DNA of 64,000 bases from Thermoleophilia bacterium. GTDB taxonomy: Bacteria > Actinomycetota > Thermoleophilia > RBG-16-64-13. The position numbers and the translations under genes are program-made. The stretch's first letter is position 1; each line of letters begins with the position of its first letter. Below the pieces are notes generated by a model. It was given only the letters and a program-made list of their open reading frames with translations, was not told where the DNA came from and did no database searches. Positions 1 through 64,000 of the stretch are shown one piece after another. The DNA is taken from positions 1,136,715-1,200,714 of the forward strand of contig JAOSKU010000001.1 in NCBI GenBank assembly GCA_027493445.1, written 5' to 3'.

Positions 1-200
1 AAGTCGACCGTCTGCACCAGCGCGAGGTCGTCGCTCAGTTTGTAGACGGCGGCGTCGTCGGAGGTTCCGGTGCCGACGAGCAGGTTCGGATCCAACGAGG
101 GCGGCAGCAGTGCAATAACCTGCCCCAAGTCCTTGGGGCCGATCTTGCACGCTCAGCCGGAGCCGTGGGAGAGCGTAGTCAGGCGCGGAAGCTCGTTCAT
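1..200 (-). CDS. selD: Selenide, water dikinase SelD (selenoprotein; N-terminal part, runs off the window edge)
   Basis: Manual translation from ATG 200: [69 protein letters not shown]. This is the SelD G(C/U)xCK motif, with TGA (153-155) at the catalytic position. RBS AGGAGG at 205-210. Absent from the ORF track. Confidence 0.96.
122..139 (-). promoter_or_regulatory. Putative bacterial SECIS hairpin of selD
   Basis: GCCCCAA-GGAC-TTGGGGC perfect stem starting 13 nt after the in-frame UGA. Confidence 0.8.
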
Positions 201-382
201 GGCACCTCCTTTCCACTGTGCGGCTCACCGCTCGTCGCAGCGCCCGGCCGGGCGCGGAGATGCGGAGGGGACTGGGAGAAACTACCAGAGAACCGGCCAC
301 CCTGCCACCAGCAGGACCTTCAGGTGAGATCCACACCGGCCGGGAAAGCTCCCCCTCTCAGTTGGGCTGCCCCGCCTTGCTC

Positions 383-416
383 TTGATACTCATACGTACT
401 TGCGATAGGTTTGCAT
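383..416 (+). promoter_or_regulatory. Sigma70-type promoter with overlapping Fur/Nur-type operator
   Basis: TTGATA(383-388)-17 nt-TAGGTT(406-411). TTGCGA-N5-TTGCAT (400-416) resembles the actinobacterial Nur box (TTGCAA-N5-TTGCAA). ATG follows at 422. Confidence 0.55.
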
Positions 417-421
417 ATGCG

Positions 422-871
422 ATGAGTCATCACGCGACGCGAACGCTCCGAGAGCTCGGCTACCGGCTGACCCCCCAGAGAACTCTAGTCTGGGACGCCC
501 TCAGAGAGGCGGGGGGCCACCTGGGCGCCGAGGAGATCTGCGCGCTGGTTCAGAGCCGCTTCCCCAACGTCAACATCTCCACCGTCTACCGCACGCTGGA
601 ACTGCTGGTGGAGCTTCAATTGGTGCGCGAAACCCTCCTCGGACCGGATCGCCGCTACTACGAGATCGAGGAAGACGAGCCCCACCACCACCTGGTCTGC
701 GACCGCTGCGGCGCCGTGCAGCACGTGCACGACGAGGATCTGGGAGGATTGCGCGCCGCCCTGGAGCAGAGGCAAGGGTTCCGCGTGCGCGAGCTGACGA
801 CCTTCGGACTATGCGCCGCCTGCAACGGGCAGGCCGAACCCAACGCAGGAGGGGGCCATGCACATTCCTGA
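422..871 (+). CDS. Fur-family metal-responsive regulator (Nur/Zur-like)
   Basis: RLTPQR, STVYRTL, HHHLVCDRCG and GLCAAC motifs. Start taken at ATG 422 inside the 218..871 ORF. Confidence 0.92.
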   Translation: MSHHATRTLRELGYRLTPQRTLVWDALREAGGHLGAEEICALVQSRFPNVNISTVYRTLELLVELQLVRETLLGPDRRYYEIEEDEPHHHLVCDRCGAVQHVHDEDLGGLRAALEQRQGFRVRELTTFGLCAACNGQAEPNAGGGHAHS

Positions 872-2015
872 CGGGTTTGTGAACGCGCCCACGGCGCTGG
901 CCACCGGTGCGGTCTCGCTGGGGGCGGTAACCCTGGCCCTGCGGCGGGCCGGCCGCAATCTAGGCGAGCGCACGGTGCCCTTGCTGGGTGTGACCGCCGC
1001 GTTCGTCTTCGCCGCCCAGATGCTCAACTTCCCCGTGGCGGCCGGCACGAGCGGGCACTTTCTGGGAGCGGTGCTGGCTGCGGTACTCATCGGCCCGTGG
1101 GCGGCCGTGGTCGTGATGACGGTGGTGCTGGCGGTACAGGCCGTGGGCATGGCCGACGGTGGCATCACCGCCCTGGGAGCGAACGTCTTCAACATGGCGG
1201 TGGTAGCGGGCCTGGGCGGCTACCTAGCCTTCCGCGTTCTGAAAGCCGTTCTCCCTCGAAGCATGACCGGCTACTTCGCCGCCGTGGCCGCCTCTTCGTG
1301 GCTTTCGGTGGTGGTCAGCGCCGCCGTGGTCTCTCTGGAGCTGGCCGCCTCAGGGACCGTGCCCCTGTCGGTGAGCCTGGCCGCCATGACCTCGGTGCAC
1401 ATGATCATCGGCCTGGGGGAGGCGCTCATCACCTCGACCGTGCTGGCTGCCGTCCTGGCCTCCCGACCCGACCTGGTTTCGTCTCCGCCCGCCGACGCGG
1501 CCACCCGGCACGGCACAGGTGGCCCGGCCGGATCTCCCTTTGGTCGCAGGGGTCGGCCGGCCGGCTTCGTCTTGGGGGCCGTGGTGGTCGCCCTGGCATT
1601 GGCCGTGCTGGTGGCCCCTTTCGCCTCTTCGGCGCCTGACGGCCTCGAAAGGGTCGCCGCCGACAAGGGCTTCGGCCAGGCCGCGCGGGAGCCCATCTGG
1701 CGCTTCTCCCCCTTGACCGAGTACAGCCTCCCCGGCATTGCCGACGAGCGGCTGGCCACGTCTCTTGCCGGGCTCCTGGGTGTGGTCGCCCTGCTGGGCG
1801 TGATCCTTCTGGTCGGAAGGGCCTTCGGGCGGAGTCGGCCGCGGGTCGCGCGGCCGGATACCGCCCCCGGCCTCCATCCCATGGCCGGTCACGAGCACAC
1901 CGACCACCGGCACTCGGGTCACACCCACCGCCACCATGTCCACGTGACCGATGCCCCCGGCACGGGCCCCGATCCCGACCACCTCCACGAGGAACCACCA
2001 GGACCGGCACGATGA
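858..2015 (+). CDS. cbiM: ECF Ni/Co transporter S component, CbiM/NikM fused to a PDGLE (NikN) domain, with His-rich tail
   Basis: N-terminal MHIPDG, GTSGH, PDGLE motif, C-terminal HEHTDHRHSGHTHRHHVH. Confidence 0.9.
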   Translation: MHIPDGFVNAPTALATGAVSLGAVTLALRRAGRNLGERTVPLLGVTAAFVFAAQMLNFPVAAGTSGHFLGAVLAAVLIGPWAAVVVMTVVLAVQAVGMADGGITALGANVFNMAVVAGLGGYLAFRVLKAVLPRSMTGYFAAVAASSWLSVVVSAAVVSLELAASGTVPLSVSLAAMTSVHMIIGLGEALITSTVLAAVLASRPDLVSSPPADAATRHGTGGPAGSPFGRRGRPAGFVLGAVVVALALAVLVAPFASSAPDGLERVAADKGFGQAAREPIWRFSPLTEYSLPGIADERLATSLAGLLGVVALLGVILLVGRAFGRSRPRVARPDTAPGLHPMAGHEHTDHRHSGHTHRHHVHVTDAPGTGPDPDHLHEEPPGPAR

Positions 2016-2776
2016 GCGGAGCGCACCATTTTCTCACCGAGGCTCAGTACGGCGATAGTCTGGTACACCGGCTCGACCCCCGGGTCAAGATCATGGGCCT
2101 CATGGGGCTCACAGTGGTCTCCGTGAGTACGCCGGCGGACGCCGTTTGGGCCTTCGCCTCTTACCTCGGGGTGCTTCTGTTCCTACTGGGCCTTTCCCGG
2201 CTGCCGCTTGTCCTGGTGCTTCGTAGGGTGGCGCTGGTGCTGCCTTTCATACTCATGGTGGCCGTGTTTCTGCCTTTCTTCGGGCGAGCGGGGGGTGGCG
2301 GCTACAACGTAGGGAGCGTCCGGATCTCCGGCGCCGGGCTGCTGGTGCTCTGGAACGTGACCGCCAAGGCCACCGTCGGCGTCACGGCCATGACGCTGCT
2401 CGCCTCGACCACCTCTTTCCCCGAGCTTGTGGCCGGACTCGAGCGGCTGCGCACGCCCCGGCTGTTCACGCTGATCGTCTCCTTCATGTACCGCTACAGC
2501 TTTCTGTTCGTGGAGGAGTTTCGCCGCATGCGCCGGGCCATGGAGGCGCGCAACTTCCAGGGCCGCTGGCTGTGGCAGGCGGGCATCGTGGGCCACATGG
2601 TGAGCTCGCTCTTCCTGCGCAGTTACCAGCGTGGAGAGCGCGTCTACCTGGCCATGGTCAGCCGCGGTTACGATGGCAGCATGCGGGCCTCGGCCCCCCT
2701 AGCCCTCCGCCGCGCCGACGCCGCCTTCATCACAGGTCTGGCCACCGTGCTGCTCGCTGTCCGGATCACCGCCTGA
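2012..2776 (+). CDS. cbiQ: ECF transporter T component CbiQ/NikQ
   Basis: HRLDPRVK, MYRY, AMEARNF and AMVSRGY motifs; operon position. Confidence 0.92.
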   Translation: MSGAHHFLTEAQYGDSLVHRLDPRVKIMGLMGLTVVSVSTPADAVWAFASYLGVLLFLLGLSRLPLVLVLRRVALVLPFILMVAVFLPFFGRAGGGGYNVGSVRISGAGLLVLWNVTAKATVGVTAMTLLASTTSFPELVAGLERLRTPRLFTLIVSFMYRYSFLFVEEFRRMRRAMEARNFQGRWLWQAGIVGHMVSSLFLRSYQRGERVYLAMVSRGYDGSMRASAPLALRRADAAFITGLATVLLAVRITA

Positions 2777-2782
2777 CGCGCC

Positions 2783-3526
2783 ATGGAACCGGCCGCCGTC
2801 GACATCGTAGACCTGCACTTCAGCTATCCCGACGGGACACCCGCCCTGTGCGGAGTCAATCTGCGGGTGCAGGCGGGCGAGTCGGTGGCCGTGATCGGCC
2901 CGAATGGGGCAGGCAAGTCGACCCTCCTGCTCCACCTAAACGGCATCCTGCGGGGCCAGGGCCAGGTATGCATCTTCGGCGTGCGGGTCCAGGACGGCAC
3001 CCTGCGCGAGATCCGGCGCCGGGTGGGCGTGGTCTTCCAGGACCCCGATGACCAGCTCTTCCTCACCAGTGTGGCCCAGGACGTGGCCTTCGGTCCCAGC
3101 AACATGAGGCTCTCTGAGGAGGAGATCGCGCGGCGCGTGCACGAATCCCTGGCCGCCGTGGACATGCAGGCCTTCGGCGATCGGGCGGCTCACCACCTCT
3201 CCTTCGGCCAAAAGAAGCGGGTGGCTACGGCCACCGTCCTCTCCATGCAGCCCGACCTTCTGGTTCTCGACGAGCCCTCGGCTAACCTGGACCCTCGAGC
3301 TCGGCGCCAGCTGGTGCGGATTCTGCGGGGGCTCCCGGTGACCAAGATCATCGTCACCCACGACTTGCCCTACGCGTACGAGATATGCGAACGGGCGGTG
3401 ATCCTGTCGGGAGGCCGAGTGGCGGCAGACGGGCCCATCGACGATATCCTGGGCGACGGCGAGCTTCTCGACAGCCACGACCTGGAACTCCCCTACGGCT
3501 TCGCCGTCGCCGGAGCGCGCTCATGA
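2783..3526 (+). CDS. cbiO: ECF transporter ATPase CbiO/NikO
   Basis: GPNGAGKST, FQDPDDQL, LSFGQKKR, LVLDEP. Confidence 0.93.
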   Translation: MEPAAVDIVDLHFSYPDGTPALCGVNLRVQAGESVAVIGPNGAGKSTLLLHLNGILRGQGQVCIFGVRVQDGTLREIRRRVGVVFQDPDDQLFLTSVAQDVAFGPSNMRLSEEEIARRVHESLAAVDMQAFGDRAAHHLSFGQKKRVATATVLSMQPDLLVLDEPSANLDPRARRQLVRILRGLPVTKIIVTHDLPYAYEICERAVILSGGRVAADGPIDDILGDGELLDSHDLELPYGFAVAGARS

Positions 3527-4047
3527 ACGGCAGCCAAGGGCGCTCCCACCAGCCCTCGCTCGAACACGGAGCGGCCTTCTCCGCGGTGGTGCTCACCACG
3601 ACCGGCCTCTATTGGAAGCTTTCCGGCACCTTCGCCCGACTCAAGGGCTGGATGGCATCCGCGGGTGTGCAGCCGGACGGACCCGCTCTGGGCATCTTCT
3701 ATGACGACCCCACCATGACGCCTCCCGAGCAGTGCCGCTACAGCATCGCCTACCCGCTCACCCCCGCCGGCGTTGCGGCCGCCGGGCAGGCCTTGGGGCG
3801 GGTGCCGGTGGAACCCGGCGACACGCTGGAGGTAGCCCACTTCCCGGAAGGCCCCGTGGCCGTACTCACGTACGAAGGCCCAGCCGCGGACTCCCCGTCG
3901 GCCTACATCCGCCTGGCGGAGTGGGTCGAAAGCCAGGGCCTCCGCCCGTCCAGGCCTCCTCAGGAGCGCTACCTGGCCGAGCCGGGCACGCTGAGCAAGG
4001 GGCTCATGCGGGCGGAGCTGCGCCAGCCGGTGGCTCCTGGGGGATGA
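3523..4047 (+). CDS. GyrI-like small-molecule-binding domain protein
   Basis: GPALGIFYDDP...CRY, YEGP...AY..LAEW, ERYL motifs. ATG 3523 overlaps the cbiO stop (ATGA). Confidence 0.75.
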   Translation: MNGSQGRSHQPSLEHGAAFSAVVLTTTGLYWKLSGTFARLKGWMASAGVQPDGPALGIFYDDPTMTPPEQCRYSIAYPLTPAGVAAAGQALGRVPVEPGDTLEVAHFPEGPVAVLTYEGPAADSPSAYIRLAEWVESQGLRPSRPPQERYLAEPGTLSKGLMRAELRQPVAPGG

Positions 4048-4219
4048 CGATCCAGAGCACCAGGTAGGCGAGCACACCGGCCCCGCCGAGCAAGGTGACG
4101 AGCACCCACAGAAGGCGTATCACCGTGACGTCGATGCCCAGGTAGTCGGCTACTCCTCCGCAGACGCCGCCGATCATCTTCTCCGTCCGAGATCGGTACA
4201 GTCTTTTCCCGCTGCTCAT
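4004..4219 (-). CDS. pspC: PspC domain protein
   Basis: MSSGKRLYRSRTEKMIGGVCGGVADYLGIDVTVIRLLWV...YLVLWIVIP. Confidence 0.9.
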   Translation of the reverse strand: MSSGKRLYRSRTEKMIGGVCGGVADYLGIDVTVIRLLWVLVTLLGGAGVLAYLVLWIVIPQEPPAGAAPPA

Positions 4220-4362
4220 ACCCGTCCTTCCCTTAAGGCCGCAGAAACCCTCGCGTATCCCAGGATCGGCTCCCTTGACCATTGAGCTACCGCCGGAGAG
4301 CGCCGGGGAAACCCGGCCGGCCGGCAAACGCCCCCGTAGCCCCCGAACAACGTCCGGCGGCC

Positions 4363-5334
4363 TCACTCATCGCTGGTGGTACTCCCGCTTCCCAGCCGTC
4401 CGGCATGTGCGAGCAACGGCCGCCCGGTTTCTGGACAGAAGTCGCTGAAAACCGGGTGACGACCGCCGCAGTGGGAGCAGGCCTCACGCACGAGTTTGCC
4501 GCACGCCGGGCAGTGAGCGGAAGCCTGTTCCAGCGGGTGGCCGCAGTGCGGGCAGCCGCCGTGACGCAGCCGGTACCTCCCGATCCGTGCCGGAGCCAGG
4601 AGGTATCGCTTCAGAGCCACCAGGGCCGCGACCGTCCCCGCGACCCCGGCCACAGAGATGACAAGGGGGGCAAAATCGGATAGGTGGTGCCAGGCGTAAT
4701 CCCCCGCCATCACGACCATCTGGATGCTGGCAAAGACAAGGAAAGCCAGGCCCATGGCTTCGTAGCGGGACTCGCGGCGCTGCAGAGTCTTCCAGACGAG
4801 GAGGGCCACGGCGAAAGCGGCCAGCAGGTAGGCCAGGCGTAAGCCGGCCGATTTGGCATAGTACGAGAGCGTCGCTCGCTCGTAGCTCGTTTCCACCCGG
4901 CGCAGGCGCGGCTCCAGATCCGTCCGGGCGGCCCCCACATCGGCGCGCGACTGCCCGACCAGGACCTTCGCGCCGGCGACGCGAGCAACCGCCGCCTCAT
5001 AGGCCGCCCGCGCTCCATCGAGTGCCGCTTTCAAGGAGGGGTCGTTGTCGCCCGCTTCTAGAGCCGTGCGGTACTCTTCCCGCCGGTACTCGTACTCACG
5101 AGTTGCGTCGGCGAGAACCTGGGACCCTTCTTCAGCCCGGCGCTCCCGTCCGGCGAGCGCCTGTTCCGCCGCAGCCAGGGCGGCCTGGGCGGCCGGAACA
5201 CCCTCCGCGACCTCGAAGGCGATGCGGTCCGGTCGAGTGAAGTAATCGTCCAGCCGCTCGTAGAGCCATAGTCCGCCAACCAGCAGGAACCCCACGAGCA
5301 GGACGGCGAGCACTCGCTCGGCCATCGTGCTCAC
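4363..5334 (-). CDS. Membrane protein with coiled coil and C-terminal double zinc ribbon
   Basis: N-terminal TM, Ala/Glu/Arg heptads, three TMs, then CPHC/CPAC/CSHC/CPET. GTG 5334 follows AGGAGG. Confidence 0.75.
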   Translation of the reverse strand: MSTMAERVLAVLLVGFLLVGGLWLYERLDDYFTRPDRIAFEVAEGVPAAQAALAAAEQALAGRERRAEEGSQVLADATREYEYRREEYRTALEAGDNDPSLKAALDGARAAYEAAVARVAGAKVLVGQSRADVGAARTDLEPRLRRVETSYERATLSYYAKSAGLRLAYLLAAFAVALLVWKTLQRRESRYEAMGLAFLVFASIQMVVMAGDYAWHHLSDFAPLVISVAGVAGTVAALVALKRYLLAPARIGRYRLRHGGCPHCGHPLEQASAHCPACGKLVREACSHCGGRHPVFSDFCPETGRPLLAHAGRLGSGSTTSDE

Positions 5335-5391
5335 GGAATACCTCCTAGAGAACCCGACAGAGGCCGGCGTCGGCTCCGGCATCCGTCTGGC

Positions 5392-5634
5392 TCACGCCTG
5401 CCCCAGATCCTCGTAGGTCTGCTCGAAGTCGCACTGGGGGCACTGGTAGAGCTTCTCGCCTGTGCCGGCCACCATGATCTCCAGATCGACCTGGCAGCTC
5501 GGACAGATACCCGCGGCCATCATGCACTCAGGCGCGGTGCACAGGTACTTGGTCTCACCTCCGGGACCGGTGAGCAGAACCTCGGCCTCGTGCTCGTCGC
5601 AGTTCTCGCAGTAGTGGATGTCCACCGTGCTCAT
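5392..5634 (-). CDS. Small Cys-rich (double zinc-ribbon-like) protein
   Basis: CENC, CTAPEC, CPSC, CPQC; AAGGAG RBS before ATG 5634. Confidence 0.75.
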   Translation of the reverse strand: MSTVDIHYCENCDEHEAEVLLTGPGGETKYLCTAPECMMAAGICPSCQVDLEIMVAGTGEKLYQCPQCDFEQTYEDLGQA

Positions 5635-5688
5635 CTCCTTCGTGGTCGAGCGTCCCGGCACGCGCGCGGGCGGGGACGGCTGCGGGCG

Positions 5689-5883
5689 CTACTTCTCGAT
5701 GATCTCCTCTTTGTAGAGATCGGTCTTGAACATCACGCACTCCGGATTGACACAGAACCAGACGCGGTAGGTGTCGCACTCTCCCGTGGCCCGGCTGCCG
5801 GTCATGCCGGTGCGTTCCTCTTCCTCCACCCTGTCGGCCAGCGGTCTGCCACAGTTGATGCAGGTCTTCAGATCGGCTGTCAC
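5689..5883 (-). CDS. Small zinc-ribbon-like protein
   Basis: GTG 5883 after a purine-rich RBS: TADLKTCINCGRPL...WFCVNPEC. Confidence 0.65.
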   Translation of the reverse strand: MTADLKTCINCGRPLADRVEEEERTGMTGSRATGECDTYRVWFCVNPECVMFKTDLYKEEIIEK

Positions 5884-6063
5884 CCGGCCCCCTTCCCTCG
5901 ACGCGACTCCACATGCCCATGGTAGCATCCACGCTTGGGCGCGGTGCCTCCGCCGGCTGCACACACCTTGGCTCGGCTCGCCAGCGCACGATAGAATGCC
6001 CCGCATACCGGAGCCCGCCGACGCATCGCGGACGGACCCGGAGCCGGCCACGGGGGTACGGAC

Positions 6064-6651
6064 ATGATCTTGTCGGATCGCGACATACGAACCGCCCTGC
6101 AGCGGGGCGACATCGGCCTCGAACCCTTCGAACCGGCTTTCCTACAGCCGGCCAGCATCGACATCCGGGTCGACCATCGCTTCCGCATCTTCTCCAACCA
6201 CCGCTACACCTGCATCGACCCCCGCGAGTGTCAGGAGGAACTGACCGAGGTGATCACCGTGGCTGAGGGGGGCGTATTCATCCTCCACCCGGGGGAGTTC
6301 GTGCTGGGCTCCACACTCGAGCGCGTGACGGTGGGAACCGACCATGTCGCCCGCCTGGAGGGCAAGAGCTCCCTGGGGCGTCTGGGCCTGCTCTGCCACG
6401 CCACGGCCGGCTGGATCGATCCCGGCTTCACCGGGCACATCACCCTAGAACTCTCGAACGTGGCCAATCTGCCCATCAAGATCTACCCGAGCATGCCCAT
6501 CGGCCAGCTCTCCTTCGCCCGCCTCTCGTCACCGGCGGATCGACCCTACGGCAGCGAAGGCACCCGAAGCAAGTACCAGGGGCAGGAAGGTCCCACCGAA
6601 TCCCGCATGTGGGCCAACTTTACCCCCGACTCTCCGGGGGAACCACGGTGA
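6064..6651 (+). CDS. dcd: dCTP deaminase
   Basis: [45 protein letters not shown]. Confidence 0.96.
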
Positions 6652-7490
6652 TTCCCCCGATCGCGAGCCCCCTCGCCGGGCTCGAGCGGCGCCTGCGCAC
6701 TCTGACCGGCAGTTGCGGGATGCACGCTCTGGGCATCGCCGACATGACGCCCGAGCCGGTGCAGGCCGCCGTGGCGGCCACCGGGGGTCGGTGGCTCTCG
6801 GCCTTTCCCCGCGCGGTCTCCGTCGTGTTTCGACTACAGAACGCCATCGTCGAAGAGCTCCCCGACCACCACCGGGAAAAGGCCCTTGCCCGTCTGTACG
6901 AGTTCCACATCTACAGGGTGGGCAACCCGCACCTCGACCAGGTGGCCACCAGAATCGCCACGGAAATTCAGGAGGCGGGGTATCGAGCGGTACCGGTGCC
7001 CACCTCGGTCGCGGTCGACGGAGGAAGCGGCACGGGAGGCTTCTTGGGCGCCGTGTCACACAAGATGGCCGCCCATCTGAGCGGCCTTGGCTGGATCGGC
7101 CGGAGCTGCTTGCTTGTGACTCCCGACGTCGGACCCCGGGTACGCTTGGCCACCGTCATGACCGACGCCCCCTTCGCGGCAAGAACGCCGGCGGACGCCG
7201 GCTGCGGCCGCTGCCGCATCTGCGTGCGGGCCTGCCCGGCGCAGGCTTTCTCCGGCAAAGCCTTCGACCCGGCCGACCCCATCGAAGCCCGCATGGATGT
7301 GCGCGCTTGCGAGGCCTACCGGCAGGAGGCCAAGACTCTCACCGGGGTACCCATGTGCGGCGTGTGCGTAGCGGTCTGCCCCCACGGAAAGCCCGGCAGA
7401 AGACTTACGCCTCCTCCCGCACCCCCAGGCGCCGGCCGATATCGCGCGCCACCTCCCGGGCCGAGGGGAAGTCGTGAATCTCCCCTTTAG
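6648..7490 (+). CDS. 4Fe-4S protein of the epoxyqueuosine reductase / reductive dehalogenase-like family
   Basis: [47 protein letters not shown] overlaps the dcd stop. Confidence 0.8.
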
Positions 7491-7995
7491 CGTCCACGCC
7501 TGGACAGAGAAGCTCGCCTGCCGGCTCCACCTCGAGCACGTGCCAGAAGTATCTCATGACCTGGCGGGCCCCGTCGAAAACCGTCGAATAGGTGGTGCCG
7601 GCGCAGCATAGGAAGCCCCCCAAACGCCGGGGCCGCCCCGGTTCGATGAGCGGCCGGCGCAGGACGTACTTGATGGCCCAGAAAGGCTGGCAGCGATCGA
7701 TCATGGCCTTGGCCTGGGCGGCCAGGCCCATGGAGAAGATCGGCGCCGCCAGGATGATGCTGTCCGCCCCACGCAGCAGAGGATAAAGCTCTTCCATGCC
7801 GTCTTCCACGATGCAGGCACCCCCGTCGAAACACCCGTCGCAGGCGATGCACGGATTGACTTCGAGCTCGCGCAGGCGCAGCTTGGTCACTTCGGCGCCG
7901 GCCTCGCCGGCCGCTTCCAGGGCCCAGTCGAGCAGGGTCTCTGTGTTTCCCTTGCGTCGAGGGCTGGTGGCCAGGCCCAGGACCTTCACGCTCAC
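7405..7995 (-). CDS. Iron-sulfur flavoprotein / NADPH-dependent FMN reductase family
   Basis: SPRRKGNT, PCIACDGC...C, APIF, KAMIDR. Confidence 0.88.
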   Translation of the reverse strand: MSVKVLGLATSPRRKGNTETLLDWALEAAGEAGAEVTKLRLRELEVNPCIACDGCFDGGACIVEDGMEELYPLLRGADSIILAAPIFSMGLAAQAKAMIDRCQPFWAIKYVLRRPLIEPGRPRRLGGFLCCAGTTYSTVFDGARQVMRYFWHVLEVEPAGELLCPGVDAKGEIHDFPSAREVARDIGRRLGVREEA

Positions 7996-8002
7996 CGGAG
8001 GC

Positions 8003-9356
8003 TCACTTCGGAACCCGAGCCCTGAAGCCCACATCGCCTTGCTGCAGAGTCAGGTCGGTCCCGCACACCGGGCACGTAACCAGATCGCCCTCGCGGGCCC
8101 CCTCGCCAGCTGGATCTCATGCTTGCAGACCGGGCACTGGACTCCTTGGTAAGCCGTGCGGTAGGTCAGATCGAACATCTGGTGGAGCAGGCCGGAAGGC
8201 AGCTGGTCTTTGCGCAAGCCCCGCTGGATGGCCTCCTCCAAGGCACCGGCTTCGGCGATGCTGCCCAGCAGCAAGGCTCCGACCAGCACCTCGTCCCGGT
8301 CGAAGATCAGCTTCTTGTAGAACTCGCCGACGGGATAGTCCCCCCGCATCTCGCTCAGGCCGGAGCGGTAGGCGGCGACCGTCTGGCCGAGGGCCACCAG
8401 ACTCAGGCCCAGCACCTGCATGTTGAGCACGTCGATCTCGGAGCCCCCTCGACAGCGTCGCCGGCGAGCGCCGCTCCAGCGGCCGCACCCTGCCGCCATG
8501 AGCGCAGCCAGTTGAAGTAGTTCTTGGCGCTGCCCACGGTCACGTCGCCCGCGGCGTAGATACCTTGCCATGGCGTGGCGAAGCGGGCGTCGACCTTGAA
8601 ACCGAAGCCCTCCTCGGGGAGGAAATCTACGGCCGGCGTGTACTCCGCACATACTCCAACGACGTCGGCCAACACTTTGTCGCCCCCGGCCAGGACCAGG
8701 CCCACCGCGCGGCCGTCGCGCCCTTCCACGGCCTCGACGGCCGCTCCCAGCACCAGCTCGGCGCCGCTGGCCCGTACGCGGGCGGCCGCGATCTCAGCGG
8801 CATCTTGGTCCAGGACCTCCGGCCATAGACGCTCGGTGGGCACGAGGTAGGTGGTTTTGAAGCCCGCTCCGGTCAGCGCCCGCACCATCTCGAGGGCCAC
8901 CAGACCGTTCCCGTAGACCAGACCGGTCTGGCCGGCCCCGTCAAGCCCGCGGATCGCCCGGGCCTCGTCCAAGGTCTTGAAGCAGTTGATGCCGGCCAAG
9001 TCGCCGCCCTGGAGGCCTCCCGCCGAAAGGCGGCGGCCGGTGGCCACCAGCATGGCGTCGTAGGAAAGGGTCGTCCCGTCCCCGAAAGTGACCTTTTGTG
9101 CGGCGACGTCCACTCCGGCCACCCGGCTCGAGAGGCGCACATCCAGGCGCTGCTCCTGATAGAACTCCTTCCGCTTCCCCCAAAGACGCGCTTCACCCAC
9201 CGATCCCGAGGCAAAGTCGGCTAGTTGGGGACGGCGGTAGAACGGATAGGCCTCTTCGGTCACCACCGTGATCTCCGCGTCATCCCGGCGTCGCCGAAGC
9301 ATTTCGGCCGCCCGCATTCCGGTGACGCCGTTCCCGACGATGAGGTACCTCGCCAT
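8003..9356 (-). CDS. FAD/NAD(P)H oxidoreductase (NirB / rubredoxin-reductase-like) with C-terminal CPVC...CPVC ribbon; two apparent frameshifts
   Basis: IVGNGVTG, ATG and IYAAGD motifs. The frame continues after a G-run near 8445 (YKKLIFD...LVGALLLG) and again after a G-run near 8100 (GAREGDLVTCPVCGTDLTL...VPK*). Confidence 0.8.
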
Positions 9357-9529
9357 CCCCGCACTCCTTCCCTCGGACGATCCACTGCTCCCGCAACATG
9401 CCTAGTGTACCAGCCGACCCCCGCCCGGTCAGACCGAACACGAGGATCGGAACCCCCACCGGGAGGTTCTGTGCGTTGGCATAAACAAAACCCCTTGTGC
9501 AGCCGGCCCTGTTCCGTTACACTGCCTAC

Positions 9530-10261
9530 ATGACCATCCCAGCGCCATTCTCTCCCGCCGAGGAGCTCGACCTCCTGGCCGACGCCTTGGGTGACCCCAC
9601 CAGGAGGGCCATTTTCAAGTACGTAGCCGAGGCGCTTGAACCGGTCACCGCCGCCGACGTTGGCGTCACCTTCGGGGTCCACCGCACGGTGGCCCGCTCC
9701 CACTTGGAGAAGCTGACCGACACCGGCCTGCTCGAGGCGGAGTTCCGCCACCGCGCCGAGGGCGGCCGTCCGCCCAAGGTGTACTCCCGGGGCGAGCGCC
9801 GGCTCGACCTGCAGCTGCCGGTGCGCCAGTACGAAACCCTCGCCGAGCTCCTGCTCAGCACTCTCGAGCACTTCGGAGACGCGGCCGAGATCATCGCCGA
9901 CCAGGTAGGCTATGCCTTCGGGCAGCGACTGTCGACCCTCCATGCACCCGCCAGGTCCCCTCTGGCCGCCCTGATCGAGGCTGGAGCGAACATCTCGTTG
10001 GAGCACGACGGCGATCGACTGCGCGTCGAAGTGCACGACTGCCTCTTCAGGGAGGTGGCCACCCGCCGGCCTCGCCTGGTCTGCACCCTCGATCGAGCCG
10101 TCCTGCGCGGACTGCTCTCGGCCGTAGAGGGTGAGGTAGTTCTGTGCGAGGCCTCCCGCCGGGACGAGTGCCGGGATGTCTGCTCCTTGAGCTACGAGAA
10201 GAAGCCCTCAACCGCGGGAACGCGCGACACCCCTGACCCCCCGATAGGAGGACACGCATGA
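9530..10261 (+). CDS. ArsR/SufR-like winged-HTH regulator with Cys-rich C-terminal domain
   Basis: ALGDPTRRAI, ARSHLEKL, GGRPPKVY, HDCLF...CTLD...C...C. TTGTGC-17-TACACT lies 6 nt before ATG 9530, so probably leaderless. Confidence 0.8.
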   Translation: MTIPAPFSPAEELDLLADALGDPTRRAIFKYVAEALEPVTAADVGVTFGVHRTVARSHLEKLTDTGLLEAEFRHRAEGGRPPKVYSRGERRLDLQLPVRQYETLAELLLSTLEHFGDAAEIIADQVGYAFGQRLSTLHAPARSPLAALIEAGANISLEHDGDRLRVEVHDCLFREVATRRPRLVCTLDRAVLRGLLSAVEGEVVLCEASRRDECRDVCSLSYEKKPSTAGTRDTPDPPIGGHA

Positions 10262-10908
10262 TCATCACCAAGCAGAAGCCCCTCGAAGACATCATCGAGA
10301 TGGTCGCCAAGTACAAGCACCTCTTCTACGTGGGTTGCGGCCAGTGCTCCACCCAGTGCCAGACCGGGGGCGAGTGGGAAATCGAGGAACTGAGCAGGCT
10401 CCTGGAGGAGGAAGGCCACAGGACCAGCGGCTCGACCGTGGTCTACGCCCCCTGCCATGAACTCGACACCAAGCGCCACTTCCGCAAGCACAAGGAGCAG
10501 CTGGCGCGCACCGACGCGGTGATCGTCATGAGCTGCGGCGCGGGCGTGCAATCGGCGGTTGAGGGCACCGACCTCCCCGTATTCCCCTCGAACGACAGTC
10601 TCTTCTTGGGGAACTCCCAGCGCCACATGCACTTCGAGGAAAAGTGCTCCACATGCGGCGAATGCGTGCTGCAGTGGACCGGAGGCATCTGCCCGGTGAC
10701 CCGCTGCCCGAAGGGTCTCCTCAACGGGCCCTGCGGGGGTACGAACCACGGCAAGTGCGAAGTCGATAGCGACAGGCCCTGTGCTTGGACCCTCATCTAC
10801 GAGCGTCTGGAGAGCCTGGGCGAGCTCGACATGTTCCGCAAGATCCAGCCGCCCAAGAACTACGCGGCTGTCAAGAGGCCTGGCCTCATGCGGGAAGAGG
10901 TGCGATAG
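10258..10908 (+). CDS. MetV-like protein (methylene-THF reductase C-terminal/small-subunit family, Cys-rich)
   Basis: MIITKQKP, GCGQCSTQCQTGG, SCGAGVQ, CPVTRCPKGLLNGPCGG, CAWTLIYERL. Confidence 0.85.
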   Translation: MIITKQKPLEDIIEMVAKYKHLFYVGCGQCSTQCQTGGEWEIEELSRLLEEEGHRTSGSTVVYAPCHELDTKRHFRKHKEQLARTDAVIVMSCGAGVQSAVEGTDLPVFPSNDSLFLGNSQRHMHFEEKCSTCGECVLQWTGGICPVTRCPKGLLNGPCGGTNHGKCEVDSDRPCAWTLIYERLESLGELDMFRKIQPPKNYAAVKRPGLMREEVR

Positions 10909-10953
10909 CCCCCCGCACAAGCTGTCCGCTCGATCGCGGATGCGGGAGAACGC

Positions 10954-10991
10954 GGCGAGGGCCGCCCCGGTGATCCGGGGCGGCCCTCGCC
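10954..10991. terminator. Strong hairpin between convergent genes (bidirectional terminator-like)
   Basis: GGCGAGGGCCGCCCCGG-TGAT-CCGGGGCGGCCCTCGCC, perfect 17-bp stem. Confidence 0.7.
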
Positions 10992-11027
10992 CTCTCTGCC
11001 TCGTAGTCTCCGCCCTGAAGCAGGGAG

Positions 11028-12236
11028 TTACCGCCCCCAGGCCTTGACCCGTCGCGCAACCTCCCGCCCGTAGTCCACGCAGGCCTCGAGATCGTCTTCG
11101 GTGGGCACATACTTGAGCTCCAGGGGGTCCATGACGTCCAGCCCGAGCTCCTCGAGGCCGGCGCTGATGAGCTTGGCCGCCCCTCCACCCCAGCCGTAGG
11201 AACCGTAGGCTCCAACCAGGCGGTTCTTGGGGCGCAGCCCCCTGATATAGGTGAGGAAGGCGCCCACCGTGGGGAGCATTCCGTTGTTCAGAGTGGGCGA
11301 ACCCACCACGAAGGCGCGGTGCCCGAGCACGGCCCGAGCCACGTCGGCCAGGGCCGAGTGGTTCAGGCGGAAGACCGAGCACTCCACGCCCTCTTGGGCG
11401 ATGCCGTCCTCGATGGCCCGGGTCATCTTTTCGGTCGACTGCCACATCGTGTCGAATACAAGGGCCACCCGAGCCGGCGCCTCGAAGCGGCTCCAGCCGA
11501 CGTAAGCCTCGATGACCCGGGCCACGTCCTCGGACCGCCTCCAAATGACCCCGTGACTGGGTGCGATGACGTCGAACTCGAGCCCCAGCTCTCCCACCTG
11601 TTTCACCAGCTTCTGCACCTGGTTGCCGAAGGGCATGAGGATATTGGCGTAGTACTTGGCGGCCTCGTCGAGAGCGAGGTCGAGGCCGACCTCATCGGCG
11701 AAGCGCCGGGAGCTGGCCAGGTGCTGCCCGAAGCCGTCGTTGGACAGCAGGACCTTGGGCTCTTTGACGTACGTGAGCATGCTGTCGGGCCAGTGGAGCA
11801 TGGGTACCTCGAGGAAGGTGAGCGTATAGCGCCCGATGGACAGCTCGTCGCCGGTGCCGACCACGGTGATGTCCCAATCCTGGACGCCCTCACCATGGTA
11901 CAGGAGCAAGAGGGCATCCTTCGCCCGCCTCGAACAGAAGATCTGAACGTCACCGAGCTGCTTCATGAGCGACGGGATCGCTCCCGAGTGATCCATCTCC
12001 ACATGGTTGACGACCAGGTAGTCGATCTCGCGGGGTTCGCAGCAGGCGCGCACGCGTCGCAGCAGCTCGGGCCCGAATCCGGAGCGCACCCCGTCGACCA
12101 GCACCTTCTTCTCATCGGTGATGAGATACGCGTTGTACGTGGTGCCCCGCGGCGTCTCGTACCCGTGGAAGTCGCGGACATTCCAGTCGATGGCTCCCAC
12201 CCACCAGATCTCTTCCTTCAGCTGATATCTCTCCAT
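11028..12236 (-). CDS. fprA: Flavodiiron protein (FprA/Roo, class A)
   Basis: GTTYNAY, NHVEMDHSG, LHWPDSM, SNDGFGQH, APSHG and a flavodoxin domain with GSPTLN and GSYGW. Confidence 0.95.
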   Translation of the reverse strand: MERYQLKEEIWWVGAIDWNVRDFHGYETPRGTTYNAYLITDEKKVLVDGVRSGFGPELLRRVRACCEPREIDYLVVNHVEMDHSGAIPSLMKQLGDVQIFCSRRAKDALLLLYHGEGVQDWDITVVGTGDELSIGRYTLTFLEVPMLHWPDSMLTYVKEPKVLLSNDGFGQHLASSRRFADEVGLDLALDEAAKYYANILMPFGNQVQKLVKQVGELGLEFDVIAPSHGVIWRRSEDVARVIEAYVGWSRFEAPARVALVFDTMWQSTEKMTRAIEDGIAQEGVECSVFRLNHSALADVARAVLGHRAFVVGSPTLNNGMLPTVGAFLTYIRGLRPKNRLVGAYGSYGWGGGAAKLISAGLEELGLDVMDPLELKYVPTEDDLEACVDYGREVARRVKAWGR

Positions 12237-12444
12237 GCCTCCACCTCTGGCGTCGTTACAAACAACCGGCTGCGCGATCACGCTAACGGAGGCTGGGTCG
12301 GCAAATGTGCGCTCCCGGGGTCACCCAAGCGCACTCACCGAGCCCCCGCCCGGCAAAGTCAGGCTCGAATGATAGCCGACCGGCCGGACAGAAGCCTGGT
12401 GAGTCATGTTCGCGCGGGCCCGCACTACAGTCGAGAGCGGCTTC

Positions 12445-12657
12445 TCAGGAAGCAGCCCCCTCGATGCAGTAGTACTCGCCCGTCAAGTCGTAGTCGATGG
12501 TAACGGGGCAGTCGGCGCAGAGGCACCCCCGCCTTTGAACGCCGGCCGAGCTGGCACCTCGGGCGCAGTAGAAACTCTTCAGCTCATCGGGCTTGCTGGG
12601 ACAGTCGCCGCACAGGCAGCGCCCGGCGTTCTCGGGAGTGTCGAGGACCATGGACAC
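12445..12657 (-). CDS. DUF2769-like small Cys-rich protein
   Basis: CLCGDCPS...FYCARG...GCLCADCPV...YYCIEG; AGGAG RBS. Confidence 0.75.
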   Translation of the reverse strand: MSMVLDTPENAGRCLCGDCPSKPDELKSFYCARGASSAGVQRRGCLCADCPVTIDYDLTGEYYCIEGAAS

Positions 12658-12665
12658 CGGGACTC

Positions 12666-13160
12666 CTACGCAATCTCGAGAATCTTCTCCTTGGGCGAGG
12701 TGCAGACAACGCAATGATCGGGGACGTCGTTCTCGTAGGTCATCCCACACACCTGACACACGTAGAACCGGGACTCGCTCAGGTCGCCCATCGCTCCCAG
12801 AGCCTCGGCGAACATCTTCTCGTGGAACTTCTCCGCCTCGTTGGCCGCATGGAAGGAGAAACGGGCGTCGTCGTCGCCTTCCTTCTCCGCTTGAGCGATG
12901 AACTCCGGATACATGGTCGCATGCTCGTAGTTCTCTCCGCCGATGGAACCTTCGAGGTTCTCAGCCGTGCTCTTGACCCCGCCCATCGTCTTCAGATGGT
13001 TGATGGCATGCACGGTCTCGGACTCCGCCGCCACGCGGAAGCGCTTCGCCACCTGGGGATACCCTTCCTCGTCCGCCTTCCGCGCGTAGGCCAAATACCT
13101 CCGGTTCGCCTGCGATTCACCCGCGAACGCGTCCTTCAGGTTGCCGATGCTGTTGCCCAT
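12666..13160 (-). CDS. rbr: Rubrerythrin
   Basis: NLKDAFAGESQANRRY, ETVHA, MYPEF, EKFH, CQVCG...CVVC. Confidence 0.94.
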   Translation of the reverse strand: MGNSIGNLKDAFAGESQANRRYLAYARKADEEGYPQVAKRFRVAAESETVHAINHLKTMGGVKSTAENLEGSIGGENYEHATMYPEFIAQAEKEGDDDARFSFHAANEAEKFHEKMFAEALGAMGDLSESRFYVCQVCGMTYENDVPDHCVVCTSPKEKILEIA

Positions 13161-13322
13161 TGAACTGATGCTCCTTTCCGATTCTCTCGACTCGCGCCCC
13201 TCGTGCCACTGGCCGCCGCGGCAGCCTCGACCTCGAAGAGAGCCCTTACCCGGGCCAGATGACAAGGTAACCGCACCTTGAGGCTAATAAACCTCATCTT
13301 TCGCCGAAAAAAGCAAATATCT

Positions 13323-14315
13323 CTACCCAGCCTTCCGGCCCAGAATCAGCTGGTTCTGACTGTTCGTAAGATCGAGAACACGCACGTCAGCGAAGCCGGC
13401 GTCAGTCAACCAGGCCTGGAAGTCCGACTCGCGCCATACGCCTCCCTCCTCCGTCGCCTGCAGCATGTTCACTGCAAACATGGCCGCGCGCTCGCTGCGC
13501 TCCCATACGAAATCGCGGATGGCGATGACGCCACCTGGTCCCAAGACCGCATGCACTCGGGCGCTCAGAGCGGAGTTGGTGTGCGGCCCGTAGATGTGGT
13601 AGACGTTGCCCAGATACGCCAGACCAAAGGGGCCTGGGGGCAACCCTTCCCGAAAGTCGCCTCCCAGCAGGTCGATCCGCTCGGTCCACCCCCCCAGATA
13701 CCTACGCGCCTCGGGCAGCACATCGGGCCGGTCGAAGAGTGTGGCGCGCAGCCCTTTCTCTGCGAAGCGCCGGGCCATGTGGCCCACGGCCCCCCCGATG
13801 TCGATCATGGAGTACGGAGCGGGCGAGCCTGCCTCCCGCCCCTCGCCGGCGTATCGGAGGCAACGATCGACCACCTCATCCATCACCGCCGAGTCGCCTT
13901 CGGCCATCGTGCGCACGAAACTGCGTAGGTCGCGTTCCTCGGGATCGCGCTCGGGAGGACTGCCGAAACGCACGATGTGCGGCAGGTCGAGCCAACCCCG
14001 AACCTTGCGCGCCTGGTGCAGCAGCGACGAGCGCTCCACGTCGGGACCCGGTGGGACCCCGGGAGGCGAATCCAGTAGATGGGCCTTCCCCAGGTCGGTC
14101 AGGCGATAACCCGCGGGCCCGTGCGCGGCCACCCCGAGGGCGACTAGGGCTTCCAGCATGACCCGGCAGGCCCGTTCGTCACCTCCCACGGCTCGGGCCA
14201 CGTCGTCCGGCTCGGCGGGCGATCCTTGAGCTAGGGCATCGACCAGGCCCGCCTTGATGGCGGCGGTCAGCACCAGAAGCTTCTCCACCTCGTGGCGGTC
14301 GACCAGAGAGGTCAC
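13323..14315 (-). CDS. Class I SAM-dependent methyltransferase (O-methyltransferase family with dimerisation HTH)
   Basis: MIDIGGAVG, LFDRP, GDF, GNVYH, PGG. GTG overlaps the glutaredoxin stop (GTGA). Confidence 0.88.
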   Translation of the reverse strand: MTSLVDRHEVEKLLVLTAAIKAGLVDALAQGSPAEPDDVARAVGGDERACRVMLEALVALGVAAHGPAGYRLTDLGKAHLLDSPPGVPPGPDVERSSLLHQARKVRGWLDLPHIVRFGSPPERDPEERDLRSFVRTMAEGDSAVMDEVVDRCLRYAGEGREAGSPAPYSMIDIGGAVGHMARRFAEKGLRATLFDRPDVLPEARRYLGGWTERIDLLGGDFREGLPPGPFGLAYLGNVYHIYGPHTNSALSARVHAVLGPGGVIAIRDFVWERSERAAMFAVNMLQATEEGGVWRESDFQAWLTDAGFADVRVLDLTNSQNQLILGRKAG

Positions 14316-14623
14316 CGCTGCCCCAACTCTTCCTCGCTCTCCCCTGGATCGACCCCCAGCAGCTCGGCGATGTCACGGCGGTTGACCTCGAAGCCCCAAA
14401 ACACCCGCCGCCCGATGATGATGGCGGGCGTGGCCACTCGGCCGAACTCCCGCATCATGGTCTCCTTCACCGCCTCCCCGGAGGTCACGTCGTGCTCCAC
14501 CGTCTTCACCCCGTGCTCGGCGAAGTAACTCCTCGCCGCCTGGCAGTCCAGTCAGGAGGGGGAGTGGTAGAGCACCACCGGCCCGGTCTCGCGACGGCCC
14601 AACATTCGCTCGAAAAGCCCCAC
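14312..14623 (-). CDS. Glutaredoxin/NrdH-like selenoprotein (UxxC)
   Basis: GTG 14623: MGLFERMLGRRETGPVVLYHSPS-UGA-LDCQAARSYFAEHGV...ATPAIIIG...WGF. TGA at 14552-14554 occupies the first Cys position of CxxC. Hairpin at 14518-14538. Confidence 0.9.
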
Positions 14624-14626
14624 AGG

Positions 14627-15769
14627 CTATCCCCTCTCGATGGGCAGTCCGGCCTCGGTCCAGTCGTCGATGCCGCCCGCGTAGTCGGAGACATCGGCGT
14701 ACCCTAGCTGTCGCAGCTTATCAGCCGCGATGGCGCTGGCTTCTCAGGTGAAGTCGTTGCAGTAGACGATGATCTTCTCGTCCTTCCGGTAGCGCTTGCG
14801 CGCCTCGCGCGTAAGACTGCGGAAGTCGATCCACTCGGCTCCGGGCAGGTGACCGCGGCCCCAGTGGTCCTCTCCCAGCACGTCGACCAGGTGGAACTCC
14901 GTCCCGGACTGCATCAACTCCCAGAGCTGCTCGCGGGAGATCACTGGTACGCTTGGCCGCCCGGCCGTCTGATCGTAGAAGATGAGATAGCTGGCCGCCG
15001 TGTAGTAGCCGGCCTGCCGGAACACCTGGAGCTTGCGGGCATCGCGGGCGTCGACCACGGCCGCGGGGGTGACGTCGTCGCCGGCGACCATCTGCCCGGC
15101 GGTCTGCACGGCCCAGACCAGCACCTGGTCGCCCACGTGCGGCGCGAGCACGTCGAGCAGGCAGTACCGCTCACCCTGACTCCGCTCCCGGATCACCAGG
15201 CCGATGGCCTGGTCATGGTCGGTGACGACCCAGTGGCTGTCGTTCTCGATCTCCTGCTCGAGCTCGCTGTACGTGGGAGCCTGCTGGACACCGCGGGCGT
15301 GGAGCACGAGGTCGTGGGCCGCCCGCAGATGGGGGTAATCCATCGGCACCAGCGCCAATCCCTCGAGCTTCTGGGGAGGGAAAGTAGCCCGAGCGACCAG
15401 CACCGACATGCTCACCTCCATCGAGAAACCCTCGGCGATTAGGGCCGTCTCGAAGGTGCAGTCGTCGCTCCGCACGAGATAGGCGCGAGGAGCAAGCTCC
15501 TCACTGATCAGATCGAGCATGTCCTCGTAGCGGTCTCGGTAGGGCGGCGTGAGATACCCTTCGATCAGGGTCACGTGGTCGTGGCCTTCGTGTTTGTCGA
15601 AAAGGAGAAGCGCGTATCCCACCGTGCTGGCCCCGTCCCTCACGGCAAACGTGTCGGCATGATGGGCCAGGTGGACGTGAAAGCTGGGGAGCAAGGGCAC
15701 GTGGAACGTCCGGAGCTTCTCGGCCCTCATCTCGGCGATGGCTTTGGCATCAGTGCGTTCGAGCTGCAC
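14627..15769 (-). CDS. Rhodanese-domain selenoprotein with a long (possibly GNAT-like) N-terminal region
   Basis: LVDVLG...GHLPGA...IIVYCNDFT-UGA-EASAIAADKLRQLGYADVSDYAGGIDDWTEAGLPIERG*. Read-through of TGA 14744-14746 restores the rhodanese C-terminus. Hairpin at 14711-14730. Confidence 0.88.
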
Positions 15770-15831
15770 ACACACCCCTTTCTGGAGACCCGCCACTGCA
15801 CGCGGCATACCCGCAGAGGGCGGGGACCTAA

Positions 15832-16048
15832 CAGGCCGTTGAAGAATGACGCTTCGCCGTCAGGCTGCAATGGGCGCGGGCGAGGCCAGAGCTCGGTTTG
15901 GAATGACGCTCGCCCTCAGGCTGCAGTGGGCGCGGGCGAGGCAAGGACGCAGGGAGCGGGCGTAGCGGAGCTACGGACGTGACCGAGGACGCCGCATCGG
16001 GCCGCCCAGTGCAGCCCGGTGGCTGGGGCTTCGTTTTTCAACGGCCTG
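15832..16048. mobile_element. MITE-like palindromic repeat, copy 1
   Basis: Ends CAGGCCGTTGAAGAA...TTTTTCAACGGCCTG flanked by a CTAA direct repeat; core shared with copies at 20269 and 26921. Confidence 0.75.
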
Positions 16049-16106
16049 CTAACGCAGAAGGGCCCTCGCCGCCCTGAGGAATGCCGCCAGGCGGTACACT
16101 TGGTTC

Positions 16107-17141
16107 ATGGAGGACCGCATGCGCCAAGAAGCCGTGCGCAGTCGCTTCCAGGGCGCCCTGCTGGGCACGTTCGCCGGCGACGCGCTGGGGATGCCCCTGG
16201 AAGGGATGACGCCCCAAGCCATCGCCCACCGCTACGGTGTCGTGCGCGATCTGCTCCCGGCCCGTTTGGGCCGGGGCACCTACACCGACGACACCGAGAT
16301 GACCATCGCGGTGGCCGAGTCGCTGGTTGCATGCCGGGGGTTCGACGGGCCCCACATGGCCGGGCGGTTCCTGCACACGGCCGAGCGGCGGAGGGGCTAC
16401 GGCCGCGGCACGCTCGAGGCCCTTCAGCGGTTGGCCGCGGGCGTCCCTTGGGACCAGGCCGGGGCGGGCACGTTCGGCAGCGGCTCGTTCGGCAATGCCG
16501 GAGCTACGCGCGTCGCCCCAATCGCCCTCCTGTACCACTCCAATCTGGCTGCCGTAGCCGACCTGGCCCGCGCCTCGTCGGAGATCACCCACGCTCACCC
16601 GCTAGGCCGCGGGGGAGCGGCCGTCCAGGCAGTAGCCATCGCCCTCGCTCTCTGCGCCGGTCTCGAGCCGCCAGCCGGCGCCCGCCCCGAACTGTTCATC
16701 GAGACCATCGAGCATCGACTGCTCCCTCAGGAGGCCCTCTACCGAGAAGGCCTGGAGAAGGTGGTCATGATGCTGGAGCGGTGTCCACCCCTGCCGCTCG
16801 AGGCCTCCGACCATGACCGAGCCGGTCAGGCCGCCAGGGTGGCGGCCGTGCTGGGCAACGACAGCCGAGCGTTCACGTCGGTACCGGCCGCGCTCTACTC
16901 ATTCTTGGCCTACGCTCACTCTTTCGAGTTGGCGGTGACGACCGCGGTCGCTCTAGGCGGAGACACCGACACCATCGCCGCCATGACCGGGGCTCTCGCG
17001 GGCGCCTATCACGGTGTGGGCGCCATCCCCGAGCGCTGGCGCCGCAGTCTGGAGTCGGGCCCCCGCGGACGGGACTACGTCGCCGGCCTCGCCGACGACC
17101 TTTTCCTACTCTGGTTGGAACGCTACGCCGATGTCTGCTGA
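16107..17141 (+). CDS. ADP-ribosylglycohydrolase family protein
   Basis: GDALG, YTDDT, GNAG, GGDTDTIAAMTGALAGA. Confidence 0.92.
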   Translation: MEDRMRQEAVRSRFQGALLGTFAGDALGMPLEGMTPQAIAHRYGVVRDLLPARLGRGTYTDDTEMTIAVAESLVACRGFDGPHMAGRFLHTAERRRGYGRGTLEALQRLAAGVPWDQAGAGTFGSGSFGNAGATRVAPIALLYHSNLAAVADLARASSEITHAHPLGRGGAAVQAVAIALALCAGLEPPAGARPELFIETIEHRLLPQEALYREGLEKVVMMLERCPPLPLEASDHDRAGQAARVAAVLGNDSRAFTSVPAALYSFLAYAHSFELAVTTAVALGGDTDTIAAMTGALAGAYHGVGAIPERWRRSLESGPRGRDYVAGLADDLFLLWLERYADVC

Positions 17142-17869
17142 GTCCGCCGCTCGTCGCTCAAGAGCCGCATGAGTCGCGCGCTCACGCCGGAATCGAGGGA
17201 ACGCGTGCGCACCCCATGGCGAGGGCCGCCCGCCCGGAGCAACGCCCCCAGGTTGGCCGGAGTCGCGATCAGCACGCCCCGGAACTCACGCAGGTCGACG
17301 GCCTCCGGGTGCACGACCAAGTCCCCCAGGCGTACGCCCTCCGCCTCCACGGCGCAGAAGACCGGCTGGACCAGGAAGGTACCCGTCGTGCCGGTCATCC
17401 GAGCCAGACCGCGCTCCAGCTCGCAGGCGCGACCGGCCAGGTCGATGGCCACCCTGTCGTGAAAGCCCGTACCCGTGTCTCGGGCCAGCCCGCGATAGAC
17501 CTCGACCGCGTAGAGGCCTCCGGGGCCGGCCACCAGGAACTCCACCACGGTGCCCGCCACCAGCAGACCGGGGGCCACGTACCAACCCTCGGGCAGCGAC
17601 TCGAGCAGCCGAGCGAGAACCGCGCTGTCCTCGGCCCGTCGAGTGCCTCCCACCCCCAGGAGCGAGCGATCGAGGAGTAGCTTTCCAGGGACCAGCAGCA
17701 CACCGAAGACGAGCAGCCCGCTGATCACGGCGCCCGTACCCACGCGGCTACGTATCGCCAGCCCCAGGAAAACTGCGAGCACGGCTAGCACCAGGGCCCC
17801 GAACGTGGTGAGGAGCCTCAGGGTCTCGCCGCCCAGCCGCCTCCGCGAACGGCCGACCACTTGGGCCAC
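17123..17869 (-). CDS. Membrane-anchored NERD-like domain protein
   Basis: Two N-terminal TMs, then LESLPEGWYV...FLVAGPGGLYAVEV (NERD-like, degenerate). Confidence 0.55.
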   Translation of the reverse strand: MAQVVGRSRRRLGGETLRLLTTFGALVLAVLAVFLGLAIRSRVGTGAVISGLLVFGVLLVPGKLLLDRSLLGVGGTRRAEDSAVLARLLESLPEGWYVAPGLLVAGTVVEFLVAGPGGLYAVEVYRGLARDTGTGFHDRVAIDLAGRACELERGLARMTGTTGTFLVQPVFCAVEAEGVRLGDLVVHPEAVDLREFRGVLIATPANLGALLRAGGPRHGVRTRSLDSGVSARLMRLLSDERRTQQTSA

Positions 17870-17881
17870 GCCTTCCCTCGC

Positions 17882-19081
17882 TCAGTCCGACGCCCGCAGG
17901 ACAGAGTAAGGATTGATGGCTCCCCCTCCCCCGGGATGGATCTCGAAATGGAGGTGATGCCCTCCCCCGCGCGCGTTCCCAGAGTTGCCCACGTACCCGA
18001 TCACCTGCCCCGCCCGCACCGACGTGCCCCCACGGACGCCGGCGGCGATGCCGTCCAGGTGGGCGTAGTAGTAGCTGACCCCGTTGCTCCCGTCGAGCCA
18101 GATGATTGTGCCGCCCAGGCCGGAGTTGTACGCGGTCCGGCGGATCCGACCCGAAACCACCGCCACCACCGGCGTTCCTCGAGCGGCCATGATGTCGGTA
18201 CCCTTGTGCGAGCGTCCCCCCGAGCGGGGGAAACCCCAGTCGTTGGTATACGAGTGCGGCCCGTCCACCGGAAATACGAACCCTCGGGCGGCGGCCGCCG
18301 CTCCTTTGGAGTTGGAAACCGCGTTCTTCGCCCGAGCCCTGGCCGCCTCTGCGGCTCGCCGGGCCTCCTCCTCGAGAACAGCCACCCTCTTCTTCAGCCG
18401 GCTGTATTCGGCGGCCGCCGCTTTCATGCGGCCCTCCATACGATCCTGGGCTTGCTGAAGTTCGACCAAGGTTGCGGTTTGCTCGGACTTCTTGACGTCC
18501 AGCTCGGCTTGCAGGTCCCGCACCTTTCGCAGATGCCGTCCAACCTCGGAGAAGGTCTGCTCATCCTGCGCGGCCACGGTGTTCAGGAAGCGCAGGCGTT
18601 CGATCACCGAGGTGAAGTCCCGTTCCTCGAACACGATCTCGAGGAAGGCGGGTACGGCCGAGTGGGTGCTCTTGTACAGGCGCACGATGCGGTCGGTCAT
18701 CCGCTCCTGCATGGTGTGGAGATCCTGACGGCTGCGGGCCTCGTCCTCCCCTGTCTTGGCGATGGCGTCGTCGATCTCGTAAAGTCGCGCCTCGGCCCGG
18801 GAGTAGTCGCCGGCCAGCTGATCGAACTCGTCCTGCAGGCGGGCCAGCTGGGTGCGGGTCGCGGCCAGGTCACCTCTGGTCTGGGCCAGACCGGCGGCCT
18901 GAACCGGTGCCGGCGTCCGAGCCAGCATGACCGAGGCCGCCACGGCGCCCGTCAGGACGACCAGGAGCGACACGCCCCCAAACCCCCGAAGGAACCTGCA
19001 CTGGAGTTTCACTCGCTCTGCCGAGCGGCAAGCAGGCCCTCCTCGTGCAGGCCTCGGGACGGTTGTTCGAAGGAAGCCCAT
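17882..19081 (-). CDS. M23 peptidase with coiled coil (murein hydrolase / EnvC-like)
   Basis: Signal/TM, long coiled coil, HKGTDI, YAHL, GNSGNA, HLHFEI; start uncertain. Confidence 0.88.
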   Translation of the reverse strand: MGFLRTTVPRPARGGPACRSAERVKLQCRFLRGFGGVSLLVVLTGAVAASVMLARTPAPVQAAGLAQTRGDLAATRTQLARLQDEFDQLAGDYSRAEARLYEIDDAIAKTGEDEARSRQDLHTMQERMTDRIVRLYKSTHSAVPAFLEIVFEERDFTSVIERLRFLNTVAAQDEQTFSEVGRHLRKVRDLQAELDVKKSEQTATLVELQQAQDRMEGRMKAAAAEYSRLKKRVAVLEEEARRAAEAARARAKNAVSNSKGAAAAARGFVFPVDGPHSYTNDWGFPRSGGRSHKGTDIMAARGTPVVAVVSGRIRRTAYNSGLGGTIIWLDGSNGVSYYYAHLDGIAAGVRGGTSVRAGQVIGYVGNSGNARGGGHHLHFEIHPGGGGAINPYSVLRASD

Positions 19082-19090
19082 GGGCAGGCC

Positions 19091-20049
19091 TCAGCCGCCG
19101 CGGTCCTCAGTTCGACCTGAACCCTCCGCCCGTGGGAGAGTCTCCGCGCCGCCGGGCTCCGGAGGCGCCGGGACGGGGGGCTCGGCTCCGGCTGGCGCCT
19201 GCCCGGGCGGCTGGGGTGCGAAGGAAGGCGCCGAACCTACGGCGGCAGGCGCCGAACCGAGAGCCGGGGCTGACTCCGGCGCGAAGCGCCGGCGCAGCAG
19301 CAACACGGCCGCGAGGACGACAGCACCCACGGCCAGTAAAGCCACGACGACTACCAGCGAGATCGTGCCCCAGTTGTACGCCACACTTTGGGCGTGCATC
19401 TCGGTCACCCCCGAAAGCGAAGGTCTCCAGATCAGCGTAGTGCCTTCCACGGCGGTGGCGTTGTTGTCTTTGATCGACCCGGGAAGGGTGAGCCTGTTCT
19501 GGATCTCGAAGATGCTCGCAAGCGCCTGCGGGTTCAGGTCACCCGGAGCTCCCTGCTCCACCCCGGAGAGCACCGCGCCAACGTCCCATGTCGCCTGGAA
19601 GATCGTCTTGGCGCCGAAGAAGCCCCTTTCTTGAGACAGCTCGAACTGCTGGGCGGCGAAGGCATCCCCGGGGCCCCCACTCGCGGCGGTCAACAGATCA
19701 TGGAGCTCGGATGGATCCCCGAACGCCTTGGACGCGGTCACCCACTTCGTACCATCGGCGTCGGTGCCACGATCGATCGCCCAATCGGCCGGCATCTGAC
19801 TCTCGAAATCGCCGAAGAAGTCCTCGCCGCCCCCTGCTGCTGGATGAGATCGAGGATCTCCTTGTCGGCCGCGATCCGCACGCCGAGGGTACCCGAGCCA
19901 TCTTTCTCGACCTTGGTGTCCAACCCCATCTCGATCTTGCAGCCGGTCAGCAGGAGTACCAGGCTGAGAAGGACAAGCAGGAATCCGCCCCCAGCGACGC
20001 CACGGAGACACTCGGTATGGGGTCGGGTGGTGCGGCCGCGGTCCCTCAC
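19091..20049 (-). CDS. LppM/DUF3153-like lipoprotein with C-terminal TM (one apparent frameshift near 19832)
   Basis: Lipobox LTGC-KIEMGLDTKVEKDGSG in one frame; LTLPGSIKDNNA...LIW plus a TM in the other, joined at a G-run. Confidence 0.65.
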
Positions 20050-20219
20050 GTAGGCCTCCTTGAGTCAGATTCGCGCTCGGTTCGAGCCCGCAGCGCGATC
20101 CGGCGGTTGCGGATGTAGTAGCCGGTGAACACGGCGAAAAAGGCCACGGCCACAAAGCCGATCACGATGGCCAGCACCTGGAGGAATCCCAGCATCATCG
20201 TGTCCGTCCGCCCGCCCAT
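20046..20219 (-). CDS. Small single-TM protein
   Basis: Hydrophobic stretch followed by a basic tail; stop overlaps the next gene's start. Confidence 0.5.
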   Translation of the reverse strand: MGGRTDTMMLGFLQVLAIVIGFVAVAFFAVFTGYYIRNRRIALRARTERESDSRRPT

Positions 20220-20268
20220 GAGGTAGCCATACGCGTCCCTTCCCTTACTACCTAATGCGGTCATTTTG

Positions 20269-20470
20269 GAGCTCGGCTCGAAACGAAGCCCCGGCCCCCA
20301 AGCCGCACTGGCCGGTGCGATGCGGTGTCCTCGGTCGCGTCCGTAGCGCTGCTACGCCCGCTCCCTGCGTCCGTGCCTCGCCCGCACCCAGCGCACCCTG
20401 GCAGCGAAGCGTCGTTCCGAACCGAGCTCTGGAGCTCGCCTCGGAACGAAGCCCCGGCCCCCGCAGCCGC
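20269..20470. mobile_element. MITE-like palindromic repeat, copy 2 (20269-20429, inverted) plus a partial tandem copy
   Basis: Ends GAGCTCGGCTCGAAACGA...TCGTTCCGAACCGAGCTC; core is the reverse complement of copy 1; a second end begins at 20432. Confidence 0.7.
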
Positions 20471-20673
20471 CCTGGGCGGCCGCGACCCACCACGCACAGG
20501 CTATCGCCCCAGGACGACCGAGTCCAGTACCATAGGGAAATCTGGTCTGGGAACGGCGCCTGGCGCTTGCATAAGAGGCCGGAATATTGTATGCAGTATG
20601 CCGAACTCATTCAGGAGACTAGGCGGACGCGGCGGGTACGGCTCGGAGCAGCTCGGAACGGAGGGATCGACGC

Positions 20674-22056
20674 GTGGACACCATCATCACCAACGGCACG
20701 ATCGTCAACGCCACCGGGGCGTGCCGGGCCGACGTCGCGATCAAGGACGGCCTGATCGCCGCCGTGGGGAACGGGCTGACAGCCGGCGACGCCCGGATGA
20801 TCGATGCCGGAGGGGCCTACGTCCTCCCGGGCGGAGTAGACGCGCACACGCACCTGGACATGCCCTTCGGCGGCACAGTCTCCTGCGACGACTTCCGCAC
20901 GGGCACCAGGGCGGCGGCAGTCGGGGGTACCACCGCCATCGTCGACTTCGCCATCCAGGCCAAGGGTGACACCCTGGCCGACACGCTGGCGGCCTGGAAA
21001 GCCAAGGCCGAGGGCCGGGCGGTCATCGACTATGGGTTGCATGTGGCCGTCACCGATCTGACCGGCGACGCGCTCGCCGAGATGCCGGCCATGGTGGACG
21101 CCGGCGTGTCCAGCTTCAAGTTCTTCATGGCCTATAAGGACGCGCTCATGGTCGACGACGCCACTCTGCTCCGCGCGCTGAAGAAGGCCAGGGAATGCGG
21201 CGCTTTGATCAGCGTACACGCCGAGAATGGCGACGTCATCGACGTACTGGTTAAGGAGCACCTGGCCGCGGGCAAGAGCCACCCCAGGTATCACGCCGTG
21301 ACCCGGCCCCCCGAGGCCGAGGGCGAGGCCACCGGTCGGGCCATCTTCCTGGCCGGACTGGCGGGAGCGCCCATCTACATCGTTCACCTGAGCTGCAAGG
21401 ATGCTCTCGACCAGGTGCGGGCCGCCCGTGACCGGGGTGCGCCCGTGTACGCCGAGACCTGCCCGCAGTACCTGGCGCTCTCCGTGGAAAGGTACGACGA
21501 GCCCGGATTCCAGGGCGCCAAGTACGTTTGCTCACCCCCGCTGCGCGACCGCGCCAACTGGGCCGAGCTGTGGGCCGGACTCTCCGCCGGCGACCTGCAC
21601 GTCGTGGCCACCGACCACTGCCCGTTCAACTTCGAGGGGCAGAAGGACCTCGGTCTGGGCGACTTCTCGAAGATCCCGAACGGCGCCCCCGGCATCGAGC
21701 ACCGACTCCTGCTGCTGCATACTCTGGGCGTGGCCGGCGGGCGCATCTCCCTGGCCAAGCTGGTTGACCTGTTCTCCACGACCCCAGCGAAGCTCTTCGG
21801 CATGTTCCCGCAGAAGGGGGTTGTCGCCCCCGGCAGCGACGCCGACCTGGTCATCTTCGACCCCGAGGCCCGGGGCACCATCACAGCTGCGGCTCAAACC
21901 CAGAACATCGACTACACGCCCTACGAGGGGATGGACGTCAAGGGCGCCGTGCGCACAGTGCTGCAGCGCGGCCGGATCGTGGCTCAGGACGGCGCCTTCG
22001 TGGGTGCCGACGCGGCCGGGAAGTACCTGCACCGTAAACCGTTCGCCGCCGTCTGA
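20674..22056 (+). CDS. hydA: Dihydropyrimidinase (D-hydantoinase)
   Basis: PGGVDAHTH, GGTT, SFKFFMAY, VHAENG, ETCPQYL, SPPLR, TDHCPF, IPNG. Confidence 0.95.
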   Translation: MDTIITNGTIVNATGACRADVAIKDGLIAAVGNGLTAGDARMIDAGGAYVLPGGVDAHTHLDMPFGGTVSCDDFRTGTRAAAVGGTTAIVDFAIQAKGDTLADTLAAWKAKAEGRAVIDYGLHVAVTDLTGDALAEMPAMVDAGVSSFKFFMAYKDALMVDDATLLRALKKARECGALISVHAENGDVIDVLVKEHLAAGKSHPRYHAVTRPPEAEGEATGRAIFLAGLAGAPIYIVHLSCKDALDQVRAARDRGAPVYAETCPQYLALSVERYDEPGFQGAKYVCSPPLRDRANWAELWAGLSAGDLHVVATDHCPFNFEGQKDLGLGDFSKIPNGAPGIEHRLLLLHTLGVAGGRISLAKLVDLFSTTPAKLFGMFPQKGVVAPGSDADLVIFDPEARGTITAAAQTQNIDYTPYEGMDVKGAVRTVLQRGRIVAQDGAFVGADAAGKYLHRKPFAAV

Positions 22057-22075
22057 CGCGAACCGAGGGGGACAC

Positions 22076-23293
22076 GTGACACGCACCAGGCTCAAGACCA
22101 CATTCAACAACATCGAGCTGGAGAACCCGTTTCTGCTGGCCTCGGCTCCACCCACGCGTACCGCGGACATGATCAAACGGGCCTTCGAGGCCGGCTGGGG
22201 CGGGGCGGTCACCAAGACCATCGGTCTGCAGGGCGCCACCAACGTGCGCCCTCGGTTCGGATTCTTGAAGGAGCGAGCTCGTGTCGTAGGCATGACCAAC
22301 TTCGAGTTGATCTCGGAGAAGGGCCTGGATCTGTGGGTGGAGGCCATCGGCGACGTCAAGGCGTGCTTCCCCGACCGGCCCCTGGTGGCCAGCATCATGG
22401 GCTCGGTGGAATTCGCCGAGTGGGAGATCCTGGCATTAGCCGTGCAGTCCGCGGGCGCCGACGCCATCGAGCTCAACGTCTCTTGCCCCCATGGCATGCC
22501 CGAGCAGCATATGGGCGCCTTCATGGACCAAGACCCGGCGCTGATCAAGGGTGCCACCGCCGCCGTCGCCGCCGCGGCCAGAGTGCCGGTCTGGGTGAAG
22601 CTCACGCCCAACGTCACGGACATCGCGAGCATGGCCCTCGCGGCTAAGGAGGAGGGCGCCGACGCCATTGCCGCCATCAACACGGTGGCCGGCCTCGTCG
22701 GCATCGACCTCGACACGTTCGAACCCATCCCCTCCGTTTCCCGCAGGGGTGCCTACGGCGGGTACTCGGGGCGCGGCGTGAAGCCCATCGCGCTCCGGGC
22801 GGTCTCGACGATCGCCGCCACGACCGCCTTGCCGGTGAGCGGCTGCGGGGGGATCACCTGCTGGGAGGACGCCGCCGAGTTCATCCTGGCCGGAGCCGGC
22901 ACCCTGCAGGTCTGCACGGCCGTCATGCTGAACGGGTTCGGGTTGATCCGGGATCTCGAGCGAGGTCTCGAGGAATATCTGGAGAGAAAGGGCTTCGATA
23001 CGCTCTCCGACGCCGTAGGCCGGGCCCTGCCCCACATCGGCGACTACGCCTCCCTCGATCCGGATGTGGACGCGTACGCCCGGGTGCTCTCCGAGAAGTG
23101 CAACGCCTGCGGCAACTGCGTGCCGGCCTGTTTCGACGGCGGCTTCCAAGCCATCAGCATGAACGGTGAGGCGGCCCGCGTCGACGCCGAGCTGTGCGAC
23201 GGTTGCGGCCTCTGCGCATCTGTCTGCCGGGTGGGAGCCATCGAGATGGTGCCGGGCCATCGCCCGCCCAGCACGGCCGAGGCTTCGTCTTGA
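22076..23293 (+). CDS. preA: Dihydropyrimidine dehydrogenase subunit PreA with C-terminal 2x[4Fe-4S]
   Basis: NPFLLASAPPT, GWGGAVTKT, ELNVSCPHGM, KLTPN, GGYSG, CNACGNC...CDGCGLC; GTG 22076. Confidence 0.92.
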   Translation: MTRTRLKTTFNNIELENPFLLASAPPTRTADMIKRAFEAGWGGAVTKTIGLQGATNVRPRFGFLKERARVVGMTNFELISEKGLDLWVEAIGDVKACFPDRPLVASIMGSVEFAEWEILALAVQSAGADAIELNVSCPHGMPEQHMGAFMDQDPALIKGATAAVAAAARVPVWVKLTPNVTDIASMALAAKEEGADAIAAINTVAGLVGIDLDTFEPIPSVSRRGAYGGYSGRGVKPIALRAVSTIAATTALPVSGCGGITCWEDAAEFILAGAGTLQVCTAVMLNGFGLIRDLERGLEEYLERKGFDTLSDAVGRALPHIGDYASLDPDVDAYARVLSEKCNACGNCVPACFDGGFQAISMNGEAARVDAELCDGCGLCASVCRVGAIEMVPGHRPPSTAEASS

Positions 23294-23371
23294 AACGAAC
23301 TCCAAGGCCAGCAGGAAAGGCACTGAATACAACCGCGCTGCGCGCGTAGCCATAGTCACGGCGAATCCACT

Positions 23372-24877
23372 TTGCAGGGGGAGACGTTGAACAAGGAACA
23401 GGCAGCACAGATGGTGAGGACGAAGGCCGGGCTCTACGAGCTCACCGCCGACGTCTCCAGCAGCCCGCTGTACAACCACGACATCGGGCCCACGAAGGTC
23501 GCCAAGCGCACCTGGTCGACCTACAACATCGCCGCGCTCTGGATCGGCATGAGCGTGTGCATCCCCACGTACATGCTCGCTGCCGGCCTGGTAGCCGGCG
23601 GCATGAGCGCCTGGCAGGCCGTATTCACGGTTATGCTGGGCAATGTCATCGTCCTGATTCCCATGGTCCTGAACGCAGTGCCCGGAACCAAGTTCGGTAT
23701 TCCCTTCCCGGTACTTGTGCGTTCAAGTTTCGGAACCCTCGGCTCCAACGTTCCCGCGCTGCTGCGAGCCGGCGTGGCCTGCGGCTGGTTTGGCATCCAG
23801 ACCTGGATCGGCGGCTCGGCCCTCAACGCCATGATGCTGGCTCTCTTCAGCGGTTGGCCGGCGGAGGGCGCGGGCAAGTGGATCGCCTTCTTCGTCTTCT
23901 GGGTCATCAATGTGCTCATCATCGTCCGCGGCATGGAGACCCTGAAGCGCTTCGAGTCCTGGGCGGCCCCCATTCTCATCGTCTTCGGGCTCGCCGTTCT
24001 CATCTGGGGCATGGGCAAGGCCGGCGGCCTTGGCCCCATCATGTCCGAGCCCAGCAAGTTCGCCAGCTTCGGCGAGTTCTGGAAGTTCTTCGTGCCCGGC
24101 CTGACCGGCATGGTGGCCTTCTGGGCCACCCTGTCCTTGAACATCCCTGACTTCAGCCGCTTCGCCCGCGATCAGAAGGCGCAGATCACCGGACAGGCGC
24201 TCGGGCTGCCCACCACGATGACCCTCTACGCTTTCATCGGCGTGGCCGTGACCTCGGCCACCGTCATCATCTACGGCGAAGCCCTCTGGGACCCGGTGGC
24301 CGTGCTCGGCAAGTTCGAGAACCCCTTGGTGATCGTGTTCGGCATGTTCTGGCTGGCGGTGGCCACCCTCTCCACCAACATCGCGGCAAACGTGGTGTCA
24401 CCGGCAAACGACTTCCAGAACCTGTGGCCTAAGAAGATCAACTTCGCCATCGGCGGCATCATCACGTCCGTCATCGGCATCGTGATCATGCCCTGGAAGC
24501 TGCTGAGCGACTACGGCGCGTACATCTTCAACTGGCTCGGCACCTATGGCGGCCTCCTTGGCCCCATCGCCGGCATCATGATCTGCGACTACTACCTCAT
24601 CCGCAAAGGCAAGCTGAACGTCCACGACCTGTACGTGCGCGGCGGCGAGTACGAGTACAGCGGCGGCTTCAACTGGAAGGCCATCGCCGCCTTCGTCATC
24701 GGGGCGGGGGTCACTCTCATCGGCAAGTGGGTCGATCCGCTCAAGTGGCTGGCCGACTACTCCTGGTTCATAGGTTTCGCCATCGGCTTCGTCCTGTATT
24801 GGGCCCTGATGCGCAGCACCGAGGAGATCGACCTGAGCTTGGTCCCCGAACGGGACGCGTTGCCGGAAGCCGAGTAG
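23372..24877 (+). CDS. NCS1 nucleobase:cation symporter
   Basis: WIGMSVCIPTY, GIPFPV, CGWFGIQTW, LNIPDFSR, NIAANVVSPAN. Confidence 0.93.
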   Translation: MQGETLNKEQAAQMVRTKAGLYELTADVSSSPLYNHDIGPTKVAKRTWSTYNIAALWIGMSVCIPTYMLAAGLVAGGMSAWQAVFTVMLGNVIVLIPMVLNAVPGTKFGIPFPVLVRSSFGTLGSNVPALLRAGVACGWFGIQTWIGGSALNAMMLALFSGWPAEGAGKWIAFFVFWVINVLIIVRGMETLKRFESWAAPILIVFGLAVLIWGMGKAGGLGPIMSEPSKFASFGEFWKFFVPGLTGMVAFWATLSLNIPDFSRFARDQKAQITGQALGLPTTMTLYAFIGVAVTSATVIIYGEALWDPVAVLGKFENPLVIVFGMFWLAVATLSTNIAANVVSPANDFQNLWPKKINFAIGGIITSVIGIVIMPWKLLSDYGAYIFNWLGTYGGLLGPIAGIMICDYYLIRKGKLNVHDLYVRGGEYEYSGGFNWKAIAAFVIGAGVTLIGKWVDPLKWLADYSWFIGFAIGFVLYWALMRSTEEIDLSLVPERDALPEAE

Positions 24878-24920
24878 CCCCAAGCTCAGACACGCAACAA
24901 CCCCGAGGAGGTCAAGAGCG

Positions 24921-26141
24921 TTGGAACGGCTCATCGAGACGGCCCGTGGCTTTGAAGACGACATGGTCGCCTTCGCCCAGAAGCTGATCCAGACTCCGAG
25001 CATATCCGGTGAGGAGGGCGCCGTGGCCCAGCTCATCTGCGCGGAGATGGAGAAACTCGGCTACGACGAGGTCTACACCGACGACATCGGCAACACCGTC
25101 GGCCTCATCCGAGGCGCCGGCGATGGTCCGACCGTCAACTACAACAGCCACATGGACCACGTCGACCCGGGCGACCCCGCCAACTGGGAGTATGAGCCCT
25201 ACGGCGCCACCATCGCCGGCGGCCACATCCACGGCCGAGCGGCGAGCGACGTCAAGGGCGGCCTGGCCTCGCAAGTCTACGCGGGCGCGGTCTTGGCCAA
25301 GTCGGGCCTTCCCTTCCGTGGCACCTACATGTTCACGGGCGTCGTCCAGGAGGAACCGGCCGAGTGCTTCGGCATGCAGTACCTCGTGGACGAGACGCTC
25401 CCCTCCAAGGGGCAAATGTTCGACGTCATGATCACCAGCGAGGCAACCTCGCTCAACCTCTATCTGGGCCACCGCGGCCGGTTGGAGATGGAGGTCACCA
25501 CCTATGGGCGCACGAGCCACGGCTCGGCGCCCCAGCTGGGCATCAACGCCATCACGAAGATGATGCCCATCCTGGCGGCGGTGGACAGAATGGCCGCCGA
25601 TCTTCCCCGGCACGCCTTCCTGGGACAGTCCTCGATCGCCCCCACCATCATCAACTGCAGCCCCGGACGGCTGAGCATCATCCCCGACCGCTGCACCGTG
25701 TCACTCGACCGGCGTTTCCTCCCCGAGGAGAAGATCGAGGACGTGCTCGGTCAGATCGACGCCATCGTCGCCTCGCTGTCCAAGGACGACCCCGAGTTGA
25801 AGGCGGCGGTTGCCATCCGCGAGGCCGAGGAGACCAGCTACCGGGGCTACACGAGAGTGATGCGCAAGCTGATGGCTCCCTTCATGACCCCTCAGGAGAG
25901 CGCAGAGGTACAGGCCTGCGTGCGCGGCCTGCGGGCCATAGGCCAGAGCCCGAGCTATGGCACCTGGTACTTCAACACCGACGCCAGCTATGTGAGCGGC
26001 GACAAGGGCATCCCCACCATCGGCTACTCGCCGGGAGAGGAGCACTACGCACACACGCCCAAAGACCGCATCAGCCTCGATCTGCTGCTTGGCTCACTGC
26101 CCGGGAACGCGGCCATCGCCGCCGCGTTCCTGGGCATTTGA
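24921..26141 (+). CDS. M20/DapE-family amidohydrolase (YgeY-like)
   Basis: SHMDHV, GRAASDVKGG, VQEE, SE, GHRGR, SHGS, PGEEHYAH. Confidence 0.85.
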   Translation: MERLIETARGFEDDMVAFAQKLIQTPSISGEEGAVAQLICAEMEKLGYDEVYTDDIGNTVGLIRGAGDGPTVNYNSHMDHVDPGDPANWEYEPYGATIAGGHIHGRAASDVKGGLASQVYAGAVLAKSGLPFRGTYMFTGVVQEEPAECFGMQYLVDETLPSKGQMFDVMITSEATSLNLYLGHRGRLEMEVTTYGRTSHGSAPQLGINAITKMMPILAAVDRMAADLPRHAFLGQSSIAPTIINCSPGRLSIIPDRCTVSLDRRFLPEEKIEDVLGQIDAIVASLSKDDPELKAAVAIREAEETSYRGYTRVMRKLMAPFMTPQESAEVQACVRGLRAIGQSPSYGTWYFNTDASYVSGDKGIPTIGYSPGEEHYAHTPKDRISLDLLLGSLPGNAAIAAAFLGI

Positions 26142-26168
26142 GGCACCGGGACCGGGGGGAGCAGGCGC

Positions 26169-26870
26169 TTGAAGGGATCGCCATTGGAGCATCGTACACT
26201 GCACGAGCAGGTCACCGAGACGGTCCGCAAGATGATCATGGATGGACGCCTCCCGGAAGGGCAGCGCATCAATGAAGTGGAGCTGGCCGCCGAACTCGGA
26301 GTGAGCCGCACGCCGCTGCGAGAGACGCTGCGCGTGCTTTCCACCGAGGGCATGGTCGAGCTCATCCCCCGCCGGGGCGCCTTCGTGCCTGTGGTCTCGC
26401 TCGACGAGGCCATGGACATGCTCGAGGTCATGGCCGTCCTCGAGGGTCTCTGTGCCCGCCTGGTGGTGGAGCGGTGCTCTCGCCGCGACATGCAGCGGCT
26501 CCACAACCTGCACGAGCGCCTCGAGCGCACGGCCGCCCAGCTGGAAGTGGACCAGTACTTCCGCTACAACGAGCAGTTCCACGGGCTCCTGCAAGACGCG
26601 GCCCGCAACGCCCTGCTCTCCGAGACCCTGGTCGTGGTGCGCCGGAAAGTCCGGCGGTTCCGTTTCCAGACCTTGGGGGTCCCCGGACGGCTGCGCGACT
26701 CGATTGCCGAGCACCGCGGCCTGCTGCAAGCCCTGAAGGAGCGCGCACCTGACGAAGCGGAGCGCCTCATGCGGGCGCATCTGCTTAGCCAGAGGGACGC
26801 CTTGGGCCGCCTCGGTCAAACCCTGATGGCCGGTCCGGGGCCGGAAGGAGAGGATATGGACACCTTCTGA
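26169..26870 (+). CDS. GntR-family regulator (FCD domain)
   Basis: ELGVSRTPLRE, NEQFH, EH...H. Confidence 0.92.
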   Translation: MKGSPLEHRTLHEQVTETVRKMIMDGRLPEGQRINEVELAAELGVSRTPLRETLRVLSTEGMVELIPRRGAFVPVVSLDEAMDMLEVMAVLEGLCARLVVERCSRRDMQRLHNLHERLERTAAQLEVDQYFRYNEQFHGLLQDAARNALLSETLVVVRRKVRRFRFQTLGVPGRLRDSIAEHRGLLQALKERAPDEAERLMRAHLLSQRDALGRLGQTLMAGPGPEGEDMDTF

Positions 26871-26920
26871 CCAAGGTCGCCAACCACCGCAGAAACGGGT
26901 AGGGAACCGGGCGGTTCCCA

Positions 26921-27084
26921 AGAACTCGTTTCATGATGACGCTTCGCCGTCAGGCCGCGATGGGCGAGTGCGAGGCAAGGACGCAGGGAGCGCGCGTAGC
27001 GGCGCTACGGGCGCGACCGAGGACGAAGCATCGCGCCGGCCAGTGCGGCCGCGGCGGCCAAGGCTTCATTTTGAAACGAGTTCT
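26921..27084. mobile_element. MITE-like palindromic repeat, copy 3
   Basis: Ends AGAACTCGTTTCA...TGAAACGAGTTCT with the same core; the right end overlaps the aldehyde dehydrogenase stop codon. Confidence 0.75.
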
Positions 27085-28537
27085 AAAGATTGAGGACCAC
27101 CATCTTGAGGTCGGTCATCTCCTCCACGGCGAAATGAGGCCCCTCCCGCCCCAGCCCGCTGCCCTTGACCCCGCCGTAGGGCATGTGATCCACCCGGTAG
27201 TTCGAGGTATCGTTGACCATGATGCCCCCCACCCGCAGAGCCCGCACCGCTGCGAAGGCCGTGTCGAGGCTCTCGGTGAAGATTCCGGCCTGCAGGCCGT
27301 AGGGAGAGTCGTTCACCATGCCGAAGGCCTCGTCCAGGTCGGTGAAGGGCACCAGCGAAACTACGGGAGCGAAGACCTCGCGGCACATGACCTTCATCTC
27401 CGGGCGCACACCGACCAGCACCGTAGGCTGCACCACGGCGCCCTTCCGCGTGCCGCCCACCAGCACCTGAGCGCCGGCCTGCACGGCCTCTTCGATCCAG
27501 CTCTCGGCCCGCTCGGCCTCGGCCTGACTGATCATGGGACCCACGTCGGTAGCCGGATCCAAGGGGTCGCCCACTACCAGGGCCTCGGTGGCGGCCAGGA
27601 AGCGCTCGACGAACTCCCTCCAGCGGGACTGGTGCACATAGAGCCTCTGCACTGACAGGCAGACCTGCCCAGAGTTGGCATACGCGGCGTTCACCACCGC
27701 CGGAAAGACCTTCGCGAAGTCGGCATCCGCCGCCACCACCACGGCCGAATTAGAGCCGAGCTCCAGGATCACGCGCTTGAGGCCGGCACGCGCCAGGATG
27801 CCCCGCCCCACAGCCGGACTGCCGGTGAAGCTCACCACAGCAATCCTCGAGTCGGAGACCAGGGCGTCTCCCACGACGCTGCCCTTGCCGGTCAGGATGT
27901 TCACCGACCCCGCCGGGAACCCAGCCTCTACCAGCAGCCGGCCGAGGTGGAAGGCCGTGAGCGGGGTTGCACTCGCCGGTTTCAGCACCACGCTGTTTCC
28001 GGCCGCCAGCGCGGGAGCCACCTTGTGGGCCACCAGATTCAGCGGGAAGTTGAAGGGCGAGATGGCCGCCACGGGTCCCTTTGGGACGCGAATCCAGAAA
28101 CCCATGCGATTCTCCGCGCCCCGGCCCGCGTCCATGGGGACCGTCTCGCCTTGGATCCGCTTGGCCTCCTCGGCCGCAAAGCGAAAAGTCTGTTCCCCTC
28201 GATCCGCCTCGGCCAGCGCGTACTTGAGGGCTTTGCCCGCTTCGGCGGCAATCGTGCGTCCCAGTACCTCCCGGTCTCGAGCGATGAAGTCGGCGGTCGC
28301 ATTCAGGCGCCTTGCCCGTTCGTGGGCCGGCGTAACCTCCGTCACCGCGAAGGCTTCGCTCGCCGCGCGGACGGCATCCTCCACCTCCTCGGGCGTGGCC
28401 ATGGGGATGTGCGCCAACTCCGAGCCGTCGTAGGGGTTGTACAGCGGATAACTCTCTCCCCGGCTCCTCACCCAGGAGCCCCCAATCAGAAGCCGCTCGG
28501 CGGTCGCTGTCTTGGTCACCATGTCGTCGTCCTCCAT
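27083..28537 (-). CDS. Aldehyde dehydrogenase
   Basis: PFNFP, KPA, FTGS, LELGSN, GQVC, EVFAP, PYGGVKGSG. Confidence 0.94.
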   Translation of the reverse strand: MEDDDMVTKTATAERLLIGGSWVRSRGESYPLYNPYDGSELAHIPMATPEEVEDAVRAASEAFAVTEVTPAHERARRLNATADFIARDREVLGRTIAAEAGKALKYALAEADRGEQTFRFAAEEAKRIQGETVPMDAGRGAENRMGFWIRVPKGPVAAISPFNFPLNLVAHKVAPALAAGNSVVLKPASATPLTAFHLGRLLVEAGFPAGSVNILTGKGSVVGDALVSDSRIAVVSFTGSPAVGRGILARAGLKRVILELGSNSAVVVAADADFAKVFPAVVNAAYANSGQVCLSVQRLYVHQSRWREFVERFLAATEALVVGDPLDPATDVGPMISQAEAERAESWIEEAVQAGAQVLVGGTRKGAVVQPTVLVGVRPEMKVMCREVFAPVVSLVPFTDLDEAFGMVNDSPYGLQAGIFTESLDTAFAAVRALRVGGIMVNDTSNYRVDHMPYGGVKGSGLGREGPHFAVEEMTDLKMVVLNL

Positions 28538-28542
28538 GCGCG

Positions 28543-29817
28543 CTACGCTATCGGGTGTATACCCGCGCCTCGGTCCTGCGAAGCCCCCTGTCGGGCCAGA
28601 GGCGCGTAGAAGACCAGAGCGAGAAGGCCCCCGACGATCGTGAGGGCGAAGGCGGTCGCGTAGGCCTCGGGCGGGTAGTGCCCCTGCGGATCACGGCCGA
28701 AGGAGCCGACGATCACGCCCATGGACCACTGCAGCAAGGCCGTGCCCCCAATGCCGAACAGATTCACGGCTGTGACGGCCCGGCCGGTCATGGACGTGGG
28801 GAATACCGCCCGCACGTGGGCCATGAGCAGAATGTTGGCGGCTCCGGCGACGCCGAACAGCGGGTAGGCCACCCGCACCACCGCCTCCTGCCCCGCGAGC
28901 CCTCCCAGGACGATGGCGCACTGGGCCGCCAGGAAAAAGGCCGGTCGTCGCAACCAGCACCCTCTGCTTGCCGAACCGTTCGGCCAGCCACCCGCTGGAG
29001 AGATACCCCACGAGCGCCCCGGCCGATAGGGAGACCAGCACGTTGCCGACCTCGATCTGGGGCATGCGCAGCACGTCGTAGAGCAAGGGCCCGCCCCACA
29101 ACCCCTGCACCGAGAGCAGGGTACCGACCAGGAAAAAGTCCAGCAGGGCGATGCGCCAGAAACGCAGGTCGCGGAAAACGTCGGCCAGTCCCCCGGTCCG
29201 ATCTCCTCCGGCGCGCCAGTCGACGCCCGGCGGGGCATTCCGTACCCAAGCGACGATGGTCCCGGAGCTGACCGCTACCAGGAGGCTGCCCCCAGGAAAA
29301 CGCTACGCCAGCCGAAGGTCTGGTTGAACCAGGCGAGAGGCGTGCCCGCCCCCAAAGCCCCCAAGGCGCCCATCCCTACCAGGTAGCCCGAGGCCGTGGC
29401 GAACTTGCCCACCGAGAACCACCGGCTGAAGACCTTGAGCGACCCCATGTAGACACCGGCCATGCCCGCACCGATGAGAGCCCGTCCCAGAGCCAGCTGA
29501 GCGAACCCGTGGGCCGTGCCGAAGAGCAGGCTGCCCAGGGCGGTCACCAGCATGAGGCCGGGAGTGACATAGCGGGGACCGAAGCGGTCCAGGGCCGCGC
29601 CCAGAGGAAGCTGCACAGCCGCGAAGCTGACGTAGAACAGGCTGGTCATGAGACCCAGGTGTGAGGCCGATAGGGAGAGGTCGGCGCTCAGGTCCTTGGC
29701 GATGACCGCGTTGGTCGAGCGGTAGAACTGGGAGAGGAAGTAAGCGGCGGCGAGGACGGCGAAGATGGCCGTGCGACGGGAGAGGATACCGTTCGGCGAG
29801 CCGAGCCCCAAGGGCAT
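28543..29817 (-). CDS. MFS transporter (two apparent homopolymer frameshifts, near 29290 and 28936)
   Basis: LDRFGPR motif A; hydrophobic frames join at a G-run and a T-run. Confidence 0.8.
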
Positions 29818-29818
29818 G

Positions 29819-30583
29819 CTACAACCGCACAGGGATGCCCCGGGCGGCCATGTGCTCCTTCGCTTCCCGGATGGTGTACTGCCCGTAGTGGAAGATCGAA
29901 GCGGCCAGGACGGCGTCGGCGCCCCCCTGCTCGACGACCTCCACCAGGTGGTCCAGGTTGCCGGCACCGCCGCTGGCGATCACCGGTACATTCACAGCCT
30001 CGGCCACCACTCGAGTCAGGGCGATGTCATACCCGTCCTTGGTCCCGTCGCGGTCCATTGAGGTCAGCAGCACTTCGCCTGCACCGGCGGCCACCGCCTC
30101 GCGGGCCCAGGCCACCGCGTCCTTGCTTGTGGAGAGCCGCCCGCCGTTCAGGTAGGCCTCCCAGCGGGGAGGATCGACCGAGACTTGCTTGGCGTCGATC
30201 GCGATGACCACGCACTGCGACCCGAAGCGGCGGGCGCAGATGGTCAGCAGCCCCGGATCCTTCAGGGCCGCCGAGTTCAAGCTGACCTTGTCCGCCCCGG
30301 CGTTCAGCAGGGCGCGTACATCGTCTTCGCTTCGGATGCCACCTCCGATGGTGAAGGGGATGAATAGCTCCTCGGCGCAGCGCCGGGCCAGCTCGACGAT
30401 CGTCTCCCGGCGCTCGTGCGAGGCGGTGATATCCAGGAAGACCAGCTCATCGCCGCCCTCCTGATCGTAGCGGGAAGCCAGCTCCACCGGATCGCCGGCG
30501 TCGCGGATGTCCACGAAATTCGTGCCTTTGACGACCCGCCCCTTATCGACGTCGAGGCAGGGGATGATGCGCTTGAGGTGCAC
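29819..30583 (-). CDS. hisF: Imidazole glycerol phosphate synthase cyclase subunit
   Basis: [37 protein letters not shown]. Confidence 0.97.
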
Positions 30584-30585
30584 GG

Positions 30586-31311
30586 CTACGCCTCGAGGAC
30601 CTGCCGCGCCTCGGCCACGGTAAACCGCCCGTCGTACAGGGCCCGCCCCGCGATGACTCCACTGACGCCCAAGGGTTCGAGCTGCTTGAGGGCGCGCAGG
30701 TCGCTGAGGGTGGTCACCCCGCCGGAGGCGATCAGCTGCAGGTCGGTCGCCTCCGCCATCTGCTTCAGACCGGGGACGTTCACTCCGGTCAGCATTCCGT
30801 CGCGGGCGATGTCGGTGTAGAGGATCTCGCGCACGCCCACGCCACGGAGTCGCTCGGCGAACGTCACGGCGGTCATCCCGCTCTTCTTGAGCCAGCCGTG
30901 GGTGCGCACGTATCCCCCCTCGGCGTCGACCGCCACCACCAGCCGTTCATTCCAGGTGGCCAGGGCACTCTTCAGGAAGACCTCGTCGAGCAAGGCGCTC
31001 GTGCCAATGACCAGTCGAGCCACGGGGCTCCGCCCCACCGTCTCCAGCGCCGCCAGGTCACGGACGCCTCCCCCGAACTGCACGGGCACAGCCACCGACT
31101 CGGCGATGCGCCGGACGATCTCAAAGTTGCGGGGCGCTCCCTCGCGCGCCCCATCGAGGTCGACTACATGCAGGTACTGCGCCCCTTCGGAGACCCAATG
31201 GCGGGCCACCTCCACTGGGTCGTTGCCGAAGACGGTGGCGTCGGTGAAATCGCCGCGGCGCAGCCTGACACAGAGGCCGTTCTGAATGTCGATAGCGGGA
31301 AAGAGTCGCAC
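30586..31311 (-). CDS. hisA: ProFAR isomerase
   Basis: [31 protein letters not shown]. Confidence 0.96.
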
Positions 31312-31337
31312 CAGGATCTCCTCCTAGGCCGGTTCGT

Positions 31338-31949
31338 TCAGCCTTGGTACACGCGCCGGGCGAAGTTCTCGTACAGACGCAAGCCAAGGGCGCTGGACTT
31401 CTCCGGATGGAACTGAAAGGCGGCCACGTTGTCGAGCTCGACGCCCGAGACGAAGGTCAGCCCGTACTCCGTGGTCGTCAGCACGTCGGCCGGACGGACA
31501 GGTACCACCACGTAGCTGTGGACGAAGTAGAAGGCGGCGCCGTCGGGGATCCCCTCCGTGAGATCAGAATCCTTCATCGACTCCACCTGGTTCCAGCCGA
31601 TGTGCGGCACCTTCAGGTCGGCGGGCAGGCGGCGCACGTCGCCCCGCACCAGACCGAGGCCCGGCACCCCGGGGCTCTCCTCGCTCCCCTCGAAGAGGAG
31701 CTGCAGGCCGAGACAGACGCCCAGGAAGGGAACACCGGCCGCCACTCGTTCCCCGATCACCTGGGGAAGCCCCCTGCGTTCGAGCTCCTCCATCGCCGCA
31801 CCGAAGGCGCCGACACCAGGCAGGACCAGCCCGGCGGCGTCGCGGATCCGCCCCGGATCGGATCCGACCTGGGCCAGGACCCCCACGTGCTCGAAGGCCT
31901 TCTGGACCGAACGTAGGTTGCCCGAGCCGTAGTCGATGATGTAGAGCAC
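31338..31949 (-). CDS. hisH: Imidazole glycerol phosphate synthase glutaminase subunit
   Basis: DYGSGNLRSV, PGVGAF, GVCLGLQ, FVHSY, QFHPEKS. Confidence 0.96.
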   Translation of the reverse strand: MLYIIDYGSGNLRSVQKAFEHVGVLAQVGSDPGRIRDAAGLVLPGVGAFGAAMEELERRGLPQVIGERVAAGVPFLGVCLGLQLLFEGSEESPGVPGLGLVRGDVRRLPADLKVPHIGWNQVESMKDSDLTEGIPDGAAFYFVHSYVVVPVRPADVLTTTEYGLTFVSGVELDNVAAFQFHPEKSSALGLRLYENFARRVYQG

Positions 31950-31953
31950 GGCG

Positions 31954-32565
31954 CTAGAGCACCCCTTTTGTGGAGGGGACACCGGCGATGCGCGCGTCGG
32001 GGCTCGCGGCCTGAGCCAGAGCTCTGCCGAACCCCTTGAAGATGGCTTCGATCATGTGGTGGGGGTTTCCCCCGGCCAGCATGCGCACGTGCAGGGTGAG
32101 GCGGGCGTTGTTGACCACGGCCTGAAAGAACTCCACCGCCAGGTCGGTGTCGAAGCCACCAACGCTAACATTGGTCAGATTCACATCGTAGACCAGGTGG
32201 GGCCGGCCGCTGAGGTCCAGGGCCACCAGCGCCAGCGACTCGTCCATGGGAAGCAGAAAGCTGCCGTAGCGGGCGATGCCGGCCTTATCCCCCAGCGCCT
32301 GGGCCAGGGCCGTCCCCAGGCAGATTCCTACATCTTCCACCGTGTGGTGGGCGCCGGTCTGCAGATCGCCCTGCGCCCGCACCTCGAGATCCAGGTTGCC
32401 GTGGGCCGAGAGAAGCTCCAGCATGTGATCCAGGAAGCCGATGCCGGTGTCGGCCGCGCACTCGCCCCGCCCATTCAGGGCCAGACGCACGACCACTTCG
32501 GTCTCGCGCGTGCGCCGTTCGACCGTAGCGCTGCGGCGTGCTGAGCCGATACTGTCCACGGACAC
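31954..32565 (-). CDS. hisB: Imidazoleglycerol-phosphate dehydratase
   Basis: RRTRET, GFLDHML, HHTVED, PMDE, NPHH, PSTKG. Confidence 0.96.
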   Translation of the reverse strand: MSVDSIGSARRSATVERRTRETEVVVRLALNGRGECAADTGIGFLDHMLELLSAHGNLDLEVRAQGDLQTGAHHTVEDVGICLGTALAQALGDKAGIARYGSFLLPMDESLALVALDLSGRPHLVYDVNLTNVSVGGFDTDLAVEFFQAVVNNARLTLHVRMLAGGNPHHMIEAIFKGFGRALAQAASPDARIAGVPSTKGVL

Positions 32566-32673
32566 AGTTCCCTCCGCTTCTCGAGGACTTCGTGACAGGC
32601 TCCGCCCCGAACGGGCCGGTGCTGGGAGGATAGCACAGCGGGGCGAATGCTTCCCGAGCGGAAAGTCGTGCCC

Positions 32674-32781
32674 GGATCAGCCCTCGCGCGCGCGCAACTC
32701 GGCCGAGAGCCCTGGTAGAGAGCTGGCACCGACTGGCCAGACAGGATCAGCCCTCGCGCGCGCGCAACTCGGCCGAGAGCC
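32674..32781. repeat. 38-bp exact direct repeat duplicating the hisD 3' end
   Basis: GGATCAGCCCTCGCGCGCGCGCAACTCGGCCGAGAGCC at 32674-32711 and 32744-32781, separated by 32 bp. Confidence 0.9.
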
Positions 32782-34078
32782 GGTGGAACCCGAATCCTTC
32801 GCTGCGGGCGAGGCGGCTCAGATGCGGGGCCAGCCCGTGGACCGCGCCGCCAGTCAGCTCCACCAGGGAGGAGGCCCGCAGGAAGGTATCCACCGACAGC
32901 GGCCCGGCGAAGCGAGCCGAGCCTCCGGTAGGCAGCACGTGGTTGCTTCCGGCCACGTAGTCGCCGAAGGCGGTGGGCGTGCGCTGGCCGAGGAAGATGG
33001 CCCCGGCCGAGGAGATCCGCTCCGCGAAGGCTCTCGGAGCGCTCAGGTGGAGCTCCAGGTGCTCCGGCGCGTAGGCGTTGACCAGGGCGGCCGCCAGGGC
33101 GGACGGATCCTCACCCACGCCCGGGTAGAAGGCGCACAAGGAGTCTTCGGTCCCCGCAGCCCCGAGCGTCTCTGAGGAGACCGACGGCCCAGCGCCCGCA
33201 GAGTCGAGCTCCGCCCGCAGGGAGGCCACGGCCATCTCCACCCGTGCGCAGAAACCCTCCGACCACGCGAAGAGCACCGCTTGAGCCCCGCTGCCGTGCT
33301 CCTCCTGAGCCAGCAAGTCGGCGGCCACCCACTCGGGGCGGGCCTCTTCGTCGGCAACCACCACCACCTCGCTGGGGCCGGCCAGCCCATCGATGCCCAC
33401 CGACCCGAACACCTGCCGCTTCGCTTCCATGACGTACGCGTTCCCCGGACCACAGATGACGTCGGCCCGCCGGATAGACTCAGTACCGTAGGCCATGGCG
33501 GCTACGGCCTGCGCCCCGCCCACCCGGTAGACCTCGCGCACACCCATCAGTCCGGCAGCGGCCAGCACCGACTCGTTTACCCGGCCGTCGCGACCCGGGG
33601 GCGTGCAGATGAAGAGCTCGCGCACCCCGGCCACCTGGGCCGGCACGGTGTTCATGATCACGGTGGAGGCGTAGGATCCCAGGCCTCCCGGTACGTAGAG
33701 GCCGGCCCGTTCCACCGGCAGGTAGCGGATGCCAAGCACCTGGCCAAAAGGCCCCTCCTCGCACCAATCCCGCCGGCGCTCGTGCTGATGGAACCAGACG
33801 CAGTTCTCGCGGGCCACCAGCAGTGCATGGCGCAGCTCGGAGTCCAGCCCAGTCACCGCCGCGTCGATGTCGGTTTCAGGCACGCGCACAGCGCCCGCCG
33901 AGGCCTGGGGCCAGTCGAAGCGGGCGGTCAGCTCGGCCAGGGTGGCGTCGCCGCCGGAGCGTACCTGGGCTACGATCTCGGCGACCGTGCGGGCCACCTC
34001 TTCGCTGCGCTCCTCACCGGGACGCAGCCGGGAGACCTCAGCGGCCACCTCGGCGGCGGTGAGCGGCCGGATGTTCAT
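32747..34078 (-). CDS. hisD: Histidinol dehydrogenase
   Basis: GLYVPGG, GGAQAVAA, GPGNAYV, AGPSE, APEHLE, GDYVAGSNHVLPT. Confidence 0.96.
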   Translation of the reverse strand: MNIRPLTAAEVAAEVSRLRPGEERSEEVARTVAEIVAQVRSGGDATLAELTARFDWPQASAGAVRVPETDIDAAVTGLDSELRHALLVARENCVWFHQHERRRDWCEEGPFGQVLGIRYLPVERAGLYVPGGLGSYASTVIMNTVPAQVAGVRELFICTPPGRDGRVNESVLAAAGLMGVREVYRVGGAQAVAAMAYGTESIRRADVICGPGNAYVMEAKRQVFGSVGIDGLAGPSEVVVVADEEARPEWVAADLLAQEEHGSGAQAVLFAWSEGFCARVEMAVASLRAELDSAGAGPSVSSETLGAAGTEDSLCAFYPGVGEDPSALAAALVNAYAPEHLELHLSAPRAFAERISSAGAIFLGQRTPTAFGDYVAGSNHVLPTGGSARFAGPLSVDTFLRASSLVELTGGAVHGLAPHLSRLARSEGFGFHRLSAELRAREG

Positions 34079-34115
34079 GACCCGTCCGCCATCGGGCTCC
34101 ACGCCACCCGCGGCC

Positions 34116-34763
34116 TCACAACGCCTCCGCCATGGCCGCCCGCAATCGGGCCACCAGCTCCGAGACCTGCACCGCCAGGATCTTGTGAGCCACCCGGTTC
34201 ACGATCATGCGCGTGGTGCTCTCGTACATCTGAAAACGCTCCTCCAGGCGGTTTTCCTTGAGGGTGGTGCCGGTGGAAGTGAGGTCGACGATGCCCTCGG
34301 CCAGGCCGACCAAGGGGGCCAGCTCGATGGAGCCGTGCAGCTTGATGATCTCCGGGCTGATGCCTCGCTCCTGGAAGTACGCCCGCGTGACATTGGGGTA
34401 CTTCGTGGCCACCCGGAAGGTGCCCAGGTGGCGCAGAGCCTCCAGGGAGCGGTCCTCGCCCTCTGGCGTAGCGAAGACCATCCGGCAGCGGCCGCTCCCC
34501 AGGTCAAGCACCTCGTAGACGTTCTTGCCCTGCTCGAGAAGGACGTCTTTGCCCACGAACCCCACGTCCGCGGCTCCATGCTCCACGTAGGTGGGCACAT
34601 CGGTGGGGCGCGTGGTGATGAAGCGGGTACCGTCGGCCGTCTCGAAGATCAGCTTGCGGCTGTTGGCGCGCACCTCGGTGAGGTCGAGGCCGCAGCGCTC
34701 GAGCAGGGCGGCGGTAGGTTCGAAGATGGCCCCGCGGGCGAGCGCGATGCGCAGAGTCTTCAT
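34116..34763 (-). CDS. hisG: ATP phosphoribosyltransferase, short form
   Basis: DVPTYVE, GKDVLLE, VATKYP, GSIELAP, TGTTLKEN; lacks the C-terminal regulatory domain. Confidence 0.95.
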   Translation of the reverse strand: MKTLRIALARGAIFEPTAALLERCGLDLTEVRANSRKLIFETADGTRFITTRPTDVPTYVEHGAADVGFVGKDVLLEQGKNVYEVLDLGSGRCRMVFATPEGEDRSLEALRHLGTFRVATKYPNVTRAYFQERGISPEIIKLHGSIELAPLVGLAEGIVDLTSTGTTLKENRLEERFQMYESTTRMIVNRVAHKILAVQVSELVARLRAAMAEAL

Positions 34764-36132
34764 GCGCCGCCCTCCACAGCGGCGGAGTCGGGGCCGGCCG
34801 CGCCACCGGAACCTGCGGCGGCGCCGGCCTCCTCCCGAACCGTAGTTGCGGCCGGCGCCTCGTGCTCGAAAGCCACGTGGCAGACGACCGCGGGCAGGTC
34901 GTCGGCGGTGCAGGCTTCGCTGACGCCCCCGCGCAGGTCGGTGACCGTCCAGCGCGCACCGTCGGAGCCCGGCACGGGCTCCACCAGCACGGGTATCTCC
35001 TTTTGCCGGGCGAGCCGGGTCAGGATCTCAGGGGGGTCCCGGCCGGCAGGGCGAAGACCTGCACACAGGCCTCGCGAAGCCTGTCGGCCAGAGTCACGTG
35101 CCCATCCAGCGCGCCTACCATGAGGACCGCGGGCTCGGCAGGACCAAAGTCGGTCCCTTGCTCCACCAGAGCTACATGCAGGCGATCGAGCCCCAGACCA
35201 AAGCCCACCGCCGGCATGGGCGCCCCGAAACGCCCCAACAGGTTGTCGTAGCGGCCGCCGCCCCCCAGGGTGAAGCCCATGCCGGGAGCGTAGATCTCGA
35301 AGACCAGGCCGGTGTAGTACTCCAGGTTGCGGAAGATCCCGAAGTCGAAGAGCAGCCGGTCGCCGTAGCCGTAGGCGGTCAGAGCCTCCTGCATAGCCCG
35401 CACGTGATCGAGAGCCGCCTGCATGGCCGTGCTGCGGACGTAGCCGGCGGCCGAGTCGAGCGCCGCCGCCCCATCACGCAGCTCCGGGACCTCGAGCAAC
35501 GCCCGCCGGTCGTCGTCGTCCAAACCGGGGGCCTGCTCCACGGCCAGGCGAAAGCCCACCAGATCCTTGGCCACCAAGTCGCCCATGAGCCGCCGCGCGA
35601 GCTCCGGCCCCAGGCCCAGAGCGTTCACGAGCTCGGTGAAGAAGGCTACCTGCCCCACGCCTACTCGGAATCCCCGTAGGCCGGCGCGCTCCAGGCAACG
35701 ACAGGCGACGGCGATCACCTCCGCGTCGGCCTCGGGCAGACCGGACCCCAGCAGCTCGATGCCCGCCTGCCGGAACTCGCTGTCCTGACCTCTCTGCGAC
35801 GCCGTGCGCCTGAAGACATTCGATACGGTGAAGACCCGGTGCGGCAGCACTCCCCCGCGCAGCCGACTCCCCACCACCCGGGCGATGGGCGTGGTCAAAT
35901 CGGGGCGCAGGATGAGCACCTTGCCGGCCTCGTCCAGCAGGCGGAATCCGGTGAGAAAGGCCTGCTCCTCGGAGAGGGCCAGCACCTCCTCGTACTCAAG
36001 CACCGGAGTCCAGACCTCGCCGTAGCCGAACTCGCCGAAGACGGTCCGTACGGCGTCTTCGATGAGACGCAGCTCGGCCGCCTCGGTGGGCAGCACGTCC
36101 TTGGTCCCGGGGGGTGTACGCAACAGAGCCAT
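34760..36132 (-). CDS. hisZ: ATP phosphoribosyltransferase regulatory subunit (apparent frameshift near 35033)
   Basis: PPGTKD, LRPDLT, EFRQAGIEL, YYTG, GGGRYD, AVGFG; adjacent to short hisG. Confidence 0.92.
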
Positions 36133-36138
36133 GGATGC

Positions 36139-36702
36139 CTATGGTAACGCATGAACGGCCGGGGGGGTGCTTGGCCGGTGCCGATTGCCGCCCGGGGTTG
36201 CACCGACTGAGCGCCGCCGTGCTCCTCGGAGCGCCGTGTTGAGCTTGGTCCGGCCATAGCCGTGCCGGCAGACGATGAAGGCCTCCCTGCCCGCGAGGGC
36301 GAACTCGTCTTCGTCGGCGTTCGGGCTGGGAACTTCGTCCAGACCGGCGCGCTCGGGTGCCCCGGCGAGAAAAGTCACGTGCAGGCTCGCCGGGTCCTCT
36401 CCCCTCTTCAAGAAGGGGTTGTTGTCGACGATTCGCTGGAGCTCATCGGAGCTCCGGACGATCACTCTGACCGAGACCCCGAGAGTGACCGCGATGGCCG
36501 CCTCGATCCGCTCGCCGAGGGCAGATTCCTCCTCGGAAGCGGCGCTCGCGAAGACCACGTTGCCGCTCTGGACGTAGGTGGTCACTCGCGTGAAGCCCAG
36601 CCCCTCGTAGAGTCCGCGCAGGTCGTCCATGCGGACCCTTTTCTGTCGACCGACATTGATGCCGCGGAGCATGGAGACATGCACAGCTGCCATCTTCCAC
36701 AT
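36139..36702 (-). CDS. DUF1697 family protein, C-terminus apparently truncated or replaced
   Basis: LRGINVG, TYVQSGNVVF, NPF, GRTKL; the usual T-x-RN ending is absent. Confidence 0.75.
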   Translation of the reverse strand: MWKMAAVHVSMLRGINVGRQKRVRMDDLRGLYEGLGFTRVTTYVQSGNVVFASAASEEESALGERIEAAIAVTLGVSVRVIVRSSDELQRIVDNNPFLKRGEDPASLHVTFLAGAPERAGLDEVPSPNADEDEFALAGREAFIVCRHGYGRTKLNTALRGARRRSVGATPGGNRHRPSTPPAVHALP

Positions 36703-36905
36703 CTTCAGCCCAGGAGTCCCTCTGACTACCCATCATACATGCGCGACATTCCCCGACCGCCGCCGGCCGCGACCCCTGTGTCCGCATACCAGGGGGGCGG
36801 AGAGCCGACCGGAAGAGAAGGGGTCGAGAAGCGAAGAGCCGGACGATCCCCGCGGGGGGACCACCCGGCTCTTGACCGCTCGCGAGAGCGGGCTCCGTGG
36901 AGACG

Positions 36906-36951
36906 TGCCCAGCGCACCCCGGTGGCCGGGGCTTCGTTTTTCAACGGGCTC
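36906..36951. repeat. Isolated right end of the MITE-like repeat (copy 4)
   Basis: GCCCAGCGCACCCCGGTGGCCGGGGCTTCGTTTTTCAACGGGCTC matches the right end of copy 1; abuts the csp stop codon. Confidence 0.7.
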
Positions 36952-37155
36952 CTAGAGAGCGCGCACCTGCGTAGCCTGCTGCTTGCCGTTCTTCCCAGTG
37001 GCCTCCGTAAAGGAGACGGCCTGACCTTCATCGAGGGACTTGAAGCCCTCGGTCTGGATCTCGGAGAAATGGACGAAGAGATCCTCGCCGCCCTCCTGCT
37101 CGATGAAGCCGTAGCCCTTGTCGGGGCTGAACCACTTGACCTTACCCTGTGACAT
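36952..37155 (-). CDS. cspA: Cold-shock protein
   Basis: [26 protein letters not shown]. Confidence 0.95.
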
Positions 37156-37329
37156 TCGTACCAATCCTTTCGCCCCCTCGGGGCAAAGCAAAACGACGCG
37201 GCCACCGCTTGAAATGCGGTGTGCCACGTCGCAATCCTACGAGCCCCTCTGGCTCGCACGGAGCAAGGTTAGCATATTCCGGGAACGATGTGGTCGATCG
37301 GCGTCGAATCCGGTGGCGCACGCCGCCAG

Positions 37330-37485
37330 TCGTATTGCCGGTCCCGGTGGGCGCATCGTAGGTGAGCGAGATCCGGAAAGAGCCGCCCTCACGGGCAATC
37401 GAACACGTGCACGTGGCCGGTCATGCCGGTCGGCACCATCCAGGTCTGCACCGCGCGCGCATCGACAAGCGCTCGATATACGACC
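37330..37485 (-). pseudogene. SRPBCC/AHSA1-domain fragment
   Basis: Manual translation VYRALVDARAVQTWMVPTGMTGHVHVFD / REGGSFRISLTYDAPTGTG; no start, frameshifted. Confidence 0.6.
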
Positions 37486-37995
37486 TTACGAGGCGCGGAG
37501 CCCGAACGCGGCGGGAAGGGCCTCGGCCCAGGAGCGGATGGCGTCCCAGTCCCGGATGTCGCTGGGCGGGAGCTTCTTCATCGCCGGGTTGTTGTGCGGA
37601 AACCGAAGCCCGGCCGGGTCCAGCCGCCCGCCGAAGACGGCCACCGACACCGGCGAGAACCACGACTTCTTGCCGAGGGCCTTGTCCAGGTGCCGGCGCG
37701 ACCCCTCGTACTCCTCATTCGTGTCGTTGATCGGGCCCAAGCCGAAAACGGCCACGGGGAGACGGCCGATCGTGCGCCGATGGCGGGAGAGAAACTTGCG
37801 TGCATCCCTATGCCAGCGGAAGAAGTAGAGCGCGCCTCCGAGTACGACCGCCGTGTAGCCCTCGAGCGAGTCCACTTCGCGGGCGGCCCTTACCTCTGTG
37901 GGCACTCCGGCCCCCTCGAGCGCCGCGGACACGGCCTCCGCCACTTCCCGTGTCGACCCGTAGCGGGTGGCATACGCCACCAGTACCGAACCCAT
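37486..37995 (-). CDS. Flavodoxin domain protein (HemG-like)
   Basis: VAYATRYGSTREVAE, FGGRLD, DIRDWDAIRSWA. Confidence 0.88.
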   Translation of the reverse strand: MGSVLVAYATRYGSTREVAEAVSAALEGAGVPTEVRAAREVDSLEGYTAVVLGGALYFFRWHRDARKFLSRHRRTIGRLPVAVFGLGPINDTNEEYEGSRRHLDKALGKKSWFSPVSVAVFGGRLDPAGLRFPHNNPAMKKLPPSDIRDWDAIRSWAEALPAAFGLRAS

Positions 37996-38140
37996 CGCGG
38001 CCTCCCTCCTCGCGCGCTCGGAGACACCTCAGTCTGTACCGGAGTGGAGGGCGGGTCAAGGGGCATCGATGGCTCGCCGCTCCTATATCCTTCCAGCGGC
38101 TTCGACGGCAACGAACCGCCTACGAGACCGTGACGTCGCC

Positions 38141-39130
38141 CTACCGCCCTGCGGAGCGGTGGAGCGCGCGGCACCGCTCCTCGAGGCCGGGGTCGCCGAT
38201 ACGCTCGGCCCACGCCTCCAGGCCGGCAGTGGGACCGCGCCACTCGAGTTCGTCCACATCGGAGAAGAGCTGCTCGTCGGCCCGGAGAGTCGCCAAGTCC
38301 TTGAAGAGGAGGGCGAGGCCGCGCTGCTCCCCGAGGGCATCGGACGGGAATGCCTCGATGGGGCCGTGCCGGTTCAGCAGCCCGGCCGCGGTCTTCGGGC
38401 CGATACCGCGGATACCCGGATACCCGTCGGCGGCGTCGCCCACCAGGGCCAGATAGTCGGGGATCAGGGCGGGCTCCACCCCGAACTTACGGCGCACGGC
38501 CGTCTGGTCCCGGATGGTCCCGGTGCGGCTGTCCACCTGCACCACTCGGTCGCCGCGCACGCACTGGGCCAGGTCTTTGTCCGGCGTCCAGATAGAGACC
38601 GTCTCCACGCGCGGATCGGCGGCGGCCAGACGGGCGGCGGCGGCCAGGGCGTCGTCGGCCTCGAGCTCGACCATGGCCCAGACCGCCACGCCCATGGCAA
38701 CAAGGGCCTCCTCCAGGGGCTCGAACTGGGCGAGGATATCCCGCTCCATCCCGGCGCTCGTCTTGTACCCGGGCCAAAGGTCGTTGCGGAACGACTCGAT
38801 CACGTGGTCGGTGGCCACCCCCAGGTGGGTGGCCCCACCCTCCAGCATGCGGAGCACGAAGCGGAGCACGGCCCGCACGGCGTCGAGGTCGACGGCGGCG
38901 CCGGAGTCGGTGGCGGCGCCGGAGTCGGCGGCCGGTGCGGCAGCGCCACGCGGGTTTGCGGCGGCGGGCGCCCCGGCCGCCGACTGAGTGGCCGCCGGGC
39001 CGCGCCCCGGCGGTGCCGGTCCCCGAGCCGCCGAAGTCCGGCCTGCCAGGTCGTCGCGCCTCCGCCCGCGACGCAGCCCGTAGTACTGGCGAAAGAGCTC
39101 GTAGGTGCCGTCGATCAGATGGACGATCAT
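38141..39130 (-). CDS. Stand-alone 5'-3' exonuclease / flap endonuclease
   Basis: HLIDGT, EADD, DKD, LALVGDAADGYPGIRGIGPKTA; low-complexity insert near the N-terminus. Confidence 0.9.
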   Translation of the reverse strand: MIVHLIDGTYELFRQYYGLRRGRRRDDLAGRTSAARGPAPPGRGPAATQSAAGAPAAANPRGAAAPAADSGAATDSGAAVDLDAVRAVLRFVLRMLEGGATHLGVATDHVIESFRNDLWPGYKTSAGMERDILAQFEPLEEALVAMGVAVWAMVELEADDALAAAARLAAADPRVETVSIWTPDKDLAQCVRGDRVVQVDSRTGTIRDQTAVRRKFGVEPALIPDYLALVGDAADGYPGIRGIGPKTAAGLLNRHGPIEAFPSDALGEQRGLALLFKDLATLRADEQLFSDVDELEWRGPTAGLEAWAERIGDPGLEERCRALHRSAGR

Positions 39131-39348
39131 AGGGCCGGGCGCCGTCGCGACGACAGTCCGGCCGTTATGAGCGGCGGCGGGTTCGATGCGAGCGCAGGTC
39201 AGAATCGACCCTCGCACGACATTCGTCGATGTGGTCTCGGGGATATGTCTTCATTCCAAGCATGGCTTTCCACTCCTGTCTGACGCGACGTCGTGGAGTG
39301 TGTATCTCCGCGCAGCATCGGATCTAGGCCTATGGCCATGTCTCTCAC

Positions 39349-39765
39349 TCACCCGCGCAGACTGTCCACAGTGAGGTGGAGGGCGAACACCGACCAAAGA
39401 AGGGCGGCGTCCACCAAAAGCGGCAAGACCGCCCAGCCCGAGAGCCAGACCACCTGCAGCACCATGGACGCGACGGCCCCGGCGACGACGAGGCTCGAGA
39501 ACCACGACGGGGGAACGAGCCAACCCAGGAGCGCGGCGGCGGCCAAGAGGAAGCAGGCGGCTGCCGCGATGCCGAGGAGCGGGGTGAGCGCGTCTCGGAC
39601 GCCACCCGCCCGCAGGAGCGTGCTGGTGTCGGAGAAGAAGGGCCACAGCAGACCACCCCCGACCCACCAGGGCGGAGGGGCCTGACCGGGAGCGGCCGGG
39701 ACGAGCGCGCTCAGATTCACCTGGGCGCCCAGCAGCAGGACCAGGATCGAAACCACCTTACTCAT
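39349..39765 (-). CDS. Small multi-TM membrane protein
   Basis: Four hydrophobic segments; AAGGAG RBS; preceded by an operator. Confidence 0.7.
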   Translation of the reverse strand: MSKVVSILVLLLGAQVNLSALVPAAPGQAPPPWWVGGGLLWPFFSDTSTLLRAGGVRDALTPLLGIAAAACFLLAAAALLGWLVPPSWFSSLVVAGAVASMVLQVVWLSGWAVLPLLVDAALLWSVFALHLTVDSLRG

Positions 39766-39785
39766 GACATCTCCTTTACGTTCTT

Positions 39786-39811
39786 GGAAACTCATGCCAT
39801 TACGAGTTTCC
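39786..39811. promoter_or_regulatory. TetR operator (GGAAACT-N12-AGTTTCC)
   Basis: The same palindrome occurs twice upstream of tetR. Confidence 0.8.
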
Positions 39812-39873
39812 ATAGGGCCTGACAAAGGCCGCGCCTCGACGCGGCCCGAGAGACCGACTTCCCGACCGACCGA

Positions 39874-40413
39874 CTAGCCTACGAACCTCCCGATGCGCTC
39901 GAGCAACTCCGTGTCGCGGTTGTACGAGGGGTCTGCATTCACGAGCAGGAGGTACTCGACGATCATCGCGGCGATCATCTTCTCGACTAGCGACGCATCA
40001 CCGGTCCGGAACTCGCCGACGTCCATCCCGCCCTGCACCAGCTCGCGCAGCAGATCTCCGTTCGCCTTGCGAAACGCATCGGCCGCGACCTCATACTCGC
40101 GGAGCCACTCGTCTTCGGCCGTCTCGTCGATGTGCGCCCTCCCCTGCTCGAGTATGGACCGCACGGCCGTCTCGACCCGCCCCGCGTAGGTCGGCAGCGG
40201 AGCCACCGAGGCCGCGAGCCGCCTCTTCATCTTCTGTGCCTGGCGCGCGACCACGTGTGCGTAGATGTCGCGCTTGCCCTCGAAGTGCACGTAGATCGTC
40301 TTCTTGGAGATCTTCAGTTCGCTGGCGACCTCGTCGAGTGTGGTCCTGGCGTAGCCGCGGCTTTCGACATGCCGCTCGAAGGTCTCGGCGATCCGCTGTT
40401 TCGTTGCGTTCAT
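39874..40413 (-). CDS. TetR/AcrR family regulator
   Basis: GYARTTLDEVASELKISKKTIYVHFEGK. Confidence 0.92.
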   Translation of the reverse strand: MNATKQRIAETFERHVESRGYARTTLDEVASELKISKKTIYVHFEGKRDIYAHVVARQAQKMKRRLAASVAPLPTYAGRVETAVRSILEQGRAHIDETAEDEWLREYEVAADAFRKANGDLLRELVQGGMDVGEFRTGDASLVEKMIAAMIVEYLLLVNADPSYNRDTELLERIGRFVG

Positions 40414-40435
40414 TCGAGGCGACCCGTTTCGTGTT

Positions 40436-40492
40436 GGAAACTCGTTGTGCGTTCAGTTTCCGCCATGGAAACTCGTTTGTCAAGTAGTTTCC
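40436..40492. promoter_or_regulatory. Two tandem TetR operators overlapping the tetR promoter
   Basis: GGAAACT-N12-AGTTTCC at 40436-40461 and 40467-40492; minus-strand TTGACA at 40478-40483. Confidence 0.8.
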
Positions 40493-40509
40493 GGGAAAAG
40501 ATCTGCGCC

Positions 40510-40890
40510 GCCGACAGGCGATGCTGGCGATCTGCCGCGCCAGCTCTGCTTTGGCGAGCAGTCGTCCGAAGCAGGGAGCTCGAGATCCGCGAAGACGTTG
40601 CCGCTGCTGACCTCGTACTCGGGGTTGTGCTGCGTCATTCCTTGCCCTCCTCCCCCATGTCGTCCGTTGATCGTGTATCCGCCGCGCGAGCTCGAGAGCC
40701 TTCACGGCATCAATCTCCCGCTTGGGGGTCGCGGAACCCCGCTTCGACTTCTTCTGGAATGCGTGGAGCACATAGACGGCTTCCGCAAACCTCACTGTGT
40801 ACACCGTCCGGTAGGCATCGCCGCCATGGTGGTCGATGACTTCGTGCACCCCGGCACTGCCGAATCCCCGGAGCGGCTTCGCCGCAGATT
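40510..40890 (-). pseudogene. Decayed RelE/Gp49-like toxin and XRE antitoxin pair
   Basis: KPLRGFGSAGVHEV...YRTVYTVRFAEAVYVLHAFQKKSK with no 5' end, then MTQHNPEYEVSSGNVFADL (truncated). Confidence 0.75.
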
Positions 40891-40991
40891 CGGCACGACG
40901 AATGACCTAGATCATCGTACCGCCGCTCTCGGACGGAACCCGTCCGCCTCCGCCGGGTACTAGCGGCGGGCCGTGGCGCGCTCGTGGCTCC

Positions 40992-42242
40992 CTATGACCT
41001 CCTCGCCCCCAACATCCCCAGGTACGTCGCGTGCCCAACAATCGGCACTCCAAGCTCCCGCGCCTTGCGGGCCTTGCCGCTGAGGGAGTCCGGGTCCGCG
41101 GCCACCACCAGCGTCGTCCGGCCGCTGACCGACCCGGTCACCCGCAGCCCGAGTGTGCGCGCCTGGTACTCGAGGTCCGCGCGGTCCAGACCGGGGGCGT
41201 CCCCCGTGAAGACCACGGTGTCTCCGGGCTTCAGGGCGAAGCCGCCAACGGTGCAGGCCTCGTCCTCCGATGGGCCGCAGGGGTCGAGGGCAACATCCAC
41301 GTCCTCAGCCGACAGACCGAGCGCCACCGCCACCGACACGAGGTCGCGACGCTCCTCCGCGGTCACCACCCCATCCTCCAAGGCAAGCCGTCCCAGGGCC
41401 CGCAGGTAGAGGCAGTGGATGGCGGCAGCGTCTTCTCGGGCGAGCCCCATCATCTCCGCGGCGGCGACCAGTTCGTCCTCCTCATGACGGCTGATCTCTC
41501 GATCGAGCAGCGCCCGGTCGAGCAGCGCCAGATAGCTGTTGGCTTCCGGATGGATCTCGCAGCGTGGCGCCCTCGACGCCAGGCGCGCCAGGAAGTGCTC
41601 CCGACCCGCTCCCGCCGCCGTCCGTCGGGGGACACGCGGAGCGTCCGCGGAAGGCAGAGCAGGCCAGGCGATGCTCTGTGCCTCGGCGATGCTCTGTGCC
41701 TCGGCGATGACGTCGGACCAGTAGCCGAGGAAGTCGCCGTCCTCGTGGATGTAGTGGGAGAGAAGCCGCGCCGACGCCCGAGCGTCGTCCAGGGCGGCGT
41801 GCGTCGACTCGAGACGGTAGCGGATGCATTCGCAGCAGGCCTCGAGCGACCGTGGACCGGCCGGCAGGTAGTGCGACGCGAGCCTCATGGTGCAGAGCCC
41901 GGAGGTGCGATCGATCTTGACAGGGTAGCCCGCCCGACCGAACTCCGCGGCAATGAAGGCCGCGTCGAAAGACAGGTTGTGCGCGACGGGCACGCGGCCC
42001 GCGAGGAGCGTTCCCAGCTCGGGGGCGATCTGGCCGAAAGTGGGAGCCGAGTAGACGTCGGCGGCCGTGAGTCCGTGGATCTCGGTGGCAGCGACGTCGC
42101 GCTCGGGGTTGACCAGGGTGTCCCACTCGTGGATGAGGTTGCCGTCGTCGCCGACAAGGACCACCGCCACCTCGAGGATTCGGTGATGGTGCGCCGGGGA
42201 GAGGCCGGTGGTCTCGACGTCGATGACGGCGTAGCGGGTCAT
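40992..42242 (-). CDS. DEDDh exonuclease (DnaQ-like) with TerB-like helical region and BRCT domain
   Basis: VIDVETTG, AHNLSFD, HAALDDA; ALEDGVVTAEE; VVFTG...SVSGRTTLVV...SGKARKARELGVP. Confidence 0.85.
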   Translation of the reverse strand: MTRYAVIDVETTGLSPAHHHRILEVAVVLVGDDGNLIHEWDTLVNPERDVAATEIHGLTAADVYSAPTFGQIAPELGTLLAGRVPVAHNLSFDAAFIAAEFGRAGYPVKIDRTSGLCTMRLASHYLPAGPRSLEACCECIRYRLESTHAALDDARASARLLSHYIHEDGDFLGYWSDVIAEAQSIAEAQSIAWPALPSADAPRVPRRTAAGAGREHFLARLASRAPRCEIHPEANSYLALLDRALLDREISRHEEDELVAAAEMMGLAREDAAAIHCLYLRALGRLALEDGVVTAEERRDLVSVAVALGLSAEDVDVALDPCGPSEDEACTVGGFALKPGDTVVFTGDAPGLDRADLEYQARTLGLRVTGSVSGRTTLVVAADPDSLSGKARKARELGVPIVGHATYLGMLGARRS

Positions 42243-42329
42243 GCGGCCCCCACCATCTCCCGCCTGTGCGCGCAAACCGACTCTGAGACCGCATCCGACT
42301 TGCCCGTCGACCTCACTCCGGGTAATCGC

Positions 42330-42409
42330 ACGAGCGGCACGCCGAAAGCCGCCTGGCGCAGGCGTGCGACGATCGCCGCGTCGACGCCTTCGCCGACGAG
42401 TAGCTTCAC
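42330..42409 (-). pseudogene. DUF5615 PIN-like toxin, N-terminal remnant
   Basis: GTG overlapping the DUF433 stop: VKLLVGEGVDAAIVARLRQA, then similarity is lost. Confidence 0.55.
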
Positions 42410-42651
42410 GCCACCGACCTGCTAACCGGATAGGTGACGTCGGCGCGCAGCACTTCGGCGCCGAAACGCACGGCGGCAAGTATGCCTTCACGCCTGAGCC
42501 GCGGATGCGCTTGAAGGAGCTCCTCGATCGTTCGGCCGGCGCCGAGCTCCTCGAGGATGGACTCGACGGTGATGCGAGTGCCCTCGACGATGGGCTTGCC
42601 CATCATCACAGCGGGATCAGCGTGGATTCCTTGCGCGGGCATTGCCAACAC
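42406..42651 (-). CDS. DUF433 antitoxin-like protein
   Basis: DPAVMMGKPIVEGTRITVE...HPRL. Confidence 0.85.
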   Translation of the reverse strand: MLAMPAQGIHADPAVMMGKPIVEGTRITVESILEELGAGRTIEELLQAHPRLRREGILAAVRFGAEVLRADVTYPVSRSVA

Positions 42652-42771
42652 CCCCTAGGCTACTAGCTATGTACGATACCACCGAGCACGCGACTGGTAC
42701 CCCACGGCGCGAATCCAAAGAACGCCAGGTCCATGGCCCGCGCGCGAGCCGGAGCGGCGAGTCGAACGAAC

Positions 42772-43488
42772 TCAGTGAGAGGTGCAACCTTCCCCGTCGG
42801 CCACCCAAACCCACCCCTCGGCTCGGGCCAACTCGAGGTCGTGAGGCCGGCAGGCTCGCCCGCGGAGGAAGTCGGCGGCCGCAAGAACGCACACGACTGC
42901 ATCCGCGGCATGAAGCGAGTCTAGGACTGACCTGTCAATCGAATGCACATCGACAATCGCTTCGAGCCCCTCGAGAGATCCGCCGACATCGCGGGCACCA
43001 TGGGCCAGGCGGGTGGCGGCGGGATAGACCTCGATGGCTCGAAAGGGCTCCCGCTCTTCGGGCGCCCAGGCCAACGGAATGGGCCGCCCGGTCCTCCGCC
43101 GCAGCGATTCCAGGAGTTCGAGCGCGGCAACGGCCGTCAGCCAGATTAGATTCGCGCCCACCTCGAGTGGACGCTTGCCTAAACGGCACATGACATGTAG
43201 GTCGGTAGCCCGCCGGAAGAGCTCATCGGCGGACGCAGCCATCGGCGACCCAGCTTCGTGACTCGCGAGAGCGGCCCCAAGGGCCTTTGGCCAGCCAAGC
43301 GGCGCGTCGAGGGCGACTATGGCCTCGGCGGAGTCAGCGAGCCAGGCGGCGGCGATCTCCACCGGAGACTCGCGCCGACTGGCAAGTCGGCAGCGGGTGA
43401 TGCACACCCGCTCACCATCCACCTCCCCGAGCGCGAGACCGACCTTTCCCGGCTGTGTGGCGCAGTCGATTCCAAGCAACGAAGCCAT
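42772..43488 (-). CDS. DUF429 (RNase H-like fold) protein
   Basis: LGIDCA, ALDAPLGWP, IEVYPAA, DAVVC, EGWVW. Confidence 0.8.
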   Translation of the reverse strand: MASLLGIDCATQPGKVGLALGEVDGERVCITRCRLASRRESPVEIAAAWLADSAEAIVALDAPLGWPKALGAALASHEAGSPMAASADELFRRATDLHVMCRLGKRPLEVGANLIWLTAVAALELLESLRRRTGRPIPLAWAPEEREPFRAIEVYPAATRLAHGARDVGGSLEGLEAIVDVHSIDRSVLDSLHAADAVVCVLAAADFLRGRACRPHDLELARAEGWVWVADGEGCTSH

Positions 43489-43534
43489 GCCTCTCTTCCC
43501 ATCAGTTCGGCGCCCGATGCGTCAGAGTGGAACC

Positions 43535-43679
43535 TCATTCCATGAAGTAGTCCGCGTCGATCTTCTTGACCTCGTAGCTCGCCATCGGACTGACCCCGAG
43601 GTTGTGGTCCATCATCAGACCGGACAGCTCCTCGCCGTCGATGAGCCCGATCTTGTTGTCGATTCTCGAGACGATGGCC
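43535..43679 (-). pseudogene. mrr: Mrr restriction endonuclease, C-terminal remnant
   Basis: Manual translation VSRIDNKIGLIDGEELSGLMMDHNLGVSPMASYEVKKIDADYFME*. Confidence 0.75.
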
Positions 43680-43719
43680 GCAAGCGAAGCACGTTAGCTC
43701 GAAGCCATTGTTGGCACGA

Positions 43720-43953
43720 TCACACGTCGCCCTCGTCCGGCTCAGTATCTCGAACCTTCGACATCCCGCGCTCGAACGCGCCGCGATCGCCGCGGGCCGC
43801 ACGCTCCTCCAGGTAGTCCAGGATCATGAGCGCCGCCATCTTCTCCGCGAGGGCGGTCGTGATGAGCTGGTTGATCGAGACGTCTTCCGCCTTCGCGAGT
43901 TCGCGCACTCGACGGTGCAGTGATTCCGGCAGACGCAGGCTGATGGTGCTCAT
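43720..43953 (-). CDS. Ribbon-helix-helix antitoxin (HicB-like RHH)
   Basis: MSTISLRLPESLHRRVRELAKAEDVSINQLITTALAEK. Confidence 0.85.
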   Translation of the reverse strand: MSTISLRLPESLHRRVRELAKAEDVSINQLITTALAEKMAALMILDYLEERAARGDRGAFERGMSKVRDTEPDEGDV

Positions 43954-44100
43954 GATGAACCTCCGATGCTTCGCAAATACTCTCCGGGTCTCACTGCTCG
44001 GATGCCGAAGCGCTCCGAACCGGCGAAGTCCCTTACGTCGTGGGTGACGATGAACGCGCACCCGCCCCGACCGCAAGTTCGAGCACGTGATCATCTCGCG
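43950..44100 (-). pseudogene. PIN-domain toxin, C-terminal remnant
   Basis: DDHVLELAV / CAFIVTHDVRDFAGSERFGIRAVRPGEYL; 5' half missing. Confidence 0.7.
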
Positions 44101-44244
44101 CGTCCTTCAGGACCGGTCGCCACAGGAGTCTCATTGAGCTGCCGGATCGTCTCGTGCAGTTCTCGGGTCGCTTCGCTGCCGTTCCACTGCTCCAGCGGAA
44201 TCGCCACGTCTGTCATGATCATCCACCCCCCTCCGTGGGCGTCG

Positions 44245-44302
44245 GCCCAACGCACGACCGCTGACCGGCTGGCGGAGCCAGTCCGTTCCAGCGGCCTGTT
44301 AT
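44245..44302 (-). other. attC site interrupted in its R'' box by the IS701-like element
   Basis: Minus strand [GC]ATAAC-AGGCCGCTGGAACGG...CCGGTCAGCGG-TCGTGC-GTTGGGC; removing the IS restores GCATAAC. Confidence 0.7.
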
Positions 44303-45745
44303 TAGTACTTTGTTACTCCAGCCGATGGAACAGCACCAGCTGGTTGAGGTCGACGGTCTGGTTACAGGTCTGGCAGCGGCCGTGCCAACACCGCAAGGCG
44401 GGCTGCAGGATCAGCACCGCCTGGGGCAGTGTCAGTCCGGCCGCCGGACTTTTGGGGAGAGCCGTTCGAGCGTGAGGAAGGCATGGGCGCAGGGCACCAG
44501 AGCGCAGTGATGATGGAAGCCCGGATAGCTTCGACCCTCGTAGTGATCCAGACCGAGCTCGCCTTTGAGCTGCCGGTAGTCGAGTTCGATAGTCCAGCGC
44601 AGGCGGGCGAGCCGGGCGAGATGCTCGGACTCGCTGTCTTCCGGCAGGTTGGAGAGCCAGTAGTCGGTGGGAGCCTCCGTGTCTTGGGGCCACTCGATGA
44701 TGAGCCACTCGGTGCGGGGCTCCTCTCCTCTGCGCTCTACGGCGTTCGCGGCCCAGACCCGGACAAAAGCGAAGCGGCTTACCACCTCCTCCCCCGCTTT
44801 GGTCGTCCGGTAGGGGAGCGTCTGCCAGGCCCCAGGGTTAAGCTCCCGGGCGAGCGCGCTCACCGAGACGGGCTTGCGGTCGGGCCGGTGGCGGACGACC
44901 GGCCGGCCGGGTCGGGCGCTCTTCGCAGGAGCTTTAAAGCCGGTCCCCGGTTCGAACACCCCGAGCTGGGGCGAGACGGCCACCAGATAGGTGAGCTTGA
45001 GATCGTGCAAGCCCGTACGGAAAGCCGTGTCGTCCCCGTAGGCTTGGTCGGCCAGGATGGGGGCCCGGGGATCTCCCAATCCGCCGCCTGCGCTGCCAAG
45101 GCCGTGGCGAGCTGCGGTTTGGTCTTAAAGGTGACCCCCTCCGGTATCTTGGCCTTCTCCCGCCGGGGCCCGTCCCCACACCACTCCTCCGGCAGGTAAA
45201 GGGCCCAGCCCAAAGGAGCCGTGCCCCGAGAACCAGCCGCATGCAGGCTCACCGTGATCTGGCAGCTGTCTAACTTGCCCAGCGTGCCCGAGTACTGGCG
45301 CTTCACCCCGGGGGAGTGCGAGCCGACTTTCGGGATGCCGGTGTCGTCGATGACCCAGGCGCTCACCTCGATCTCGGGCACCACTCGCTCGGCGCAGGCG
45401 CGCACGAGCATATCCGGGTCCCAGGGGGAATCCGCCAAAAACTGCTGCAGGCTCTCATAGCGGGCCGCGTCTTCTCCCAAGCGAAAGAGCGTGGGCCAGA
45501 GGCTCTTGCGCCCCCGTGCTCGACCAGACCGCGCACATAAAGGAGGGCGTTCTCCCTTTGGCGCACGTGGGAGAAGCTCGCCACCATCTCGGCGACGAAG
45601 GCCATAAGACGCTCACGCGCGTCGGCCGCGGTCGCATCCGTCTCCAGGGCCACCTGCATCTTTCCCTCCTTCCCGACATGATCCCATCCGCGGACCATGT
45701 TCGGCGTGGGGTGAGGGGGTCCTGCAATAGTCTAACAAAGTACTA
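44303..45745 (-). mobile_element. IS701-family insertion sequence (transposase 44313-45659, frameshifted)
   Basis: 13-bp TIR TAGTACTTTGTTA / TAACAAAGTACTA, TTAT target duplication; SLQQFLADSPWD, IDDTG, GVKRQYSG, RWTIE..YRQLKGELGLDHYEGRS. Confidence 0.9.
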
Positions 45746-45809
45746 TTATGCGCCTATCAGATATTGGCGAACGGATCAGGCTCGCCACTGAATAGCGGTT
45801 GAGTCAGAT

Positions 45810-46205
45810 TCAGAACGCATCGAGCGCGACGGCTACCGCTGGGAATGACTTCAGCAATTGCGCATCGGATGTCACAAGCGGCACGCCAAGCTCCTGCGCC
45901 AGCGCAACAAACTCGCAGTCGTAGGCCGAACAGGGCGAGGTCGATGCGAGACTCAGGACCTGTCCGGATTCCACCCGGTACTCGGAGCCGTCAAGTAGAG
46001 ATTCGGCCTCCGCGACCAGTTCCAATGCGTCTGAGAGAACAAGCTGTCCGCGCTTGAGATAAGTAGCCACGACGTTACGGAACTCACTGCGCCATAGAAT
46101 CGGTGCAGCCCAGTGCGGGTCCTTCTGAAAAGTCTGCCGTGCCTGTGGGGTTTTCTGCCCGCCCAGAAAAAGATAGGCAATGACATTCGTGTCGACGACT
46201 ATCAT
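45810..46205 (-). CDS. vapC: VapC/PIN toxin
   Basis: MIVVDTNVI, SEFRN, SAYDCEFVALA, LVTSD. Confidence 0.9.
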   Translation of the reverse strand: MIVVDTNVIAYLFLGGQKTPQARQTFQKDPHWAAPILWRSEFRNVVATYLKRGQLVLSDALELVAEAESLLDGSEYRVESGQVLSLASTSPCSAYDCEFVALAQELGVPLVTSDAQLLKSFPAVAVALDAF

Positions 46206-46444
46206 GGGCGCCCTGAATCCTTGGCAATCTTAAGAGAATCTTCCGTGAGCGGCGGGAGCGCAACCCTCTCGCGCAGAGCATCCGCACGATTGAGAAGTGT
46301 GGTCGCGTCGATCCGCTGGCTCGCGAAAGCTCTTTCCAGGCAGACGATAACCTCACTGTTGATGCTCCGACGATGGGCAGCGGCGCTCTTCTTCAGGCGC
46401 GCATAGAGCTCGTCAGGAATGCTCTTGATCGTTATTGTTGCCAT
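46202..46444 (-). CDS. FitA/Arc-like RHH antitoxin
   Basis: MATITIKSIPDELYARLKKSAAAHRRSINSEV; upstream palindrome TGCATGAT-TCC-ATTATGCA at 46467-46485. Confidence 0.88.
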   Translation of the reverse strand: MATITIKSIPDELYARLKKSAAAHRRSINSEVIVCLERAFASQRIDATTLLNRADALRERVALPPLTEDSLKIAKDSGRP

Positions 46445-46520
46445 CCCCGATTCCTCCGGCGGTTCCTGCATGATTCCATTATGCAACCATTCTACATGTT
46501 CCTACCGGACGGCGTCAACC

Positions 46521-46587
46521 GGCTAACGCTCTTGCGCGTCAGCGGAGGGCCGCGCAGCGGACTGTGCGTTGCAACCGGATGCCAGAC
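46521..46587 (-). other. attC site (degenerate R'')
   Basis: GTCTGGC-ATCCGGTTGCAACG...CGCTGACGCGCAAGAGC-GTTAGCC. Confidence 0.6.
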
Positions 46588-46594
46588 GCCCCTT

Positions 46595-46900
46595 TCACCC
46601 GACCGCCCACTCCGAAGAGAGCAAGGTCGCCTGCTCTAGAACTGTCTGCGTGGCCTTCTCCTGCTTGTCCGGCGGGTAGCCGTGCTTGCGCAGGATGCGG
46701 CTGACTGCCAGCGCGCTTCGGACGGAACCCAGAAGATGCTCTGGGCGCGGTGCTCGTCCGGGGCCTCGGGATCGGCACCCTTGGCCTGTGCGGCGACGAG
46801 CTTGGCGTACTGCTCCTCGAAGGCGTCGGAGATGTATTTGAGGAATATGAGACCGAGGACGACGTGTTTGTACTCGGCCGCGTCCATGCTGCCGCGAAGT
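46595..46900 (-). pseudogene. Collapsed type I R-M remnant: hsdM N-terminus joined to hsdR C-terminus
   Basis: [23 protein letters not shown]...[10 protein letters not shown], followed immediately in another frame by [24 protein letters not shown]...*. Confidence 0.85.
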
Positions 46901-46933
46901 GCCGCCGCCCTGACGGTCGACCCGCAGTCGTCT

Positions 46934-47698
46934 CTAGATATTCATCCCTCCGTCGGCCATGAACACGCTCCCGGTGGAGAAGCTGCTCTGGTCGGAGGCC
47001 AGGAACAGGAGCATGCGCGCGATCTCCTCCGCCTGGGCGTGGCGGCCCAACGGGATCACGCGATTCAGGAACTCGGTGCCGTCTTCGCCCACGATCTCGG
47101 TCAGCGTCTCCTCGATGGTGGTCTGGAACTGGTTGTCGATGGGTCCGGGGGCGAGCACGTTCACCCGGATGCCGCGCCCGGCCGCTTCCCTCGCCACCAC
47201 GCGGGCCAGGCCGATCAGCGCGTGCTTGGAGGTGGCATAGGCGCAGGTGCCGGGATCGGCGCGCACGCCCATGATGCTCGAGGTGATGACGATGCTGCCG
47301 CCGTCCCTCATGCGCGGCAGGCCGTACTTGCAGGCGAGGAACGAGCCGCGCACGTTGGTTGCCATCACCGCGTCGAAAGTCTCCTCGGGGAACTCGGTCA
47401 CCGGAGAGAGCACGCCGGCTATGCCCGCGTGGCTGAAGAGGACGTCGATGGGGCCCCAGGCGGCCACGGCCCGCTCGAGGTAGCGGACGGTATCCTCCGC
47501 GCTCGAGACGTCGGCGGCCAGCCAGTCCAGGTGGCCCGGGCGCGCGGACAAGGTCTCGGCGGCGCGGGCGAGCTTCTCCTCGGTACGGCCGACGAGGAGG
47601 ACACGCGCCCCCTCCTCCAAGAGGAGCGCGGCGCTCGCGTACCCCACGCTGCCGGCGCCGCCGGTCACGACGCACACCTTGTCGTTCATGATCCCCAT
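46934..47698 (-). CDS. Short-chain dehydrogenase/reductase
   Basis: [20 protein letters not shown]. Confidence 0.92.
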
Positions 47699-47752
47699 GG
47701 TGCTCCTCCCAGTCGTATCAGATCCGCGAGTCCGATCGTCGGGGCCGGCTCG

Positions 47753-47971
47753 CTACCGGGTGCGCCCCTGTGTGATACGGACGAAGATGTCGGGCGCGTT
47801 GTCACCGAGATAGTTGATGGCTTCACGGATAATCATGAACTCGCGCTCGACCGCCGAGCGGACCATCCGGTTCGCAACATAGGACTTCACGTCCACGCCG
47901 GCGACATAGGCGGCGATCGCGTCGCAGGAGATGACGATGTCCTCGACGAACGCGCGCGGCTCACGCTGCAT
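47753..47971 (-). pseudogene. HepT/DUF86 toxin, truncated before the RxxxxH motif
   Basis: RSAVEREFMIIREA followed by a premature end. Confidence 0.75.
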
Positions 47972-48275
47972 AGAGCATCTGCTTCGTGCGCTCGACTTCT
48001 GCACGGATGTAGCGGTTCTTGATCGCGTCGCTCATGACGAGATCGACATTCGTGCCGAGAAGTGCGCGCAGCTCATCGAGCAGCCCAAAATAGGCGTCGA
48101 TCAGCTCGAACGGATCCTGGTCCCCGAAGTCCGCAAGCAGGTCGACGTCGCTCTCACCGAAGCGGTAGTCATCACGGATCGCCGAGCCGAAGACGTCCAT
48201 GCGCACGACCCCGTACTTGCGGCACAATGCAGCGATAGCGTCACGTTGGCTCTCGAGTGCTGCGACCATGATCAA
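47961..48275 (-). CDS. Minimal nucleotidyltransferase (MntA antitoxin)
   Basis: VFGSAIRDDY..ESDVDLL, VDLV, IKNRYI. Confidence 0.88.
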   Translation of the reverse strand: MIMVAALESQRDAIAALCRKYGVVRMDVFGSAIRDDYRFGESDVDLLADFGDQDPFELIDAYFGLLDELRALLGTNVDLVMSDAIKNRYIRAEVERTKQMLYAA

Positions 48276-48349
48276 CCTCCACGCCTATGATACCCCCGCT
48301 CACAAGCGGTGCCGCCCACGCCGCAATGCGTACCGCCTCCATGGAGGCG

Positions 48350-48411
48350 GACTGACGCCCTGGCGCATGACCGCGCCGCACAGCGGCGTCCGGTTGATGC
48401 GCCTGCTAGCT
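48350..48411 (-). other. Degenerate attC site
   Basis: AGCTAGC-AGGCGCATCAACCGGACGCCGC...GCGGCGCGGTCATGCGCC-AGGGC-GTCAGTC. Confidence 0.55.
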
Positions 48412-48421
48412 GCCCGTAGGC

Positions 48422-48559
48422 CTAGCTCGCCTGGGCCCGCACTTGCACCTCGCGCTCCAACCGGTCACCGAGCTCGTCAGCCGCGACGTCAAGATCGTAG
48501 TCAGACTGCAGACCGAGCCAGAACTGAGGCGAGGTGCCAAAGTAGCGCGCCAGGGCCAC
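48422..48559 (-). pseudogene. HigA antitoxin, C-terminal remnant
   Basis: LARYFGTSPQFWLGLQSDYDLDVAADELGDRLEREV. Confidence 0.75.
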
Positions 48560-48565
48560 TTGTGC

Positions 48566-48625
48566 GCCCAACGCTAGGCATCAGCGGCGATACGCAGCGG
48601 CGGCCGCTGCCTGCTGGTGTTGGGC
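48566..48625 (-). other. attC site (60 bp) closing the type I R-M cassette
   Basis: R'' GCCCAAC, internal inverted repeats (GCAGGCAGCGGC / GCCGCTGATGC), R' GTTGGGC. Confidence 0.85.
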
Positions 48626-48671
48626 CGCCCTTCACAATCTGCCCTTACTGGTCGACGGCGCATCGCCCTGA

Positions 48672-64000: not shown

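Follow-up and report, generated by a model that had tools for sequence, protein, structure and literature searches.

What would a selenocysteine-containing rhodanese do at the head of a run of oxygen- and peroxide-reducing enzymes? This question is raised by a compact gene cluster on the minus strand of the window (the whole 64,000-nucleotide stretch of Thermoleophilia DNA that was analysed), in which a rhodanese-type protein, a glutaredoxin and a methyltransferase precede rubrerythrin and an FprA-type flavodiiron protein. The cluster had been put forward as a candidate new system in which standard gene calling breaks two selenoproteins. In the following, the selenocysteine assignment, the domain architecture of the three proteins and the conservation of their neighbourhood are considered in turn, and the functional readings that they allow are weighed.

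Layout of the locus

The features of the locus are collected in Table 1. The tight packing of the three genes reported in the first-pass annotation is present in the sequence: the TAG of gene 1 is separated from the GTG of gene 2 by 3 nt, and the terminal TGA of gene 2 overlaps the GTG of gene 3 as GTGA. Coordinates and Pfam matches also agree with the identities given there, namely a 380-aa protein with the loop YCNDFT-U-EAS, a 103-aa glutaredoxin with U-L-D-C and an enzyme of an O-methyltransferase family, and rubrerythrin and FprA do lie downstream on the same strand. The longest frame of gene 1 (14627-15808) runs from an upstream in-frame ATG at 15808 and, on readthrough of the UGA, encodes 393 aa; residue numbers of P0001 refer to this form. 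The GTG at 15769 is the likelier start, because it is preceded by a Shine-Dalgarno-like AAAGGGG, aligns with the Met start of homologues and coincides with the beginning of the first strand in the AF2 model, where residues 1-10 of the long form have a pLDDT below 50. For rubrerythrin, the true start is probably an ATG near 13160.

Table 1. Features of the locus within the window, in the order of transcription
Feature	Position	Strand	Details
Gene 1, predicted selenoprotein, tandem GNAT-like region + rhodanese	14627..15769	-	380 aa from GTG 15769; stop TAG 14627-14629
Tandem GNAT-fold region, gene 1	14954..15769	-	P0001 14-285; AF2, Foldseek
Rhodanese domain, gene 1	14654..14935	-	P0001 292-385; PF00581
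Cys350 codon, canonical rhodanese catalytic Cys position	14759..14761	-	aligned on Y-C of 6mxv, 3tp9
UGA, candidate Sec, gene 1	14744..14746	-	U355 in P0001 numbering, U342 from GTG; five residues past Cys350
SECIS-like hairpin, gene 1	14711..14730	-	7-bp stem UCGCRGC/GCUGCGA, loop NGAUAA, starts 13 nt after UGA
Gene 2, predicted glutaredoxin-like selenoprotein	14312..14623	-	103 aa; GTG start; TGA stop 14312-14314; PF00462
UGA, candidate Sec U24 in U-L-D-C, gene 2	14552..14554	-	TGA/Cys codons among loci
SECIS-like hairpin, gene 2	14514..14545	-	upper stem GRAG/CUUC, 3-nt loop, plus lower stem
Gene 3, SAM-dependent methyltransferase, plant-type/natural-product O-methyltransferase family	13323..14315	-	330 aa; Pfam
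Rubrerythrin	12666..13265	-	Pfam; downstream of gene 3, same strand
DUF2769 protein, small, Cys-rich	12445..12654	-	PF10967, 53.3 bits
FprA-type flavodiiron protein, metallo-beta-lactamase-like diiron + flavodoxin domains	11028..12281	-	Pfam
Thioredoxin-reductase-like flavoprotein (TrxR-like)	8403-9356	-	Pfam
NADPH-dependent FMN reductase	7405-8034	-	Pfam

Probable selenocysteine in genes 1 and 2

Both UGA codons very probably encode selenocysteine, because Sec/Cys pairs among homologues, SECIS-like hairpins and a complete selenocysteine machinery in the genome were found together. The genome of the window carries a tRNA-Sec (74 bits, anticodon TCA) as well as selA, selB and selD; all machinery matches lie above curated cut-offs, and selD itself contains an in-frame TGA. 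In gene 1, the codon is TGA at 31 of the 32 loci in which the motif was found and TGT at the remaining one (L060), and natural Cys forms are represented by P0048, P0049 and P0039. Judged from the alignment, this arrangement is far beyond chance, because the UGA column is kept at 31/32 loci although the proteins share 37-82% identity with that of the window. Furthermore, the 38 residues past the UGA are conserved in frame and complete the fold, as seen in the alignment and the AF2 model. In gene 2, the 11 loci that have the gene read TGA (8), TGC (2) or TGT (1), corresponding to eight UxxC and three CxxC forms. The first-pass annotation had staked its case on Cys homologues at these positions and on reads that keep the TGA codons; the former were obtained for both genes, and contigs of runs X5 and X7 from other studies cover both UGA codons with 0 differences.

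The hairpin of gene 1 is invariant in 31 sequences and hence shows no covariation in RNAalifold, its structure being read from conservation. At codons +8 to +12, GAT, AAG, CTG, CGA and CAG are used in 30/30, 30/30, 29/30, 30/30 and 26/27 sequences, respectively, whereas other Asp and Arg codons vary. At the Cys-form locus L060, the same stretch reads GAC AAG CTG AGG CAA, and the constraint on the hairpin sites is thus lost. For gene 2, three of the 10 pairs carry compensatory changes (RNAalifold, 8 sequences), and this hairpin gives weaker support for selenocysteine than that of gene 1. Folded as single sequences, neither hairpin was better than shuffles (z -0.44 and -1.07). In line with the earlier remark on broken gene calls, the database entries P0055 and P0057 and the consensus of aligned entries end at the UGA of gene 1, 340-342 aa being the length of most listed entries. 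On these comparisons, gene 1 very probably is a selenoprotein that had previously been unannotated as such.

An extended rhodanese loop behind a degenerate acetyltransferase fold

The C-terminal part of gene 1 matches the rhodanese profile PF00581 with 59.7 bits (cut-off 22.2), and its sequence matches in the PDB are 6mxv, 1yt8 and 3tp9. The loop reads I-I-V-Y-C-N-D-F-T-U-E-A-S, in which Cys350 is invariant in 39/39 sequences. Classical sulfurtransferase rhodaneses have a six-residue active-site loop, C-R-x-G-x-[RT]; gene 1 was rejected as a member of this class, its loop C-N-D-F-T-U-E-A-S being two residues longer than those of 6mxv, 3tp9 and the nearest short rhodaneses. The predicted active site therefore very probably keeps the catalytic-position Cys and adds selenocysteine at +5 (C-x4-U).

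The N-terminal region, which had been guessed to be possibly tandem GNAT-like, is modelled by AF2 within a confident structure (pLDDT 90.6 for gene 1), and Foldseek agrees with the guess. The best match is 3iwg (E 1e-15, TM on target 0.77-0.79), followed by VipF, glucosamine N-acetyltransferases and MshD, with E values from 1e-15 to 3e-8 at 10-14% sequence identity; the aminoacyl-tRNA-dependent MprF is also among the tandem-GNAT relatives. No Pfam GNAT profile exceeded its cut-off in gene 1, the best being Acetyltransf_19 with 14.9 bits against 23.8, and this profile matches 17/39 family members weakly (best E 7e-4, E up to 5). Like known tandem GNATs (3iwg, the mycothiol synthase MshD, VipF and a clostridial glucosamine N-acetyltransferase), gene 1 has two repeats per chain. 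The pyrophosphate of acetyl-CoA is bound in GNATs by the loop R/Q-x-x-G-x-G/A between beta4 and alpha3. In contrast to the known enzymes, this loop is absent from both repeats throughout the fused gene 1 family; distant stand-alone relatives (P0211, P0214, P0219, P0223 and P0225) keep R-x-x-G-x-G/A in the second repeat. A further difference is a family-specific set in the first repeat, with H76, H78, E83, E95, D115 and C117 invariant and H73 and D96 nearly so. According to the model, the region is a degenerate tandem GNAT fold with the acetyl-CoA loop lost.

The glutaredoxin and the methyltransferase

Gene 2, with the motif S-P-S-U-L-D-C, matches the Pfam glutaredoxin family PF00462 (42.6 bits, cut-off 22.9). 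Among NCBIfam models, TIGR02196 (YruB family, 50.8 against 88.55) and NF041212 (Uxx-star, 36.2 against 66) come nearest, and gene 2 scores below the cut-off of each.

Gene 3 combines an N-terminal winged-helix dimerisation domain (PF08100, 36.2 bits against 25.6) with Methyltransf_2 (PF00891, 45.7 against 22.3). Its PDB matches are MmcR, MfnG, HIOMT, RedM, SibL and DSYB, at E values of only 1e-13 to 1e-10. With these enzymes of the PF00891 family, including HIOMT/ASMT, it shares the dimerisation domain, the SAM motif D-x-G-G-x-x-G, the acidic residues for ribose and adenine and the catalytic His. D172, G174, G175, D195, D220 and H240 are invariant among 38 sequences, H240 being aligned with the catalytic His of HIOMT and MmcR. 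Gene 3 is thus predicted to be a catalytically intact enzyme of the O-methyltransferase family. ArsM-type As(III) methyltransferases carry conserved metalloid-binding cysteines. An ArsM-like identity is disfavoured for gene 3, because no cysteine is invariant among the 38 sequences; in addition, no NCBIfam model matched, including those for arsenite, tellurite and thiopurine methyltransferases.

Conservation of the neighbourhood

The methyltransferase follows gene 1 at 31/32 loci, the lone exception being cut by a contig end, and the two genes are separated by between a few and about 30 nt. Spacing this tight would be expected of a dedicated two-step pathway more than of genes loosely associated through stress. 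FprA lies downstream of the methyltransferase at 28/32 loci, and three of the remaining four end before that point. Of the 32 loci, 18 have the FMN reductase, 13 have DUF2769, 10 have the TrxR-like gene and 10 have rubrerythrin after the methyltransferase. What is conserved as a unit is an oxygen/peroxide-defence operon. These counts come from related loci of one bacterial family and are not independent, and the rubrerythrin and FprA neighbourhood might reflect inherited synteny in that family and not function.

The three-gene relay architecture inferred in the first-pass annotation stands in one part and fails in another. Gene 1 and the methyltransferase are adjacent almost throughout, whereas the glutaredoxin occurs at 11/33 loci only, so that co-occurrence of all three genes as one unit was not borne out. 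An NrdH/YruB-like glutaredoxin (UxxC or CxxC) follows gene 1 in one subclade only, and it shares a clade with the TrxR-like gene, both being present at 8 loci. Nor did the methyltransferase prove to be a dedicated partner of the selenoproteins, because 24/24 family genomes have it, whether or not they carry gene 1 and whether or not selA was detected in them. Without gene 1, it still adjoins FprA and/or the FMN reductase in 4/5 genomes that could be checked (exception G015). The suggested handling of metalloids likewise lost ground: the methyltransferase lacks an invariant Cys, and no metalloid genes such as ars or ter turned up in the Pfam-scanned neighbourhood. Furthermore, no additional biosynthetic genes are conserved in the cluster across the 32 loci.

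The gene 1 family occurs only in Thermoleophilia/Gaiellales-type MAGs. Searches of three 96%-complete family genomes (G010, G014 and G015) recovered neither gene 1 nor selA, and in other families of the class selA is present and gene 1 absent. Therefore, gene 1 needs selenocysteine, and selenocysteine use does not need gene 1. In 5/6 genomes examined, selD lies on the same contig, 4-18 kb away; at L048, it comes after the FMN reductase, within about 0.7 kb.

Proposed function and alternative explanations

The explanation that we favour, tentatively and with a probability of about 45%, is that the oxygen-defence operon is served by the Cys/Sec pair of gene 1, acting as a redox or chalcogen-transfer module. 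The locus would then be the head of an oxygen/peroxide-defence operon in anaerobic or microaerophilic Thermoleophilia of the Gaiellales type, with Cys350/Sec355 as its redox or chalcogen-transfer centre. The rhodanese Cys may take up a sulfane sulfur or selenium atom, or the Sec may be oxidised by peroxide or persulfide arising when oxygen meets a sulfidic medium; attack by the neighbouring residue would close a Cys-S-Se-Sec bridge and free the reduced product. Reopening of this bridge could fall to the adjacent glutaredoxin, with the TrxR-like enzyme as its reductant, and to general thiol reductases at loci without glutaredoxin. The GNAT region, having lost acyl transfer, may act as a ligand-binding or docking module, in which the His/Glu/Asp/Cys cluster of the first repeat may hold a metal or substrate. 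The methyltransferase would have as its substrate a small nucleophile belonging to this stress pathway; gene 1 may supply or modify the nucleophile without being required. No rhodanese is known to us to work as a Sec-dependent peroxidase or reductase.

A bolder version, which we consider rather improbable, would make gene 1 and the methyltransferase a Sec-dependent chalcogen pathway switched on together with the oxygen-reducing enzymes of anaerobic actinobacteria. Here, sulfane sulfur, or elemental or oxidised selenium formed on oxygen exposure, would be caught by the C-x4-U loop and passed to an acceptor in the remodelled GNAT domain; the resulting thiol or selenol would be methylated to a volatile product or an antioxidant metabolite. 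If true, oxygen defence would be coupled to a new route by which sulfur/selenium is methylated or selenometabolites are made.

Several other readings have to be set against the redox or chalcogen-transfer module. The relay first proposed, in which sulfur, selenium or a metalloid is mobilised on the rhodanese, reduced by the glutaredoxin and methylated by the methyltransferase for detoxification or volatilisation, draws support from the near-constant adjacency of gene 1 and the methyltransferase with very short gaps, from the nearby selD, and from a methyltransferase that keeps its catalytic His and SAM motifs and is distant kin of the S-methyltransferase DSYB. The lengthened loop of gene 1 also recalls the Cdc25/Acr2 branch of the rhodanese fold, which is marked by such a loop and in which the arsenate reductase Acr2 is reduced by glutaredoxin. 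We nevertheless regard the relay as unlikely, given the patchy glutaredoxin, the persistence of the methyltransferase, mostly beside FprA and/or the FMN reductase, where gene 1 or selA was not found, and the lack of ArsM-like cysteines, of matches to metalloid or thiopurine methyltransferase models and of ars or ter neighbours. Synthesis of a small thiol/selenol antioxidant or cofactor, with the GNAT region binding an amino-acid- or sugar-like acceptor, the rhodanese inserting sulfur or selenium and the methyltransferase finishing the product, would suit the oxidative-stress setting and the tight linkage of a ligand-binding-type fold, fused to a rhodanese, with a small-molecule methyltransferase. 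The nearest solved methyltransferases (MfnG, SibL and HIOMT) use amino-acid-like or aromatic small molecules, and glucosamine N-acetyltransferases and the mycothiol synthase MshD are among the structural neighbours of the GNAT region. This route is quite improbable in our judgement: neither GNAT repeat has the acetyl-CoA loop, genomes without gene 1 still keep the methyltransferase, and the cluster holds no further conserved biosynthetic genes. Anaerobic ergothioneine synthesis joins a methyltransferase, EanA (EgtD-type), to a rhodanese-type sulfur transferase, EanB. This pair was also considered and rejected, since gene 3, a PF00891 member, is no EgtD/EanA-type enzyme, and the one rhodanese domain of gene 1, preceded by GNAT repeats, departs from the EanB architecture.

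Gene 1 could also be a non-catalytic sensor of redox or selenium status or a chaperone for the FprA module, or the pair could modify a macromolecule, much as the rhodanese-type TrhO and the O-methyltransferase TrmR make mo5U in tRNA. The pseudo-enzyme-like degeneracy of the GNAT fold, its kinship with MprF, and the dispensability of gene 1 for the core of methyltransferase, FprA and FMN reductase all point this way. Against it, the Cys/Sec pair conserved at the catalytic loop and the dedicated reductase in one clade argue for turnover, gene 3 is of a small-molecule family and not of the TrmR family, and no nucleic-acid-binding domain was detected with Pfam or NCBIfam; the odds of this reading seem low to us. 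That the UGA codons are ordinary stops, leaving gene 1 at 341 aa with a truncated rhodanese and the glutaredoxin frame as a 65-aa remnant, would agree with automated annotation, in which P0055, P0057 and the consensus of aligned entries end at the UGA. This can be set aside almost entirely, in view of the strongly conserved downstream residues, the Cys codons in the same column, the hairpin with its frozen synonymous sites, the full Sec machinery and the failure to find gene 1 in genomes that yielded no selA.

Comparison with known systems

In the available excerpts of a 2026 review (PMC13188914), five rhodanese-like selenoprotein forms are given, namely UxxS, UxxG, CxU (NF041203), a further UxxG and TsoB with UxxxxU (NF045694). 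Gene 1 resembles them in having a rhodanese domain with Sec in or beside the active-site loop, and the spacing of TsoB equals that of C-x4-U. It differs in keeping the canonical Cys, with Sec at +5, and in its fusion behind a tandem GNAT region, and no such form is found in those excerpts. Gene 1 also stays far below the cut-offs of the respective models, with 42.9 against 115 for NF041203 (rhodanese-related (seleno)protein LYCAU) and 35.1 against 805 for NF045694 (TsoB). Since U-E-A-S also reads UxxS, the domain may be related to the first form.

Gene 2 is comparable to a Sec-containing glutaredoxin of Clostridium: both are small thioredoxin-fold UxxC proteins with Cys-form orthologues, and gene 2 adjoins a selenoprotein that it may reduce, in a tandem use of Sec. 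The clostridial selenoprotein reportedly reduces Sec-MsrA, whereas the presumed partner of gene 2 is a rhodanese-type protein, and gene 2 is restricted to one subclade.

The absence of a described pathway with this architecture, noted at the outset, held up in the literature, where none was found, and in NCBIfam, where nothing exceeded its cut-off. Specifically, the literature search returned no report of a PF00891 enzyme conserved before FprA and an FMN reductase, and no oxidative-stress operon with a GNAT-rhodanese selenoprotein or an O-methyltransferase; we know of no anaerobe operon of this kind with either component. Operons for oxidative stress in anaerobes such as Clostridium and Desulfovibrio contain rubrerythrin, a flavodiiron protein and a YruB-type redoxin. 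The present locus is alike in bringing together rubrerythrin, FprA, an NAD(P)H flavin reductase and a small redoxin. The hosts of the operon are uncultured actinobacteria of soil and groundwater.

Gene layout and gene calling

The features of the window are collected below. Starting from an alternative in-frame ATG at 15808 would lengthen the product of gene 1 (the GNAT-rhodanese gene) by 13 residues, and residue numbering follows P0001, this 393-aa read-through form.

Coordinates of the operon and of neighbouring features (nt of the window)
Feature	Position	Strand	Remarks
Fur-family regulator, then CbiM/CbiQ/ABC ATPase	218-3526	plus	ECF-type transporter for cobalt or nickel; divergent from selD
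selD, N-terminal part	1-200; TGA 153-155	minus	selenoprotein, G-S-G-U-A-C-K; G000:C1:1135976-1136899 in the genome of the window
FMN reductase	7405-8034	minus
TrxR-like flavoprotein	8403-9356	minus
ArsR-type HTH protein and overlapping DUF5981 protein	9497-10908	plus	HTH protein with long C-terminal Cys-containing extension; divergent from FprA
FprA (flavodiiron protein)	11028-12281	minus
Small Cys-rich DUF2769 protein (Pfam)	12445-12654	minus	C-x-C-x-x-C-P repeats; between rubrerythrin and FprA; 13/32 loci
Gene 3, methyltransferase, 330 aa	14315-13323	minus	GTG start overlapped by the terminal TGA of gene 2
Gene 2, glutaredoxin-like, 103 aa	14623-14312	minus	GTG start three bases past the TAG of gene 1
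Gene 1, GNAT-rhodanese	15769-14627	minus	GTG start preceded by AAAGGGG; terminal TAG
~50-nt element	direct 15844-15889, 15901-15945; inverted 16003-16051		intergenic 15829-16051

Translation table 11 takes the TGA at 14744-14746, which follows I-I-V-Y-C-N-D-F-T, as the end of gene 1; with this codon read through, the frame goes on with U-E-A-S-A-I-A-A-D-K-L-R-Q-L-G-Y... for 38 further residues before the TAG. Gene 2 carries its in-frame TGA at 14552-14554, within S-P-S-U-L-D-C. The first-pass annotation had stated that standard gene calling breaks both selenoproteins, and for gene 1 the database entries agree: the public entries P0055 and P0057 terminate at the UGA, as does the consensus built from the aligned entries. 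Gene 1 belongs to a selenoprotein family missed by present annotation; in P0055 and P0057, the 38 C-terminal residues and half of the active-site loop are missing. A further entry, P0043 (380 aa), exits the gene 1 frame at about residue 260, runs out of frame over the rhodanese domain and ends within the frame of the glutaredoxin (...V-I-Y-H-S-P-T), which probably reflects a frameshift in the contig or an error of gene calling. Pfam assigned a Rhodanese domain to gene 1 (residues 292-385, 59.7 bits), a Glutaredoxin domain to gene 2 (42.6 bits), and Methyltransf_2 (45.7 bits) together with an O-methyltransferase dimerisation domain (36.2 bits) to gene 3. Among NCBIfam models, genes 1 and 2 gave sub-threshold matches only and gene 3 none.

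Evidence for selenocysteine insertion

The genome encodes the machinery for selenocysteine insertion: a tRNA-Sec (74 bits; anticodon TCA by ARAGORN), selA and selB (both over the cut-off), and a selD that has its own in-frame TGA. Scanning one genome per species recovered the gene 1 family at 32 loci, every one of them in a Thermoleophilia/Gaiellales/Actinomycetota MAG, and the 12 loci of an earlier genome search appear to be contained within them. In the Sec column, 31 of the 32 motif-bearing sequences (30 loci and the window) have TGA and one, L060, has TGT; locus L064, cut by a contig end, stands outside this count. Natural Cys forms also occur in the database, with C-N-G-F-[SR]-C-E-A-G in P0048 and P0049 and C-N-G-L-A-C-E-A-G in P0039. 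The Cys-bearing homologs that the first-pass annotation had proposed to look for at the gene 1 UGA therefore exist, both as a locus (L060) and as database proteins. Among the 11 loci with gene 2, its Sec column reads TGA in 8, TGC in 2 and TGT in 1.

Thirteen bases 3' of the gene 1 UGA lies a 7-bp hairpin (UCGCRGC / GCUGCGA, loop NGAUAA) that is identical throughout 31 sequences, the proteins of which are 37–82% identical to that of the window. Because the stem is invariant, it offers no covariation, and the argument for a SECIS element rests on synonymous-site constraint that is gone where Sec is gone. The hairpin codons GAT/AAG/CTG/CGA/CAG are used in 30/30, 30/30, 29/30, 30/30 and 26/27 sequences, with free variation where Asp and Arg are encoded elsewhere in this stretch, and the Cys form L060 reads GAC AAG CTG AGG CAA. 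In gene 2, the corresponding hairpin shows compensatory change at three pairs (eight sequences). Single-sequence folding past both UGAs gave hairpins that did not exceed shuffled controls (z of -0.44 and -1.07), and the comparative evidence was preferred. Other codons at these positions, named at the outset as a sign against recoding, did not turn up in the contigs compared: those from runs X5 and X7, which belong to other studies, span both codons with 0 differences and keep both TGAs, and contigs of runs X9 and X10 show no change at either codon among the rows listed. Taken at the sequence level, these data make it very probable that genes 1 and 2 both encode selenoproteins, and that both UGAs are ordinary stops is highly improbable. 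The operon would provide a second example of an adjacent selenoprotein pair in which one member possibly reduces the other.

Rhodanese loop and comparison with known selenoproteins

In alignments with solved rhodaneses, Cys350 of gene 1 takes the place of their catalytic Cys, and Sec355 follows five residues later, on a loop that is two residues longer than in the solved structures and also longer than in the nearest stand-alone rhodaneses (Y-C-G-G-G-[FY]-R-S). Selenocysteine is thus added next to the catalytic Cys of an enlarged loop, behind a remodelled GNAT scaffold, and does not replace that Cys. According to the available text of the respective sources, rhodanese-like selenoproteins comprise five listed forms, namely UxxS, UxxG, CxU, UxxG and TsoB UxxxxU (PMC13188914), and an older UxU form (PMC1976440), and UxxC glutaredoxin selenoproteins are already known (PMC13188914; PMC9312934). 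Relative to the catalytic Cys, the Sec of gene 1 sits elsewhere than in the forms listed in that text, where a GNAT fusion partner is likewise unmentioned (PMC13188914); U-E-A-S of gene 1 also reads UxxS, and its domain may be related to that form. Furthermore, gene 1 scores under the curated cut-offs of both NCBIfam rhodanese selenoprotein models. The initial statement that no pathway with this architecture had been described agrees with the literature search, which found no paper on the operon. No GNAT-rhodanese selenoprotein, C-x4-U rhodanese or methyltransferase-FprA operon was found in the literature searched; the supplementary tables of the cited reviews, outside that search, may hold further rhodanese forms. 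Natural Cys forms such as P0049, with its neighbour P0195, allow direct testing in Escherichia coli without Sec insertion.

The GNAT-like N-terminal region

An AF2 model of gene 1 built on a 39-row alignment (pLDDT 90.6, pTM 0.73) places a pair of GNAT-type alpha/beta repeats, at residues 14-139 and 151-278, ahead of the rhodanese domain. For the GNAT region, Foldseek returned 3iwg (E 1e-15, TM on target 0.77-0.79) and further tandem GNATs, including VipF, a clostridial glucosamine N-acetyltransferase, a clavulanate-pathway tandem GNAT and MshD. The earlier suggestion of a possibly tandem GNAT-like region is thus borne out by the predicted fold. By sequence, the region is close to an orphan. 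Pfam gave Acetyltransf_19 at sub-threshold level only, in 17 of 39 members, and an exhaustive profile search returned 31 proteins among 1.84 billion representatives at E <= 0.001, no named protein among them; these are mostly gene 1 family members or fragments, together with eight stand-alone tandem-GNAT-sized proteins of 271–294 aa.

Comparison of the two groups suggests that the fused family descended from a genuine acetyltransferase. The stand-alone relatives P0211, P0214, P0219, P0223 and P0225 (271–294 aa) retain, in their second repeat, the R-x-x-G-x-G/A motif of the acetyl-CoA loop, and R-[ST]-D-D is common to both groups. In the alignment, the family fused to rhodanese carries a deletion of two residues at that loop and lacks the motif; in its first repeat, H76, H78, E83, E95, D115 and C117 are invariant in this family only, and H73 and D96 are nearly so. 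Given the loss of the loop and this new invariant set, the GNAT region is therefore read as a remodelled binding module that probably no longer acylates.

Methyltransferase, conserved neighbourhood and distribution

The methyltransferase retains D-x-G-G-x-x-G, the ribose- and adenine-binding acids, and a catalytic His aligned with those of HIOMT and MmcR; no invariant Cys was found across 38 sequences. It comes after gene 1 in 31 of the 32 loci, the remaining one being cut. FprA follows downstream in 28/32, and three of the other four end too early; L060 carries DUF2769 and an FMN reductase, and no FprA. Rubrerythrin was found in 10/32 loci, the NADPH-dependent FMN reductase in 18/32 and the TrxR-like flavoprotein in 10/32. 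The DUF2769 protein may be an electron carrier or a metal-binding partner of FprA. The glutaredoxin gene is restricted to the clade nearest the window (10 loci and the window), which also carries the TrxR-like gene; in glutaredoxin-free loci, gene 1 and the methyltransferase are separated by a few to about 30 nt. Of the three-gene synteny that the first-pass annotation proposed, the pairing of gene 1 with the methyltransferase stands, and the glutaredoxin belongs to this nearest clade only.

The methyltransferase is present in 24/24 genomes of the family, among them G006, G010, G014, G015 and G023, in which this query found no gene 1. In four of these relatives (G010, G023, G006 and G014) it still precedes FprA and/or the FMN reductase, G015 being the exception: its homologue (L079, G015:C6, 4971-7581, minus strand) lies directly downstream of the histidine-biosynthesis genes His_biosynth and IGPD, not beside FprA. 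Three homologues outside the family (L083-L085, 34–37% identical by tBLASTn) had no common neighbours. No selA turned up in G010, G014 and G015 (completeness 96% in each). G006 and G023 (genus g6), in which gene 1 was not found, carry selA, as do four further families of the class that have no gene 1. The occurrence of selA without gene 1 in these families and genus g6 led us to reject a role in general selenium delivery for selenoprotein synthesis. The absences of gene 1 and the selA pattern point to a methyltransferase-FprA-FMN reductase core, to which gene 1 is a Sec-needing addition and the glutaredoxin a further one; with genomes that are kin and few, this pattern is suggestive, not statistical. 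In addition, selD shares a contig with gene 1, at a distance of 4–18 kb, in G000, G005, G007, G012 and G019, and is on a different contig in G004; at L048 it lies about 0.7 kb past the FMN reductase. This linkage is loose but recurrent.

Proposed function and alternative explanations

To the observed anatomy, recoding signals and conserved neighbourhood we attach a tentative reading, with a probability of about 0.45, in which a Cys/Sec centre, a redoxin and a methyltransferase act in oxygen, peroxide or reactive-sulfur defence. Cys350 and Sec355 on the enlarged loop would serve in redox chemistry or chalcogen transfer, cycling via a Cys-S-Se-Sec bridge. This bridge would be reopened by the adjacent NrdH/YruB-like redoxin, supplied by the TrxR-like enzyme, and at loci elsewhere by general reductases. 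The module would work for the oxygen, peroxide or reactive-sulfur defence of the remaining operon, and the methyltransferase would probably cap a small nucleophile from the same pathway, which gene 1 may provide, the weakest step of the scheme. Complex prediction for a natural Cys-form protein with the methyltransferase encoded beside it returned a score of 0.00 and a mark of 0.32, which speaks neither for nor against an association.

The relay put forward in the first-pass annotation, in which the rhodanese mobilises sulfur, selenium or a metalloid, the glutaredoxin reduces it and the methyltransferase methylates it, appears unlikely: its glutaredoxin is optional, and its methyltransferase is independent of gene 1 and of the Sec trait, has no conserved cysteines and has no metalloid genes nearby. 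The metalloid version was rejected on the latter point, since Pfam detected no ars/ter neighbours within 218-28537. Biosynthesis of a small-molecule thiol or selenol, by a logic resembling that of EanA/EanB, is less probable than the relay, and a sensor, chaperone or macromolecule-modifying role is slightly less probable again. The strict linkage of the operon head to a flavodiiron protein and an uncharacterised O-methyltransferase-family enzyme hints at a branch of defence against oxygen or reactive sulfur that is new to the Thermoleophilia, a widespread and almost uncultured group of soil, groundwater and bioreactors.

Intergenic region and candidate regulators

Scanning 10800-16300 for promoters and terminators gave no promoter-like site and no other informative signal. 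The intergenic region separates gene 1 from a divergent ADP-ribosylglycohydrolase gene (16107-17141) and contains the ~50-nt element, which has at least 50 matches throughout the genome at 79–91% identity. These repeats were rejected as an operator on account of this dispersal, and look like a REP-like repeat family that is not operon-specific. The HTH/DUF5981 pair is a possible regulator of the operon. DUF5981 is the C-terminal domain of methylene-tetrahydrofolate reductase, and at the clade-1 loci that carry the pair, identity to the window is 78–88% for DUF5981 and 44–74% for the HTH protein.
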